Part shown: positions 1 to 64,000 of the stretch, piece after piece
How the letters are laid out: each line of letters starts with the position of its first letter
Numbering within the stretch: the first letter of the stretch is position 1
NCBI GenBank assembly: GCA_963728565.1
Contig: CAVSLC010000023.1
Coordinates: forward strand, 285,427-349,426
Reading direction: 5' to 3'
Length of the DNA stretch: 64,000 bases
Origin: an uncultured delta proteobacterium
GTDB lineage: Bacteria > Desulfobacterota > Binatia > UBA9968
Translations under genes and position numbers: made by a program
The notes under the pieces: model-generated
The model's database searches: none
Told to the model about the DNA's origin: nothing
The model's input: the letters and a program-made list of their open reading frames with translations, nothing else

Positions 1-1657
1 TTGCGCCCACGAGCGTCGCCACGATCACCAGGCTGGTGGAGACAAGGATCATCATGATGCCGAGGGCCGAGAGTCTTCCCCACAGGCCGTCTTCGGCGAA
101 GCGCAGGATTTGAACCGCGAGAACTTCCGTGCCCGGCCGAGAGAGGACGACCGAGAGCGTCAGCTCGCGCACGAACATCGTCGCCATGAGAATCCAGGCC
201 GAGACGATGCCCGGAACGAGAAGGGGAATCATGATGCGGCGCATGGTCAGCAGCGGACTCGCCCCGCAGACGCGCGACGACTCCTCGAGATGCGCGTGGA
301 TCTGCACGAAGGCACTCGACAGCGGCCGGATGCCGTATGGCATGTAGATGGCGATGTAGCCGATCAGCAGGGCCCACAGGGTGGCGTACAGCGGCGTCTG
401 AACGAAGAACCACATGAAGCCTATGCCGATGACGATGCCCGGAAACGAAAACGACAGATAGCTCAGGGACTCGAGGATGCCGGAAGCCGTGGATCGCACC
501 TTGACGATAACGTAGGCGATGAAAATCGAAAGCAGCACGCCCAGAGTCGCGCCGGCCACTCCCAAAAGGAGGCTGTTCTTCAGCGACAGCACCGAAATGG
601 GATCTTGCAGAACTTCGATCCAGTGCTTCCAGCTCATCAGGGAGAACGCCCGGGCGCTCGGCACCATGGAGTAGGGCACGAGCGAGGTGTAGAAGAGGAC
701 GGCCACCGGGAGCACGATCAGGATCAGAGAGAGAAGCCCCACGATGACGAAGAGGGGAATTCGCGCACCCTTGAGCTCCACGACCGCCGGACGAAAACCG
801 CGGCTCGAGATCGTCACGTATCGTTCGCTTTCCGAGGTCAGTGCCCGGTAGACAATGATGAGAATGACCGAGACCGCCAGCACGCTCATTCCTACCGCCG
901 CGGCCTTGCCGTAGTCCGGCGCGAAGCCCCTGGCGATCATTTCGTACAGGTAGGTGGCGAGCACATACACGCGTCCGGGCATGCCGAGCACCGACGGCAC
1001 GGCGAATGAGGCCAAGCTACGGACCACGCTCAGAATGAAGGCCGCCAGGATGGCGGGGCGCAGCACCGGCAGAGTCACGCGCCGCAGCGTGCGCCAAGTG
1101 CCGGCCCCGAACACTCGGGAAGATTCCTCCAGGGTCACGTCGAAGGAGCCCATGGCAGGCGCGATGATCAAGTAGGCGATGGGCAGCTCGAGCAGCCCCT
1201 CCACCAGGATCATGCCGGGCAAAGAATAAATATTGAACGGCGCGCTCTCGAGAGAAAACGACTGCTTGAGCACAAGGTTTATGATGCCGTTCGAAGGATT
1301 CAGCAGCAGCGCCCAGCTCACGGAAAAAAGCAGATGCGGGATCATCATCGGAATGATCGAGATGATCTGGAACAGGAACTTGAAAGGTATGTCGGTGCGG
1401 TTATTGAGATACGCGAGGAATAATGCCAGCCCGGTCGCGAGCGTTGATGAGCCGAGAACGAAGACGATCGTATTGGCGATCACCTCGAAAAACGCCGGGT
1501 CGGTGTAGGCCTGAATGTACTTGTCCAGGGTGAAGCTCCCGAAAGCGGTCAACCCTTTTGAAAAGCTTCCCAAGAGCAGCATGACCACCGGGCACAGGGT
1601 CAGTGAACCGACGATCAGAATCAGCGAGTAAGTCAGTTTCGATCGCGCCTGGACCAT
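1..1657 (-). CDS. ABC transporter permease, Fe3+/thiamine/polyamine (FbpB-like) two-domain type; 3' end runs off the window
   Basis: Not in the ORF track because there is no stop in the window. Manual minus-strand reading from ATG 1657 gives MVQARSKLTYSLILIVGSLTLCPVVMLLLGSF...; the start frame matches the frame at position 2 (...GLWGRLSALGIMMILVSTSLVIVATLVGA). Hydrophobic, with EAA-like loops (LEESSRVFGA, LEESSRVCGA), and downstream of an ABC ATPase. Confidence 0.85.
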   Translation of the reverse strand, partial: MVQARSKLTYSLILIVGSLTLCPVVMLLLGSFSKGLTAFGSFTLDKYIQAYTDPAFFEVIANTIVFVLGSSTLATGLALFLAYLNNRTDIPFKFLFQIISIIPMMIPHLLFSVSWALLLNPSNGIINLVLKQSFSLESAPFNIYSLPGMILVEGLLELPIAYLIIAPAMGSFDVTLEESSRVFGAGTWRTLRRVTLPVLRPAILAAFILSVVRSLASFAVPSVLGMPGRVYVLATYLYEMIARGFAPDYGKAAAVGMSVLAVSVILIIVYRALTSESERYVTISSRGFRPAVVELKGARIPLFVIVGLLSLILIVLPVAVLFYTSLVPYSMVPSARAFSLMSWKHWIEVLQDPISVLSLKNSLLLGVAGATLGVLLSIFIAYVIVKVRSTASGILESLSYLSFSFPGIVIGIGFMWFFVQTPLYATLWALLIGYIAIYMPYGIRPLSSAFVQIHAHLEESSRVCGASPLLTMRRIMIPLLVPGIVSAWILMATMFVRELTLSVVLSRPGTEVLAVQILRFAEDGLWGRLSALGIMMILVSTSLVIVATLVGA

Positions 1658-1672
1658 TCCATTCGGCCTTTA

Positions 1673-2758
1673 TCAGATGGAAACAAGCAGACAGTGCGCG
1701 GGATCCACACCGAAGGTGACGAGGTCGCCTTCTTCGACGGCTGTGTCCGTATCGAACCTCGCGAGCAGGCGCTCGGTCCCGACCCGGATTTCGGCCTCGT
1801 AGGCCTCGCCGATAAAAACCAGCGATTCGACGCGCCCCTCAAGATGGTTCGCGCCGTCCGCCGTCTCGCGCTCGGCGATGCGCAGGAATTCCGGCCGTAT
1901 GCACAGCGTGGCCTCGCTTCCGATGGGAAGCTCGCGGACGTGGCACACGATCGTACCCAGGCCGCAATCCACGATCGTGCGATCGGCTTCATGGGCGCGC
2001 ACCTTTGCCTTGACCAGATTGGCGCGGCCGATGAAGTCGGCGACGAATCGGGTGTCGGCATCGAAATAGATCTTCTTCGGAGAGCCCATTTCGACGATCT
2101 GCCCCGTGCGCATCACCGCGACCACATCCGAGAGCACCAGCGCCTCGATTCGATCGTGGGTCACGTAGACAGCGGTGATCTTCAACTCGCGCAGGAAACC
2201 TCTCAGCTCCTTGCGGGTCTCCTCGCGGAGCTTCGCGTCGAGATTGCTTAAGGGCTCGTCGAATAGGATGACTTTGGGCTCGGCCACCAGGGCCCGCGCC
2301 AGCGCCACCCGTTGCTGCTGGCCCCCGGAGAGCTTGGTTGCCGGACGCCTCTCGAATCCTTCGAGGCGCACGAAGTGCAATGTCTTCTCGACCATTCGAC
2401 GGATCACATCGCGCGGAAGCTTACGGACCTCAAGGGGATAAGCCACGTTATCGAAGACGTTCATGTGCGGCCAGATGGCATAGGTCTGGAACACCATCGC
2501 GAGTCCCCGCTCCTCTGTCGCAATGGAGATGTTCTTCTCCTTCGACCAGACCAGCTCGCCGCCGATCCGGATCTCTCCTGTATCCGGAGTCTCCAACCCG
2601 ACGATGCAGCGAAGCAGCGTGGTCTTGCCGCAACCGCTCGGTCCGAGAAGCGTGAATATCTGGTTGGCCGGGATCGTCAGATCGACGTTGTCGAGCGCCG
2701 CGATGGTCTTGCCCTCGGAGAAGTAGCGCTTGCTGACACCCTGGATCTGGATTTCCAT
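1673..2758 (-). CDS. ABC transporter ATP-binding protein (FbpC/PotA family, C-terminal TOBE domain)
   Basis: Walker A GPSGCGKT, signature LSGGQQQR, Walker B ILFDEPLSNLD, YVTHD. Confidence 0.95.
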   Translation of the reverse strand: MEIQIQGVSKRYFSEGKTIAALDNVDLTIPANQIFTLLGPSGCGKTTLLRCIVGLETPDTGEIRIGGELVWSKEKNISIATEERGLAMVFQTYAIWPHMNVFDNVAYPLEVRKLPRDVIRRMVEKTLHFVRLEGFERRPATKLSGGQQQRVALARALVAEPKVILFDEPLSNLDAKLREETRKELRGFLRELKITAVYVTHDRIEALVLSDVVAVMRTGQIVEMGSPKKIYFDADTRFVADFIGRANLVKAKVRAHEADRTIVDCGLGTIVCHVRELPIGSEATLCIRPEFLRIAERETADGANHLEGRVESLVFIGEAYEAEIRVGTERLLARFDTDTAVEEGDLVTFGVDPAHCLLVSI

Positions 2759-2784
2759 AGTGTGCGGTCGAGCAAAGATTTATT

Positions 2785-2875
2785 CGCGCCAAGTGCGCCA
2801 AGTTCGCAAGTCCCGCAACCCAGGCTCAACTAGTTCGATCTTTAAAACTTGGTGTTCTTTGCGGGCTTTGCGCCA
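2785..2875. repeat. Intergenic imperfect palindrome built of ~9-nt-period CGCCAAG/CTTTGCG units (REP-like hairpin)
   Basis: Left arm cgcgccaagtgcgccaagttcgcaag pairs imperfectly with right arm cttggtgttctttgcgggctttgcgc; lies between the binding-protein and ATPase genes. Confidence 0.55.
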
Positions 2876-2916
2876 GATCTTTGCTTTGAAACTTCGGCGC
2901 CGCCGCACTGGCAACA

Positions 2917-3916
2917 TTACCTGACGTTGAAAATCTTCTTGAACTCGCTCCCCCATTTGTTGGTTTCTTCGTCCGATAACTCGCGGATGGCGATGACGTT
3001 GGCCTGGCTGATTCCGTCGATGGGAGGATAGACCCCGGGCGCAAGCACGTACTCGCCGACGTCCTTGGCGAGCATCCCCATGGCTTTCTGCGACAGCCAG
3101 TAGTCGACGAACAGCCGCGCTGCGTTGGGATGCGGCGCCTTGGAGGCCACGGCGATGGCCCGAGGTGTGCCGAGCATGGGCTGCGACACCCGCGCCCAGT
3201 CGAGCGGCGCCGGAGCGTTGGTAATGATGTACTTGGGCATGGAGATGCCGATGGGCTTCTCGCCGCTTGCGATCGGCGCCGGTGTCGGCCCGAGCGAGGC
3301 CACGAACATGGGCCGGTTGGCGGCGAGCCCTTTCACGAATTTCATCCACTCGGCCTCGGACTTGAACACGTGCTCCTTGAGCCCAATCAGCCAGCCGATC
3401 GTCGTGGCGTGGTTCGCCGGATTGGGCATGACGATCTTGTCCTTCCACTTGGGATCGGTGAGATCCTCATAGCGCCGCGGCACGTCGGCCTTTTTCGCCA
3501 GCTCCTTGTTATAGATCAGCGCTATGTACTCGACGCCGAAAAGTTGGATGGAGTCGTCCTTGTTCGTCCACTGTGGGTAACCCGCAGCGGCCGGTGAGCG
3601 GTAGCGCGCCAGCATGCCTTTTTCGTTGAGAAGCTCCAGGATCGGCAATGGCGCCTGGACCACGTCGGCCATGAACCTGCCGGCCTCGAATTCGGTGATG
3701 GCAGTCGCCACGAACTTCGCGGTCGAGATCCTGGTGTACTCAGCCTTCACGCCGGTATCGTCGGCGAAGGCTTTCATAATGGGCTCGACGGCGGTGATGT
3801 TGGCGTAGAAGGCCGCTTTGCCCTCCGCCTTGGACTTGTCGAGCAGGGGATGGTCCGCGGCTTGGGTTGTGCGCGGCCGCGAACAGAGCTATGAATGCGA
3901 TCAGAATGTTCCTCAT
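2917..3916 (-). CDS. ABC transporter extracellular solute-binding protein (Fe3+/AfuA-FutA-like), one apparent frameshift near 3870
   Basis: ORF 2917-3777 has YEDLTDPKWK and APHPNAARLFVDYWLS motifs. Its frame extends upstream (DHPLLDKSKAEGKAAFYANI), and a signal-peptide start MRNILIAFIALF at 3916 lies in another frame. Confidence 0.85.
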
Positions 3917-4656
3917 GATAGTTCTCCTGTAGCTATCGATTTTAACAACTTCGTATCCCTTGATCGTTCACTCCGTGGCAAATCTCCGCCGTTCGATTCT
4001 GTGCGACTTTATGGCGTCAGCAGCCTTGAGCAATTCATATACCGGATCTCACATCGTCCCGGCTCCTTACCGATCAGGCGCTTGCATCTTTTCGCAACCA
4101 TGCCATTTACTGCAAGTTCCTTTTTCATTCCTAGGGATAGCGTGGCGCCCAAAGATTTCAGCGGAATGCTGAACACCCGATACACGATCATCGAAGCAAA
4201 TCGTAATTTCCTGCTGCTTCAAAACGCGCAGCACACGATGCCTATACCAAGCCGCCACAGAAATCCAGATGCGACGCCCCCCTCTTATGGCCACCCTCAT
4301 AGCGTACGGGGAGTGGATATCGAGCGGTTTGCGCGCCGCGCTCTGTTGTTCCCTGAGTGCATAGGCAATGTATCCGAGCGATTGAAGATCATCATCAAGC
4401 TGCTGCACCAACGCCGGTGTGTCACAGAAATTTCTGATGGATGTTTCCGACGCTGAATAAGAGTTTACGCTGCACGGAATGCGTCCATGACTGGAAAATC
4501 GCGGACAAGGTCCATGTGGCTGGCCGAGCTTTAAGCGAGCAATCCACGTACTCGATTGTTCAGTTTTCCTGGTGTTGCGGCGTGGTTTCAACGCACTCAA
4601 TAGACAGACGCTTTCGCAGTCATGCACATTTTTGCCTACGTTTTTTTCAAGGTTGA

Positions 4657-7065
<2,409 letters not shown>

Positions 7066-7489
7066 ATTTAGCGACGATGTCATCGAGAGGTTCCGAAGCG
7101 TGTCGTGAATTGCCCTACCGGATGATTCGAATGCGATTGAATTTCCAAGACTAAGGAGTGTTCCGTTGCATTGGAGAAATCGCTGATCCGATTTGTCTCT
7201 ATTGGTGAAGTCATGACGGCCGATGACCGCGTTCACAGGCAGCGCCGCACATCTTACCGCCGTTGCCAATGACTCCCGGCAATGCCGCAGGATCTTGGAG
7301 AAAAAAACGGAAAAACTGTTCCGTATGGGCCGATCAAGAGCGCGGTTGGAAATCGCCCCCGGATCTTCCATCAGCAAACACCGGCGTCGCCTTGCCCGCT
7401 GGGATAAGCGGTAGAATGGGTGGGTTCTTTTCTAGACCGGAAAATAAACTATTGAATTCAGGCTTGCACAGCTGATGTGTGCGCTGCTG

Positions 7490-7975
7490 TCAGCGATGAC
7501 CGGAATGTTTGTCTCTTTTCAAGGAATTTAGATAAGTAGCCAAATCAGAAACCTGCTTGACCGTTAGCGCGTCACTATAGGTTGGCATTTTTGACGTGCC
7601 GTCGGCTCCCAGAAATCCCATTTCTTTGTCTTGCGGATCGATCACCGCATTGGGATTGACGATCGACTCTGCAAAGAATTCGGGAGGATGCCTGCCTGCC
7701 ATTTGAGAAAGCTCTGGGCCTATACCTTTGTCGCCGTCGGCGACGACCGGGAAAGACTCACCCTCAATTTCGTGGCATTTATAGCATTCTGATTCTACGA
7801 AGAGTTTTTTCCCTTCGACTGCGTCACCTGGGGGCAAAGTAAACTTCCAATTAAGCGGTGCATGCTCTCCGGTGGCAGGATGGACCGGCTCCTGTTCCGC
7901 GTTCTTAGTACAGGATATGGTTACGGCACTGATCCCCAATATGTATAAGAGGACAGCTGTCGAGGTGGCTCTCAT
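7490..7975 (-). CDS. Exported monoheme cytochrome c (SoxX-like fold), possible lipoprotein
   Basis: Hydrophobic N-terminus ending ISC, GDAVEGKKLF, heme motif CYKCH, GPELS, distal Met in SKMP. Confidence 0.8.
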   Translation of the reverse strand: MRATSTAVLLYILGISAVTISCTKNAEQEPVHPATGEHAPLNWKFTLPPGDAVEGKKLFVESECYKCHEIEGESFPVVADGDKGIGPELSQMAGRHPPEFFAESIVNPNAVIDPQDKEMGFLGADGTSKMPTYSDALTVKQVSDLATYLNSLKRDKHSGHR

Positions 7976-8219
7976 TAGTTTCCACTCCGGGCCTTCAGGC
8001 TGAAAGCAACATCGCTGCTCTGCGATGCGGTTGAACCGATTCTCCCCTGTCTCCGTCGGGATCGTTTTCGCGTATCCACCGATTCCACCAACGGACGCGC
8101 GCTTCAGAATGCAGGATAGCCGATACAGTCTAATTTTCTTACCCCTCCGATACAGTTCCCGATTAGCCTCGGCATTCCAGAAAGCCGCTACAATTTGTCG
8201 AGCGCTCCAGGAAGGAACA

Positions 8220-8567
8220 ATGGTATTTAGCTTTGCGGTTGTTTCTACTCCTCCTCAGAACAACATTTCATGTCCTTCATCGCGTGGAGGAACGATTGCT
8301 GAGTTCCGTCGGCTGCTGGAGAGTGAAGCGCGGGAAAATTTCTCCAAACTCGTCGAGTGCAAAAAAATCAAACCGGGAGAGTTTGAGACGATCATAAGCT
8401 CCGGGCTGAGCCCAGGTGAGATGATTGCGAAAGAGGCGAAAAAGCATAAGGCGGATATGATCGTCGTGGCCAGCCATGGGCGCTCCGGATTACAACGGTT
8501 GTTTTTAGGGAGCGTCGCGGAGAGAACGTTGCGTCGCGCCGATCGTCCGATGTTACTGATGAAGTAA
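8220..8567 (+). pseudogene. Universal stress protein (UspA family), C-terminal half only
   Basis: ADMIVVASHGRSGLQRLFLGSVAERTLRRADRPMLL is the typical USP C-terminal motif; no recognisable N-terminal ILVPxD motif upstream. Confidence 0.6.
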
Positions 8568-8693
8568 CTTGTACAGAAAGAGGACATGAGTCGCCTGCTT
8601 CGATGTTGATTGGTGATACTCGTCGCTTTCTCCACTTGCCCGCGATAGTAACGAATCTTGTGTCGGTGATAAGCCCTGAGAAAGCGCAGATGC

Positions 8694-11510
8694 TTACCTG
8701 TTGTTTTCCGGTTTGACGCGAATGCGCGCATCGACCACCACGCATCCTCGGCCCGGTTGCAACGCGATCACCGGATTCAGCTCGAGTTCTTCTATTTCCG
8801 GAACCTCCTCAACCAATCGGGCAACGCGCAGCAAGAGCTCTTCAATTGCCGGTATATCCGCTGGCAAATGGCCGCGATAGCCCTGGAGCAGACGATAGCC
8901 GCGAATCGTTCGCACCATCTCCGCCGCGTCCAGATCAGTGATTGGCGTGACTCGAAATGAAACGTCTTTAAGAATTTCGACGTGAATACCACCCAAGCCA
9001 AACGCAATCAAAGGGCCGAAAGATCGATCTTGTGTGACTCCAACCATCAACTCAACACCACCTGAAATCATCGGCTGCACGATCACACCGTCCATTGCGT
9101 GCAATAGGTTTTGCTTCGCGAGTTGTTTACTAATGTGGTCGAATGCGCGATGGACCTCCGTTTCATCCTGCAGATTCAACTGAACGCCGCCGAATTCAGT
9201 CTTGTGAATGATTTCCCGGGATGCAAGCTTGAGCGCAACGGGAAAGCCAATCTGCTGCGCCACTCGCGCCGCCTCCTGTTCCGTGCGACAGAAGCCCCCG
9301 GGCGGCAAAGGCAGCGCCATTGCCGTGAGCACTTTACGGTTCTCTTCCGCCGAGAGCCAGCCGGTGCCGCGTTCCTGTAGGATGACTCGGCATATCGAAC
9401 GCGCCACTGTAGGTTCAATATCAGCAAAGTCAGGAATCATACCCGCGGGTTGGTTTTTCCATTCGCCGTAGTCGGCAAGCTTGCTTAAGACCCGTGCGGG
9501 AGTTTCCGGGAAAGCGAAGTTCGGGATGCTATCGCCATCAATACTGATTGGCATCCGACTGCTCTGAGATGCCATGATGCAGGCCAATACTGGCTTTTGC
9601 GCTCCAGCCGTTTTCCTTGCGGCGGTAACTCCGGACGCAATACCATGCTTTATGGAACCAACATCGGTAAGAGCAACGTCGACGTAAAGCACTATGAGAG
9701 CATCGACTTCAGTGCATGGCAGAAGAACTTCCAAAGCCTTGCAGTAGTGGTCGCCCGACGCGGAGGCGATCATGTCAACGGGATTGGTTACGCTCGCCGC
9801 GGCGGGTAAAAAATCCTTTAACCGAATTTTGGTTTCGGGGCGCAGCTCGGGAACGATCAATCGATTGGCTTCACAGCTATCGGCGCAAAGGATTCCTAAT
9901 CCGCCGGCATTCGTAAGAATGGCTACACGGCGGCCGGCCGGCAGAGCTTGAGTGCTTAGCGCAGTCGCCAGATCAAACAACTCCTCCAATGTCTCCGCGC
10001 GAATGACGCCGGTCTGATGAAAGAGCGAATCTACAGCCACGTCGCTTGCCGCCAGAGCAGCGGTATGCGAACTGGCTGCGCGGTGCCCTGCGCTGGTTCT
10101 TCCCGCTTTGACGGCGACAATGGGCTTACGGCGCCCGACTCGTTTTGCGATGCGAGCGAAGCGTCGTGGATTGCCGAAGGATTCAAGGTAGAGAAGAATC
10201 ACTTCCGTCTGCTTGTCCTCTTCCCAATATTGCAGCAGATCATTGCCGGATACGTCGGCCTTGTTGCCGACGCTGATAAAGTTTGCAAGCCCGAGCTGGC
10301 GTTCTTGCGCCAGCGAGAGGATCGCCAAACCTAGAGCGCCGCTTTGCGACGAAAGCGAGATTCGACCCGGCGTTGAAAAGAGCGGAGAAAAAGAAGCATT
10401 CAAACGCACGGCTGGATCTGTGTTCATCAATCCCAAACAGTTAGGCCCCACCATGCGCATGCCATAGCCACGCACTTTATTGATGAGCTGTTGTTGCAAA
10501 GCGGCTCCGGCCGCGCCTGTTTCGGCGAATCCGGCAGAAATGATGATCACGCCCTTGACGCCGCGGCTAGCGCAATCATCAATGACGCTGAGAACCGCAT
10601 CGCGCGGCACAGCAATGATCGCGAGATCCACCGACTGGGGTATGTCGGTGACCGTCGGGTAGGCAACGAGCCCGCTGATGGTGGCGGCGCTTGGGTTGAC
10701 CGGATAAATCGGTCCGCCAAATCCGCCGCCGATGAGGCCTCTCAGGATACGACCGCCGATCGTCGCCGGATTGCGCGAAGCGCCGACCAAGGCGACAGAC
10801 CCTGGTCGAAAAAAAGCGTGCAAGGATGCTACGGTCGAAGCTCGGTCGCGCAGCTCGGCGCGGGTGACGCTAAGTTCGCTGGGGATGACCGAAAGATCGA
10901 TATCCACATACCCTTCAGAGTGCTTGCGCTGGCAATCAAAACCGGACTCTAGAAAAACATCCAACATTGGCTTGTTCTCGCTCATGGTGACCGCGCGAAA
11001 TCGGCGAAAGCCGTTTCTCACGGCCAACAACGTAAGTCGCTCGAGAAGCAGAGTACCGATACCTTTGCCTTGGAACTTATCATCCACGGCCATAGCGACT
11101 TCTGCAGTGTTCTCGTCAACGCCAACGTAATTTCCGGTAGCAATGATGCGAACACCAGCCCGGCTTGATCTAGTAACGATTAGGCTCAGCTGCTTGCGCG
11201 GGTCCGAAGGATCGCAAAATACCCTCATCAGTTTTTCAGCCGGACGGCCAGAACCAAAAAATCGGCGCCTCTTAGACTCACTCGACAGCGCTGCGAAAAA
11301 CTTCACCATCGCCCCGCAGTCCTCGGGTCGAGCCAGCCGAATCTCCGCAGTGGTACCATCGCGCAGGATCAATCTTCCTGACTCAACGGAGTCCTGATAA
11401 GGCATCGGCAAATATCGTGGGTGAACGGAAGCCACAGAGTCTTGTAGAACAACACCCGGCGAAGTTTCAAGATGAATCCCTGTCAAGTTAGCTCCGGCAT
11501 CATCAGACAT
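8694..11510 (-). CDS. GNAT acetyltransferase fused to an NDP-forming acyl-CoA synthetase-like domain (Pat/PatA-type, GNAT at N-terminus)
   Basis: GNAT motif FQGKGIGTLLL, CoA-binding VALVGAS...IYPVNP, MVGPNCLG, SQSGALG, SHTAAL, NPVDM, ATP-grasp HKTEFGGV...ELNPV. Start is uncertain (11510 or 11405); the ORF track start 11591 overlaps the iclR promoter. Confidence 0.9.
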   Translation of the reverse strand: MSDDAGANLTGIHLETSPGVVLQDSVASVHPRYLPMPYQDSVESGRLILRDGTTAEIRLARPEDCGAMVKFFAALSSESKRRRFFGSGRPAEKLMRVFCDPSDPRKQLSLIVTRSSRAGVRIIATGNYVGVDENTAEVAMAVDDKFQGKGIGTLLLERLTLLAVRNGFRRFRAVTMSENKPMLDVFLESGFDCQRKHSEGYVDIDLSVIPSELSVTRAELRDRASTVASLHAFFRPGSVALVGASRNPATIGGRILRGLIGGGFGGPIYPVNPSAATISGLVAYPTVTDIPQSVDLAIIAVPRDAVLSVIDDCASRGVKGVIIISAGFAETGAAGAALQQQLINKVRGYGMRMVGPNCLGLMNTDPAVRLNASFSPLFSTPGRISLSSQSGALGLAILSLAQERQLGLANFISVGNKADVSGNDLLQYWEEDKQTEVILLYLESFGNPRRFARIAKRVGRRKPIVAVKAGRTSAGHRAASSHTAALAASDVAVDSLFHQTGVIRAETLEELFDLATALSTQALPAGRRVAILTNAGGLGILCADSCEANRLIVPELRPETKIRLKDFLPAAASVTNPVDMIASASGDHYCKALEVLLPCTEVDALIVLYVDVALTDVGSIKHGIASGVTAARKTAGAQKPVLACIMASQSSRMPISIDGDSIPNFAFPETPARVLSKLADYGEWKNQPAGMIPDFADIEPTVARSICRVILQERGTGWLSAEENRKVLTAMALPLPPGGFCRTEQEAARVAQQIGFPVALKLASREIIHKTEFGGVQLNLQDETEVHRAFDHISKQLAKQNLLHAMDGVIVQPMISGGVELMVGVTQDRSFGPLIAFGLGGIHVEILKDVSFRVTPITDLDAAEMVRTIRGYRLLQGYRGHLPADIPAIEELLLRVARLVEEVPEIEELELNPVIALQPGRGCVVVDARIRVKPENNR

Positions 11511-11531
11511 AAGCGGAACATTTCCATCTAG

Positions 11532-11558
11532 TTGACACGTGTTTGTCTTTACTATAAT
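11532..11558 (+). promoter_or_regulatory. Putative sigma70 promoter for iclR and the downstream array, with palindrome ACACGTGT overlapping the -35 box
   Basis: TTGACA (11532-11537) and TATAAT (11553-11558) are both perfect consensus, but the spacer is only 15 nt; 41 nt upstream of the iclR ATG. Confidence 0.5.
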
Positions 11559-11599
11559 TCGGGAGTGATTCCGGCCAAAATAGCATTTCAATTATTAAA

Positions 11600-12400
11600 A
11601 TGAACGCCTCAGTGACTAAAGCGATCGATCTTTTAGAGGAATTGAGCCGAGCGAGGAAGCCGCTCGCGTTAAAGGATCTTGCGCGCAACCTAAACCTGGA
11701 CAAAGCAACGGCTTATCGCCTTCTGAATTCCTTGCGGCAAAAGGGGTTTGTTCAAAGAATCGACAATGGTGGCTTTTATGGTCTTGGACCGAAGCTGCTA
11801 GTGCTTGCCGAGGATTACCGCAGATGCTTTACCATGCGCGATGTAGTTGTGCCTTACCTGGAGCAGCTGGTCGAGGCCACCGGAGAGACGGCGATTTATT
11901 GCGAACGATTTCAGTACGACTCCTGTGTAACGATAGAACGCCGTGAAAGCCCTCATCATACGCGCACCGTAATCGAAACCGGAGTTCCGCGCCCTCTCTT
12001 TGTTGGCTCCTCTGCCTTCGCGATTCTGGCAGTGCTGCCGCAGGAAGAGATTCTTTCGATACTTAACGTGAAAAATTTTGAGAAGTTCACACCCTTCACC
12101 ATAACTTCGCCGAAGCAGATATTGAAAAAGATCGAGGAGATAAAGCGGCGCGGCTATGCGGTGAGCATTCAAGAAAGATACTCCTACACGGCGGGTGTCG
12201 CTGCTCCGTGTTTCCCTAGCAGAGACCTTGTCGGCAGCATAGCCGTTATAGGACCTGCCGAACGAATCAAAGCAAATGGAATCGAAAGAACCGGCAAGAT
12301 AGTCAAGAAGTTCGCTGAACGTCTATCCACCACGCTTGGCTATTCCAGAGGCACGCAAAGCTCAGAGGCGAACGGAAAACGACTGCGGATGGTCAAGTAA
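11600..12400 (+). CDS. IclR family transcriptional regulator
   Basis: N-terminal HTH (SVTKAIDLLEEL...LNLDKATAYRLLNSL), TGETA, effector domain (IKRRGYAVS...GVAAP...IAVIGP). Confidence 0.93.
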   Translation: MNASVTKAIDLLEELSRARKPLALKDLARNLNLDKATAYRLLNSLRQKGFVQRIDNGGFYGLGPKLLVLAEDYRRCFTMRDVVVPYLEQLVEATGETAIYCERFQYDSCVTIERRESPHHTRTVIETGVPRPLFVGSSAFAILAVLPQEEILSILNVKNFEKFTPFTITSPKQILKKIEEIKRRGYAVSIQERYSYTAGVAAPCFPSRDLVGSIAVIGPAERIKANGIERTGKIVKKFAERLSTTLGYSRGTQSSEANGKRLRMVK

Positions 12401-13150
12401 ATGGAACGACTCAAGAATCGTATCGCTATAATTACCGGGGCGGGTCAGGGGATCGGCAGAACGCTGGCGCTCGGGTTGGCTCGCGAAGGCGCCAAGGTGG
12501 TCGTTGCCGATATCAATGAAGAAAACGCCGCATCGGTCAAGAGCGAGGTCGAAGCGTCGGGCGGAACAGCCTTGGCAGCAAATACCGACGTGTCGAATGA
12601 GGACTCCGTACAAACAATGGTCGATGACTCGTTAAGAGAGTTCGGCAAGCTCGATATCTTGATCAACAATGCGGGCATTTTCCCGGTAAGCTCGGTAGAG
12701 GAAATGAAAGAGCAAGACTGGGATCGTGTCATCGGCACCAATCTGATAGGGGCGTTTCTCTGTGCGAGAGCCGTGTCCGGCAAATTTCTGCAGCAGGGAA
12801 GTGGCAGAATCATCAGCATCACTTCGGGACGAGCATTTCAGGGCGCCAAAAATGCCGCTCATTACGCATCTTCAAAGGCCGGCATCATCGGCCTTTCGAA
12901 ATCCCTGGCATTAGAACTGGCGCCGCGTCAGATCACCGTGAATGTGATTTGCCCGGGGATCACCGATACGGCGCAACCGCGCGGCCATCAGAGCGAGGAG
13001 CAAATTTATGCTCAGGCGCAAAAAATTCCACTGGGTCGAATCGGCCAGCCCGAAGATCTGGTCGGCACCGCGGTGTTCTTGGCCAGCGATGCCGCCGGCT
13101 TTATCACCGGCCAGACGGTGATCGTCAATGGCGGCAGCATCATGTGGTAA
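12401..13150 (+). CDS. SDR family NAD(P)-dependent oxidoreductase
   Basis: TGAGQGIG, NNAG, YASSK, PG motifs. Confidence 0.95.
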   Translation: MERLKNRIAIITGAGQGIGRTLALGLAREGAKVVVADINEENAASVKSEVEASGGTALAANTDVSNEDSVQTMVDDSLREFGKLDILINNAGIFPVSSVEEMKEQDWDRVIGTNLIGAFLCARAVSGKFLQQGSGRIISITSGRAFQGAKNAAHYASSKAGIIGLSKSLALELAPRQITVNVICPGITDTAQPRGHQSEEQIYAQAQKIPLGRIGQPEDLVGTAVFLASDAAGFITGQTVIVNGGSIMW

Positions 13151-13183
13151 GTGGAAGATTTGTCTCGAGGGCAGAGTGAAATC

Positions 13184-13927
13184 ATGGCAAACAAAATTGC
13201 AGTAGTGACCGGCGGCGCGGGCGGAATCGGTCAGGCTGTCGCGGCACGGCTGGCGCAGAGCGGATTCGGCGTCTGCATCGTCGATCAAAACGACAAAGTC
13301 GGGCAGGAGTTTGTCGATCAATTGCGTAAAGACAAGTATGACGCCGAATTCTGTCGAATCGAGCTAAGACGCGCCGCTGAAATCAAAGAGGTATTCGAAA
13401 CGATCTACGCAAAGCACCGGCGCATCGACGTGCTGGTGAATCTAGCCGGCGGAACAATCCACAAACATCCGATTCATGAGTTTCCGCTTTCGGAGTGGCG
13501 CGAAGTGATCGATGTCAATCTGAAAGCCACGTTTCTCTGTTGTCAGGCCGTGAGCAAGCGTATGAAAGAAGCCAAAAGCGGCGCCATTATCAACACATCG
13601 TCCAACTTCGGTATAACCGGCAGCGCCGGCAGGACCGCTTACTCGGCGGCCAAAGCTGCCATCATTGCTTTTTCTAAATCACTGGCCTTGGAAATGGCGC
13701 CTTACGGGGTGCGCGTCAATACAATTGCCCCGGGTCTCACCGCAACAGCGCGCGTGCTGGCGGTTCATACCGATGCGGAATGGGCGACGATGAGCGCCGG
13801 CATGCCGCTGGGCCGAGCCGGACAGCCGCAAGATATCGCTGAAGGTATTCATTTTCTCGCCAGCCAGGATAGCGCTTTTATGACGGGGCAGTTGCTCCAT
13901 GTCAATGGCGGCATGGTTTTCAATTGA
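13184..13927 (+). CDS. SDR family NAD(P)-dependent oxidoreductase
   Basis: TGGAGGIG, NLAG, YSAAK, IAPG; ATG 13184 chosen over GTG 13151. Confidence 0.93.
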   Translation: MANKIAVVTGGAGGIGQAVAARLAQSGFGVCIVDQNDKVGQEFVDQLRKDKYDAEFCRIELRRAAEIKEVFETIYAKHRRIDVLVNLAGGTIHKHPIHEFPLSEWREVIDVNLKATFLCCQAVSKRMKEAKSGAIINTSSNFGITGSAGRTAYSAAKAAIIAFSKSLALEMAPYGVRVNTIAPGLTATARVLAVHTDAEWATMSAGMPLGRAGQPQDIAEGIHFLASQDSAFMTGQLLHVNGGMVFN

Positions 13928-13978
13928 GATCTGCTTGGTGAATTGCATGGAAGTGGATGCCGGAAGGCGCCGAGGCAC

Positions 13979-14068
13979 AGGATAAAGGCTGAAGGATAAA
14001 GCGAATGCGGGCCCGAAAGCGCTTTCCAAGTTTTGATTCATCTTTCCGCTTTCATCCTTCGTCCTTTT
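13979..14068. repeat. Intergenic imperfect palindrome of ~7-nt-period AGGATAA/TTCATCC units (REP-like hairpin)
   Basis: aggataaaggctgaaggataaagcg ... ttcatctttccgctttcatccttcgtcctt. Confidence 0.5.
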
Positions 14069-14141
14069 GTACGCAAGAATTATTTTTAGCAACTTTTTAG
14101 CAACTATAGATACGACGATTACTATCCGGAGGTTGTGAAAG

Positions 14142-15227
14142 ATGGCTGAAGCCTACCGACTTTATGCGGGTACTCAGGCGGGAATGATTTTATTTCGGGG
14201 GGTTGCTGATATTTGGACTTCGATGGGCGGTTCGCGGGAGTTTGAGCCGTACTTCAAGGATCGAGTGGTGGATTCCGTTTACGGATGTAAGAATTCTCCG
14301 GAGATTGTCTTTGCCGGCGTCACCTTTGACGGTTTGTACCGCACTCAAGATGCCGGCCGGCATTGGCAGCGCACGCTCGAAGGCGATATTCGCTGGGTGA
14401 CCGTTGACCCTACTGATGATCGCGTCATTTACGCCGGAACCGAACCGGTTCATCTCTATCGCAGCGAAGACGGGGGCGGTAGCTGGGAGGAGCTTACTTC
14501 ACTTACCGAAATGCCCGCCGAAGTTCAGTACAAATGGTATTTTCCGCATCCGCCGCACCAGGGTCACGTGCGCCATATCTATATCGATCCGGAAGATTCG
14601 AACTGTATTTACCTGGCCCTCGAACATGGCGGCATTGTTAGAAGCTTTGACAGGGGCAAGACCTGGGAGGATGTCAGCGAGGGGCTCGAGTATCCCGATA
14701 TTCACATGATCGTCAGATCACCGGGCAGCAAAACAAAATATTTTACTGCGACGTCGCGTGGCTTCTTTCGTGCCGATCCGCCGGAGAAGGGATGGAAGCG
14801 CGCCGAAAAAGGTATGGAAAGCGACTACTTTCATGACGTGATCAATCTGCCCGGCAATCGGCCGGCAATGTTTTTGGCCGCCGGGCATGGCTCGCCGCAG
14901 TATTGGGACAGGCCGGGCGGGGTCGACGGCCGCATCTATCGCAGCGAAGATGGCGGCGAGACTTGGCGGCAGGTGGGCGCAGGATTGCCGGTGAAGCATA
15001 CCGCGATGTGCTGGCAGCTCGCGTATAATCCGTATGACACCGATTCTATTTTTGCGGCGTTCGGCGATGTCGCTCGCGGTCATACGGCAGGCCCTCCCGG
15101 CGAAGGCGCGATTTACGTCACCTACGATCGCGGTGATACCTGGGAAGAAGTCGGCTTGCAAAAGCGCGGCACGAAGTACTTGAGACCTCCGGCGATTCGC
15201 GTGCTTTGGGCTGCTGCCGACGATTGA
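14142..15227 (+). CDS. Asp-box (BNR) repeat beta-propeller protein, no signal peptide
   Basis: Repeated S/TxDxGxxW boxes: RTQDAGRHW, RSEDGGGSW, RSFDRGKTW, RSEDGGETW, TYDRGDTW. Confidence 0.85.
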   Translation: MAEAYRLYAGTQAGMILFRGVADIWTSMGGSREFEPYFKDRVVDSVYGCKNSPEIVFAGVTFDGLYRTQDAGRHWQRTLEGDIRWVTVDPTDDRVIYAGTEPVHLYRSEDGGGSWEELTSLTEMPAEVQYKWYFPHPPHQGHVRHIYIDPEDSNCIYLALEHGGIVRSFDRGKTWEDVSEGLEYPDIHMIVRSPGSKTKYFTATSRGFFRADPPEKGWKRAEKGMESDYFHDVINLPGNRPAMFLAAGHGSPQYWDRPGGVDGRIYRSEDGGETWRQVGAGLPVKHTAMCWQLAYNPYDTDSIFAAFGDVARGHTAGPPGEGAIYVTYDRGDTWEEVGLQKRGTKYLRPPAIRVLWAAADD

Positions 15228-15293
15228 TGGAAGCAGAAACAGCAGAGGCAGATTCGCCTTTCGCGCTGCCGTAGCTAGCCGGCGAGATAACCC

Positions 15294-16157
15294 ATGCGAC
15301 GATTTGAAATCCTGGAACCAAAATCGATTGCCGAAGCGTGTAACATTCTTGCGGCGGAAGAAGACGTCAAGCTCATTGCCGGCGGCACTGCTCTTCTGAT
15401 CTTGATCAAGCAGGGGATCTTCGTTCCGAAAACTTTGATCAATTTAAAAAAAATCAAGGACGCCGGAGAAATTACCTACAACTCCAAAGACGGTTTGCGT
15501 ATCGGCGGACTCGCGAGCATTTACGACGTTGAAAGCGCCGCGGTCGTGCGTGAACACTACCCGCTGCTGGCCGACGCCTGCCATGTGGTTGCCAATATCC
15601 GAATCCGTAACATGGCTACCATCGCCGGTAATCTTGCGCATGCCGACTATCAATCCGACCCTCCGGCGGCGTTGGTCGCTTTGGATGCCAGCGTCGAGTT
15701 GACCAACCGCAGCAGAGTGCGAATCGTCAAGTTAGCCGACTTCTTGATCGGGATGTACGAGACCGGTCTGGAGCGGGATGAATTACTCACCGGCCTGCTG
15801 GTGCCGCCACCGCCGCCCAATTCCAAAGGGACTTACTTAAAGTTTGCCACGCGTTCTTCCGAGGACCGGCCTTGCGCAGGGGTTGCTGCATGGGTGCAAC
15901 GCTCGAACGGCATCTGCCAAGCAGCGCGCGTTGTCGTTGGTGCGGTTTCGCCGGTTCCGGCTGTGGTCGACGGTGCGGATCTTGTGAACGGCACAGCGAT
16001 GACATCGGCATCGATCGAGGAGGTCGCCTCCAAGGCTCAAGCGGCCGTGAATCCCATCGATGACTTGCGGGGTACGGCGGCTTACAAACGTCATCTCGTC
16101 AAGGTTCTGGTGCGGCGCGCGTTGACCGCATGTCTGAACGAGGAAGGGATTCGATGA
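15294..16157 (+). CDS. Xanthine dehydrogenase family FAD-binding (medium, CoxM-like) subunit
   Basis: IAGGTAL, IRNMATIAGNL, SDPPAAL, DDLRGTAAYKR. Confidence 0.93.
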   Translation: MRRFEILEPKSIAEACNILAAEEDVKLIAGGTALLILIKQGIFVPKTLINLKKIKDAGEITYNSKDGLRIGGLASIYDVESAAVVREHYPLLADACHVVANIRIRNMATIAGNLAHADYQSDPPAALVALDASVELTNRSRVRIVKLADFLIGMYETGLERDELLTGLLVPPPPPNSKGTYLKFATRSSEDRPCAGVAAWVQRSNGICQAARVVVGAVSPVPAVVDGADLVNGTAMTSASIEEVASKAQAAVNPIDDLRGTAAYKRHLVKVLVRRALTACLNEEGIR

Positions 16158-18472
16158 GCAGTGTCGGTCTGGATGTTTCTCGCGCCGATGGTCCCGCAAA
16201 GATCAGAGGCGCGGCGCAGTATGCGGCGGACGTCGATCTGCCGGGGATGGTGTACATCAAGGCGCTGCGCAGCGCCTATCCACATGCGAAAATTCTGCGC
16301 GTTGACGCGGGCAAGGCGGAAAAGCTGCCCGGCGTTGTGGCGGTGTTGACCCGCGACGATTTAAAAGGAAAGAACGCGTTTTTTGGGCCTGTTGTGAAAG
16401 ATCAACCGGTGTTGGCTATCGATCGGGTGCGATATGTCGGCGAGGTAATTGCGGCGGTGGCGGCGGAAGCGCGGGATATCGCGGAGGAGGCGCTCGATTT
16501 GATCGAGGTCGACTATGAGCCTTTGCCGGCTGTGTATGATCTGCTCGAGGCGATGAAGCCGGAAGCGCCCGTGCTCCATGCAGATCGAATCAAAGCGCAA
16601 TCGTTCCCGGCCAAGAGCGGCTTCCGTCTTCAGGACCAAGGCAATGTGCTTAGCCGATATCATGTCGATGATGGCGACGTTGCTGTCGGCTTTAGCGAGT
16701 CGGACGAAATTTTTGAGGATGTGTATACATCGCCGAAAATACAGCACGCGCACATCGAGCCTCATGCGACGGTGGCTTACTGGGAGCCGTCCGGAAAACT
16801 GGTCTTGTACACCTCGACGCAAACGCCGTCATCGATACGAACCCAGCTGGCCGAACTTCTGGGTCTGCCGCAGTCGAGGGTGCGAGTCATCGTGCCGTTC
16901 GTCGGCGGCGGATATGGCGCCAAGACGCATCCGCGCTTGGAACCATTGGCCGCGTTGGTCGCGCGCAAGGCGCATCGGCCGGTCCAGTGGGTGTTGACGC
17001 GGGAGGAAGTATTTCTTACCGCCCATTGCCAGGCAGCCGTGGTGAAAATCAAAACCGGCGTCAAGAGGGACGGAACGATGGTCGCGCGACAGGTCGAAGC
17101 GGTCTACGACATCGGCGCATACGCATTGACCTCAACCAACACCGGACGCAACGGCGGCGAAGTATCCGGCGGACCTTATCGGATCAAGCACCAGGATTTG
17201 ACGACTTACTGTGTCTACACCAATACACCGCCGACCGGCCCTTATCGTGGGTTTGGCGTGCCGCAGGTGTGCTGGGCGTACGAGTCGCAGATGGATGATA
17301 TCGCCCGTCGATTGGGCATCGATCCGCTGGAGCTGCGGCTAAAAAATCTGGTGCGCGAAGGTGATCCGTTTGTAACGGGGCACAATCTGGTCTCCGTCGG
17401 AATTTCGGAGTGCGCTCGGCGCGCCGCCGAAGCCATCGGATGGCAGCGGGGCGCCGAGCAAGCTCCCCGCGCGCTCTCGGGTAAAGTACGTGGCAAGGGC
17501 ATGGCGGTGATGATCAAGACCACGATGACGCCGTCGAATTCTTCAGCGCTCGTGCGGCTCAACGCCGATGGTTCGGCGGTGTTGCTGACCAGCAGTGTCG
17601 AGATCGGTCAGGGGACACTGACGTCGCTCGCGCAGATCGTCGCCGAGGAACTAGGGCTGTCCGTCGACCGTGTGAGCGTAACCTTCCCCGATACCGATGT
17701 GACGCCGTTCGATCAGTCCACCAGTTCGAGCCGGACGGTGTTTAGCATGGGCGGGGCGGCGCGGCAGGCGGCGCATCAAATTCGCCAGCAGCTCCTGGAA
17801 ATCGGCGCCCGGCTTCTGGAGGCGAACGTCGAGGATCTCCAATTGATCAATGGTTTTCTGGAGGTCAAAGGAGTGCCGGATAAGCGGCGCAGCATTCCGC
17901 AATTATTTCAGGCGCGCTATGGAGCAGCCGTCGGAAATATGGTCGGCAGTTTCGACAATCAGACATCAGGCGGGTTGGATCCGACAACCGGAAAAGGAAA
18001 AGGTTCGGTCTTCTATTTCCTGTCGGCTTGCGCCGCGGAAGTCGAAGTGGACACCGACACGGGAAAAATAACCGTGCAACAAGTCATATCCGCAGTAGAT
18101 GCGGGCAAAGCCATCAATCCTCGGCAATGCCACATGCAGAATGAGGGTTCGATGATCATGTCGCTGGGGTCCAGTTTGTTTGAAGAGATGGTGTTCGATA
18201 ACGGCCAGCCGATCAACGCGACGTTCCTAGAATACATGCCGCCGTCGATGGAAGATCATCCCAAGAAGTTTCAGTCGCTATTGGTCGAAACACCGCATCC
18301 CGAAGGACCTTACGGTGCCAAAGGCGTCGGCGAAGCGGGCCTCGGTCCGATCGAGCCGGCCATCGGCAACGCGCTGGCTAATGCTTTGAACGGAATACGG
18401 GTCAAGGATTTACCGCTACGGCCGGATCGAGTTTTGGCGGCGGTTCAGTCTGCGAAAGAGCATGGCGCATGA
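16154..18472 (+). CDS. Xanthine dehydrogenase family molybdopterin-binding (large) subunit, copy 1
   Basis: GGGYG, GPYRGFG, EIGQG, AKGVGE; ATGA overlaps with both neighbours. Confidence 0.95.
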   Translation: MSSVGLDVSRADGPAKIRGAAQYAADVDLPGMVYIKALRSAYPHAKILRVDAGKAEKLPGVVAVLTRDDLKGKNAFFGPVVKDQPVLAIDRVRYVGEVIAAVAAEARDIAEEALDLIEVDYEPLPAVYDLLEAMKPEAPVLHADRIKAQSFPAKSGFRLQDQGNVLSRYHVDDGDVAVGFSESDEIFEDVYTSPKIQHAHIEPHATVAYWEPSGKLVLYTSTQTPSSIRTQLAELLGLPQSRVRVIVPFVGGGYGAKTHPRLEPLAALVARKAHRPVQWVLTREEVFLTAHCQAAVVKIKTGVKRDGTMVARQVEAVYDIGAYALTSTNTGRNGGEVSGGPYRIKHQDLTTYCVYTNTPPTGPYRGFGVPQVCWAYESQMDDIARRLGIDPLELRLKNLVREGDPFVTGHNLVSVGISECARRAAEAIGWQRGAEQAPRALSGKVRGKGMAVMIKTTMTPSNSSALVRLNADGSAVLLTSSVEIGQGTLTSLAQIVAEELGLSVDRVSVTFPDTDVTPFDQSTSSSRTVFSMGGAARQAAHQIRQQLLEIGARLLEANVEDLQLINGFLEVKGVPDKRRSIPQLFQARYGAAVGNMVGSFDNQTSGGLDPTTGKGKGSVFYFLSACAAEVEVDTDTGKITVQQVISAVDAGKAINPRQCHMQNEGSMIMSLGSSLFEEMVFDNGQPINATFLEYMPPSMEDHPKKFQSLLVETPHPEGPYGAKGVGEAGLGPIEPAIGNALANALNGIRVKDLPLRPDRVLAAVQSAKEHGA

Positions 18473-18945
18473 AGATCGAAATTCGCACGACGGTTAACGG
18501 CCGCGAAATGGAAGCCGTGGTGAAGCCGAACCAGACCGTGCTGGACTGGTTGCGCGATGATTTGCGCCTGCGCGGCAGCGTCGAAGGATGCGGCGTCGGC
18601 GTCTGTGGATCCTGCACCGTGCTGGTCGACGGCCGGCCCGTTAGTTCTTGTTTGATGCTGGCCACCAACATCGAAGGCAAGCAGCTAACGACCATTGAAG
18701 GTTTGGCAACAGGAGATGAGCTCGATCCCATCCAGCAGGCGTTTCTCGACAAACAGGCGTTTCAATGCGGCTACTGCACGCCGGGAATGATTATGGCCAC
18801 CAAGGGACTGCTGAATAGCAATCCTCGGCCGACGGAGGAAGAAGCGCGCGATTACCTGTCGGGAAATATCTGCCGTTGCGGCACGTATTCAGAAGTCCTC
18901 GCGGCGGTGAAAAGCTTGTCCGAGGGAAACGGCACCAAGCAATAG
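18469..18945 (+). CDS. Xanthine dehydrogenase family (2Fe-2S)-binding (small) subunit
   Basis: GCGVGVCGSCTV...SCL, QCGYCTPG, GNICRCG. Confidence 0.96.
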   Translation: MKIEIRTTVNGREMEAVVKPNQTVLDWLRDDLRLRGSVEGCGVGVCGSCTVLVDGRPVSSCLMLATNIEGKQLTTIEGLATGDELDPIQQAFLDKQAFQCGYCTPGMIMATKGLLNSNPRPTEEEARDYLSGNICRCGTYSEVLAAVKSLSEGNGTKQ

Positions 18946-18964
18946 AGTCGGAGACAAACATCCA

Positions 18965-20323
18965 ATGATCAATGACCTGCGAGAGTTCCTCAATCTCCTG
19001 GAAGCAAAGAAAGACCTGGTCCACATCAGTCGGCCGACTTCGCCGCGCTTCGAGATCGCCGCAGGGATCAGAAAGACATCCGACATCGAGGGGCCGGCAT
19101 TGCTCTTCGACAATGTCGTCGGCCATTCGATGCCGGTAGTTGGCGGCCTTTACGCGGTTCGACGGCGCGCGATCTGGGGCCTTGAGACCACACCGGAAAA
19201 GATTCACAGCAAGATCATGGAAGGTCTCAAGAACCATATCCCGCCACGTCTGGTGAAAGATGGTCCTTGCAAAGAGGTGATCTTAACCGGGAAAGATGCG
19301 GATTTCAGTCGCCTGCCGATCTGTACCCATAACAGCAAGGATGCCGGTCCATTTATCACAATCGGCCTTGGTTTTATTCGTCACCCCGACTACGGCAATA
19401 ACGTGTCGATCAGCCGCATGCAGATTTACGACGGCAAAACCATGGGATGCCGAAGCGTACCGCCGCAGCACCTGGGCGTTTATTTTCGTGAGTTCGAAGC
19501 CAAGGGAAAAGCCATGGAGGTTGCCTTCACCATCGGCAACGATCCGTACGTGACTTTGTGCTCTCAGGTCTCGGGCTCGATCTTCATGGACGAACTGGAA
19601 ATCGCCGGAGGATGGCGAGGCGAGCCCGTCGATGTCGTGCAATGCGAGACCATCGACGTCCAGGTGCCCGCCACCAGCGAGATCGTGCTCGAGGGAGAAT
19701 TGACTGCCGGCGAGCGCCGCACTGAAGGACCGTTCGGCGAGTTTCCAGGCTACTATCAGGCGGTGACCGAACAGCCCGTGTTTAAATTGAAAGCCATCAC
19801 CCACCGGCGCAATCCGATTTACATTACCGCGCTCACCGGCCCGCCGACCACCGATAACCATGTCATGAGAGAAATTGTTCTCGAAGCCGTGTTGTATGAC
19901 CGGATTCGTCAGATCTGCCCTACGGTGCGCGACGTCTGCGTCACTAAAGGCGGCGTCAATTTGCATGTGGTTGTTTCGATCAGGCCGACCTTTATCGCCC
20001 AAGCCCGCGACGTCATGCTGGCTTGTTTTTCAACCGAGCGTATTCGACCCAAGCTGGTGACGGTGGTCGATGAGGATATCGACCCGCGCGATCCGGTCAT
20101 GGTCGAATGGGCAATGGCGACGCGCTTTCAAGCGGATCGCGATCTCATGGTCCTGCCGAGACAGGTCGGCGCGCCTCTGGATCCATCGACGCCGGCGCCG
20201 CGTCTCGGCGCCATCATGGGCATCGACGCGACGCGTCCTTATGGTCAAGAATTTCCGGAGGTAGCGGTAGTTCCGGGCGCGGAGGATTTTGTCATCCCCG
20301 GATGGACCGATTGTCGTCGCTGA
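18965..20323 (+). CDS. UbiD family prenyl-FMN-dependent (de)carboxylase
   Basis: DLREFLNLLE start, GPALLFDN, SISRMQ, EIVLEG, EGPFGEFPGYY, VVDEDID, MGIDAT. Confidence 0.93.
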   Translation: MINDLREFLNLLEAKKDLVHISRPTSPRFEIAAGIRKTSDIEGPALLFDNVVGHSMPVVGGLYAVRRRAIWGLETTPEKIHSKIMEGLKNHIPPRLVKDGPCKEVILTGKDADFSRLPICTHNSKDAGPFITIGLGFIRHPDYGNNVSISRMQIYDGKTMGCRSVPPQHLGVYFREFEAKGKAMEVAFTIGNDPYVTLCSQVSGSIFMDELEIAGGWRGEPVDVVQCETIDVQVPATSEIVLEGELTAGERRTEGPFGEFPGYYQAVTEQPVFKLKAITHRRNPIYITALTGPPTTDNHVMREIVLEAVLYDRIRQICPTVRDVCVTKGGVNLHVVVSIRPTFIAQARDVMLACFSTERIRPKLVTVVDEDIDPRDPVMVEWAMATRFQADRDLMVLPRQVGAPLDPSTPAPRLGAIMGIDATRPYGQEFPEVAVVPGAEDFVIPGWTDCRR

Positions 20324-20549
20324 GGTGCCGAGGAGGATGCCGCCAAGCGTGACAAGTCGTCTCTGGGTGCCAACAATTGAGGTGGCGATGCTCTGTTTTC
20401 AGCAACGGGTCGGGGTAGGCGCGTGTTTTCATCGTGATCTCATGCGCGAAAACAGACGCGGAAAGTCGGTCAGTGGCACTGCGGTGGTTAACTGGATACA
20501 CAGGGCCTCTGAATGCGTTTCTCAACCGGAGGAGAAAGGAAGAAGGGAA

Positions 20550-21533
20550 ATGATTTAATAATCATACTTGTGAGTTTTCGTATTTTCGGCCGAGATGCGC
20601 TCTTCGCGCAAACGCCTTTTCTTCATAGCTATTCCGGAACGAGCAGCGCGCAGCTCGCGATCTGGGCGGCAAAAGATTTAAACTCTTCTCCAAATACGGA
20701 CTCGATGTTGACTTTGTGTTTATTGCCGGCGGCGCGCGTGGCATGCAGGCGCTCGTCGGAGGGAGCACCCAGTCGGCTGACAGCGATGGCGTCGCGCCGA
20801 TTCATGTGATTCATCGCGGCGGAGACGCGGTCATCGTGGCGGGTCTCAATAACAAGCCTTTGTTCAAGTTTGTAACTCAAAAAGAAATAACCGAGCCTGC
20901 GCAACTGCGCAAGAAAAGAATCGGCGTGGCCAACTTCGGCGGGTCGACAGAATTTGCCGTGACCACGGCGCTAAAAGAGTGGAACATTCCGCGAGAAGCC
21001 GTGACCCTCGTAGCCGCCGGCGGAAGTGCCGTGCGCCTGGCGGCAATGGAAAAGAAAGGTTTGGATGCGACGGTTCTTCCTTATGACCAAGCCGCCGCCG
21101 GGAGCAAAGCCGGTTTGAGAATTTTAGCGGACATGCCCACTTTGGTGCCAAGTTTTCCCGACAAGGTCATCATCATGCGCCGCTCGTTTGTTCAAAAGGA
21201 GCGCGACGAGTTAAAAGATTTCTACAAGGATTGAGCGAAGCGATTTACCAGATTTCGGTCAGTCCTGAAAAAAGCATGTCAATTCTGAGCAAACGGCTCG
21301 GCGTCAAAGATCCGAAAGTGATCGAGGAGAATTACAATATATACGGCCGGCTCTTCGCTTTCCCGCCGCGAGTCGGTCGAAAAGGCATGGATGGTGTTTT
21401 GGAGCAGATCCAGCAACAGTCCGGTGGCGCAAAATCCGACTTCGAGTTCGAGCGGTTTGTCGATGAAAGTATCGTTGATGAACTGGAGCGAGAAGGCTTC
21501 TTTAAGAAAATCAGCAGCGACAGGTCCAGATGA
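20550..21533 (+). CDS. NitT/TauT (SsuA/THI5-like) ABC solute-binding protein, apparent frameshifts near 20555, 20685 and 21220
   Basis: Consecutive ORF pieces 20513-20809 (signal peptide, LAIWAAKD), 20716-21234 (LRKKRIGVANFGGST) and 21231-21533 (FVDESIVDELEREGF) join into one protein. Confidence 0.8.
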
Positions 21534-21582
21534 CACAGTGACTTCAGTGACGATCCCAGAAGAAAAATCCAGGTGTAACGTG

Positions 21583-23004
21583 ATGACAGATGCTTGGGAT
21601 GAAGAAGCGGATGTGGTGGTGTTGGGCTGCGGTGGAGCAGGGGCCGTTGCTGCAATTTCGGCATATGACAGTGGAGCAAAGGTCATCGTGGTGGAGAAGG
21701 GCGAATTCGGCGGCAACACCCGCCTGGCTACGATGGCGTTCCTTTGCCCAACCAATAATTCATTAGCTAGAGAACACATCAAGGCTCTCTCTTTTGGAAG
21801 GCTAGACGATGCCATTATAGATGCCTATGTCGAATGGACGTCGAAGAATGTTGAGTACGTCGAACAGCTAGGCGGGGAAGTGGAGACCTGTTTCCCAGGG
21901 GCATCGTTCTCCATCTTGCCGGGTTCTGAGACCATGCTGCGGTATCGAGTCGGGGCCAGGGCAGCAGGTGAATTAGGTGGAGAGTCTCTGTGGAACCTGC
22001 TTTCGGAAAATTTGCAACAACGTAGGATACCTGTTCACCCACACACGACTGCGACTAAGATTATCCGTTTGGACGATGAAGTTATCGGGGTAGCAACTCA
22101 GAAAGAAGAGCAACGTTTTAACATCCGTGCTCGTAAAGCAGTTGTGCTCGCCACAGGAGGGTTCGAGTACAATGAGGAGCTCAAACGAGAATTTCTGCCG
22201 GCTTATCCGATTTTCGCGTATGGCAATGCCGGAAATACCGGCGACGGCATTAGACTGGCGCAGGAGCTTGGTGCCGATCTGTGGCATATGAATGCCGTCG
22301 CAGCTCCAATGGGGTACAAATTTCCGGAGTTTCAATCCGCATTCATCATGCGCATGCCGGCACATGGATACATTATCGTCGATCACAACGGCAACCGATT
22401 CTGCAACGAAACAGGGCTCGAGCATTATAGCATGTGGATGTCGGTCACATCGTTCGATACCGAATCTCTTTGTTTCCCGCGCATACCATCCTACTTGATA
22501 TTTGACGAGCAGACTCGGTTAACGGGACCAATCACCCGGGTAGGGCACGGCGTTAACAGAGCCTATCGATGGAGTGCGGATAATTCTGAAGAAGTACGGC
22601 GGGGATGGATTCAAAGCGACAACAGTTCTTCGCAGCTTGCGAGCAAGCTCGGTATCAAACCGAGTGAGAAACTGACAGAGACTTTAGATTTTTATCAAAA
22701 AGCCTGCACAATCGGCAGTGACACGAAATTTGGGCGTTCTCAAGAAACCCTCGTCGGGTTTGTCGGCAAGTATTACGGCGTCCCGCTGTGGCCGTGTTTA
22801 TTGAATACTCAGGGTGGTCCCAAACGGAATGCAAGAGGAGAGATAGTTGATGTTTGGGGTAAGCCTATCAAGCGGCTTTACGGTGTCGGAGAGATGGGCT
22901 CCATTTGGGGATTTCTGTACCAGAGCGGCGGAAATTTGGCAGAATGCTTGGGATTAGGACGAATGGTGGGGCTCAATGCAGCAGCGGAGCTTCCTTTGAA
23001 CTAA
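21583..23004 (+). CDS. FAD-dependent oxidoreductase, fumarate reductase / 3-ketosteroid dehydrogenase / TcuA flavoprotein family
   Basis: WDEEADVVVLGCGGAG, VVLATGGFE, NTGDGI, GNRFCNE, NTQGGP, LYGVGE. Confidence 0.88.
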   Translation: MTDAWDEEADVVVLGCGGAGAVAAISAYDSGAKVIVVEKGEFGGNTRLATMAFLCPTNNSLAREHIKALSFGRLDDAIIDAYVEWTSKNVEYVEQLGGEVETCFPGASFSILPGSETMLRYRVGARAAGELGGESLWNLLSENLQQRRIPVHPHTTATKIIRLDDEVIGVATQKEEQRFNIRARKAVVLATGGFEYNEELKREFLPAYPIFAYGNAGNTGDGIRLAQELGADLWHMNAVAAPMGYKFPEFQSAFIMRMPAHGYIIVDHNGNRFCNETGLEHYSMWMSVTSFDTESLCFPRIPSYLIFDEQTRLTGPITRVGHGVNRAYRWSADNSEEVRRGWIQSDNSSSQLASKLGIKPSEKLTETLDFYQKACTIGSDTKFGRSQETLVGFVGKYYGVPLWPCLLNTQGGPKRNARGEIVDVWGKPIKRLYGVGEMGSIWGFLYQSGGNLAECLGLGRMVGLNAAAELPLN

Positions 23005-23027
23005 ATGGGAACGACCGGGGAGAGATT

Positions 23028-24083
23028 ATGCTTCGTGCCTTGTTGACTAAGTGTTTAGCGCTAGCGTTTGTTGCGGTGTCATTGACTGTCGCATCAATAG
23101 GCGATGCAATCGCGCAACCATCGAAGGTGGCCGATTTTTATCGCGGCAAACAGTTGCGGTTTATCAGCGGTTACTCTGCCGGCGGACTCTTCGATAGCGC
23201 GACTCGTATTATGGCGCGCCACGTCGGTAAGTTTATTCCCGGCAACCCAACGGTGTGGGTCGATAATATGACAGGCGCGGGCGGTCTGATCGCGACGAAT
23301 TACGTTGCCAAGGCCGCGCCTAAAGACGGGACAGTGCTTTTAAATCTCGACGGGGCACTACTGAGACTGCAGGCGTTTAATAACCCGTCGGCACAATTCG
23401 ATGCTCGCCAATTTAACTGGCTTTCCTCACCGGCGCCCGACCTGCAGGTATGCTGGGTGGCTAAAGAAAGTGGTTGGAGCAGCATCACTCAGGCTCTTGA
23501 CGGCTCTAAGGAGCTCAAGCTCGGTGGTCTTGCGCCAGGTACTTTTCCTTCGGACACCGCGCGAATTCTTCAAGAGGCGCTGGGGATCAAGATAAGGCTT
23601 GTTGATGGTTTCAAGGGCGTTTCCGAGGTGCGACTTGCCACAGAGAGCAACGAGGTGGACGGTTCGTGCTCCTCGTACGAGGGCGTCAAGCGGGCTTTCC
23701 CGAAGGAATTGGATACAGGCGGCATCAAAGTGATTGTCCAGATCGGTGAAACTTCCTGGCCTGGTCTCGAGAAAGTGGCCAACGCAATGGACTTGGCTAA
23801 GACCGAGAGAGCCAAGCGGCTTCTTCGTGTGGCCGTCATCGGTCCCAACGATATCAATCGTCTGTTTACGCTTCCACCCGGAGTGCCGGCCGATCGGGTA
23901 GAAGCGCTCCGGCAAGCTTTCGATGCGACCTTCAACGATCCGGAATACAAAGCCGACGTCGTGAAGGCGCGCTTGGTTTTGCGGCCGATATCAGTCGAAA
24001 AGATCAAGGAAGTCGCTTCTTCGTGGCTGGACATGCCCGATGCTCAAAAGAAAGAGCTGCAGCAAATTCTGCAAATTAAGTAA
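23028..24083 (+). CDS. Tripartite tricarboxylate transporter substrate-binding protein (Bug/TctC)
   Basis: Signal peptide, FYRGKQL, GYSAGGLFD, NMTGAGG, PKDG, PPGVPADRVEALR. Confidence 0.9.
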   Translation: MLRALLTKCLALAFVAVSLTVASIGDAIAQPSKVADFYRGKQLRFISGYSAGGLFDSATRIMARHVGKFIPGNPTVWVDNMTGAGGLIATNYVAKAAPKDGTVLLNLDGALLRLQAFNNPSAQFDARQFNWLSSPAPDLQVCWVAKESGWSSITQALDGSKELKLGGLAPGTFPSDTARILQEALGIKIRLVDGFKGVSEVRLATESNEVDGSCSSYEGVKRAFPKELDTGGIKVIVQIGETSWPGLEKVANAMDLAKTERAKRLLRVAVIGPNDINRLFTLPPGVPADRVEALRQAFDATFNDPEYKADVVKARLVLRPISVEKIKEVASSWLDMPDAQKKELQQILQIK

Positions 24084-24270
24084 TGCGTGCACAATGTTGA
24101 GTTCAATGTCGAATTTCTTACAGCTTCCACCGTTGTATGTCCCCGTGTCGGTCTAACTGCAATTGCCTCTGAGAGTCTCCAAAAGGTGGAATTTTTACCA
24201 TTCGAGGTAATGATCATAGAAGATCAGCCAGTTAAATGCACATAACTTCTTTTTCCTATGGGGAGAACTT

Positions 24271-24903
24271 ATGCTGAGCCGATACTTTTTATTGAAGAGC
24301 CTCTCAGATATTTTGCCTGATGATGCACTTGTCGTTTCCTGCATAGGAAATAACAGTGGGTTTTGGGGACAAATCAAAGAGCGGGAAGGCAATCTGTTTC
24401 ATATTACAATGGGCATGTGTACGCCGACTGCGCTCGGCCTTTCTCGTGCACTTCCCCATAGGACGGTAATCTGTTTGGATGCGGACGGGAATCTACTCCT
24501 GAACTTGGGCTCTATCGCAACCGTTGGAAACCATGGTCCGTCAAACTTGTTTATAATAGTTTTCGACAATGAAAATTATCTCGGGAGCATAAAACATCAA
24601 TCTGGACCACCTACTGCGACCAGCGGAAAGATGGATCTCGCCGCTGTGGCTAAAGCCAGCGGAATTTCCAGTTCTTGCATCGTAAGTTCTGTCGAAAATT
24701 TTAGAAATCAAGTCCAGGCGTGTTTGGTCACGCCTGGTCCGCACTTCATACTAGCGAAGATTGAACCGCTCGATTCTGAAACGCCACCTCGCGTCAGGCG
24801 TATACCGGATACCAAAGAGAACAAATACCAGTTTATTCATTATATCGAACGAACAGAGAAAGTGACAATTTTAGGTGGGGGTCTGGGAAAATTCGCGGGT
24901 TGA
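24271..24903 (+). CDS. TPP-dependent enzyme, sulfopyruvate/phosphonopyruvate decarboxylase beta-subunit-like
   Basis: MGMCTPTALGL, LDADGNLLLNLG, IVFDN, TATSGKMDLAAVAKASG. Confidence 0.85.
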   Translation: MLSRYFLLKSLSDILPDDALVVSCIGNNSGFWGQIKEREGNLFHITMGMCTPTALGLSRALPHRTVICLDADGNLLLNLGSIATVGNHGPSNLFIIVFDNENYLGSIKHQSGPPTATSGKMDLAAVAKASGISSSCIVSSVENFRNQVQACLVTPGPHFILAKIEPLDSETPPRVRRIPDTKENKYQFIHYIERTEKVTILGGGLGKFAG

Positions 24904-24955
24904 GGCTAGATGGAGAGAAACGTTTCAGTGATTCAAAGGGTCGGCCGGGGGCAAC

Positions 24956-25451
24956 ATGAAACTGGATAAGGCAGAGTTAATTGTGGAAGGACTGAAAGAA
25001 GCAGGAATTGACTTTGCGTCGGTTTCCTGATGCCCAGTTCACTCAAGTTTATCAGATAATCTCTAAGCAAGCGGATATTCCCTACATAGGAGCTGCTAAC
25101 GAGGGAGAAGCGGCAGGCATCGCAATGGGTGCGTGGTTCGGTGGTAAGAAGCCTGCTTTAATCATAGCGACCTCGGGCTTATTAGTAGCGACGTACTGGC
25201 TTGCACGGATGCAATTTCTGCATGAGGTACCTGTTCTCATATTGATACCCTATCGAGGGGATATTGGAGACCCGATGTGGATGGGGATGTACCGGAAGAC
25301 TACAGAGCCGACTCTACAGACATTAGACATACCTTTCCGTGTGGTTGACAAATCGGCTGATATCAAAAGAGTAATCAAAGAGTGTAACGAAAGCGCGCGC
25401 GCTTGGCTTAAATCGGTTGCCGTTTTGATTACCGAGGAGGCCTTATGGTAA
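24956..25451 (+). CDS. TPP-dependent enzyme, sulfopyruvate decarboxylase alpha-subunit-like, frameshift near 25020
   Basis: MKLDKAELIVEGLKEAGIDF from ATG 24956 joins FPDAQF...ANEGEAAGIAMGAWFGGKKP...YRGD in ORF 25008-25451. Confidence 0.82.
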
Positions 25452-25465
25452 GCGGGCGAGAGGAA

Positions 25466-26536
25466 ATGAAACACGGAGTCATCCTGAGTGCTCCGCGTTG
25501 CGGCAAGGGGAATCAAGATGTGCATAAAAGGCGTGTGATCCTTATCAGCCTACTGGTTTGCCAGTGTCTCACTGCCTTCACTTTCGCCGCTGATGAGCGA
25601 ACCATTGATGCTGCGAGGCGAGAAGGAAAGGTAGTCTGGTATACAGTCGCAGGCGAGTCTGCAGAGCTGGCGAAATCGTTCGAAGCGAAATATCCATTTG
25701 TGAAGGTCGACGTTCTACGTAGCACAGTTTTTCCTCTGCTAAATCGTATACTGAATGAAGCTAGAGGTGGCTAATAACCAAAACTACGATGTTGTTCGAC
25801 AGTCCTCATTCGCCATGCAGGTACTGATCCAGAAGGGAATGATTCAACCATATGAATCATCAGAAAGAAAATCCTATAGTGAGGATGCTAAAGATAAGGT
25901 GGGATATTGGACTTCGACAGATGAGAATTATTTCGTGATTGGCTATAACACCAAGATGGTATCTTCGGGTGAGGCACCTAAAGATTGGGAAGATTTACTG
26001 GAACCGAAGTGGCGCGGCGAAAATCGCGATGGATCCTGACAATCATTTGCTTTACGGCGGAGCTGGAGCAACTTGGGGCAAAGGAAAAAGCATCAGAATA
26101 CTTCAAGAAATTATCTCGTCAAGAAATCCAATTTAGGCGAGGCAATACGTCTGCTAGCACAGCTAATTGTGGCAGGAGAATACCCACTTGGGCTTCGTAT
26201 ACGCCCATCGTGTAGAATTACTGAAATCCCAAGGAGCTCCAATCGATTGGGTCTCGACAATGAATCCGATTGTCTCGACACTTGGCCCAGTGGGTCTTGC
26301 AGCTAGATCGCAACATCCAAATGCAGGCAAACTCCTAATCGATTTTCTTCTCTCTGCGGACGCTCAAAAAAAACTGCAGAGGATGTATAGAATACCATCG
26401 CGATCAAATCTCGAGCCTATATCTCCATCTATTAGACGCTACCCGTTTGAAGGTTATGTCTTTACCTCCGTCATTGGCAGAGCAGGAGGAAAGTTGGAAA
26501 AAGTCTTTCAGGTCGGTTTTTCAACTCCCTGGCTAA
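25466..26536 (+). CDS. ABC solute-binding protein (Fe3+/AfuA-like), several apparent frameshifts
   Basis: Pieces: IDAARREGKVVWYT...FEAKYPFVKV; GYNTKMV...PKDWEDLLEPKW; QHPNAGKLLIDFLLS. At least four frame changes; end approximate. Confidence 0.7.
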
Positions 26537-26598
26537 AGAAAAGAATAGAACGGCGGATGTCTCTGAAAAAACGAGACACCGCGCAAGCGAGTACAGTT

Positions 26599-27623
26599 AT
26601 GAAAAACACCAAATTTATCTGTGGACCAGAGCCTGATTCTCATAAGGCGGAAACGAGTCGCCAACCGACAATGTTCTGCACCACTATTGGCATGCGGTAG
26701 CGCGCTCGCAAGATGTAACCGACAAACCGCTGCCGGTGAAATTACTCGATCATCCGGTGGTGCTTTGGCGCTCCGACACAGGCGTGGTTGCTTTTCATGA
26801 TCTCTGCGTGCACCGCGGCACGCCTCTCTCTCTCGGTTGGACCGAAAACGGCAGTATCGTCTGCGCCTATCATGGCTGGCGCTACGGCGCGGACGGAATG
26901 TGCAAACACATCCCATCCATACCGGCGGAGAGGGGAATACCAGCGAAAGCGCGAGCGATAGTTTATCACTGCGCCGAAAAGTACGGTTTGATTTGGGTAT
27001 GTCTCAAAGATCCGGTCGCCGACATTCCGGCATTTCCCCAGGAGATCCACGACCCGTCCTACCGATGGGAGGCCTATTCATCGCACGGGCAATGGAAAGC
27101 TAATGCCGCCCGGATGATCGAGAATCTTTTGGACTTCTCGCATTTCACCTGGGTGCACCCGGGAATTCTTGGCGATCCTTCGAACGCGGCATGCGAGGCG
27201 AGCGAGATCACGGCCGTTCCCGGCGGTTTCCAGTACGAGATCGAACAGCCGGTTAATCGCTTGAAAGCAAATAGCGCGTCGATACAGCGCTTCACGGTGA
27301 TTTTGCCGTTGATTTTGTTCATCGAACGGCGCCAGCCCGACGGGCCCGAAAAACAAACGAACATTTATTGCTGCACTCCGATGTCCGATAAGGAAACCCG
27401 ATTTTTTCGCCTGTCGGGTCGGAACTATCGCGACACGCTTTCGGATGAGGAACTCAACAAGAAACATCAGACGATCTTCGAGCAGGATCGCGTCATCGTC
27501 GAGGCGCAAAGGCCGGAGGAACTGCCTCTGGATCTAGCTGAAGAGCTTCATCTGCGCGGTCCTGACACAGCCGGGCTGGAATATCGAAGAGCACTGCGCG
27601 AACTTGGCGTGAAGTGGGGTTGA
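26599..27623 (+). CDS. Rieske non-heme iron oxygenase alpha subunit, VanA/NdmA (O-/N-demethylase)-like; 5' start uncertain
   Basis: Rieske CVHRG...CAYHGW, mononuclear Fe site ENLLDFSHFTWVH and IFEQD. The frame extends upstream of 26736 (DNVLHHYWHAVARSQDV) to a TAA near 26643, so the start probably needs a frameshift. Confidence 0.88.
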
Positions 27624-27936
27624 GTCTTGTTGCACGGTAACCCTCCGCTCAAGCTTTGAAGTATCAACATGGCTGCGAAGTGAATCGGAAGAGTACGCGG
27701 TTGTGAGACTTCCTTGAGTCTACCCTTGGGGATTGGAGTGAGACGATATCGAATCGAATGACCGTTTTAAGAGAATAAGACCTAAACCGAGAAATACGCT
27801 GAATAGGCTTCACGATCCAGATGGAACCGCCGCGAACTTAAATGCTCGAGGAACGCTCGTATAGAAGGGTCGCTCCGGATTCTGCTGGTGTCCTCCGGAT
27901 CGATGCCCGCTCAACAGCCGGGAAAAGGAGTTTTGT

Positions 27937-28653
27937 ATGTTCGGATACCGCGCCAGAATAGGATATATTTCGCCGTCCGTCATGGAGCTCAACGCCTATG
28001 ACTTTTACCGCATCGTCCCCAAAGGAGTAGGCCTGATCGCGGTTACCTGTATGGTTGAGGGCTGGAAGGAAGATGCCTATCAACGCGCACTGGCTCAAGT
28101 TGAAGCATGCGCCCGGGAGCTTGGCCGCCGCGCTTGCGATTTCATTATTCACGGCGGGGCTCCTTTGGTCTTGAGCCAGGGCAAGGGTTTCGAAACAAGA
28201 CTATTGACCCAGCTACAAGAGCTCACCGGTGCTCCGTGCACCACCAGCATTGTCGCAGCCATGGATGCTTTTCGCGACCTGTCAGCTACCCGATTGGCGG
28301 TTGTCGATCCTTATCCAGCCGAGCTTAACGCCAAGATGACCGCGTACCTGAAGGACTGGGGTTTTGAGGTTGCTTCATTAGTCAGTCTCGGCACGTCTTT
28401 TACCGAATCGAGCATCGCATCGATTGCAGACATCTACCGAGCGGCCAAACGCGCCATCAAAGAAGCCCAGAATCCTCAAGCGGTCTTTATACCGTGCGCT
28501 AATTTTCCGGTAATCGACGTCATTGAAGATATCGAAACCGATTTTGGCTTGCCGGTCATCAGCAATATCACTTCTCAATTGTACGTAGGATTCAAAACTA
28601 TCGGAATGCGCGAGAGAGTTCCTGGTTATGGCAAGTTGATGCGAATGCTTTAG
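27937..28653 (+). CDS. Maleate isomerase / arylmalonate decarboxylase-like protein (Asp/Glu racemase superfamily), copy 1
   Basis: RARIGYISPS, TTSIVA, LAVVDPYPAELN, AVFIPCANFP, IETDFGLPVISN, PGYGKL. Confidence 0.85.
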   Translation: MFGYRARIGYISPSVMELNAYDFYRIVPKGVGLIAVTCMVEGWKEDAYQRALAQVEACARELGRRACDFIIHGGAPLVLSQGKGFETRLLTQLQELTGAPCTTSIVAAMDAFRDLSATRLAVVDPYPAELNAKMTAYLKDWGFEVASLVSLGTSFTESSIASIADIYRAAKRAIKEAQNPQAVFIPCANFPVIDVIEDIETDFGLPVISNITSQLYVGFKTIGMRERVPGYGKLMRML

Positions 28654-28800
28654 CAGGCTTCTGAAAAAGACCCACACACTTCGTTGCTCTCGATCTCCTC
28701 GCTGCAACGTACTGTGAGTAGGTCTCCGCTCGTCGATGCTTCGCGCGCCTCGTCTTTGGATCTTCTTGAGCAGCCTGCGACCAGAGTTTTTCAGCAGTCC
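28652..28800. repeat. ~145-bp intergenic dispersed repeat with terminal inverted repeats (MITE/REP-like), copy A
   Basis: Ends gcaggcttctgaaaaa ... tttttcagcagtc; core ctcgctgcaacgtactgt...gctcgtcgat...gagcagcctgc matches the reverse complement of 34146-34287. Confidence 0.8.
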
Positions 28801-28835
28801 GAGAGTCGAGCGGAATCATCACGGAAGGAGCGGAA

Positions 28836-29078
28836 ATGGCGAAGATAAGAGCGGTTGTCACCGAAGGGGATCGTCAGCATGGATACAAGCGAGTTCAGGT
28901 ATTATTTGGCACAAATTATTTCTTGGAAATCGTTGAAAACGACGGCCGAGTTGAGTTTCTGCTAGGAGCGCACCACACCGGATTCAAGGCCGATGCTTCC
29001 GAACCCAATGGCGAACTACAAAAGTATATTAGCGAAGTTCAGCAGCGGTATCCGGAAAGCGTTTTCGAGCAGGAATAG
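28836..29078 (+). CDS. Hypothetical 80-aa protein
   Basis: GGAAGGAG RBS upstream; fills the gap between two co-oriented paralogues; globular-looking composition. Confidence 0.7.
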   Translation: MAKIRAVVTEGDRQHGYKRVQVLFGTNYFLEIVENDGRVEFLLGAHHTGFKADASEPNGELQKYISEVQQRYPESVFEQE

Positions 29079-29107
29079 CTAGCAGACTATCCGAAAGGTA
29101 CAACTCT

Positions 29108-29824
29108 ATGTTCGGCTGGCGCGCGAGAATAGGTTACCTTTGTCCCTCCGTGTTCGAAATGATCGCTTATGATTTCTATCGCATCGTTCCGCCTGGGATC
29201 GGCATGATCGGGGTCACTTGCATGATTGACGGGTGGCAGGATGAGGCGTACAGAACGGGACTGGCGCGGATTAAAGAATGCGCTCTGGAGCTGAGCCGGC
29301 GAAAATGTGATTTCATCATTCACGCAGGGGTTCCGCTGGTAGTGAGTCAAGGAAAGGGCTACGAGGTTGAGGTAATCAAAACCATCGAGACCCTTACCAG
29401 TACTCCAGCCACCACCAGCATTGTTGCCGGAATGGAAGCACTCAAAGCTCTTTCTGTTCGGCGCATCGGCCTTGTCAATCCATACCCATCTGAATTGAAC
29501 GCGGCGGTGATGGCATTCATGAAAGGGCACGGATTTGAAATCGACGCAGTCGTCAGCCTCGGCGCTGATTTCACGCGAATCGGCGACGTCTCAGAAGCCG
29601 ATGTTTACGCCGCGGCGAAAAAAGCTGTGAGCCAGTCACCTGAGTTGGAAGGTTTATATCTGCCGTGTCCGCAGTTCCCGGCGTTGGACGTCATCGATGC
29701 GATAGAATGCGACCTGGGAATTCCCGCGGTGGGGCACTTGAGCTCGGAAATCTGGATGGCGTTGAAGGTTTTGAAGATCCGCAGTCCGATCCCGGGATTC
29801 GGCAAACTCCTGACCATGATGTGA
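29108..29824 (+). CDS. Maleate isomerase / arylmalonate decarboxylase-like protein, copy 2
   Basis: RARIGYLCPS, IGLVNPYPSELN, LYLPCPQFP, PGFGKL; clear paralogue of 27937-28653. Confidence 0.85.
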   Translation: MFGWRARIGYLCPSVFEMIAYDFYRIVPPGIGMIGVTCMIDGWQDEAYRTGLARIKECALELSRRKCDFIIHAGVPLVVSQGKGYEVEVIKTIETLTSTPATTSIVAGMEALKALSVRRIGLVNPYPSELNAAVMAFMKGHGFEIDAVVSLGADFTRIGDVSEADVYAAAKKAVSQSPELEGLYLPCPQFPALDVIDAIECDLGIPAVGHLSSEIWMALKVLKIRSPIPGFGKLLTMM

Positions 29825-29838
29825 GCACCGGAGGATCT

Positions 29839-30813
29839 GTGAAATCGACAATCGTCAATTGTATCTGCGCGGCAATACTGCAGCTGGCAGGATGGGGTGT
29901 TTCCCATGCTCAGGAAATCCACATGTCTTACCCGGGACTTACCGGTGAGTCAGCGCCGTTGTGGGTGGCCCGGGAAGCGGGATTTCTAAAGGGATATGGT
30001 ATCGATGCCAAGCTCGTATATATGGAGGGCGGCCGTTTATCGATCCAAAGCCTTCTCTCCAATACGACCCAGTTCATGGCAGGCGATGCCGTCTCGGCTC
30101 TGAGCGCGATCGCCGGCGGTGCGGACATCGTTTTGCTGGCTTCGGCGAAAAACGTTTTACCGTACGTGTTTGCAGTGTCCAAGGACGTCCGGCGCGGCGA
30201 AGATCTCAAAGGCAAAATAATCGCGACCTCGCAGGTCGGCGGAAGAGCGGGAGAGATCGCCCGCATGGTCATCCGCAATATGGGTTTGGATCCTGACAAA
30301 GACGTGAATTACCTGGCTGTCGGCGGGACCATGTCCCGTCTGGCGGCCCTGAGTACCGGCAAAGTGCACGCCGCGCCGATCTCGCATACGGTTGTTCCGA
30401 TCGCGGAGGAGCGAGGTCTCCGAATTCTGCAGATCGAACCCATCCCTCTGATCGTCGACGCCCTTTGGACTTCACGGAAATTTGCCGACGAAAACCCGCT
30501 GGTTATTCAGAATGTGCTGCGCGGCTATGCTCAGGCAATAGCCACAATCGTCAGGGACCGCGACAAGTCCTTGGAGATTATGCGCAAGTACATGAGAACT
30601 TCGGACACCCGGGTGGTGCAAGGCGCTTACGAACGCTACAGAGAAGACTTGGACCGAGTGCCGATACCCTCGGACAAGGCGATCAAGACGACACTGGAGA
30701 TAAGCCGTCGAGTGGCTCCGAAGCTGGCCGGGATCGACATTGATCGGCATATGTATTTTGCTCCGGTACGGAAACTAGCGGCGGAAGGCTTCATCGATAA
30801 GTTGTACAAGTAG
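29839..30813 (+). CDS. NitT/TauT ABC solute-binding protein
   Basis: GGAGG RBS then GTG 29839; signal peptide ending SHA-Q; APLWVAREAGF, DLKGKII, GLDPDKDV. Confidence 0.88.
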   Translation: MKSTIVNCICAAILQLAGWGVSHAQEIHMSYPGLTGESAPLWVAREAGFLKGYGIDAKLVYMEGGRLSIQSLLSNTTQFMAGDAVSALSAIAGGADIVLLASAKNVLPYVFAVSKDVRRGEDLKGKIIATSQVGGRAGEIARMVIRNMGLDPDKDVNYLAVGGTMSRLAALSTGKVHAAPISHTVVPIAEERGLRILQIEPIPLIVDALWTSRKFADENPLVIQNVLRGYAQAIATIVRDRDKSLEIMRKYMRTSDTRVVQGAYERYREDLDRVPIPSDKAIKTTLEISRRVAPKLAGIDIDRHMYFAPVRKLAAEGFIDKLYK

Positions 30814-30837
30814 TCATAAAACACACGAGAGGGAGGC

Positions 30838-31194
30838 TTGATAACTATGGCGCGTATTCGTCATCTGGCAATCGTAACCGACAATCGAGAAAGGCTGGTC
30901 AATTTTTACACGACCGTTTTCGGCATGAAGGTAATCGATGGAGTTGGCCCGGCTATTTATTTGTCCGACGGCTATCTCAATTTGGCCATCATCCAAAAGC
31001 GCGGAAATTACAAGGAAGGTCTCTATCACTTTGGTTTCGAAGTAGAGAATATCGAAGAGCTAAAACCCTTGTGCAGGGATCTCGGTGCGGCAACCGAAAT
31101 CCAGAAGCGACCGCCCAACCGGGAGGCAGAGTATCGAGTTCACGATCCCGACGGCACTCCCATCGATCTCTCACAACACGGCTGGCCGGTTTAA
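30838..31194 (+). CDS. VOC (glyoxalase/bleomycin resistance/extradiol dioxygenase) family protein
   Basis: RIRHLAI, FYTTVFGM, GLYHFGFEV, HDPDGTPIDL. Confidence 0.88.
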   Translation: MITMARIRHLAIVTDNRERLVNFYTTVFGMKVIDGVGPAIYLSDGYLNLAIIQKRGNYKEGLYHFGFEVENIEELKPLCRDLGAATEIQKRPPNREAEYRVHDPDGTPIDLSQHGWPV

Positions 31195-31276
31195 TCTAAT
31201 CTCATTACCGGCCGTCGCTTTGCATTCCGAAACTGAAGCAGTCGTCCGCCGGTCGGCTACTTAGATTGACCCTGTC

Positions 31277-32842
31277 ATGAGCTCCGAATCGCTAATCCAT
31301 CGGCCGGTGATCATGGGCGTCCATGGCATGGTTGCCACTGGACACCCGTTGGCTTCGGCCGCAGCGCTGGACGTCTTGAAAGATGGGGGCAACGCCGTTG
31401 ACGCGGCGCTTTGCGCCTCCGGGGTTCTTTCCGTCGTAAAGTCTTATCACTGCGGTTTAGGCGGCGACGTTTTCGGGATTTTCTATTCAGCGAGGCAGCG
31501 GCGCATGCTCGTTCTCAACGGCAGCGGACGCTCTCCGCGACTACTGCGGCGGGAGGCTTATTCAGGAATCATTCCGCATCGCGGCATTCTCGCCGCGACC
31601 ACACCCGGTACGGTCGATGCGTGGTTTGAGGCGGCGTCCAAGCTGGGTAGCCGCGCCCTCGGCGATCTGTTGAAACCCGCTATCGGATATGCGGACGGCG
31701 GTTTTCCCGTCTTTCCTCATCTTGCCAAAGTGGTTCGTTCCTCGTGCAAACCGCTTAGCGCCGATCCGGCGTGGGCTGCGATTTTCCTGCCGGACGGGAA
31801 AGCTCCCGATGTCGGCGATTTGCTGGTGCAAGAAGATCTGGCAGCGACTTTAAGAAGTATCGCAAGCGGCGGACGAGAGGCGTTTTACGCCGGCGACATA
31901 GCCAGATCAATCGTTCGGAAATCGGACGATTGCGGCGGATGCTTTAGCCGGCAGGATTTTACCGAGCATCAGTCGAAGTGGGAGGAACCTCTTTCCGCGA
32001 CCTACCGGGGATATCAAGTATTTGTGCCGCCGCCGAATTCGTATGGCTTGCTACTTCTGCTGCAACTAAAGCATTTGGCGGATCATGATCTGACAGCATT
32101 GGGCCATAACACACGAGAATGTGTGGCGCTGCAGGTCAGAGTTAAGGAAGAAGCTTGGCGGGCGGGTCAATCATGGCTCGCCGATCCGGCTCGGTATCGA
32201 CCCGACGAAGTCACACAGTTTCTTGATGCTTTTCCACGAAAAAAAGAAAGCCGCGATTTAGCCGGCGGTCTGCAAGGTCACGGGAAAAGTACGACGTACA
32301 TTGCAACTGCGGACAGATTCGGCAACTGGGCTTCGCTCATACAAAGCGTGCACCAAAGCTTTGGCTGCGGTGTCGTCGTCGATGGCACCGGCATCGTCCT
32401 GAACAACCGTATGTCAGGTTTCAATCTGATCCCGGATCACCCGAACGAGCTTGGCCCGCGCAAGCTTCCTGCTCACACCCTGAGTCCGGCGCTTATTCTC
32501 AGGGACAATAAACCTGTTATGGCGATCGGCACACCCGGTGGCTTGGGCCAGACACAGTTTCTCACGCAGACGCTATGTAATATCGTCGATTTCGGAATGA
32601 ACCTCCAGGAGGCCATCGAAGCGCCCCGCTGGCAAAGCGAGAACACGGGTTGCGTGGAGTTAGAAAGCCGAATGACCCGCGATGTCAGTGAGCGCTTGAT
32701 CAGCGAAGGCTATCAAGTGACCGTTTGCGCTCCTTGGGAATTTGCCTTTGGCGGCGTGGAAGCCATTCGCCTGCATGACAATGGGAAGGTATTTATGGCT
32801 GCGGCAGATCCAAGGCGAGATGGCTACGCGCTTGGATATTAA
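31277..32842 (+). CDS. Gamma-glutamyltransferase family Ntn-hydrolase (YwrD/HpxW-like amidase)
   Basis: GMVATGHPLAS, GGNAVDAA, GLGGD, nucleophile Thr in STTYIATADRFGN, LNNR, GTPGG, ADPRRDG. Confidence 0.92.
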   Translation: MSSESLIHRPVIMGVHGMVATGHPLASAAALDVLKDGGNAVDAALCASGVLSVVKSYHCGLGGDVFGIFYSARQRRMLVLNGSGRSPRLLRREAYSGIIPHRGILAATTPGTVDAWFEAASKLGSRALGDLLKPAIGYADGGFPVFPHLAKVVRSSCKPLSADPAWAAIFLPDGKAPDVGDLLVQEDLAATLRSIASGGREAFYAGDIARSIVRKSDDCGGCFSRQDFTEHQSKWEEPLSATYRGYQVFVPPPNSYGLLLLLQLKHLADHDLTALGHNTRECVALQVRVKEEAWRAGQSWLADPARYRPDEVTQFLDAFPRKKESRDLAGGLQGHGKSTTYIATADRFGNWASLIQSVHQSFGCGVVVDGTGIVLNNRMSGFNLIPDHPNELGPRKLPAHTLSPALILRDNKPVMAIGTPGGLGQTQFLTQTLCNIVDFGMNLQEAIEAPRWQSENTGCVELESRMTRDVSERLISEGYQVTVCAPWEFAFGGVEAIRLHDNGKVFMAAADPRRDGYALGY

Positions 32843-33125
32843 CCACAGGCGCAGGCTAGGACCCTAGGTCGTTGAATTTAGCTGTAGCGTCCTTACGCGC
32901 GAAACAAACAAGCTCATGAAGCAGAGATCCGAAAAGATTTTAGACGGCTGTATACTGCGCGACTCATGCGGGAGGTTACCAACAGCCCTTCATGAGAAGA
33001 ACACAGATTGTGCGGGCTCGAACTCAGGAGCTTGAATCTGCTTTTGACGGTACTCAACTGAGAAACTGAACGCTCACGGTTTTCAGAAGGCTTGCGATTA
33101 GGAATTAAATGCCGAGGAGTTATCC

Positions 33126-34142
33126 GTGATCCGTCGCTTATCAACTCTCGCAATTGCCTTGCTTATTTTATATCCGGCGACCGTGACGGCGGCGCAAGAG
33201 CGGACAAGATTGGTGATAGGCTATTCTGCAATGCAGGCGCCGGTCGCTCCGCTTTGGGTCGCGCAAGAGCAGGGGTTTTTTACCAAGTATGGTATTGAGC
33301 CCGAACTTGTTTTTGTCAGAACTACTTCCGTTCATATCGCGGGGCTAATTTCCGGTCACATCGATCTTAGCTACGGCGGTGGATCTGGAATTCTACCGGT
33401 GGCCGGACGCGGCATCGATTTGCGGTTCATAGCCTCCTTCGGCAGCCGTCTGACGCATTTCTTAGTAACACGCCCTGAGATACAACAGCCGAAAGATCTG
33501 CAAAACAAGCGAATGGGTGTCGTGAGCGTGGGGGGAACTCAGTGGATTACGACAAAGCTGGGATTGGAATATCTCGATGTTGACGAACAACGGGATAAAA
33601 TTCGCATGCTTCCCATCGGCGACCAATCGATATTACGGGGAGCACTCGAAAGCGGTAATATCGATGCCGCTTTCTTCAACGGCGCTTTGGCCGAGGATCT
33701 CAGATCCAAGGGTTTCCGCATCCTGACGGATCTGCATTCAGCCAACATCAAGACATTGAGCTCAGGCGTCATCGTTAAAGGAACTTCTCTCCAGAAAGAA
33801 CGCACTCTCACGACGAACTTGCTTCAAGCGGTGATCGAAGGGCTGGCATTTGTCAAATCGCCAACCCAAAAACCGCAGGTGATCAGAACCTTGATGGAAA
33901 GACTAAAAATCACCGATCGCGCGATTGCGGAACAGGGATACCGATACTTGCAAAGGGATCTCGATATGGGTCTTTATCCTGCGGTTGAGGGATTGAAAAA
34001 TTTGCAACGTTTTATGCGAACGTATAATCCTCGCGTTGGCGAAGTGAACGCGACTGATCTGGTGGATGACAGCGTGGTTAGGGGTCTGATCGACAATGGA
34101 TTTGTCGAAAAGATATTTCGTAGCTATGGGCTGAAGTACTAA
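33126..34142 (+). CDS. NitT/TauT ABC solute-binding protein
   Basis: Signal peptide, APLWVAQEQGFFTKYGIE, DLQNKRMGV, LVDDSVV. Confidence 0.9.
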   Translation: MIRRLSTLAIALLILYPATVTAAQERTRLVIGYSAMQAPVAPLWVAQEQGFFTKYGIEPELVFVRTTSVHIAGLISGHIDLSYGGGSGILPVAGRGIDLRFIASFGSRLTHFLVTRPEIQQPKDLQNKRMGVVSVGGTQWITTKLGLEYLDVDEQRDKIRMLPIGDQSILRGALESGNIDAAFFNGALAEDLRSKGFRILTDLHSANIKTLSSGVIVKGTSLQKERTLTTNLLQAVIEGLAFVKSPTQKPQVIRTLMERLKITDRAIAEQGYRYLQRDLDMGLYPAVEGLKNLQRFMRTYNPRVGEVNATDLVDDSVVRGLIDNGFVEKIFRSYGLKY

Positions 34143-34145
34143 AGA

Positions 34146-34287
34146 GGTTGCTGAAAACTCTGGTTGCAGGCTGCTCAAAAAGATACAAGGCGCGTGAAAA
34201 ATCGACGAGCTAAAGCGCACTTACAGTACGTTGCAGCGAGGCGATTGAGCGCAACGAAGCAATATGGTCTTTTTCAGCAGCCGGCTA
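34146..34287. repeat. ~145-bp intergenic dispersed repeat, copy B (inverted relative to copy A)
   Basis: ggttgctgaaaactctggttgcaggctgctc...acagtacgttgcagcgag...ggtctttttcagcagccggcta is a diverged reverse complement of 28652-28800. Confidence 0.8.
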
Positions 34288-34394
34288 AAGAGTAATCTCC
34301 GGATGTCGTTGGTAACTCGAACCCCTGGGCTCGGGCATCAGTTTCTGAATAGAGTTCCTCCTTAAAAATAAAAAGCGAAAGAAGGATCACAAAC

Positions 34395-35435
34395 ATGAAC
34401 GCATTTCCAATCATAGATGCCGATGGGCATGTCACCGAAACGTTGGGTAGCCTCAAGAAGTATCTGAAGGAAGAGTATCGCGGTCGACCCCTGATGACGT
34501 CTGAGGCATGGGATCGATCTTTTAGTGGTACGTTAGGTAAGCGCAATGAAGACCCGAAAGTACAATTGGCGGATATGGACCTGGATGGAATCGATATCCA
34601 GGTAGTCTTTCCGACTCATCTTTCGCTCAATGCCGAACGAGAAACAGATGTGGCGACCGATATTGCGCGCGCCTACAATGATTGGCTTGCGGCGTTCTGT
34701 GCTCATGATCCGGATCGGCTCAAGGGCGTGGCAATGGTTGCCTTACAGGACATCAACGCCGCGATTCGAGAGGTACGGCGCGCCAGTGAGGAGCTTGGAT
34801 TGGTGGGCGTCATGATGCCGACAAATGTGCGAGACCAGGACATCGGCAAACGCGAGTTTTGGCCATTCTACGAAGCAGTGGAACAACTCGGTCTCGGATT
34901 AGCCTTACATGGCGGTATCCGCGCAGCCGAGCGCATGACCGGGCGTTTCGATAGCTTCATATCCGTGCACAGTTTAGCTTTTCCGTTCGAATGCATGGCG
35001 GCGATTACCGGCCTTATCTTTGCCGGCGTGCCGGAAAAATTTCCCAAGCTTCGTATCGCTGCACTTGAGGCTTGCTGCGGGTGGGTTCCTTTCCTGATGG
35101 ACCGTCTGGACGAAGAGTTTGAGAAGCGGTCCAAGGAAGCGCCGCTGTTGAAACGAAAACCGAGCGAATATATGGCCGGCGAAAACTTTTTTTATGCTTT
35201 TGAACTGGAGGAATCAACGGTTCCCTATGTCATCGAGCGCATCGGCCCGGAAAAGCTCCTTTACTCGTCTGACTATCCACACTGGGATACTTCCTGGCCG
35301 AATACGGTGAAGATGTTTCAGGAGCGCCAAGATATATCAGATGAGCATAAACGTCAGATCGCATGGGACAATCCGCAACGGTTTTACGGTTTCAAAGCGG
35401 TTGTGAACGAACTTCAAGGTGTGATCAATCGCTGA
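34395..35435 (+). CDS. Amidohydrolase_2 family metalloenzyme (decarboxylase/hydratase type)
   Basis: IIDADGHV, DMDLDGID, RAYNDWL, ALHGG, YSSDYPH. Confidence 0.9.
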   Translation: MNAFPIIDADGHVTETLGSLKKYLKEEYRGRPLMTSEAWDRSFSGTLGKRNEDPKVQLADMDLDGIDIQVVFPTHLSLNAERETDVATDIARAYNDWLAAFCAHDPDRLKGVAMVALQDINAAIREVRRASEELGLVGVMMPTNVRDQDIGKREFWPFYEAVEQLGLGLALHGGIRAAERMTGRFDSFISVHSLAFPFECMAAITGLIFAGVPEKFPKLRIAALEACCGWVPFLMDRLDEEFEKRSKEAPLLKRKPSEYMAGENFFYAFELEESTVPYVIERIGPEKLLYSSDYPHWDTSWPNTVKMFQERQDISDEHKRQIAWDNPQRFYGFKAVVNELQGVINR

Positions 35436-35639
35436 TCGTTATACCAAGTTCATCGGCGCAAGGATGGAATCAATAACATGAGGATTGCGATCAACGTGAA
35501 CTGGAGGATCTAAAAGCAGCTGATAAGCGTAGGGAAAATCCGCTATCGACTACTTTGTTCAGGGCAATGTCTCTCTGACACTTTTGTCAGCCACTGCGGA
35601 TTTCGGAGGAGACGATGATCTATAAAATGGGCTCATCAT

Positions 35640-36563
35640 ATGGGCATTGGTATCGCTCTTGTGCTTTTCTCTACGCTGCCCCTTCAGGCCAAGGAAATCG
35701 TGATCGCAACATCATCGATGACCCTCACCAGCATTCCGTATCTTGTCGCCATTGAAAGAAAGTTCTTCGACAAGGAGGGGCTCACTGCGCAGTATGTTGT
35801 CATGCGTTCGGACCTCGCCGTGAATGGTTTGATTACCGGCGATGTTGACTACAATCAAAGCGTGTCCAGCGTACTGCGTGCCGGCGCCGCCGGCGCTCCC
35901 GTAATAACCGTCGCCGGAATTTACAATCGAACTTTCTTCGACTTAGTCGCCCGGCGCGACATCAAATCGCTTGCCGAACTGAAAGGAAAGACGGTAGGAA
36001 TCAGCCGTTACGGAGCCTCCACCGAGTATGCCCTGCGTTTCGGGCTCAAGGCCAACGGCATAGACGCCGATAAGGAGATCAAGATTCTAGCAGTGGGTGG
36101 AGATGCCGCCAGAATAGCGGGACTTCAGAACGCGACGCTGGCGGCCATCGTGTCCCAGGTGCCGGCCAATTTCTTTGCCCACAAAGCCGGTGGGCATACG
36201 CTTCTGTCTTTGGGCGAGTATCTCGAGACCCTGCTTGCCGGGGTGGGTGTCAGCCGAAAAAAAGTGGAACAAAATCGTGACGAGGTAAAACGAGTTGTCC
36301 GTGCGCTCTCTCGCGCGCTGGACTTCATGCACGCGCAGCCGGCTGACACGAAAAGCCTCATCGGAAAAAGACTCGGAACATCGGAGACAGCGATTGTCGA
36401 TCACATCTATGCTCTTGTGACGAAGTACGCCACCCGTAACGGCATCCCCTCGCAAAAAGCGATCGAGAACACGCTTTTGGGGACACCCTTCGAAGGCAAA
36501 CTGACGAATTTCGAGAAGCTATTCGATTTCTCTATGGCCCGCGAAGTCGCGGAAGGAAAGTAG
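35640..36563 (+). CDS. NitT/TauT ABC solute-binding protein
   Basis: Signal peptide, PYLVAIERKFFDKEGL, LKGKTVGISRYG. Confidence 0.88.
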   Translation: MGIGIALVLFSTLPLQAKEIVIATSSMTLTSIPYLVAIERKFFDKEGLTAQYVVMRSDLAVNGLITGDVDYNQSVSSVLRAGAAGAPVITVAGIYNRTFFDLVARRDIKSLAELKGKTVGISRYGASTEYALRFGLKANGIDADKEIKILAVGGDAARIAGLQNATLAAIVSQVPANFFAHKAGGHTLLSLGEYLETLLAGVGVSRKKVEQNRDEVKRVVRALSRALDFMHAQPADTKSLIGKRLGTSETAIVDHIYALVTKYATRNGIPSQKAIENTLLGTPFEGKLTNFEKLFDFSMAREVAEGK

Positions 36564-36610
36564 ATCAGATCGAATGCTCGCCAACTTTCGGTGTAAGGAG
36601 AAAAAAGCGT

Positions 36611-37228
36611 ATGAGCAGCGAAAATTCAAAACCGCAAAGGCAAGAGATTCTGAAGGAACTGAAGTACTCCCTAAAGGAAACGGATCTTGTGGTGGCAGCG
36701 CTGGCGGGCACGACGGCGGACAGCTATCAGATTATTGATCGTCCTGGAAATCTCTATCTGGTCGGCATGGGTATGGTGAGTCAGGTAGCATTCGGTCTGG
36801 CGACGGCGTTGCCGAATTGTAGGGTGTTCGCGCTGGACACCGATGGCAGCATGTTACTGGCCCCGAGCATCCTGCCGGTGATTGGCAGCTATAAGCCAAA
36901 GAATCTGTATATGATCGTGTTTGACAACGAACAGCTATTCGGTAGCCGTGGCGGACCGAAAAGCCAGACCGCAACCGGAACCGATATCGCCGCCATCGCG
37001 AAAGCCTCGGCAATCGAAAATGTCCGGACGCTTCGCAACCAGGATTCATTGGGTGCCGAGGTCGCGCGATTCCTGTCCGTCCAAGGGCCTTCCGTTCTGG
37101 TTGCCAAAATTCAAGCGCTGGGGCGAGGCGCGGGACCGAAAATGGATGGGCAGGAGAACAAGTATAAATTGATCCGTCACATAGAAAAAATTGCCAATAT
37201 TGAAATCCTCGGTGCTCCGAAACCATAA
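36611..37228 (+). CDS. TPP-dependent decarboxylase beta-subunit-like, copy 2
   Basis: RPGNLYLVGMGM, ALDTDGSMLL, IVFDN, TATGTDIAAIAKA. Confidence 0.85.
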   Translation: MSSENSKPQRQEILKELKYSLKETDLVVAALAGTTADSYQIIDRPGNLYLVGMGMVSQVAFGLATALPNCRVFALDTDGSMLLAPSILPVIGSYKPKNLYMIVFDNEQLFGSRGGPKSQTATGTDIAAIAKASAIENVRTLRNQDSLGAEVARFLSVQGPSVLVAKIQALGRGAGPKMDGQENKYKLIRHIEKIANIEILGAPKP

Positions 37229-37275
37229 ATAAAGCTTCGATAAACTTGGCCTTTGAACACTTCGAGGAGAACCCG

Positions 37276-37776
37276 ATGAAAGCTGAAGCAGCCAAAGCGG
37301 CCCACGATGCCATCATCAAAGCTGGTATTAATTTCGTAGCCTGTTTACCGGACTCCGCGTTTCAAGAGCTTTACCTGCCGTTATCGGATGATCCGAGAGT
37401 AACTTACCGGCAAGTGGCTAGTGAAAACGACGGTGTCGGAGTATGCATGGGCGCATGGCTGGGCGGGCTCAAGCCGGCGTTGCTCGTCGAAAACACCGGC
37501 TTTACGTTGGGCACGTACGCGCTGCTGCGGGGTCCGATAGCTTTTGGTATTCCGATCATACTCTTGATCAGTCATCGCGGCGAGCTCGGCGACGAGCGCT
37601 GGTTTTCCGTGCCGTTCGGTTGGGGCACGAAGCCGTTACTCGACAGCATGCGCATTACCCATCGTTCCGTGGAGAAAACCGAAGATGTGCAGGAAGCGAT
37701 CCTGAGCGCAGCCAAGTCCATGAATTCACTTCAGGCACCGGTGGCGGTCCTGTTTGCCGGCGCCCTTCTGTTTTGA
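37276..37776 (+). CDS. TPP-dependent decarboxylase alpha-subunit-like, copy 2
   Basis: GINFVACLPDS, SENDGVGVCMGAWLGGLKP, SHRGE; GAGGAG RBS before ATG 37276. Confidence 0.85.
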   Translation: MKAEAAKAAHDAIIKAGINFVACLPDSAFQELYLPLSDDPRVTYRQVASENDGVGVCMGAWLGGLKPALLVENTGFTLGTYALLRGPIAFGIPIILLISHRGELGDERWFSVPFGWGTKPLLDSMRITHRSVEKTEDVQEAILSAAKSMNSLQAPVAVLFAGALLF

Positions 37777-37810
37777 AGCTTCGAGCCATGACCCGTAAAG
37801 GAGCAGAGAC

Positions 37811-38770
37811 ATGAAATCTGCCTTGCTGCTGCTATGTATTCTCTGCTTTCCAATTCGAGGAGTGGCTGCCGACGCGATCAGGATCGCCTATCCCTCTACC
37901 AGTTTCACGACTGTGCCGATTGTCGCTGCGATAAAGCACGGCCATTTTCGACAGGAGGGGATACGGGCCGAGCTGATCTTCATGCGGCCCAACATCAGCG
38001 TTACCGCTCTGGTTAACGGGCAAGTAGAATTTGCTACGGTTCATGGTTCTGTGGTCAGAGCTGCGGCGCGAGGTTTGCCGGTAAAAAGCCTTATGGTGAT
38101 CGCCGATCGGCCGGCGTATTTCTTGGTCACAAAAGCCATGGTGCAATCCATCCCGGCGTTGAAAGGCAAAACCATCGGCATTGCCTCCCTGGGAGGTTCC
38201 GTTCACTTGATGACAAAGGAGCTTTTCGCCCAAAGCGGTCTCGATCCGGACAGAGATGTCTCTATGGTCGTGACTGGTGACCATAACACGAGCATTCTGG
38301 CAATGCAGGCAGGCAACGTCGACGCCATCGTCATCGCCGTGCCCTGGCAAACAGTTGCCGCGAAGGCCGGCTTTCACAACCTCACTTATTTGGGCGATGC
38401 TCTGAGATTGCCCATGGCCGGACTTGGCGCCGCTGACGAGAGTATGAGAAAACGGCCGGATCTTTTGAAGCGGGCTGTTAAGTCAACACTTCGGGCGATC
38501 GATTTTGTTCGTGACCGAAGTCACAAAAGTGAAGTGCTCGCATTGATGGGAGACTGGTTCAAGATCAGTGACGATCTCGCGCACAACGCCTATGACCAAA
38601 TGGTCCAAGCCTATCCAGCCAACGGCATGGTCTCAGACCAAGCTTTGGAAAAGGATCTCGAAGTCGCGAGGCAAACTGGAGCTATAAAAGGTCGCGTTCC
38701 GCTATCTCGCGTCGTTGACTTTCAATTCGTCAGAGAAGCCCGTCAGGAGTTATCCGGTGAGAAACCATAA
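37811..38770 (+). CDS. NitT/TauT ABC solute-binding protein
   Basis: Signal peptide, GHFRQEGI, LKGKTIGIASLGG, GLDPDRDV. Confidence 0.9.
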   Translation: MKSALLLLCILCFPIRGVAADAIRIAYPSTSFTTVPIVAAIKHGHFRQEGIRAELIFMRPNISVTALVNGQVEFATVHGSVVRAAARGLPVKSLMVIADRPAYFLVTKAMVQSIPALKGKTIGIASLGGSVHLMTKELFAQSGLDPDRDVSMVVTGDHNTSILAMQAGNVDAIVIAVPWQTVAAKAGFHNLTYLGDALRLPMAGLGAADESMRKRPDLLKRAVKSTLRAIDFVRDRSHKSEVLALMGDWFKISDDLAHNAYDQMVQAYPANGMVSDQALEKDLEVARQTGAIKGRVPLSRVVDFQFVREARQELSGEKP

Positions 38771-38827
38771 ACCTTGCGCCCTCAGGGCTTGCCGCTTTAC
38801 ACGAGGTTAGGTCGAGGATCAAGATTC

Positions 38828-39571
38828 GTGGCGAAAAATAACGAACATCAAGGACGCGTAGCAGTGATCACCGGAGGAAGTGGCGGCATCGGCACCGGCA
38901 TAGGGCGGCGTCTGCAATCCGCGGGAGTAACCGTGCACGTGCTAGACCTGAGTGACAATGCACCCGCCGATCCTGGCGCCGCGGGAGCCATACATTTTCA
39001 CTCGGTGGATATCGGTAACGAGGCTCAAGTCGACTGTGCCTTCGACCGCATTCAGTCGTTTTCTAAGAGACTGGATTACCTGGTTTGCTGCGCGGCAATA
39101 TTTCGACCTCGGCCCTTCCTCGAACTCGAACCCGAGAACTGGCAGCAAACTCTGCAAACCAACCTTACGGGTTCGTTTCTCTCTTGCCGGGCGGCGCTTC
39201 GCTGCATGCGCCCCGGAAAATTCGGTCGCATCGTATTATTCTCTTCGATGATTGCGAGAACCGGGAGCGTCCAGGGGGCGCACTACGCGGCGTCAAAGGG
39301 TGGCATACTAGGTCTTGCGCGGACCGTAGCGATAGAGGCGGCGGCCGACAACATCCGGGTGAACACAATCTCTCCAGGAATCACCGATACACCACAACCA
39401 CGCGCTTTTTTATCAGATGCCGATTTGGCGCAGAGACGGTCGCGCATTCCACTGGGACGGATCGGGGCTGTCGAAGATATGGTTGACGCCTGCATGTTTC
39501 TTCTGAGCGAACAGAGTTCCTATCTTATCGGACAGGATCTGCGTGTTAATGGGGGAGCGTCTCTGTGGTGA
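38828..39571 (+). CDS. SDR family oxidoreductase
   Basis: TGGSGGIG, YAASK, ISPGITDTPQPR (resembles the SDR at 12401). Confidence 0.92.
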   Translation: MAKNNEHQGRVAVITGGSGGIGTGIGRRLQSAGVTVHVLDLSDNAPADPGAAGAIHFHSVDIGNEAQVDCAFDRIQSFSKRLDYLVCCAAIFRPRPFLELEPENWQQTLQTNLTGSFLSCRAALRCMRPGKFGRIVLFSSMIARTGSVQGAHYAASKGGILGLARTVAIEAAADNIRVNTISPGITDTPQPRAFLSDADLAQRRSRIPLGRIGAVEDMVDACMFLLSEQSSYLIGQDLRVNGGASLW

Positions 39572-40331
39572 CTCAGACAGACAGCCGGGTCAGTATTATC
39601 ACCGGCGCGGGGAGTGGCATCGGCAAAGCAACCGCGTTGAGGTTGGCACATGCCGGCTGCATCATTTGCGCCTGTGACATCAATGAAGAGGGGCTCAGGG
39701 AAACAGCAAAAACGATCCAATCGAGCGGGCGGTACGTGTTTTACCGGCTTGATTGATGTCCGCGACCGCGAGTCTGTCGAAAGCTGGTGTTCAGAAGTTG
39801 CCGACAGGTTCGGAAAAATTGATTGCCTTTTCAGCAATGCTGGACTGAATGCACGGTCAGCTGTTGATGAGATGACTCGTTACGCAATGGAATCTAGTTA
39901 TCGATACTCACGTTACCGGCGCATTTAATTTCTGTCAGCCCGTTTTACGTCACATGGTCGAGCGCAGGAGTGGCGCGATCGTTATAACATCTTCCGATTT
40001 CGCCGTAGTCGGTGTCCCTAATGCAGCGAATTATTGCGCGGCCAAGACGGCGCTCTATTCGCTAACAAAATCTCTCGCGCTCGAGTTCGCACCCTATGGA
40101 ATTCGAGTAAACGCGATTGGTCCGGGTCCCATCGATACACCGTTGCTTCGCTCCGGCCGCACACAGGAACAGTATGAAAGCGCTCGTCGTAATTTTGAGA
40201 GCCGGCTGCCGATCAAGCGCCTCGGGCAGCCGGAAGAAGTTGCTGCCGTCGTTGAATTTCTGCTGAGTTCCGGCGCCGCCTACATCACCGGGCAACTTGT
40301 TCAGCCGAACGGCGGTCAAGTTGTCTGGTAA
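39565..40331 (+). CDS. SDR family oxidoreductase, apparent frameshifts near 39735 and 39885
   Basis: TGAGSGIG (39565 ORF), SNAG (39650 ORF), YCAAK and IGPGP (39954 ORF). Confidence 0.82.
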
Positions 40332-40431
40332 GACTTGTCTTCAAGATTTGCTTGGATCCTTGACAGAAGAAGCAGTTGGTTGCTAGGGGATTGTTAAACG
40401 AATCAAGCGGAATCTGAGAGGAATCGGGTTT

Positions 40432-41277
40432 ATGATGTCATATCCTTACGACGATGGGCGATTGATACTGGCGTTACAGATCGATCATTCCCGGGTTGCG
40501 GGATATCTCGCCGCGCACTGGGGTAACAAGGAATTTGCCAAGCCCGAGCCTTACGCGTCCGTGGTTCTAGCGGCGCAGGAACACGATACCGGTTGGTGGG
40601 AATGGGAAATGTGCCCATCAACTCTCAACGACAAGGGTTATCCGCTTGATTATCACGATGGCAGCCTTAAATACCTGGGGCAGCTTCGGCTGGACTTTTA
40701 TAAGAATGCGGTAGACCGCGTCCGGCAACGCGATAGTTATGCAGCCATGTTAATGGCGATGCATGGCGTCGCGCTCATGAACGGCGGCTACGGCAAATAC
40801 GCTTATCCTCCTGACCGTACCTCGGACCCGCGGGTGAAGGCTTACGTCGAACATCAGGAAGAACTGCGGCTCAAATTGCTCGATGATCTGCGCAAATCGG
40901 ATCAGTTCAAGGCTTTCAGCTCCGAGGATCAGGTGTGGACGAATTACGAATATATGGAGGTCTTCGACCAGCTGGCGCAATTCCTATGTAATCGCTATCC
41001 GTTGACCAGTGAGGCGCGCAAGCTTGGGCCGACTAAGACGCTAAATGATGTGGACGTACCGGTAAGACCGGGCGCGAGGCCGGTAAAAGTAAGTCTCGAT
41101 ACCATTTCTGCTAATCGCGCAGTTGTTAAACCGTATCCTTTCGACCTCGATCCTTTAAGTGTTTCTTTTTCGGCGCGGCTGATACCCAATCGCGCTTATA
41201 AGAATCCGGAAGATTTTCTTGAGGAATTTTACCGCGCAGAACGTCTTACGATCACGCATACCTTAGCGTCCGCATAA
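40432..41277 (+). CDS. DUF3891-like protein (HD-type metal motif), copy 1
   Basis: QIDHSRVAGYLAAHWGN, QEHDTGW, AMHG, FDQLAQFLC, PYPF; family recognised from memory of these motifs, needs HMM confirmation. Confidence 0.75.
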   Translation: MMSYPYDDGRLILALQIDHSRVAGYLAAHWGNKEFAKPEPYASVVLAAQEHDTGWWEWEMCPSTLNDKGYPLDYHDGSLKYLGQLRLDFYKNAVDRVRQRDSYAAMLMAMHGVALMNGGYGKYAYPPDRTSDPRVKAYVEHQEELRLKLLDDLRKSDQFKAFSSEDQVWTNYEYMEVFDQLAQFLCNRYPLTSEARKLGPTKTLNDVDVPVRPGARPVKVSLDTISANRAVVKPYPFDLDPLSVSFSARLIPNRAYKNPEDFLEEFYRAERLTITHTLASA

Positions 41278-41305
41278 TTGCTTCTATATCCATACAGAGA
41301 CAACC

Positions 41306-42166
41306 ATGAAGCCAGCTTCATTCGACTATTATTCTCCGGAATCACTAACCGAGGCTTTACAGCTACTGGAGCAGCACCGCGATGCGGCAAGGCCGCTTGC
41401 TGGTGGACAAAGCCTGGTTCCGATGATGAATTTTCGTTTGGCTCGCCCGGCGCTTTTGATCGATTTGAATAATCTTCGTGAACTCAGTTTCCTCAACATT
41501 GTAGATGGCGAATTGCGTATCGGTGCCATGACCAGACAGCGTGCCCTGGAGCGATCCGCAGTGGTGGCCGCGGGTTGGCCACTCTTGCAAGAAGCAGCTC
41601 GGCACATTGGCCACATCCACATCCGTAATCGCGGCACCATAGGGGGAAGTATCGCTCACGCTTATCCGTCCGCGGAACTCCCTCTGGCAATGATGGCGCT
41701 GGACGCATCCTTCCTGTTGCGTAGCATGCAGGGAGAAAGAATTGTTCCCGCCAGGGATTTTTTCATCGATGTAATGACAACCATCCTGGAGCCGAGCGAG
41801 CTTTTAGTCGAGATACGCGTGCCTCAGGCAAAATCACGAACTGGTTGGGGCTTTCAGGAAGTCAGTAGACGCCACGGAGATTTCGCGTTGGCAGCCGTGG
41901 CGAGCGTAATCTCGCTTCGGGAGGATCGGAGCATAGACAAAGTAAGATTAGTCTTTACCGGTGCGAAACCCCACCTCTCGAAGAAGACAGATCCTCTTAT
42001 AGGACAAAAGCCCGACCGGACAATGTTTTCGGATATCGCCGCTACCGCCGCGGCGGAACTCGACACGGAATCCGATATTCACGCAAGCTCTGAATATAGA
42101 CGGGAAGTAAGTCAGGTGCTGGCGCGCCGCGTTTTGGAAGAGGCAGCAGCTCGCGCTGCAATGTAA
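41306..42166 (+). CDS. Xanthine dehydrogenase family FAD-binding subunit, copy 2
   Basis: MKPASFDY, LAGGQSLVP, IRNRGTIGGS, RRHGDFA, SDIHASSEYRR. Confidence 0.94.
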   Translation: MKPASFDYYSPESLTEALQLLEQHRDAARPLAGGQSLVPMMNFRLARPALLIDLNNLRELSFLNIVDGELRIGAMTRQRALERSAVVAAGWPLLQEAARHIGHIHIRNRGTIGGSIAHAYPSAELPLAMMALDASFLLRSMQGERIVPARDFFIDVMTTILEPSELLVEIRVPQAKSRTGWGFQEVSRRHGDFALAAVASVISLREDRSIDKVRLVFTGAKPHLSKKTDPLIGQKPDRTMFSDIAATAAAELDTESDIHASSEYRREVSQVLARRVLEEAAARAAM

Positions 42167-42203
42167 ATGTAACACCTGGAACAGAGGCGGAAGAGAAGCA
42201 AAA

Positions 42204-42695
42204 ATGAGCAAGCGTGAGATCAACGTTACTATCAACGGCCGTCAGTACCGAGGCGATGTCGAGCCTCGAAAACTTCTGACTGATTTCCTACGGGACGATC
42301 TTGGTCTTACCGGTACCCATGTCGGCTGCGAACACGGCGTTTGCGGGGCGTGCACTGTTCTTTTGGATAATCAACCCGTGCGCGCCTGTCTGATGTTCGC
42401 GGTGCAAGTAAACGGCGCCGAATTGAAGACAATCGAGGGGTTGGCTCCCACTCCGACCGCGCTCCATCCGCTGCAGGAAAAATTTTGGGAGCTTCACGGC
42501 CTGCAGTGCGGTTTTTGCACTCCGGGAATTTTGCTGACCGCGGTAGCGCTCCTACAAGAGATCCCTAACCCCAGTGAAGACGACATCCGCGAATGGATCA
42601 GCGGAAACTTGTGTCGCTGCACCGGTTACTACAACATCATCAAATCCATTCAGGAAACAGCGAAGACCTTGAATACGGGCAAGTCAAATTTATAG
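42204..42695 (+). CDS. Xanthine dehydrogenase family (2Fe-2S) subunit, copy 2
   Basis: GCEHGVCGACTV, QCGFCTPG, GNLCRCTGY. Confidence 0.96.
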   Translation: MSKREINVTINGRQYRGDVEPRKLLTDFLRDDLGLTGTHVGCEHGVCGACTVLLDNQPVRACLMFAVQVNGAELKTIEGLAPTPTALHPLQEKFWELHGLQCGFCTPGILLTAVALLQEIPNPSEDDIREWISGNLCRCTGYYNIIKSIQETAKTLNTGKSNL

Positions 42696-42799
42696 CTGCG
42701 CTTTTCTGTTCTCTTTCCGTTTCAAGTCAAACGAATAACACTGGTATTTCGATCTAATGCCGATTTTAAGGGCATTGCGAGTTCAGAGAGTTACAACTT

Positions 42800-45107
42800 G
42801 TGGCTTACATTGGTTCAAGAGTTAAACGTAAGGAAGATTTAAGGCTGCTTCGCGGCATCGGTAAGTACGTTGCCGATGTTCATCGTGTAGGCATGACGCA
42901 CGCGACAATTCTCCGCAGCGCGCACGCGCATGCGCGGATCGTCAAAATAGATGCGGCTGCTGCCCTGAAGTTGCCTGGAGTCGTCGGTGTGCTTAGCGCA
43001 AGCGACATGGCCGGAGTGAAAAGCATTCCGATGCGGACCGGCATAATTCCAGGAATGGAGCGCTCGCAGCAATTTCCCATAGCAGCCACCAAAGTGCGTT
43101 ATGTGGGGGATCCGATAGCCGTGGTGGTGGCGGAAAATCGTTACATCGCCGAAGATGCCATGGAGCTTATCGACGTGGAGTACGAGGCGTTGCCTGCGGT
43201 GATCGATGCCCGGAGCAGCATGCAGGCAGAAGCACCGCGACTTCATGAGGCCGTGCCGAACAACATCCCGGCGAATTTCCAGGTCGATGTCGGCGATGTC
43301 GATAGCGCGTTCGCTAAGTGTGATCTCATCATCGAAGAGGAATTTTCGATCCAGCGACATGCGGCTGTGCCGTTGGAGACGCGCGGCTTAGTAGCGGAGT
43401 TCGACGAAGGCCGCAGAAGCCTCACCGTGTGGGGACCGACTAAAATGACGCACGCCAACTGGCGTATTCTCTCCGATCTCATCGGCCTGCCGCAGAGCTG
43501 TATCCATTTGATCGAGCCGGAAGTGGGCGGCGGCTTCGGTGCCCGGGGCGAGTTCTATCCCGAAGACTTCCTGATCCCGTTCGCGGCCATGCATTTCCGA
43601 AGGCCGGTCTGCTGGATCGAGGACCGCTCGGAAAATCTAAAAACGATGAATCAGTCGCGGCAGCAGAACCATCGGGTCAAGATCGGCGTCAAAAACGATG
43701 GCACCATCATGGCCATGGACGCCGAGATTCTCTTCGATATGGGCGGGTACACCAGAACCCATGGCGGTACTCCGGCGATTGCCGCGTCGGCGATGCTGCG
43801 CGGCCCATTTCGCATCAAAAACTTTCGCGCTAACGTTTTTTGCGTGCTGACCAACAAAACTCCGGTGGGCACCTATCGCAGTCCTGGACGCTATGAGGCG
43901 AACTTCGTACGAGAACGGCTGTTAGATATGGTTGCACGCCGACTCCACATCGACCCAGCGGATATCCGACGACGTAACTTCATTAAGCAAGATGAGATGC
44001 CTTATGATCACGGCCGGCATCCCTACCACAATATACGTTACGACAGCGGCGATTTTTCACTTCAGTTCGAACGTGCTCTGGAGCACATCGGCTATGAAAA
44101 ACTGCAGGACCGCTGCGCAGATGCTAAAAAAGGAGGCGGCGCCATCGGCATCGGCATCGGCTGTTTCGTGGAAACCAGCGGCAGAGGACCTTGGGAGTAT
44201 GCTCGTGTCGAAGTGGACAATGGCGGCAAGGTGGTTTTGTATTCGGGCTGCAATTCACTTGGTCAAGGAATCGCGACAGCCTTGAGCCAAATCGTCGCGG
44301 ATGAACTGCAGGTTGCGATCGAGGATGTACGCGTGATCCACGGTGACACCGCAAAGGTTCCGTACGGAAACGGTAGTAATGCCAGCCGTTCGACCGTGAT
44401 GGCTGGCAGCGCCGCGGTGGGAGCGTCGCGCAAGGTTAAGGACAAGCTTTTGCGCCTGGCATCTATGGCGCTGGAAATCGACATCGGCGATCTTGTTCTC
44501 CAAGATGCGCACGTTGTGGCACGGGGCGCGCCAGATCGATCTCATAAGCTTCGCCGCTCTTGCCCGCTTGGCGTTGCCTGGTCCAGCTCTGAAAAGCGGT
44601 ATAAGCCCGGGAATTTCTGAGGAGGATTTCTTCGCCACGGACCAGCGTCCATTTCCGTACGGTGTGCATGTCGCGGTGGTCGAAGTAGATCGTGAGACCG
44701 GCGAAATAAAGATTCTCGACTATTTAGTAACCGAAGATATCGGAAGAAAAATCAATCCCATGATTGTTGAGGGACAAATGGCCGGTGGCTTGGCACAGGG
44801 AATCGGCGGCGCTTTGTTGGAGGAGTTTGTCTACGCTGAAGATGGTCAGCCCCTCGCGACCAGTTTCATGGACTATCTGATGCCGACCGCGATGGAAATG
44901 CCCAAGGCGCAGCTGATCTCGACTGAAGATTTCCCTTCCCCGCTCAACCCCCTGGGTGCCAAAGGCGCAGGCGAAGGAGGAATCACTGCGGCTGGCGCGG
45001 CCTTGGCTAATGCAGTTTCGAACGCTCTTGGTGTTGAGGTAACCAAGCTGCCCCTCAAACCGGACTACCTGTTGAATCTGATCAAAATTGCCAACGCCCA
45101 TTCATAA
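42800..45107 (+). CDS. Xanthine dehydrogenase family Mo-binding subunit, copy 2, frameshift near 44545
   Basis: RKEDLRLLRG, GGGFGAR, GTYRSPG, LGQG; C-terminus with AKGAGE in ORF 44493-45107. Confidence 0.9.
43455..43902 (+). repeat. 448-nt near-identical direct repeat (copy 1) inside Mo-subunit gene 2
   Basis: Matches 50288-50735 with five mismatches by my reading. Confidence 0.9.
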
Positions 45108-45356
45108 GCTCGATTAAAAATCGACCATCGGGGCGTTGATTGTTATAGCCTAGAAGTAAACGTTCATACGATTATCGTCCGTATGACCTTCACCGCACTC
45201 AGAGATCATTGTGTACCTATCCGGGTCACTGGCTGAATAAAACGCGAATTGGCAATCAAGTTCAGTCTTGTTCCTGAACTGACCCAACGATGTCTGAACA
45301 TCGAGAATAGCTCATGAGAGAAAGGCTTAGGAGGTAGGGTATGGCTGTCTTGGATC

Positions 45357-46451
45357 ATGCAACGAGTAAATCGAAAATTAACTCACGTGGGTTGTCGATC
45401 GATAGTGATTCTATTGCTGCTAGTGCCGTATATTCAGCTAAGCAATGTACGAGCCCAGGGCTTCAACGAGAAGGAAGTCGCAGCCTTCTACAAGGGGAAA
45501 ACGGTAACGCTTACCGTCGGTTTCGATCCGGGCGGAGGCTATGACATAGCCGCGCGCATCGTTGCCAAGCACCTCGGAAAACATATTCCCGGCAATCCCA
45601 ATATAATCGTCTCGAACCGACCAGGCGGAGGTAGCCTGGTAGCGGCAAATCTCGTCTACACGACATTGGCCCAAGACGGCACACAAGTTGTCGATTTCCA
45701 CCCGCAGATGCTGCTTCAGCAAGCGCAGGGCCGTGAAGGTATTAAGTTCGACGGCTTGAAATACCATTGGCTCGCAAGCCTCAATGCGGGCAGCACCTCC
45801 TGCGCCGTGCATGTGGAGAGCGGGGTTAGTCATCTCGATCAGATCAAAGGTTCGGATGGAAAAGTGGTGACCATGGGAGTGGAGGCTCCGGGATCCGGTA
45901 TTACCGATGGCACAGCAGTAATCAGAGCGGCATTAGGTCTAAAGTTCCGCATGATTTACGGATACACCGGACAGCGTCCAATTGTGAATGCCGTCTTGAG
46001 TCGCGAGGTGGATGGAATCTGCTCCAGTTGGGATTCTTTCACTTCGACTTTGAAAAATCTGTTTGAGCCGAAACAGTTAGTCCGCATGCTGGTGATTAAT
46101 GAGCCTGAGGTTCCGAAGCATCCCTGGCTCAAGGATGCTGTTGCCGCCCAGGCTGCCGCGCCGGACGACACGACGCGCAGGTTGCTCCGGGTCGTGGATG
46201 GACCTAGGGCAATTTCCTACCCATTTGCCGTCGGCCCTAAAGTTCCGAGAGATCGCGTTTTAGCATTACAGCAAGGGTTTGAGAAAATGTTGAAGGATCA
46301 AACGTTCATATCCGATTACGAAAAAACCGGGCGAAGCTATGAGCCAAAGAATTGGAAAGAAGTGACGGAAGTCGTGAATGATCTTCTGACGATGGATGAC
46401 AAGACCAAGAAAGCTCTGGAGGAAGCCCTAAAGCGCAAGGAAGCGCCTTAA
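45357..46451 (+). CDS. Bug/TctC substrate-binding protein
   Basis: FYKGKTV, GFDPGGGYD, NRPGGGS, GPKVPRDRV. Confidence 0.9.
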   Translation: MQRVNRKLTHVGCRSIVILLLLVPYIQLSNVRAQGFNEKEVAAFYKGKTVTLTVGFDPGGGYDIAARIVAKHLGKHIPGNPNIIVSNRPGGGSLVAANLVYTTLAQDGTQVVDFHPQMLLQQAQGREGIKFDGLKYHWLASLNAGSTSCAVHVESGVSHLDQIKGSDGKVVTMGVEAPGSGITDGTAVIRAALGLKFRMIYGYTGQRPIVNAVLSREVDGICSSWDSFTSTLKNLFEPKQLVRMLVINEPEVPKHPWLKDAVAAQAAAPDDTTRRLLRVVDGPRAISYPFAVGPKVPRDRVLALQQGFEKMLKDQTFISDYEKTGRSYEPKNWKEVTEVVNDLLTMDDKTKKALEEALKRKEAP

Positions 46452-46525
46452 GAAGATATCGGCCGCGACACACGGTCTTAGTTGAAATGCAACGAACATC
46501 GTAAGTTCGATTTACCCCTAACCTA

Positions 46526-48023
46526 ATGGCAGAGGCTTTTCTAGCGGGCCTTACCGCTGTCTTTACCTACCCTACATTCCCGTTGTTGCTGATCGGGATC
46601 TTGGCCGGGTTTGTAGTCGGTATTCTTCCCGGCGTCGGGGGTGTTACCACTCTCGCACTCATGCTCCCTTTCACTTTTGATATGAAGCCGGTTGAGGCAT
46701 TCGCGTTTCTTCTGGGGATGCTCGCCGTTACATCCACGACAGGAGATATCACTTCCATACTCTTTGGTATACCCGGGGAGTCTATTTCTGCCGCAACCAT
46801 CGTCGACGGTCATCCGATGGCCAAGAACGGCGAAGCTGGACGCGCGCTAGGCGCGGCGCTCATGAGCAGCTTGGTGGGAGCAATTATCGGAGCAGGAGTA
46901 TTGGCGATAAGCATTCCTGTTATCACTCCGATTGTGTTGGCGTTTAAATCACCTGAGTTTTTTGCCCTCGCCTTGGTAGGGGTCACATTTGTCGCCGCTT
47001 TAAGTGGCACGAACAAGCTCAAAGGCATCGTCGTAGCCGGGCTCGGACTGTTACTCTCTGTGGTTGGACTGGATTCGCAAACCGGCGTGCCTCGTTACAC
47101 GTTAGGGATGATTGAGTTCTGGGAAGGTTTGAGTTTGGTGCCGGTTACGGTGGGACTCTTTGCCATCCCTGAAGTCGTCGATCTATGGATCAAAGGAACC
47201 AGTATCGCGGAGAAGAAAATAGGCAAGATCGGCGGTGTCATGCAGGGCGTCAAAGATACATTTGTCTATTTGGGTATCACGGTCCGTTGCAGTCTCATTG
47301 GCACAATCATAGGAATCATACCTGGTTTAGGGACGGGCGTCTCCCAATGGGTGGCTTACGGGCACGCAGTACAAAGCGCGGCGGATAAAAGTAAGATTTG
47401 GCAACGGAGATGTCCGGGGCGTGCTCGGACCGGGTGCGGCTAACAACTCGGGGATCGGCGGTTCGCTCATTCCAACGCTGGGTTTTGGCATTCCTGGAAG
47501 CGTCTCCACGGCTATTTTGCTCGGGGCGTTCTTGATCCAAGGAATCGTTCCGGGTCCGAGCATGTTGACTGAAAATCTGGGCCTTACTTTTTCATTCGTT
47601 TGGATGATTGTCATCTCCAACGTCATTACAGTTGTCTTGAGCTTCATGTTTCTGAACCAGCTTGTGAAGATCACTTACGTCAAGGGCGCGCTTCTCTTGC
47701 CGGCTATCCTGCTACTGGTTTTCCTTGGATCCTACGCCGACTCCAATTCGATGCTCGACATGTTTCTGACGATTGTCTTCGGGCTACTCGGATTGACGAT
47801 GGTCTATTTGGGGTGGCCGCGACCGCCGTTAATTTTGGGTCTGGTTTTGGGCACGCTCATCGAACGAAACTTTCTAATATCGTATGAACTTCATGGTTTG
47901 GCTTTGTTTCTCAAACCCATCGTCGTGGGCACGTTCATCCTCGGGTTTGGCAGTTTGATGTTGTCTTCTTATCGCCGCCGGACGGCGAAATCGGAGAGTG
48001 CGCGTGTTTCACAGAGCGCTTGA
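46526..48023 (+). CDS. tctA: Tripartite tricarboxylate transporter large permease, frameshift near 47395
   Basis: GILPGVG, ILFGIPG, DGHPMAKNGEAGRAL, GIIPGLG; continues ANNSG...IPTLGFGIPGS, PPLILGLVLG in ORF 47421-48023. Confidence 0.88.
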
Positions 48024-48549
48024 TCTAGTCTTTGCCTGTTTCGTTTCGCTGGTGATCCTCTGGTTCGTTTGGGAGGCCAGGGATTGGTCATTTCACTCAC
48101 GGTTATTTCCTTGGTCGGTGGGGATTACTGTTCTGATTCTGGCATTGGCTCAAGTAGCTATTTCGGTGCGCAACTTTCAGTTTGGTTCATCGAAAGACGA
48201 ACTGTTGAGAAGGTGAGACCTCAAGATCATCAGGCGGCCGAGGTCGAGCCCTCTGAAATATGGCGTCTGGTGACGATCGGGAGTTGGATCGCAGTGTTTT
48301 TCTTGGGAATTTGGCTGTTCGGGTTCCGCTTGGGGAGTCTGATTCTCACAGATTGCATTTTTAAAAGTCGCCGCCAAGGAAGGTTATAAGCAATCCTTGA
48401 TCCTTGGGTTGGTCAATTATTTCTTTTTCTTGATCATTTTCGATTTCGCGCTGGGGGTTCCTCTTCTCGAAGGCGCTATTGCCCAATGGCTAGGAATTGA
48501 ATCTCTGGACGGTTTCGTTCTACAAGAGTTGCGCAAACTATGGACATGA
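47998..48549 (+). CDS. TctB-like small permease, apparent frameshifts near 48200 and 48350
   Basis: Four hydrophobic segments in successive frames (SRLFPWSVG; WIAVFFLGIWLFGF; IFDFALGVPL) directly after tctA. Confidence 0.65.
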
Positions 48550-48682
48550 ATTTATAGCTCTCAGAGTCGGTGTTGAGCCGGCCTGCGGCAGGTAACTGAT
48601 GTATAGGATCTGCAGCTAGGTGTCACGATCGCTCCTGGTTCTGAGTTGGGAAAACACGCAATAGAGAGAGGAATAATTCACA

Positions 48683-49522
48683 ATGATTATTGCAGACAAT
48701 TCTGAATGGTACCGAATGATCACACAAAATGACCATGGCGATCTCGCCGGGCAGTTTGCTGCTCATTGGGGAAATAAAAAGTTTGCACGCCTAAAGCCCT
48801 ATGGGTCAATGGTGCTGGCGGCTGAGGCCCATGATAACGGCTGGTGGGATTGGGACGTATCTCCATCTGTGGATGAACAAGGCGCTCCCATACCTTTTAC
48901 TCGAACGCCACGAGAATTCAGATCGACTTTTTACGGCAAAGGCATCGACAACGTGATCTCTCGAGACCTTTATGCAGGATTGATCGTCAGCATGCACGGC
49001 GTGGGTCTCACGAAAAAGCGTTATGGAACGATGCCGACAATGGTGGAGCGTCAAGACGAATACTCTCAGCAGTTCGTAAAAGACCGCGAACCTGATCACG
49101 ATCAGATGCTGGCAAGGCTAAAACAGATGGAACAGTATGCCGGCGCAACGGATCAGGAACAAATATGGTTGAACTATCTGATGATGCAGGTGTTCGATCG
49201 GCTGTCACTTTTTTTCTGTTCTAACTACGACATTACAACTGTGCCGGAGACCGGCGGTCACACAGCTGGCAAAGGTTATTATGGCCCTTCGATCAAACCA
49301 ACCCCGGTAAAATTGGGCGAGGAGGAGGTCGATCTGAAGTTGCGTGTTCTCGATCGCGACAACGTGCTCGTAGAACCCTATCCGTTCGATCAGGCGCCGT
49401 TGCGAGTCAGCGTTCGGGGAAAACTGATTCCGCGTGTTGCCTACCGATGCCAGGAGGAATTCAGAGAGACCTACGCCAAGGCACAGCGGGAGCAGTTTGA
49501 GTTCACACTTAGATCGGCGTGA
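48683..49522 (+). CDS. DUF3891-like protein, copy 2
   Basis: TQNDHGDLAGQFAAHWGN, EAHDNGW, VSMHG, FDRLSLFFC, PYPF; GAGG RBS. Confidence 0.78.
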   Translation: MIIADNSEWYRMITQNDHGDLAGQFAAHWGNKKFARLKPYGSMVLAAEAHDNGWWDWDVSPSVDEQGAPIPFTRTPREFRSTFYGKGIDNVISRDLYAGLIVSMHGVGLTKKRYGTMPTMVERQDEYSQQFVKDREPDHDQMLARLKQMEQYAGATDQEQIWLNYLMMQVFDRLSLFFCSNYDITTVPETGGHTAGKGYYGPSIKPTPVKLGEEEVDLKLRVLDRDNVLVEPYPFDQAPLRVSVRGKLIPRVAYRCQEEFRETYAKAQREQFEFTLRSA

Positions 49523-49631
49523 TCATCCTGGACGTTTGGTGATAGCGGCCGCTTATCTCCAGCGATGCATTGCAAGGCGAATAGCGACTGTCGAGCCATA
49601 GATCCGAGCTTTTTTCGGCAGGTAAACAGCG

Positions 49632-51936
49632 ATGCCATATATTGGTTCAAGAACTAAACGCAAGGAAGACATAAGGCTGCTACGGGGCAGCGGCAAGTAT
49701 GTTGGCGATATCCAGCGCGTTGGAATGGTTCACGCTGCTATTTTGCGGAGCACTCAGGCGCATGCGCGCATCACAAGAATCGATGCAACCCGCGGCCTTG
49801 AAGCTGCCCGGTGTTATCGGTGTTCTTACCGCGGCTGATATGCCGGGATTGAAAACAATTCCGATGCGTACCGGTGTCATTCCAGGCCTGGAACGCTCGC
49901 AGCAAACTCCAATCGCGACGGACAGGGTGCGCTATGTTGGCGACCCTGTCGCAGTGGTGGTTTCGGACAGCCGTTACATTGCCGAGGATGCGCTCGAGCT
50001 TATCGACGTTGAATACCAGGCCCTCGGCGTTGTCACGGACGCGCGCCAAAGCATGCAACCGGGAGCTCCCCAACTGCATGACGCGACGCCAAACAACATC
50101 GCTGCCAACTTTCAGGTAAATGTCGGCGACGTCGACGCGGCTTTCGACGGATGTGATCTGGTATTTGAAGAAGAGTTCTCTACTCAGCGCCACTCCGCAG
50201 TGCCGCTGGAAAACCGGGGTTTAGTCGCGGAGTGGGACGAGGGGCGGGGACTTCTAACGATGTGGGGACCGACCAAGATGACCCACACCAACTGGCGTAT
50301 TCTCTCCGATCTCATCGGCCTGCCGCAGAGCTGTATCCATTTGATCGAGCCGGAAGTGGGCGGCGGCTTCGGTGCCCGGGGCGAGTTCTATCCCGAAGAC
50401 TTCCTGATCCCGTTCGCGGCCATGCATTTCCGAAGGCCGGTCTGCTGGATCGAGGACCGCTCGGAAAATCTAAAAACGATGAATCAGTCGCGGCAGCAGA
50501 ACCATCGGGTCAAGATCGGCGTCAAAAACGATGGCACCATCATGGCCATGGATGCCGAGATTCTCTTCGATATGGGCGGGTACACCAGAACCCATGGCGG
50601 CGTTCCGGCCATTGCCGCGTCGGCGATGCTGCGCGGCCCATTTCGCATCAAAAACTTTCGCGCTAACGTTTTTTGCGTGCTGACCAACAAAACTCCGGTG
50701 GGCACCTATCGCAGTCCTGGACGCTATGAGGCGAATTTCGTGCGTGAGAGGCTTGCCGATATGATTGCCCACCGTTTAAGGTTGGACCCAGCGGACGTAA
50801 GGCGGCGCAATCTAATTCGTCGTGAAGAGATGCCCTACGACTTGGGCAAGCATCCCTTTCACTACATGGTCTACGATACCGGAGATTTTATCGCCCAGCT
50901 CGATCTGGCATTAGATCGTTTCGGATACGATAAACTCCAGAACAGCTGCGCTGCCGCCAAGCAAGAAGGCCGAGCCGTGGGAGTCGGTATCGGCTGCTTC
51001 GTCGAAACCAGCGGCATTGGACCGTGGGAGTATGCTCGAGTCGAGATCGACAGTGGCGGCAAAGTCCTGCTGTACTCCGGTTGCAACTCCGTTGGTCAAG
51101 GCATTGCCACGGCGCTCAGCCAGATCGTCGCCGATGAACTGCATTGTTCAATCGATGACGTGAGCGTGTTTCACGGCGACACCGCGACAGTTCCGTACGG
51201 CAACGGTAGTAACGCCAGCCGCTCTACCGTCATGGCTGGCAGCGCCGCGGTCGGCGCCTCGCGCAAAGTGAAAGAGAAGCTCTTTCGCTTAGCCTCTTCG
51301 AGTCTAGAAATCGACGTAGCCGACCTTATCCTCCAAGATGGTAGAGTGGTTGCATTGGGCGCACCGGACCGTTCGCTCGGCTTTGACGACCTCGCGCGCA
51401 TGGCATTGCCCGGTCCGGCGCTTAGGAATGGAATCACACCTGGTATCTCGGAAGAAGATTTCTTCGCTACTGACAAGAGACCATTCCCTTACGGACTGCA
51501 TATCGCAGCCGTTGAAGTCGATACGGAAACCGGCCAGATAAAAATTCTCGACTATTTTGTCACTGAAGACGTCGGACGAAAAATCAATCCGATGATCATC
51601 GAAGGGCAAATGGCAGGCGGTCTGGCGCAGGGTATCGGCGGAGCAATGTTGGAGGAATTTGTTTACAGCGAAGATGGTCAGCCTTTGGCAACTAGCTTTA
51701 TGGATTACCTGTTGCCCACGGCAATGGAAATGCCCAAAGCACAGTTCATCTCAACAGAAGAATTCCCAAGTCCCCACAATCCGCTGGGCGTGAAAGGCGC
51801 CGGCGAAGGCGGCATCACCGCAGCTGGGGCAGCATTGGCGAACGCCGTGTCGAACGCGTTGGGTGTCGAAGTGAAAAAGTTACCGCTGAAGCCTGACTAT
51901 GTTTTGGAATTGCTCAAGCGAAGTCGTGTCGTGTGA
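49632..51936 (+). CDS. Xanthine dehydrogenase family Mo-binding subunit, copy 3 (close paralogue of copy 2), frameshift near 49790
   Basis: MPYIGSRTKRKEDIRLLRG (49632 ORF) joins AALKLPGV... of ORF 49699-51936; GGGFGAR, GTYRSPG, VKGAGE. Confidence 0.9.
50288..50735 (+). repeat. 448-nt near-identical direct repeat (copy 2) inside Mo-subunit gene 3
   Basis: Matches 43455-43902. Confidence 0.9.
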
Positions 51937-52250
51937 GATCAGGTTCTAAACATCGGGCAAGCTTTTTTATGACTATTATCCCTAATCCGACATTATTCGA
52001 ATCCCGCGAGGCCAGCGAGCCCTACAGCCGTGGGCAATGGGTCAGTGCCTTAAAGGCCACCCCGCATTCCCCTAAAGGTGATATTTCTTACGTCGGGGCC
52101 TTAGAGCCAACGGCGTGCTCGACTGCCCACGGCTTCCAGTCTCGCCATCCTCGCTCACTGCTGACAACGCTCAAGTATTGTCGGATTACGGTTATGTCTT
52201 GGTTCATTTGCCGTACATCGTCCTAGCTGCGAGAAGACCGCTAACGGCCT

Positions 52251-53231
52251 ATGCCGGAAAACGAGTTGAATTCAATGGATATCATCGACGTGCACGCCCA
52301 TCTTTACCCGGAAGGCAGTTTCACCGAGGTGCTCAAGAACGATAGCGAATTCGAGTTGGTCGAAAACCCGCGGGGCCAATCGCTGGTCTACCGCGGTAGT
52401 CATGTTATGTCGATGCCCCTGGGCCAGGCTGATATGGCGCTGCGTTTGGCCTCGATGGATGAAGCGGGCATCGGGATGGCCATACTTTCGGTGGGTGCAT
52501 TGAATATCGGCTGGGCACGCGCGCGTACGGCGGCTGCGGCGCGTATTGTCAATGATGGTCTAGCTGCGGTTTGCCGCCAACATCCAGGGCGGTTCCGGTT
52601 TGTCGCAGTGTTGCCGTGCGCCAACGAAGCAGAGATGAAGAGCGAGCTCGATCGAGCTCAAGATCTGGGCGCGGCGGGTGTCGGTATAGCAACCAACATC
52701 GGCGAGTTTCAACTGCACGCGCCGGAGATACGCCACTTTTGGCGTGAAATGAATCGCCGCAAGCTGATGGTGTTGGTGCATCCAACCTGTCCCTGCGACG
52801 CTCCGCAGAACGATCCGGGAACGTTTCTCTCCGTAGGTTACCCTGCCGAGACCGCAATGGCAGCCACCAAACTGGCGCTGGCTGGTGTGTTGGCCGAGTG
52901 CCCTGACGCCAAAATAGTGTGGTCGCACCTGGGCGGCAGTTTGCCGATGATTTTAGACCGCATTGATCGTGGTTATCAGCGTTACTCCAGTTGCCCTCAT
53001 CCTCCCGGTTACTACTTGCGTCGTTGTTACTTTGACACCGCATGCGCTCACGGTCCTGCGTTTGAATGCGCGCGCGCAACCTGGGGCGGCGGCGCCCTGG
53101 TGTTCGGCACCGATGTTCCCCACGTGCCGAATACCGAGAAAGATACCCTTAGGGCTTTGGAAGGTCTTCAATGGTCCGATACCGAACTGCGAGATATCTA
53201 TGCTGGCACGGTGCGGAGATTAATGATTTGA
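52251..53231 (+). CDS. Amidohydrolase_2 family protein (ACMSD / 6-methylsalicylate or 5-carboxyuracil decarboxylase-like)
   Basis: IIDVHAH, RLASMDEAGI, LVHP, SHLGGSLP, YFDT, FGTDVPH. Confidence 0.9.
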   Translation: MPENELNSMDIIDVHAHLYPEGSFTEVLKNDSEFELVENPRGQSLVYRGSHVMSMPLGQADMALRLASMDEAGIGMAILSVGALNIGWARARTAAAARIVNDGLAAVCRQHPGRFRFVAVLPCANEAEMKSELDRAQDLGAAGVGIATNIGEFQLHAPEIRHFWREMNRRKLMVLVHPTCPCDAPQNDPGTFLSVGYPAETAMAATKLALAGVLAECPDAKIVWSHLGGSLPMILDRIDRGYQRYSSCPHPPGYYLRRCYFDTACAHGPAFECARATWGGGALVFGTDVPHVPNTEKDTLRALEGLQWSDTELRDIYAGTVRRLMI

Positions 53232-53361
53232 CGGATTTTTTTATCTCTAGTTCGGGAGTTCAGGCGGGATTCCGGTGCTCATCGGATCTCTGTAGGCTAT
53301 CTTTTTATGGAAGTGGTAAGAGCTCTAACGGTGGCCTTAAACAAGGCGGGGAGAACATAAA

Positions 53362-54204
53362 ATGATGGTATGCCCTTTTGATGAGAGTCGTCTACTGCTC
53401 ATTTTGCAAGTCGACCATTCCAAGGTTACCGGTTGGTTCGCCGCCCATTGGGGCAACGATGACTTTGCGCGGCCAACCCCGTATGCGGCAATGGTGTTAG
53501 CAGCTCAGGAACATGACACCGGTTGGTGGGATTGGGAGATCAAACCCCAGCTCAACAGCGAGGGGTTACCGCCCGACTATATCGGCAGCATCAAACATCT
53601 GGGCGGAAAAGTTTGGCTCGATTTCTATCGCCACGGAATACTGCGCCTCGCCCAACAGGATCCTTTCGCTGGTTACATCGTTTCCTTACATGCGGACGGT
53701 TTGCTGACACAGGGCCGTGGTCTACTGCCTTATATGCCGGACTACGGGATATATCCGGAGGTGGCAGAATTTCTCAGCGAACAGGAGAGTTATCGCGCCG
53801 AGTTGATGAAGCTGCTGAAAGCCTCGGCGGAGTACGCTGACTTTGTCTCAGATGAGCAGCTATGGACCAACTTCAAACTTATGGAAGTCTACGATCAGAT
53901 GGGGCAGTTTGTCTGCAACCGCTACCCCTTAAACAGCACAATTCGCCAGAACGGTCCCAGTAATACAATGAGTAATGTTCCTACTCCGACCAAACCAGGC
54001 AGCGCAGACACGATTCTGAACTTCACCATAAAAGATGAAAGCCGGGCCAGGGTCGAGCCTTACCCGTTTGACATGGATCCGCTCCTCGTCTCATTCCAGG
54101 GCCGTCTGATACCCAAACGCTCCTATGGAACACAGGATGAATTTCTTCAGGAATATTATCGCGCTGAGCGGCTCGCGGTTAACTACTCGTTACACTCGCG
54201 GTAA
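53362..54204 (+). CDS. DUF3891-like protein, copy 3
   Basis: LQVDHSKVTGWFAAHWGN, QEHDTGW, VSLHA, YDQMGQFVCNRYP, PYPF; closest to copy 1. Confidence 0.75.
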   Translation: MMVCPFDESRLLLILQVDHSKVTGWFAAHWGNDDFARPTPYAAMVLAAQEHDTGWWDWEIKPQLNSEGLPPDYIGSIKHLGGKVWLDFYRHGILRLAQQDPFAGYIVSLHADGLLTQGRGLLPYMPDYGIYPEVAEFLSEQESYRAELMKLLKASAEYADFVSDEQLWTNFKLMEVYDQMGQFVCNRYPLNSTIRQNGPSNTMSNVPTPTKPGSADTILNFTIKDESRARVEPYPFDMDPLLVSFQGRLIPKRSYGTQDEFLQEYYRAERLAVNYSLHSR

Positions 54205-54234
54205 CCCACGTCGCGTTCGAAGGAGGAACTCACT

Positions 54235-55281
54235 TTGTTTCGACCATCCAATCCGACAATGCGGATCATCTTTTTTATGGCTATCGTTCTTTGGGCTGGT
54301 TATTTGCCCGGAAAAAGCTTCGGTCAACCGACGCCGACCTACAGGATTAAACTAGCTACCTCAACCGCCGGGCTGGATTTCGCGCCGATCTGGATCGCGC
54401 AGCGGAAGGGCTATTTCAAAGAAGAAGGAATTGAATTCGAACACATCTTGACCACCGGTGGAGCGGTTACCATGGCGGCGCTGATCAACGGTGATGTGCA
54501 GTTCGCGTCAACCGCAGCATCGGATGTTCTCGTCGCCCGGTCCAAGGGCGACCGGTTGTTAGCCCTAGGTATCTTTCCCGCGTCGTTGGAGTGGCACATC
54601 GCCACCACCAACAAATTTTTGGAGTCGCGGGGATTGAGCAAGGGCAAGGTCGAGAAGATGACGGTGCAACAGAAAGTTCAAATGTTGAAGGGAACTACGA
54701 TTGGCGCCGCAACCGTTGGCGGGGCACCAGCGCAAGTTGTCCGATATATTCTTCGGCAGAACAATCTAAGACCGGACTCTGACGTGCGGTTTGCTGCTGT
54801 AGGAGCTGGCACTGCGCGCGTCGGTGCTCTCCGGCAAGGTCAGGTCGAAATGATTGTGGGAGGGATACCCGACACCGAGCAGCCGGAGCTTGAAGGCTGG
54901 GGGATTACCTACATACGGATCGGGCATGAGATCGATGTCTTCAAGGACTATCCGCACGAGTCGATTCATGCCACCGAAGCTTATCTCAAGAACAATGTCG
55001 ATTCGACTCGGGCCCTGCTGCGAGCGGTCGTGCGTGGTAACAATCTGATCCTCGACAACCCCTCAGAATCCGACGAAATCCTGGTAAAGCACTTTCCTAA
55101 AATTAGTCCGTCAGTTCTTCGAACAGTGATGGCGCGGAGTCGCGCGACGTTCCGACGAGATATGAAGATGACCAAGTCCGGATGGGATAACATGCACAAA
55201 GTTTTCATTTCCGTAGGCCTGCTTAAGAGCGATCTGAATACCGCGGAAGGCGAATTCTGGACTAACAAGTACTTACCGTAA
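54235..55281 (+). CDS. NitT/TauT ABC solute-binding protein
   Basis: AGGAGG RBS, APIWIAQRKGYFKEEGI, LKGTTIG, FWTNKYL. Confidence 0.9.
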   Translation: MFRPSNPTMRIIFFMAIVLWAGYLPGKSFGQPTPTYRIKLATSTAGLDFAPIWIAQRKGYFKEEGIEFEHILTTGGAVTMAALINGDVQFASTAASDVLVARSKGDRLLALGIFPASLEWHIATTNKFLESRGLSKGKVEKMTVQQKVQMLKGTTIGAATVGGAPAQVVRYILRQNNLRPDSDVRFAAVGAGTARVGALRQGQVEMIVGGIPDTEQPELEGWGITYIRIGHEIDVFKDYPHESIHATEAYLKNNVDSTRALLRAVVRGNNLILDNPSESDEILVKHFPKISPSVLRTVMARSRATFRRDMKMTKSGWDNMHKVFISVGLLKSDLNTAEGEFWTNKYLP

Positions 55282-55318
55282 CGAGCCCGCCACCGGCTGG
55301 AGAGCGATCAGCTAGATC

Positions 55319-56176
55319 ATGGAAGTGGAAGACAGCACGCGAAGCGATTCAAGCCAAGAAGCCGCTACTACGTTTCACCCCGAATTACGAAAAAGCACCT
55401 TGTTCCGCAGCCCGGGCTTTCTCGTTGTACTACCCGGTTTGATCACGGTGATCGGTTGGGAAATTCTGGCCTGGCGCTGGCCCATCGTAGCCAAACTGGT
55501 AAGTCGCCCTAGTGATGTGACGCGAGGCGTCGTTCATGTTGTTTGGACGGGCGAGATCTGGCAACACCTCGAAGCGACGCTCACCGAAATGGCGGTGGGT
55601 TATCTAATCGGTGCGCTTAGTGGCGTGAGCCTGGGCTTCCTATTCGGGCGTGTGAAACTTCTGGGCGATATTTTTAACCCGTACATTTCTCTTTTCAACG
55701 GCATACCAAAAGTCGCGTTGGCCCCGGTGTTTGTGATTTGGTTTGGTATCGGCCTGATGTCCAAGATCGCGATTATCATGACCATGGTATTCTTCGTCGT
55801 ATTTATAAATACTTTCGCTGGGCTTCGATCGATTAATGAGGAGTACGTCTCGATTACACGCATTATGGGCGCTTCGCGCTGGCAAGTTGTACGTGAGGTT
55901 TTTTTGCCGGCGACCCTGCCATTCATTCTTGTCGGCCTACGGGCAGGCATACCCTTTTCGGTTATCGGCGCCGTTGTCGGTGAATTCATTGCCGCAACCA
56001 AAGGACTTGGGTATTTCATCAATTATCACCAGGGCACGTTTGACACCAATGGAATCTTTGTCGGTGTCGCCATTCTAGCGGGGCTTGTAGTCGTGCTCGA
56101 TGGCCTCCTTTCGATAGTAGAGCGTCGCCTGCTCAAATGGCGGCCTGAGGTTGAAGCCAAAAATGTCAGCGCTTAA
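55319..56176 (+). CDS. NitT/TauT ABC transporter permease
   Basis: IPKVALAPVFVIWFGIG, RIMGASRWQ, GAVVGEF...GLG. Confidence 0.94.
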   Translation: MEVEDSTRSDSSQEAATTFHPELRKSTLFRSPGFLVVLPGLITVIGWEILAWRWPIVAKLVSRPSDVTRGVVHVVWTGEIWQHLEATLTEMAVGYLIGALSGVSLGFLFGRVKLLGDIFNPYISLFNGIPKVALAPVFVIWFGIGLMSKIAIIMTMVFFVVFINTFAGLRSINEEYVSITRIMGASRWQVVREVFLPATLPFILVGLRAGIPFSVIGAVVGEFIAATKGLGYFINYHQGTFDTNGIFVGVAILAGLVVVLDGLLSIVERRLLKWRPEVEAKNVSA

Positions 56177-56239
56177 GCAGCACAAAAGCCTCTCGTTTGC
56201 CGAAGGACTCGTCTAGCTCCAATGCGGTAATGTATTCAG

Positions 56240-57010
56240 ATGGATCCAATTATCGAGCTTTCCAAAGTCACAAAAACCTATCGGTCCAAAGGTAAGGCCG
56301 TACTGGCTCTCAAAGATGTAAATCTTCCGGTGGAACGGGGCTCGTTTACGACGCTAATCGGACCCAGCGGGTGCGGCAAAAGCACACTACTTAAAATCAT
56401 CGCGGGAATTGCGTTGCCCTATGAAGGACGCATGCGCTACAAGGATCGGGAAATCACTTCGATCAACACCGATATCGGCTTTGTTACCCAAGACAGCAAT
56501 CTTTTCCCCTGGTTGACGCTCATCCAGAACGTCGAACTTGCACTCAAGATTCGCGGCGTAGCACGGGATCAGAGAAAAAGAACCGCGCAAAAATATATCG
56601 ACACGATGCAGCTGAGCGGTTTTGAGAGCCACTATCCCTTCGAACTGTCCGGCGGAATGCAGAAACGCGGTTCGATTATCCGAACATTGATATATGATCC
56701 AGAAATCATTTTGATGGATGAACCCTTCGGCCCGCTAGATGCGCAAACGCGTATGGTCTTGCAAGACGAACTATTACGAATCTGGGATTCAAACAAAAAA
56801 ACTATCCTATTTGTTACTCACGATTTAACCGAGGCTATCGCGCTGTCAGATAAAGTAGTCCTATTTACCAGCCGTCCCGGCACGGTGAAGCGAGTGTTCG
56901 ATGTGCCGTTAGCGCGGCCCCGAAACGTTTTTGAAATTCACAATGAAAAAGGGTTTACTGAGATCTATCATGAGATCTGGCAATACTTCAAAAACGAAAT
57001 CACCATATAA
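56240..57010 (+). CDS. NitT/TauT ABC transporter ATP-binding protein
   Basis: GPSGCGKST, LSGGMQKR, LMDEPFGPLD, FVTHD. Confidence 0.96.
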   Translation: MDPIIELSKVTKTYRSKGKAVLALKDVNLPVERGSFTTLIGPSGCGKSTLLKIIAGIALPYEGRMRYKDREITSINTDIGFVTQDSNLFPWLTLIQNVELALKIRGVARDQRKRTAQKYIDTMQLSGFESHYPFELSGGMQKRGSIIRTLIYDPEIILMDEPFGPLDAQTRMVLQDELLRIWDSNKKTILFVTHDLTEAIALSDKVVLFTSRPGTVKRVFDVPLARPRNVFEIHNEKGFTEIYHEIWQYFKNEITI

Positions 57011-57023
57011 AGGATAGAAAGCT

Positions 57024-57338
57024 ATGTGGTACATCGTACTCTCGCGTTCAAAGCCTGAAATGCAAGACGATAAGCAAAATCACTACGACGAGCATCGTCT
57101 TTGGCTCGAGGAACAACATAAAAACGGCAGGTTGTTGTTTTCCGGCCCGACCAGTGATGGAGCCTATGGCATTTACATCATGCTGGCGGCAAGTCTTGAT
57201 GAAGCTCGCTCGATCGCGGCCCAAGACTCCCACCACCGTCGCGGAATCCGCACTATGGAAGTGCTCGAATGGAATCCGCGCCGGGCATTCCGTATGGATA
57301 AGTATACGATCGAGGATATTGAGGATATGGCGGGGTGA
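57024..57338 (+). CDS. YciI family protein
   Basis: EHRLWL...GRLLFSGP...ASLDEARSIAAQD pattern; about 100 aa. Confidence 0.8.
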   Translation: MWYIVLSRSKPEMQDDKQNHYDEHRLWLEEQHKNGRLLFSGPTSDGAYGIYIMLAASLDEARSIAAQDSHHRRGIRTMEVLEWNPRRAFRMDKYTIEDIEDMAG

Positions 57339-57586
57339 GCCTTCGGATGTGCGTGTACGCACGGCAGCTCAATCTGTTTTTAGGTAGCGCACCATCAGAG
57401 TGTAACTACTTTTCGCGTGTAAATATGAAACGCCCTATTGTCGTCGACAGCTGATTTAGCGAAAATTCCCATGGCAAATGTTTGCTAACCCGTGACATTA
57501 CACATTCTTGTCTTTGATCAGATTCTTTGCTCGGGCCAATGCATGTACCGAACTGATTACCAATCGCACGTTCACTTGGCCCAGAG

Positions 57587-57615
57587 TTGACACTGCACCA
57601 TTCTAGCAATACAAG
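57587..57615 (+). promoter_or_regulatory. Putative sigma70 promoter upstream of the last sub-operon
   Basis: TTGACA-N17-TACAAG in a ~430-bp intergenic gap. Confidence 0.4.
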
Positions 57616-57767
57616 GGCAATGTTATTCACTTCGCGGTCAATGATAGGCCAGCTACGTTAGTGGCTTGATCCTACCACTTAATAAAAGTTCTTGGAGTGC
57701 CCAATTACCCTTATGGAACCTAACCGCATTTCCATCGTCCGGGATTGCGATTTCGCAGAGAGGAACA

Positions 57768-58790
57768 ATGAGGAAAATTTTGTTTATTATAGGCTTTGTC
57801 GTGGTGATCGGATTTTCGTCCGCCTCCGCTCAAGAGCCAAACTTTGACAGTAAAACCGTAAGAATAGTGGTTGGTTTTTCAGCCGGGGGCGGTTTTGATG
57901 TGTACGCACGCACCATAGCTCGTCACATGGGCAAGTACCTGCCGGGGAAGCCAACAATCATCGTGGAGAACATGCCCGGTGCGGGTAGTTTGATCGCGGC
58001 TAATCACACGTACAACCAAGCGAAACCTGATGGCCTTACAATCGGTCATTTTATAGGTGGTGTTGTGGTCGGGCAGCTTCTGGGAAATGCCAGCGCGCAG
58101 TTCGACTCGCGAAGATTCGAATGGCTTGGAGCCCCAGCTAAACTGGATGCGGTCTGTGCGGTGACCAAAGCCACAGGCATTACCGATCTAGGTGCGTGGA
58201 TGAACGCCAACACTCCTGTCAAACTCGGAGCTACTGGCCCTGGTTCTGAAACTTACGACGTTCCAAGAGTGCTTCAGAGTGCACTCGGTCTTCCCATGCA
58301 GATTGTCTCTGGATACAAGGGTACAGCGGATATCCGCCTTGCCGCCGAAACTGGTGAAATCGGCGGGTTATGCTGGGGCTGGGAGGTAATGAAGTCGCAG
58401 TGGAGCAAAGCTCTTGAAAGCGGGGATGCGCGCATCCTAATTCAGGCTGTACCAAAGGCGCAGGCGGATCTAGAAAAGATACCTGTGGCGATGGATCTGG
58501 CGAAAACAGAAGATGCAAAACAACTGATCCAGATCGGTATCCATGACCAGAGCGCGATTCTTCGTCCTTTTGCATTGCCGCCGGGCACGCCCAAAGGAAT
58601 TGTCAAATTTATGCAGCAAGCATTCCGACAAACTATGAAGGATTCCGAATTTCTTGCCGAAATAAAGCAGGCAAAACTCGGACTGGATCCAGTAGAACCA
58701 GCCGAGATCGAAAGAATTGTCGCTGGTATGTCCAAGCTCGATCCGCGACTGGCAGCAAAACTTAGAGAGATCTTGGGTATCAAAAAGTAG
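57768..58790 (+). CDS. Bug/TctC substrate-binding protein
   Basis: GAGG RBS, signal peptide, GFSAGGGFD, ENMPGAGS, KPDGLT, PPGTP. Confidence 0.92.
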   Translation: MRKILFIIGFVVVIGFSSASAQEPNFDSKTVRIVVGFSAGGGFDVYARTIARHMGKYLPGKPTIIVENMPGAGSLIAANHTYNQAKPDGLTIGHFIGGVVVGQLLGNASAQFDSRRFEWLGAPAKLDAVCAVTKATGITDLGAWMNANTPVKLGATGPGSETYDVPRVLQSALGLPMQIVSGYKGTADIRLAAETGEIGGLCWGWEVMKSQWSKALESGDARILIQAVPKAQADLEKIPVAMDLAKTEDAKQLIQIGIHDQSAILRPFALPPGTPKGIVKFMQQAFRQTMKDSEFLAEIKQAKLGLDPVEPAEIERIVAGMSKLDPRLAAKLREILGIKK

Positions 58791-58797
58791 AGTGATC

Positions 58798-61078
58798 ATG
58801 CCAGAAAATCCCTCAGCTGCTGTAGGAATTAGTAGCACGCGGCAGGACGCCATTGAGAAAGTTACCGGACAAGCAAAGTACACTGGCGACTTTGCGTTTC
58901 CCGGCCTACTTGAAGGGAAGGCGCTTCGCAGCATCTTTCCTCATGCACTGATTGAATCAGTCGACACCCAGAGGGCCGAATCTCTAGATGGAGTTGTGGC
59001 GATCCTTACGCGTGACGACCTCAAAGACATCGACCCTTTCTACGGTCACTGCTTGCGCGACCGACCACTGATCGCAATCGATCACGTCCGGTACGTGGGT
59101 GAACCAGTAGCAGTCGTGGCGGCAGAGAATGGGGAAATTGCAGACGAAGCACTCTCCCTTATAGAGGTTCGCTATAAAGAACTTCCAGTTTTGGCAACTG
59201 TTGAGGATGCGCTAAGTGAAGGCAGTCCCGATTTTACATGAGAGCGTGGCCGGTGTCGGCGAATTTCATGAGATGGGCGGAGTCGGAGAGCAGAGAAGAT
59301 CGAACGTGTGCCACCACGAGCATTTCGAGAAGGGAGACATTGTCAAAGGCTTGCGAGAGGCAGATGAGATCATTGAAGAGTCGTACGAGTTTCCAATGAT
59401 CTATCATTACACTATGGAGCCGCATACCACCGTTGCAAAGTATGATCAGCAAGGGATAACCCTGTGGACTTCTTCTGCACATCCGTTTCTAGTCAGAGCT
59501 GAGATTGCGCATATGTTTGGTTTGCCGCACTCCAAGGTTGAAGTTGTCGTCCCTTATGTCGGCGGCGCCTTCGGTGGAAAATCATACTTTAAGATCGAAC
59601 CTATGGTTGTTGCGATGGCGAGAAAGACATGTGGGCGGCCGGTCCGCATCGCCCAAAGCGTTGCCGAATCGATGCTGACTATCCGTAGGCATTCCGCTAA
59701 ATGTCGGATCAAAACAGGCGTTAAGCGAGACGGCACCATAACCGCCCGTGAGGCTGAAGTCGTGATGGACACCGGAGCATACGCGGATAATGGCCCACGC
59801 GTCGCGAAGCGAGCTGCAAACCGCATTCACGGCCCATATAGAATTAAGAACTGCAGGATTGATGTTATGGCGGTTTACACCAACACCGTGCCTGCTGGTT
59901 CGATGCGTTCCATCGGCGGTCCGCAGACGATCTGGCCGCTCGAATCGCATATGGATGTCATCGCCGAACGGATCAATCTCGATCCTCTAGCTTTTCGGCT
60001 GGAAAATCTCCTTAAGCCTGGCGAAGAACTGAGGGCCGGGTCAAAAGCTATGGATGCAGATCTTGCAGTTGGACTCAAAAAAGCTGCCGCGAGTATCGGA
60101 TGGGGTAAGACCAAGACCGGCGGCAACAGAGGCTTGGGAATCGCAATCGGTGTCACTGACTCCGAAGCGATGCCTGTTTCGGTGGCCCTCGTGCGATTAC
60201 TTGCGGATGGCAGCGTCATGGTTCTGGCTGGCAGCACCGAAGTTGGTCAGGGCACGCGCACGGTGTTGAGCCAGATAGCGGCGGAAGAGTTGGACGTGCC
60301 AGTTGAGCAGGTCACGATGCACGGCACCAATACCAACTCTACGCCATTTGACCGCTCGACGGGCGCAAGTCGTTCCACCACCGTAATGGGAAACGCAGTA
60401 AGATCTGCGGCACGAGAACTAAGGCAACAAATCATCGAAGCAGCAGCAGAAGTCCTTCACGTACAACGAGAGAATATCAAGCTCGCAGATGGGGAAGTCA
60501 TTTGCGGTGAGAAGCGAGTTCCATACGGCAAGATTGTCGGTCTGTATTTCGGAATGCCCGGCGGGGAACTCATAGGTCGCGGCTACATTCGACCGGGCGG
60601 GGGTATGGACACCCAGTTGCCGGTATTCTGGGAGACCGGAATGGGTAGTGTGGATTTAACGGTGGATCACGAGACGGGTTCTGTAAAACTCAACCGGTAT
60701 ATAAGTATCGCGGACGTCGGGAAGGCGATTAATCCCGCTCAGTGCGAAGCTCAGGATGAAGGTGCCGCAATCCAAGGCCTGGGGCACACGATATTTGAAT
60801 CACTGCTCTATAACAACGGCCAGCTTTTAAATCCCAACCTAGTTGATTACCGCGTGCCATTTATAACCGATCTCCCTACGGTCTTTGAATCACATCTAAT
60901 CGAGAACAGAGATGGACCCGGACCTTACGGCGCTAAGGGGATGGGCGAGTCCGGCATCGTTTCCATTGCGCCGGCAATCGGCAACGCGATTGCCCGAGCG
61001 ACGGGGGTGAGGATCCGTAAGCTGCCATTAACGCCAGAACAGGTGTGGCGTGCCCTCCGAAATGCCGGGCGCCTGTAG
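58798..61078 (+). CDS. Xanthine dehydrogenase family Mo-binding subunit, copy 4, frameshift near 59220
   Basis: RQDAIEKVTGQAKY (58717 ORF) joins ORF 59216-61078: GGAFGGK, GSMRSIG, EVGQG, AKGMGE. Confidence 0.9.
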
Positions 61079-61187
61079 GAGTGAGTACTGTTTGCGAAGT
61101 GATGATTAGTAGGAGAGCAGAATATAAACATCGGGTTGGTACCAAGATAGGTCTATTTGGCCTGTCACGTATATCTAGTCACGGAGT

Positions 61188-62201
61188 TTGTCTATGAAAG
61201 TTGGTGTTCAACTCAACCCTCAGGTTTCCGTCGATAAGCCTGCCGCATCGCTTATGCCGACGCTAATCGACCAGGTACGCATCGCCGATCAGAGCGGTTT
61301 TCATGCGTTTTCAATGGGCGAGCATTACAACATACCCGGCCTACAGCGTTTACACCAAGTTCCTGCGCTGGCGCGCCTTTGTGCCGAGGCGAAGAATTGC
61401 GAGGTGGGCACGGCCGTCATGCTGCTTGGTTTGCGCCATCCGGTCACCGTGGCGACCGAACTTGCAAGTCTCGATGTCATTAACGATGGTAAATCTTTCG
61501 CGGCTTTCGGTCTAGGTTATCGCGATGAGGAACTTAACGCCTTCGACCTAAGTAAGTCGCAACGATTTGGCCGGTTCGTTGAGGGAGTGGAGATCATCAA
61601 GCGGCTCTGGACTGAGGATCACGTCACCTTCGAGGGTAAGCAATTTCAGATCAAAGATGTAACCGTCGATCCTAAACCAATCCAAAAGCTGCGACCGCCC
61701 ATCTGGATTGCCGCCAATTCCGATGCCGCCGTCGAACGTGCCGCAAGAATTGGGGACGGCTGGATCATTGGCCCACATTCAGCTATCGATGAACTTGAGC
61801 GACAGGTCGATCTCTTTCGCAAGGCTTGGACGCGCACGGGCAAGACAGAAAAACCAGTCACGCCTATAATTCGCGAGACGTTCGTCGCCAAAAACCGTCA
61901 GCTAGCTGTGGAGAAGGCGCGCCCGTGTCTAGAACAGTTGTACCGCTCAATCTACGTCAAATGGAAACAGAATGAGGCGATGAGCGATCCCAGCGAGCTC
62001 GGATGGGCTTTCGATCGACTAGCGAAAAATCGATTTATTTTGGGATCCCCGGAGGAATGCATCGATCAAATCAAGGAATACGAAAGTCGTCTCGGAACAA
62101 ATTACATTTTGGTGCGGTTCGACTGGACACCTGGTTTACCGCAGGAAGAGATACTTCAATCAATGCGTTTGTTCGGTGAAAAGGTGATCCAGAAACTTTA
62201 A
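61188..62201 (+). CDS. LLM class (luciferase-like) flavin-dependent oxidoreductase
   Basis: GFHAFSMGEHY, HPVTVATELASLD, GLGYRDEE, RPPIWIA, AARIGDG, ILGSPEEC. Confidence 0.92.
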   Translation: MSMKVGVQLNPQVSVDKPAASLMPTLIDQVRIADQSGFHAFSMGEHYNIPGLQRLHQVPALARLCAEAKNCEVGTAVMLLGLRHPVTVATELASLDVINDGKSFAAFGLGYRDEELNAFDLSKSQRFGRFVEGVEIIKRLWTEDHVTFEGKQFQIKDVTVDPKPIQKLRPPIWIAANSDAAVERAARIGDGWIIGPHSAIDELERQVDLFRKAWTRTGKTEKPVTPIIRETFVAKNRQLAVEKARPCLEQLYRSIYVKWKQNEAMSDPSELGWAFDRLAKNRFILGSPEECIDQIKEYESRLGTNYILVRFDWTPGLPQEEILQSMRLFGEKVIQKL

Positions 62202-62225
62202 GATACCCGGGTGAAAGAATACACG

Positions 62226-63176
62226 ATGAAACAGATTCTGGTGTTCCTCTTGTTCATGCTTTCTTTTGTAGGCGGTGCGCAATCCGATGCACAAGCGAAG
62301 ATCGTGGTCGGAGTTTCCTCCGTAAATGTCGCGTTTCTTCCGCTTTATGTGACTATCGAGAAAGGCTTTTTCAAGGATGAAGGGTTGGACGTCGTCCCGG
62401 TGATGTTCAACTCGGGTACGACAAACCTTCAATCGCTCATCGGTGGTGATGTTCAGATTATTGCATCATCCGTCGCTGAACCTGTACTCGGTCGGGCAAC
62501 GGGAGTAGATGTGAAAGTTTTCTGGGGTATTTGTAACTTGATGCCTTTTGAGCTTTACTCGCAGCCCAAGCTAACCTCCATGAAAGAAGCCAAGGGGAAA
62601 AGGTTCGCGATTAGTCGTTTTGGTGCTCTTTCAGATTTTTTAACTCGCGCCAGCCTGCTCCATTTTGGTATCGATCCCAAGGAAGTGACGATACTGCAAA
62701 TCGGCAGCACTCCTGCCCGCTTTGCTGCGCTAAGCTCTGGAGGTGTGGACGCCAGCATTATCTGGTTTCCTGTGACGGAACAGGCAAAGGCCATGGGATA
62801 TCGTAAGCTGTTCGATCTGAAGGAGATGTATCCCGAATGGCCCTACGAAATCTTCGCTGCTCGCGAGTCATGGCTTTCCAAAGAAAGAGATCAGGCTCTC
62901 CGGTTTATTCGGGCTTATCAGAAGGGAACGCGTTGGACCCGCGAAAACCGCGATGAAGCGATTAGAGTGCTGCGTAAGTACGTCAAAATGGATCCGGCCG
63001 TGGCTCCCCAAGGCTATGATCTTTATCGAGACTCCTTCCCAATCGACGGAAAAATAGCCGAAAATGGAATCGGCATTGTGGCTGACCAGGAGTTCGAGCA
63101 AGGCAGAGTTAAGAAAAGGATTACAGTCGCTGACATGCTTGACCGCTCGTTCATGCTGACTTTAGACAGGAAGTAG
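62226..63176 (+). CDS. NitT/TauT ABC solute-binding protein
   Basis: Signal peptide, LPLYVTIEKGFFKDEGL, KGKRFAISRFG, ARFAAL. Confidence 0.9.
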   Translation: MKQILVFLLFMLSFVGGAQSDAQAKIVVGVSSVNVAFLPLYVTIEKGFFKDEGLDVVPVMFNSGTTNLQSLIGGDVQIIASSVAEPVLGRATGVDVKVFWGICNLMPFELYSQPKLTSMKEAKGKRFAISRFGALSDFLTRASLLHFGIDPKEVTILQIGSTPARFAALSSGGVDASIIWFPVTEQAKAMGYRKLFDLKEMYPEWPYEIFAARESWLSKERDQALRFIRAYQKGTRWTRENRDEAIRVLRKYVKMDPAVAPQGYDLYRDSFPIDGKIAENGIGIVADQEFEQGRVKKRITVADMLDRSFMLTLDRK

Positions 63177-64000
63177 AATGAGCCCTGGATAGATTTTTAT
63201 TTTTCGCCGCGGTTTGCCTGTGTCCAGAGCGCTTCTGAGATCCACTAAACAGAGTCAGCAGCGATACGTTGGGAGATCAGTGCCCGGACGGCTCGGACTT
63301 GGATCGAAAGCCTCTTCAAAGGGTTTGAGCAACTGCGCATCGAACAAAAGCTCATGACCTTCTTCAGTTCTTCGTCCGATCTATACACCAGTCATCCGTC
63401 GCCAAAACTCATTTGCTGCGATATCGCTCTGCACATGATTGATTTTGTATACGATACTACCGGTCAGAGCGAAGAAATTTGTCAATTTTTCAATGAGACA
63501 AGCTAGCGGTTCCCTCTCGCCTGGATGAACGTTATCTAAAAGGGCTCCCATTATATAACCAGCCATATCAGCTTAATCCAGCACCTTCTTTGGTTTGCCA
63601 ACAACGTGGCGATCGCGCGCTAACTGTTAGATTGAAGTGACCCCCGGCCACGTCGATGTGCCGGGAGGTTAAGATGCTCGGACTGGTATGTCGTAGCCCG
63701 TCAAGCGCGTCGTATCCTGAGTATCGATACAACAAGCACCGAGTCTTTCAGATCCTCGGGCTATGAGTAACCTAAATGTACGGTTCAGCTCTTCGACGAA
63801 GATAGTTTGTTGGGCATGTGTGGAGCGAGAATTTCCGATACGGAACTTAGATGGGAGCGGTGCTTCGCTAGATGTCAATGGACCAAACTATTCGAGTATC
63901 GCTTACGACCAGCGGCGGCAAGTTACCCGTCAATGCGTTGGCACCTTTACGGCAATCAAGTCCGGAGAAATAAAGCCCATGCAGCTTCGGTTCACGGAAA

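Follow-up and report, generated by a model that had tools for sequence, protein, structure and literature searches.

DUF3891 paralogues of three subclades in one array: a conserved catabolic operon with genes for XDH-family hydroxylase and ACMSD-like decarboxylase

The stretch of 64,000 nucleotides analysed here (the window) combines DUF3891 genes of three subclades in a single array and, alongside an XDH-family hydroxylase and an ACMSD-like decarboxylase, in one conserved operon. It is this context that is novel; the proteins themselves are ordinary family members in whose sequences every near-invariant family residue is kept. The leading, still tentative suggestion, to which we give somewhat under an even chance, is that the trio represents soluble metal-dependent catabolic enzymes and not Mo hydroxylase subunits or chaperones.

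The DUF3891 genes and the operon around them

The initial annotation had described three paralogues of about 280 residues starting at 40432, 48683 and 53362, and intact forward-strand ORFs were found at exactly these coordinates: copy 1 (40432..41277, 281 aa; PF13030 E 1.2e-42, 146.6 bits), copy 2 (48683..49522, 279 aa; E 1.7e-49, 169.0 bits) and copy 3 (53362..54204, 280 aa; E 4.8e-39, 134.8 bits). The profile search confirmed the assignment to DUF3891, with all scores far above the PF13030 cutoff of 24 bits and the matches (135-169 bits) extending from model positions 1-8 to 218-219 of 219, while none of the copies matched another Pfam family at E<=0.01 and no extra domain was found in longer DUF3891 forms. 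In the three-way alignment copies 2 and 3 are 36% and 48% identical to copy 1, and in the tree copies 1, 2 and 3 fall into three deep subclades, D1, D2 and D3 respectively, with 100% SH-aLRT support for the D2 clade. The motifs that had been called invariant are indeed present in all three copies (copy 1 numbering: Q16-x-D18-H19, A27-A28-H29-W30-G31-N32, H51-D52-x-G54-W55, H111 after (A/S)(M/L), D179 after F/Y and P234-Y235-P236-F237), but the histidine of AAHWGN occurs in only 45 of 98 family members and hence is not family-conserved. That the family lacks an assigned function was likewise borne out: literature searches for DUF3891 or IPR024992 found neither published work nor an assigned function, NCBIfam holds no model for it, sequence and profile searches of the PDB gave no relative, PADLOC gave no match, and each of the 372 homologues of copy 2 is labelled DUF3891 or hypothetical.

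Sequence comparison with relatives revealed purifying selection on all three copies (pN/pS of 0.07, 0.20 and 0.12 for copies 1, 2 and 3), which are real, expressed-looking paralogues. Close relatives encode DUF3891 proteins 96-98% identical to the window copies (copy 1 is 98% identical to that of locus L001, copy 3 97% to that of L043), and this conservation, the low pN/pS and the recurrence of the gene order in other MAGs argue that the array is more than chance. The three genes are intact while five neighbouring genes bear indels.

The host is an uncultured soil bacterium and the region a conserved gene cluster, probably for degrading aromatic or N-heterocyclic acids; the array comprises about 50 kb of catabolic genes, nearly all co-directional, and the window contains four XDH-family large-subunit genes. 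All features named in the following lie on the forward strand and were assigned by Pfam unless stated otherwise. In the upstream part of the conserved cluster, two binding-protein genes, one NMT1/SsuA-like (35640-36563) and one NMT1-like (37811-38770), enclose those for the two subunits of a TPP enzyme, beta (36611-37228) before alpha (37246-37776), and this order also precedes copy 1 in L001-L003, L009, L013, L016, L029 and L068. By Pfam and NCBIfam the TPP-enzyme subunits are sulfopyruvate/phosphonopyruvate-decarboxylase-like, scoring 97.8-99.1 bits in NCBIfam, i.e. under the equivalog cutoffs, and in the PDB the beta subunit is best matched by 9iz3, a putative phosphonopyruvate decarboxylase beta subunit (E 2.7e-14). 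Relatives possess two SDR ORFs upstream of copy 1; in the window the first is intact (38774-39571), and of the second, which carries 1-nt insertions at 39731 and 39879 as compared to L001, L002 and L003, there is only a C-terminal fragment ORF (39954-40331).

The gene order given by the initial annotation was recovered from ORFs and Pfam matches. Only 28 nt separate the copy 1 stop from the gene for a CoxM-like FAD subunit (FAD_binding_5/CO_deh_flav_C, 41306-42166), which is followed by the CoxS-like 2Fe-2S subunit (Fer2_2, 42204-42695), both XDH-family by Pfam and NCBIfam, and by the first of two Mo large subunits (paralogue 1, of TYRSPG type, 42800-45107), which is split into ORFs 42800-44620 and 44493-45107 and, as compared to L001, L043 and L071, bears one inserted nucleotide at 44544. 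Next come a divergent TctC/Bug-like binding protein of a TTT-type transporter (45357-46451; PDB 2qpq, Bug27, E 8.2e-5), a split TctA (46526-47443 and 47421-48023; 1-nt insertion at 47393) and a short ORF of 106 aa without family assignment (48069-48389), whereby the order u364-TctA-u106 is common to L001, L011, L043 and L071. Copy 2 then precedes Mo large subunit paralogue 2, also of TYRSPG type (49631..51936, listed ORF 49699-51936), which shares about 78% DNA identity with paralogue 1, is the orthologue of the cassette Mo subunit described below (83-89% protein identity in other MAGs) and has 6-hydroxypseudooxynicotine dehydrogenase 7dqx as its top PDB match (E 1.8e-151). The start codon conserved in relatives, at 49631, is out of frame with ORF 49699-51936, and as compared to L001 and L043 one nucleotide is inserted at 49789. 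In correction of the initial annotation, both Mo large-subunit genes of the array carry a 1-nt insertion as compared to close relatives. Copy 3 follows an ACMSD-like Amidohydro_2 enzyme (52251-53231; PF04909 E 2e-29), whose top PDB matches are ACMSD (E 4.5e-24) and then uracil-5-carboxylate and gamma-resorcylate decarboxylases, and whose translation contains the N-terminal H-x-H; it is a probable non-oxidative decarboxylase, judged by these likenesses. Copy 3 is succeeded by the NMT1-type binding protein (54235-55281), permease (55319-56176) and ATPase (56240-57010) of an ABC importer and by a YCII-family protein (57024-57338). As had been remarked earlier, neither a ring-cleavage dioxygenase nor XdhC/CoxF was recognisable by Pfam among the window ORFs scanned.

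The cassette of DUF3891, FAD, 2Fe-2S and Mo subunits, ACMSD-like decarboxylase and a further DUF3891 recurs in 7 other MAG loci, with D1, Mo subunit, Amidohydro_2 and D3 in this order in L004, L009, L012, L013, L029, L057 and L068, D3 being placed after Amidohydro_2; L007, L014 and L016 contain D1 and Amidohydro_2 without D3. The cassette genes are on the same strand with short gaps. D1 and D3 bracket a conserved operon with NMT1-type ABC uptake and, ahead of it, a two-subunit TPP decarboxylase, and into this operon the window lineage inserted the second Mo subunit, the TTT transporter and D2.

Neighbourhoods of related DUF3891 genes

Peptide patterns from the window copies served to fetch 87 DUF3891 genes in 75 loci, in which genes were called with a simple ORF caller. 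This sample represents a single subfamily from a small number of phyla in which catabolic islands abound, and its counts describe the fetched loci themselves. Of the 87 genes, 43 have an XDH-family gene at a distance of up to 5 kb, a decarboxylase-family gene (Amidohydro_2, UbiD or TPP-decarboxylase) is commoner (58/87), and 17 have a YCII gene, often directly 3' of clade D3. After dereplication at 90% to 59 clusters, XDH-family genes thin out from 1.57 per 10 kb within 0-2.5 kb of DUF3891 to 0.50 at a distance of 7.5-10 kb, and UbiD genes from 0.75 to 0. The predicted co-occurrence with XDH-family genes is thus found as a local association, but the Mo label is scattered over the tree, with 19 changes and equally low values in 226 of 500 shuffles, i.e. 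no extra clustering. The TYRSPG type is seen in 15 of the 26 full-length Mo subunits adjoining DUF3891, which belong to at least two subfamilies. DUF3891 and XDH-family genes adjoin in at least five arrangements, among them D-FAD-FeS-Mo, D-Mo, Mo-D-Mo-FAD-FeS (L023, L024), UbiD-rich clusters and D-CoxG-FAD-FeS-Mo with overlapping stop and start (L074). Other direct neighbours are also catabolic: amidase, putative cyclase/formamidase family, pirin, cupins, LLM oxidoreductases and CoxG.

High-GC Binatia harbour DUF3891 orthologues about 72% identical to copy 3 in operons of the order TctABC-Amidohydro_2-DHDPS-MFS-D3-YCII-DHDPS-bicupin, and in most of these D3 loci, of about 20 kb, no Mo enzyme was called; Dehalococcoidia relatives adjoin LigB-type dioxygenases. 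The occurrence of such dioxygenases beside orthologues and relatives weakens the earlier argument that DUF3891 may cleave the ring where a dioxygenase is missing.

That DUF3891 is simply common in gene-dense catabolic islands while its function, be it stress-related, regulatory or ligand-binding, is unrelated to them would fit the almost wholly co-directional array, the widely differing neighbours among clades and the unrelated contexts of distant members, and the XDH-family density persisting at 7.5-10 kb points to an island that spans the entire region. We nevertheless consider such hitch-hiking unlikely: the positions of D1 before FAD and D3 after Amidohydro_2 are fixed across loci whose D1 proteins are just 75-85% identical, gaps are short or overlapping, XDH-family density is highest directly beside DUF3891, and the conserved His/Asp set suggests catalysis.

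Conserved residues and the likeness to HD domains

Conservation was scored over 98 diverse members and identified Q15 (96/98), H18, H50 and D51 (97/98 each), H105 and D172 (96/98 each) as near-invariant, next to an acidic position 58 (99%) and conserved W29, W54, Y97 and P-x-P-F, giving the family-wide pattern Q-x-[DE]-H ... H-D-x-G-W-x3-[DE] ... H ... D. DUF3891 is thus probably a metal-binding family, whereby the motifs would form a mono- or dinuclear site with three His and at least three carboxylates as ligands on a mainly helical, HD-like N-terminal domain; a crude periodicity/propensity prediction gave 75 helix versus 26 strand calls for residues 1-190.

The HD-type metal pattern claimed by the initial annotation holds in so far as the order H ... 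HD ... D is shared with YfbR, the mononuclear HD phosphohydrolase of E. coli, and the consensus lines have a similar local flavour ((D/E)-H-S/A-x-x-A, hydrophobic-H-D-x-G, Q-x-x-D-x-L). Extended hhalign placed H18, H50-D51 and D172 collinearly onto YfbR H33, H68-D69 and D137, yet not significantly; hhalign comparison with a YfbR alignment gave probability 0.3-0.45 and E 0.13-0.2, Pfam HD was matched by 1 of the 98 members (E 0.013), HMM searches in both directions against HD families gave no match, and neither sequence nor profile searches found significant similarity to families of known fold or function. HD membership would accordingly be a resemblance at motif level only. Unlike YfbR, DUF3891 possesses the extra conserved H105, the acidic position 58 and an additional C-terminal part of about 90 residues with the invariant P-x-P-F.

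Since H..HD..D is the pattern of mononuclear HD members (PMC8177086), including phosphohydrolases, and the commonest neighbours (XDH family, UbiD, TPP enzymes, LLM) need elaborate cofactors, DUF3891 could be an ordinary HD phosphohydrolase whose substrate is a nucleotide or a phosphorylated precursor of its neighbours' cofactors (MCD, prFMN, TPP), with its catabolic context being indirect; position 247, basic in about 80% of members, would agree with this. In all HD phosphohydrolases, however, an Arg is conserved about 3 residues ahead of the first His (PMC8177086), a position at which DUF3891 has Gln in 96/98, no Arg/Lys column reaches 90% conservation among the 98 members, R113 is Gly in copies 1 and 3, and a significant HD match is lacking, which renders this function improbable.

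The suggested likeness to diiron oxygenases is not supported. MIOX, PhnZ and TmpB require H..HD..H..H..D with six ligands (PMC8177086), whereas DUF3891 has just a single conserved His in the interval from HD to the final D and only three in total, one short; moreover, they act on an sp3 C-H beside an OH, with no aromatic ring, and no sequence similarity to them was found. What is shared is the motif kind, with a His/Asp-rich metal site (predicted for DUF3891), and PhnY/PhnZ and TmpA/TmpB exemplify a diiron oxygenase acting in catabolism alongside a hydroxylating enzyme (PMC8177086). Ddi2, an HD-domain cyanamide hydratase with mononuclear Zn, hydrates a small nitrogen compound and thereby demonstrates that such chemistry is possible on this scaffold (PMC8177086); its H..HD motif lacks the terminal Asp that DUF3891 keeps in 96/98.

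A proposed role beside the Mo hydroxylase

DUF3891 is not an obligate partner of the adjoining Mo enzymes. A dedicated XDH-family accessory, standing in for XdhC/CoxF in maturation or the insertion of the cofactor, or acting as docking or electron-transfer partner, might be expected from four large subunits without a scanned XdhC/CoxF-type gene, from the recurrent adjacency and density decay and from XDH-family genes within 5 kb of 14/20 D1, 4/6 D2 and 13/31 D3 dereplicated genes, but is very improbable given that 44/87 genes have none within 5 kb, that the D3 orthologues of high-GC Binatia mostly do without, that the Mo label is scattered and the adjoining Mo subunits are mixed in subfamily, that 5 plasmid contexts (haloarchaeal and Peribacillus, distant members) among 9 records inspected contain no XDH-family neighbour, and that Pfam detects no similarity to XdhC.

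Bacterial pathways for N-heteroaromatic acids, of the picolinate/quinolinate type, employ a three-subunit Mo hydroxylase and an Amidohydro_2 decarboxylase, with ring cleavage by a cupin or NicX-type dioxygenase. The window shares with them an XDH-family hydroxylase, whose Mo subunit has the pyridine-ring hydroxylase 7dqx as closest solved structure, an ACMSD-family decarboxylase and dedicated uptake; we know of no DUF3891 in those pathways, whereas here two or three such genes are present and no dioxygenase of that kind was found in the window.

As metal-dependent catabolic enzymes, the DUF3891 proteins would probably use a non-phosphorylated aromatic or heteroaromatic intermediate as substrate, because an invariant Gln replaces the phosphate-binding Arg and aromatic ones (W, Y, F, P-x-P-F) make up the remaining conserved residues. 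The reaction would probably be hydrolytic or hydrating, i.e. the processing of a lactam, lactone or ring-fission product, or else an oxygen-dependent cleavage, whereby D1 may act before and D3 after the hydroxylation and decarboxylation steps.

Identity and integrity of the three DUF3891 genes

Three genes located on the + strand, i.e., copy 1 (40432–41277, 281 aa), copy 2 (48683–49522, 279 aa) and copy 3 (53362–54204, 280 aa), were compared with the Pfam profile of DUF3891 (PF13030), whereby membership required that most of the model be covered at a score exceeding the curated gathering cutoff of 24 bits. Scores of 146.6 bits (E 1.2e-42), 169.0 bits (E 1.7e-49) and 134.8 bits (E 4.8e-39) were obtained for copies 1, 2 and 3 respectively, model positions 1–8 to 218–219 of 219 were spanned by all three, and no other Pfam family was matched at E ≤ 0.01. 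The family assignment made in the initial annotation is thus upheld, and the copies are ordinary members of a known, uncharacterised family. The motifs quoted earlier are all invariant in an alignment of the three, with copies 2 and 3 being 36% and 48% identical to copy 1. All three genes are intact and their pN/pS values against the nearest relative are 0.07 (copy 1), 0.20 (copy 2) and 0.12 (copy 3).

Several MAG contigs whose titles read Binatia, Deltaproteobacteria or "delta proteobacterium" (the related loci L001/L043, L002, L003 and L071) share approximately 95% DNA identity with the window. As compared to two or three of these relatives, single-nucleotide insertions were identified at 39731, 39879 (second SDR gene), 44544 (Mo1, the molybdenum (Mo) large subunit at 42800–45107), 47393 (TctA) and 49789 (Mo2, the large subunit at 49631/49699–51936), with five neighbouring genes being counted as affected, among which the second SDR, Mo1, TctA and Mo2 are named. 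The insertion at 49789 places the conserved Mo2 start at 49631 out of frame. Since all of these changes are 1-nt insertions in one assembly, assembly error appears more likely than gene decay. A third Mo large subunit is split as well, into a hammerhead ORF (58717–59241) and a body ORF (59216–61078).

A profile derived from the three copies retrieved 2365 representatives of 50% identity clusters with E ≤ 1e-3, of which 1196 pass E ≤ 1e-10; the homologues carry in the source databases only the names "DUF3891 family protein" or "hypothetical". NCBIfam holds no model for DUF3891 and returned no match for copies 1–3, the PADLOC models for anti-phage defence gave 0 families at E ≤ 0.01, and three longer forms of the protein that were examined possess no extra informative domain. 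Sequence and profile searches for relatives in the PDB stayed at chance level (5jd3, E 0.1; 5eur, E 0.097; 4lqx, E 0.55). Literature searches for DUF3891 or IPR024992 found none, and those for Binatia together with the XDH family found nothing relevant. DUF3891 represents a mid-sized family for which no function, structure or literature was found.

Operon context and neighbouring enzymes

The neighbours of the three copies were confirmed by Pfam as originally described. In seven related loci (L004, L009, L012, L013, L029, L057 and L068) the orthologue of copy 1 (subclade D1) opens an operon of the order D1-(SDR-SDR)-FAD-FeS-Mo-Amidohydro_2-D3, the last gene being the orthologue of copy 3; the same operon without D3 occurs in L007, where the locus ends at this point, as well as in L014 and L016. 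In the loci carrying this cassette the Mo subunits are 83–89% identical to the window Mo2 and the D1 proteins 75–85% identical to copy 1. The window, like L001/L043 and L071, represents a second type, in which Mo1, a TctC-like gene, TctA, a small ORF and the copy 2 orthologue (D2) are inserted between FeS and Mo2. Mo1 and Mo2 share approximately 78% DNA identity, both contain the TYRSPG motif as noted initially, and the best PDB match of the TctC-like gene is Bug27 (E 8e-5). The small ORF (48069–48389, 106 aa) has no family match, is kept after TctA in L001, L011, L043 and L071, and occupies the place expected for a TctB-like small membrane subunit.

The Pfam domain set of a three-subunit XDH/CODH-family enzyme is complete, with FAD_binding_5 and CO_deh_flav_C (FAD subunit, 41306–42166), Fer2 and Fer2_2 (FeS subunit, 42204–42695), and Ald_Xan_dh_C, MoCoBD_1 and MoCoBD_2 (Mo subunit). 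Within the PDB the Mo subunit is closest to the pyridine-ring hydroxylase 7dqx (E 1.8e-151). The Mo, decarboxylase and TPP-enzyme genes all score below the NCBIfam equivalog cutoffs by which a substrate could be assigned. The Amidohydro_2 gene at 52251–53231 (PF04909, 103.7 bits) encodes an N-terminal D-V-H-A-H, i.e., an H-x-H metal motif; based on profile and motif it was classified as a putative ACMSD-type decarboxylase, its best PDB match being ACMSD with the uracil-5-carboxylate decarboxylases also close. For the TPP enzyme, the nearest PDB entry is a putative phosphonopyruvate decarboxylase. Scans for promoters and terminators did not exceed the level of shuffled sequence, and Rfam returned 0 matches in the window, hence no riboswitch was assigned there.

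The operon forms part of a catabolic island of approximately 50 kb (11600–63176), almost all of it on the + strand, in which four XDH-family large subunits (16130, 42800, 49699 and 58717/59216) are encoded together with two Amidohydro_2 enzymes and seven or more NMT1-type binding proteins. A UbiD gene (18965) adjoins one of the Mo trios, and two arylmalonate-decarboxylase/maleate-isomerase-like genes (27937 and 29108), a VanA-like Rieske oxygenase (26736) and a gamma-glutamyltranspeptidase (31277) are also present.

The neighbourhood comparison proposed initially was carried out on 75 loci with 87 DUF3891 genes, a scan that started from peptide patterns of the window copies and is hence biased to their subfamily. 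Within 5 kb, XDH-family genes were found for 43 of the 87 genes, Amidohydro_2 for 38, UbiD for 18, YCII for 17 and a TPP decarboxylase for 15; any of the three decarboxylase families was present for 58, while 20 had neither an XDH-family nor a decarboxylase neighbour. With the genes dereplicated to 59 clusters at 90% identity, successive 2.5-kb bins away from DUF3891 contain 1.57, 1.05, 0.73 and 0.50 XDH-family genes per 10 kb, and the density of UbiD likewise decays from 0.75 to 0.28, 0.09 and 0. A quick maximum-likelihood tree with SH-aLRT supports placed the window copies in three different clades (D1, 22 rows; D2, 7 rows, 100% SH-aLRT; D3, 27 rows). Counted per clade on 57 of the 59 representatives, two having been lost on re-calling, XDH-family neighbours accompany 14/20 D1, 4/6 D2 and 13/31 D3 genes, and Amidohydro_2 accompanies 17/31 D3 genes. 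The Mo label requires 19 changes on the tree, a number as low being reached in 226 of 500 shuffles. The co-occurrence is thus real locally but labile, with the Mo-linked genes being scattered over the tree. Within the reach of our searches, no earlier description of either the conserved operon or the three-clade arrangement was found.

Further contexts were identified beyond the cassette. In high-GC Binatia, D3 orthologues of approximately 72% identity reside in TctA-TctB-TctC-Amidohydro_2-DHDPS-MFS-D3-YCII-DHDPS-bicupin operons; no Mo enzyme was called in most of these loci of approximately 20 kb, L033 having one. Seven of the D3 operons (L027, L028, L032 and L034–L037) contain a pair of XcyI-type restriction endonuclease and DNA methylase genes, located approximately 1–2 kb upstream of DUF3891 on the opposite strand of an otherwise co-directional operon and absent from others such as L030, L031, L038 and L040. 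In loci above approximately 60% GC (L025–L040 and others) the longest ORFs are often Arg/Pro/Gly-rich wrong-frame or antisense frames that cluster as "conserved unknown proteins". Gene calls in high-GC loci were filtered by codon-position GC (GC3), and apparent DUF3891 neighbours of 329, 408 and 444 aa, gone from the filtered calls, were rejected as artefacts.

Another group of loci has the order UbiD-LysR-DUF3891-Amidohydro_2-NMT1-UbiD-UbiD-Mo-FAD, and in Dehalococcoidia the neighbours are LigB-like, MetE-like, amidase, Rieske and LLM oxidoreductase genes. Single direct neighbours include an amidase, a putative cyclase/formamidase, a pirin and an LLM gene. Locus L074 has the order D2-CoxG-FAD-FeS-Mo, where the stop codon of D2 and the start codon of CoxG overlap; CoxG (SRPBCC) genes directly follow DUF3891 here (1573–2058) and in L019 (10913–11401), L074 representing a different way of embedding in an XDH-family operon. 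Distant homologues (24–37% identity) occur on nine plasmid records, and in the five inspected no annotated XDH-family gene lies within 7–9 kb; one context has amidohydrolases, an isochorismatase and an IclR gene. Another, the Haladaptatus pallidirubidus plasmid locus L080, has a gene for a MOSC domain (molybdenum cofactor sulfurase C-terminal) at 5966–6469, 0.5 kb upstream of DUF3891, as a single case.

Relation to HD domains

An alignment of 98 diverse members (mean column identity 29%) identified as near-invariant, in copy 2 numbering, Q15, H18, W29, G30, H50, D51, W54, Y97, H105, D172, P232, P234 and F235, with H18, H50, D51 and D172 each retained in 96–97 members. An acidic residue occupies position 58 in practically every member, and conservation is 72–88% at D/E17, D95 and N164. 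The AAHWGN motif, invariant in the window, is less general, its histidine being retained in only 45 of the 98.

The HD-like spacing proposed initially stands as far as the conserved H...HD...D motif is concerned, but no significant sequence or profile similarity to HD families accompanies it. DUF3891 resembles the family of YfbR, the mononuclear HD-domain phosphohydrolase from E. coli, in the local contexts (D/E)-H-S/A-x-x-A, hydrophobic-H-D-x-G and Q-x-x-D-x-L, and in an extended hhalign alignment H18, H50-D51 and D172 fall collinearly on YfbR H33, H68-D69 and D137. Yet hhalign against YfbR alone or a 29-sequence YfbR alignment gave probabilities of 0.3–0.45 (E 0.13–0.2), a weak test as the template was shallow (Neff 1.6), the homologues gathered being 79–100% identical. 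HMM searches came up empty both ways, the Pfam HD profile matched one of the 98 members (E 0.013), and neither the window nor the related loci yielded a YfbR-like ORF; tblastn of YfbR against the plasmids returned essentially one gene (36.6% identical). A crude estimate from hydrophobic periodicity and residue propensities, suggestive only, has residues 1–190 mostly helical and 215–250 strand-like. The link of DUF3891 to the HD superfamily, as judged from these comparisons, is one of motif pattern only.

As to the chemistry, the oxygenases MIOX, PhnZ and TmpB are described to bind diiron via the six-ligand motif H..HD..H..H..D (PMC8177086, section 1.4). In contrast, H105 is the single conserved histidine of DUF3891 in the interval from HD to D172, other histidine columns reaching 46–49% at best, hence the ligand set of these oxygenases is not matched. 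HD phosphohydrolases are all stated to keep an arginine approximately three residues before the first histidine (PMC8177086, legend to Fig. 3), whereas 96 of the 98 DUF3891 members possess glutamine three residues before H18, and all Arg and Lys columns stay below 90% conservation. Judged by its conserved residues, DUF3891 lacks a hallmark of each class, while three histidines and at least three carboxylates are kept. The remaining conserved residues are aromatic, from which a non-phosphorylated, probably aromatic substrate is inferred.

Possible function and significance

DUF3891 may be a catabolic enzyme that requires metal and whose substrates would be non-phosphorylated (hetero)aromatic intermediates arising near the steps of hydroxylation and decarboxylation, a reading to which we assign slightly less than an even chance. 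A pathway enzyme is favoured because the gene positions are conserved, the gaps short and the His/Asp/Glu set conserved. For its chemistry, hydrolysis or hydration appears somewhat more likely than oxygenation.

Ring cleavage by DUF3891 in place of a dioxygenase, as considered in the initial annotation, is possible within the cassette: among the window ORFs scanned, Pfam recognises neither a ring-cleavage dioxygenase nor XdhC/CoxF, as described earlier. This idea is weakened, however, as cupin or LigB enzymes are encoded alongside some DUF3891 orthologues. A role as dedicated partner or accessory of the Mo enzymes, also raised there, is unlikely, since half of the relatives lack Mo neighbours; copies 1–3 moreover gave no match to the XdhC_CoxI family of maturation factors (XdhC/CoxF/CoxI) in Pfam at E ≤ 0.01.

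Beyond the general reading of a catabolic metalloenzyme, a far more specific proposal is considered a long shot: DUF3891 would be a new HD-like metalloenzyme branch with a three-His, multi-carboxylate and possibly dinuclear site, which serves as ring opener in Binatia and neighbouring uncultured phyla. The Mo hydroxylase and the ACMSD-like decarboxylase would supply hydroxylated pyridone- or pyrimidone-type rings, which DUF3891 would open by use of oxygen or water, with D1 and D3 taking successive intermediates. DUF3891 would thereby stand in for the ring-cleavage dioxygenases, of cupin or NicX type, that operate in known N-heterocycle pathways.

The DUF3891 array is less a surprise than a useful lead, and were the proteins ordinary phosphohydrolases or passengers, its outcome would be routine annotation. 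It provides a concrete, testable setting for the family, i.e., a six-gene operon present in several uncultured lineages which combines a pyridine-hydroxylase-like Mo enzyme with a non-oxidative decarboxylase. If the DUF3891 proteins are enzymes, they would extend the few reactions known on HD-like scaffolds by a further type and would fill a gap in the degradation of aromatic and N-heterocyclic acids by abundant soil bacteria such as Binatia.
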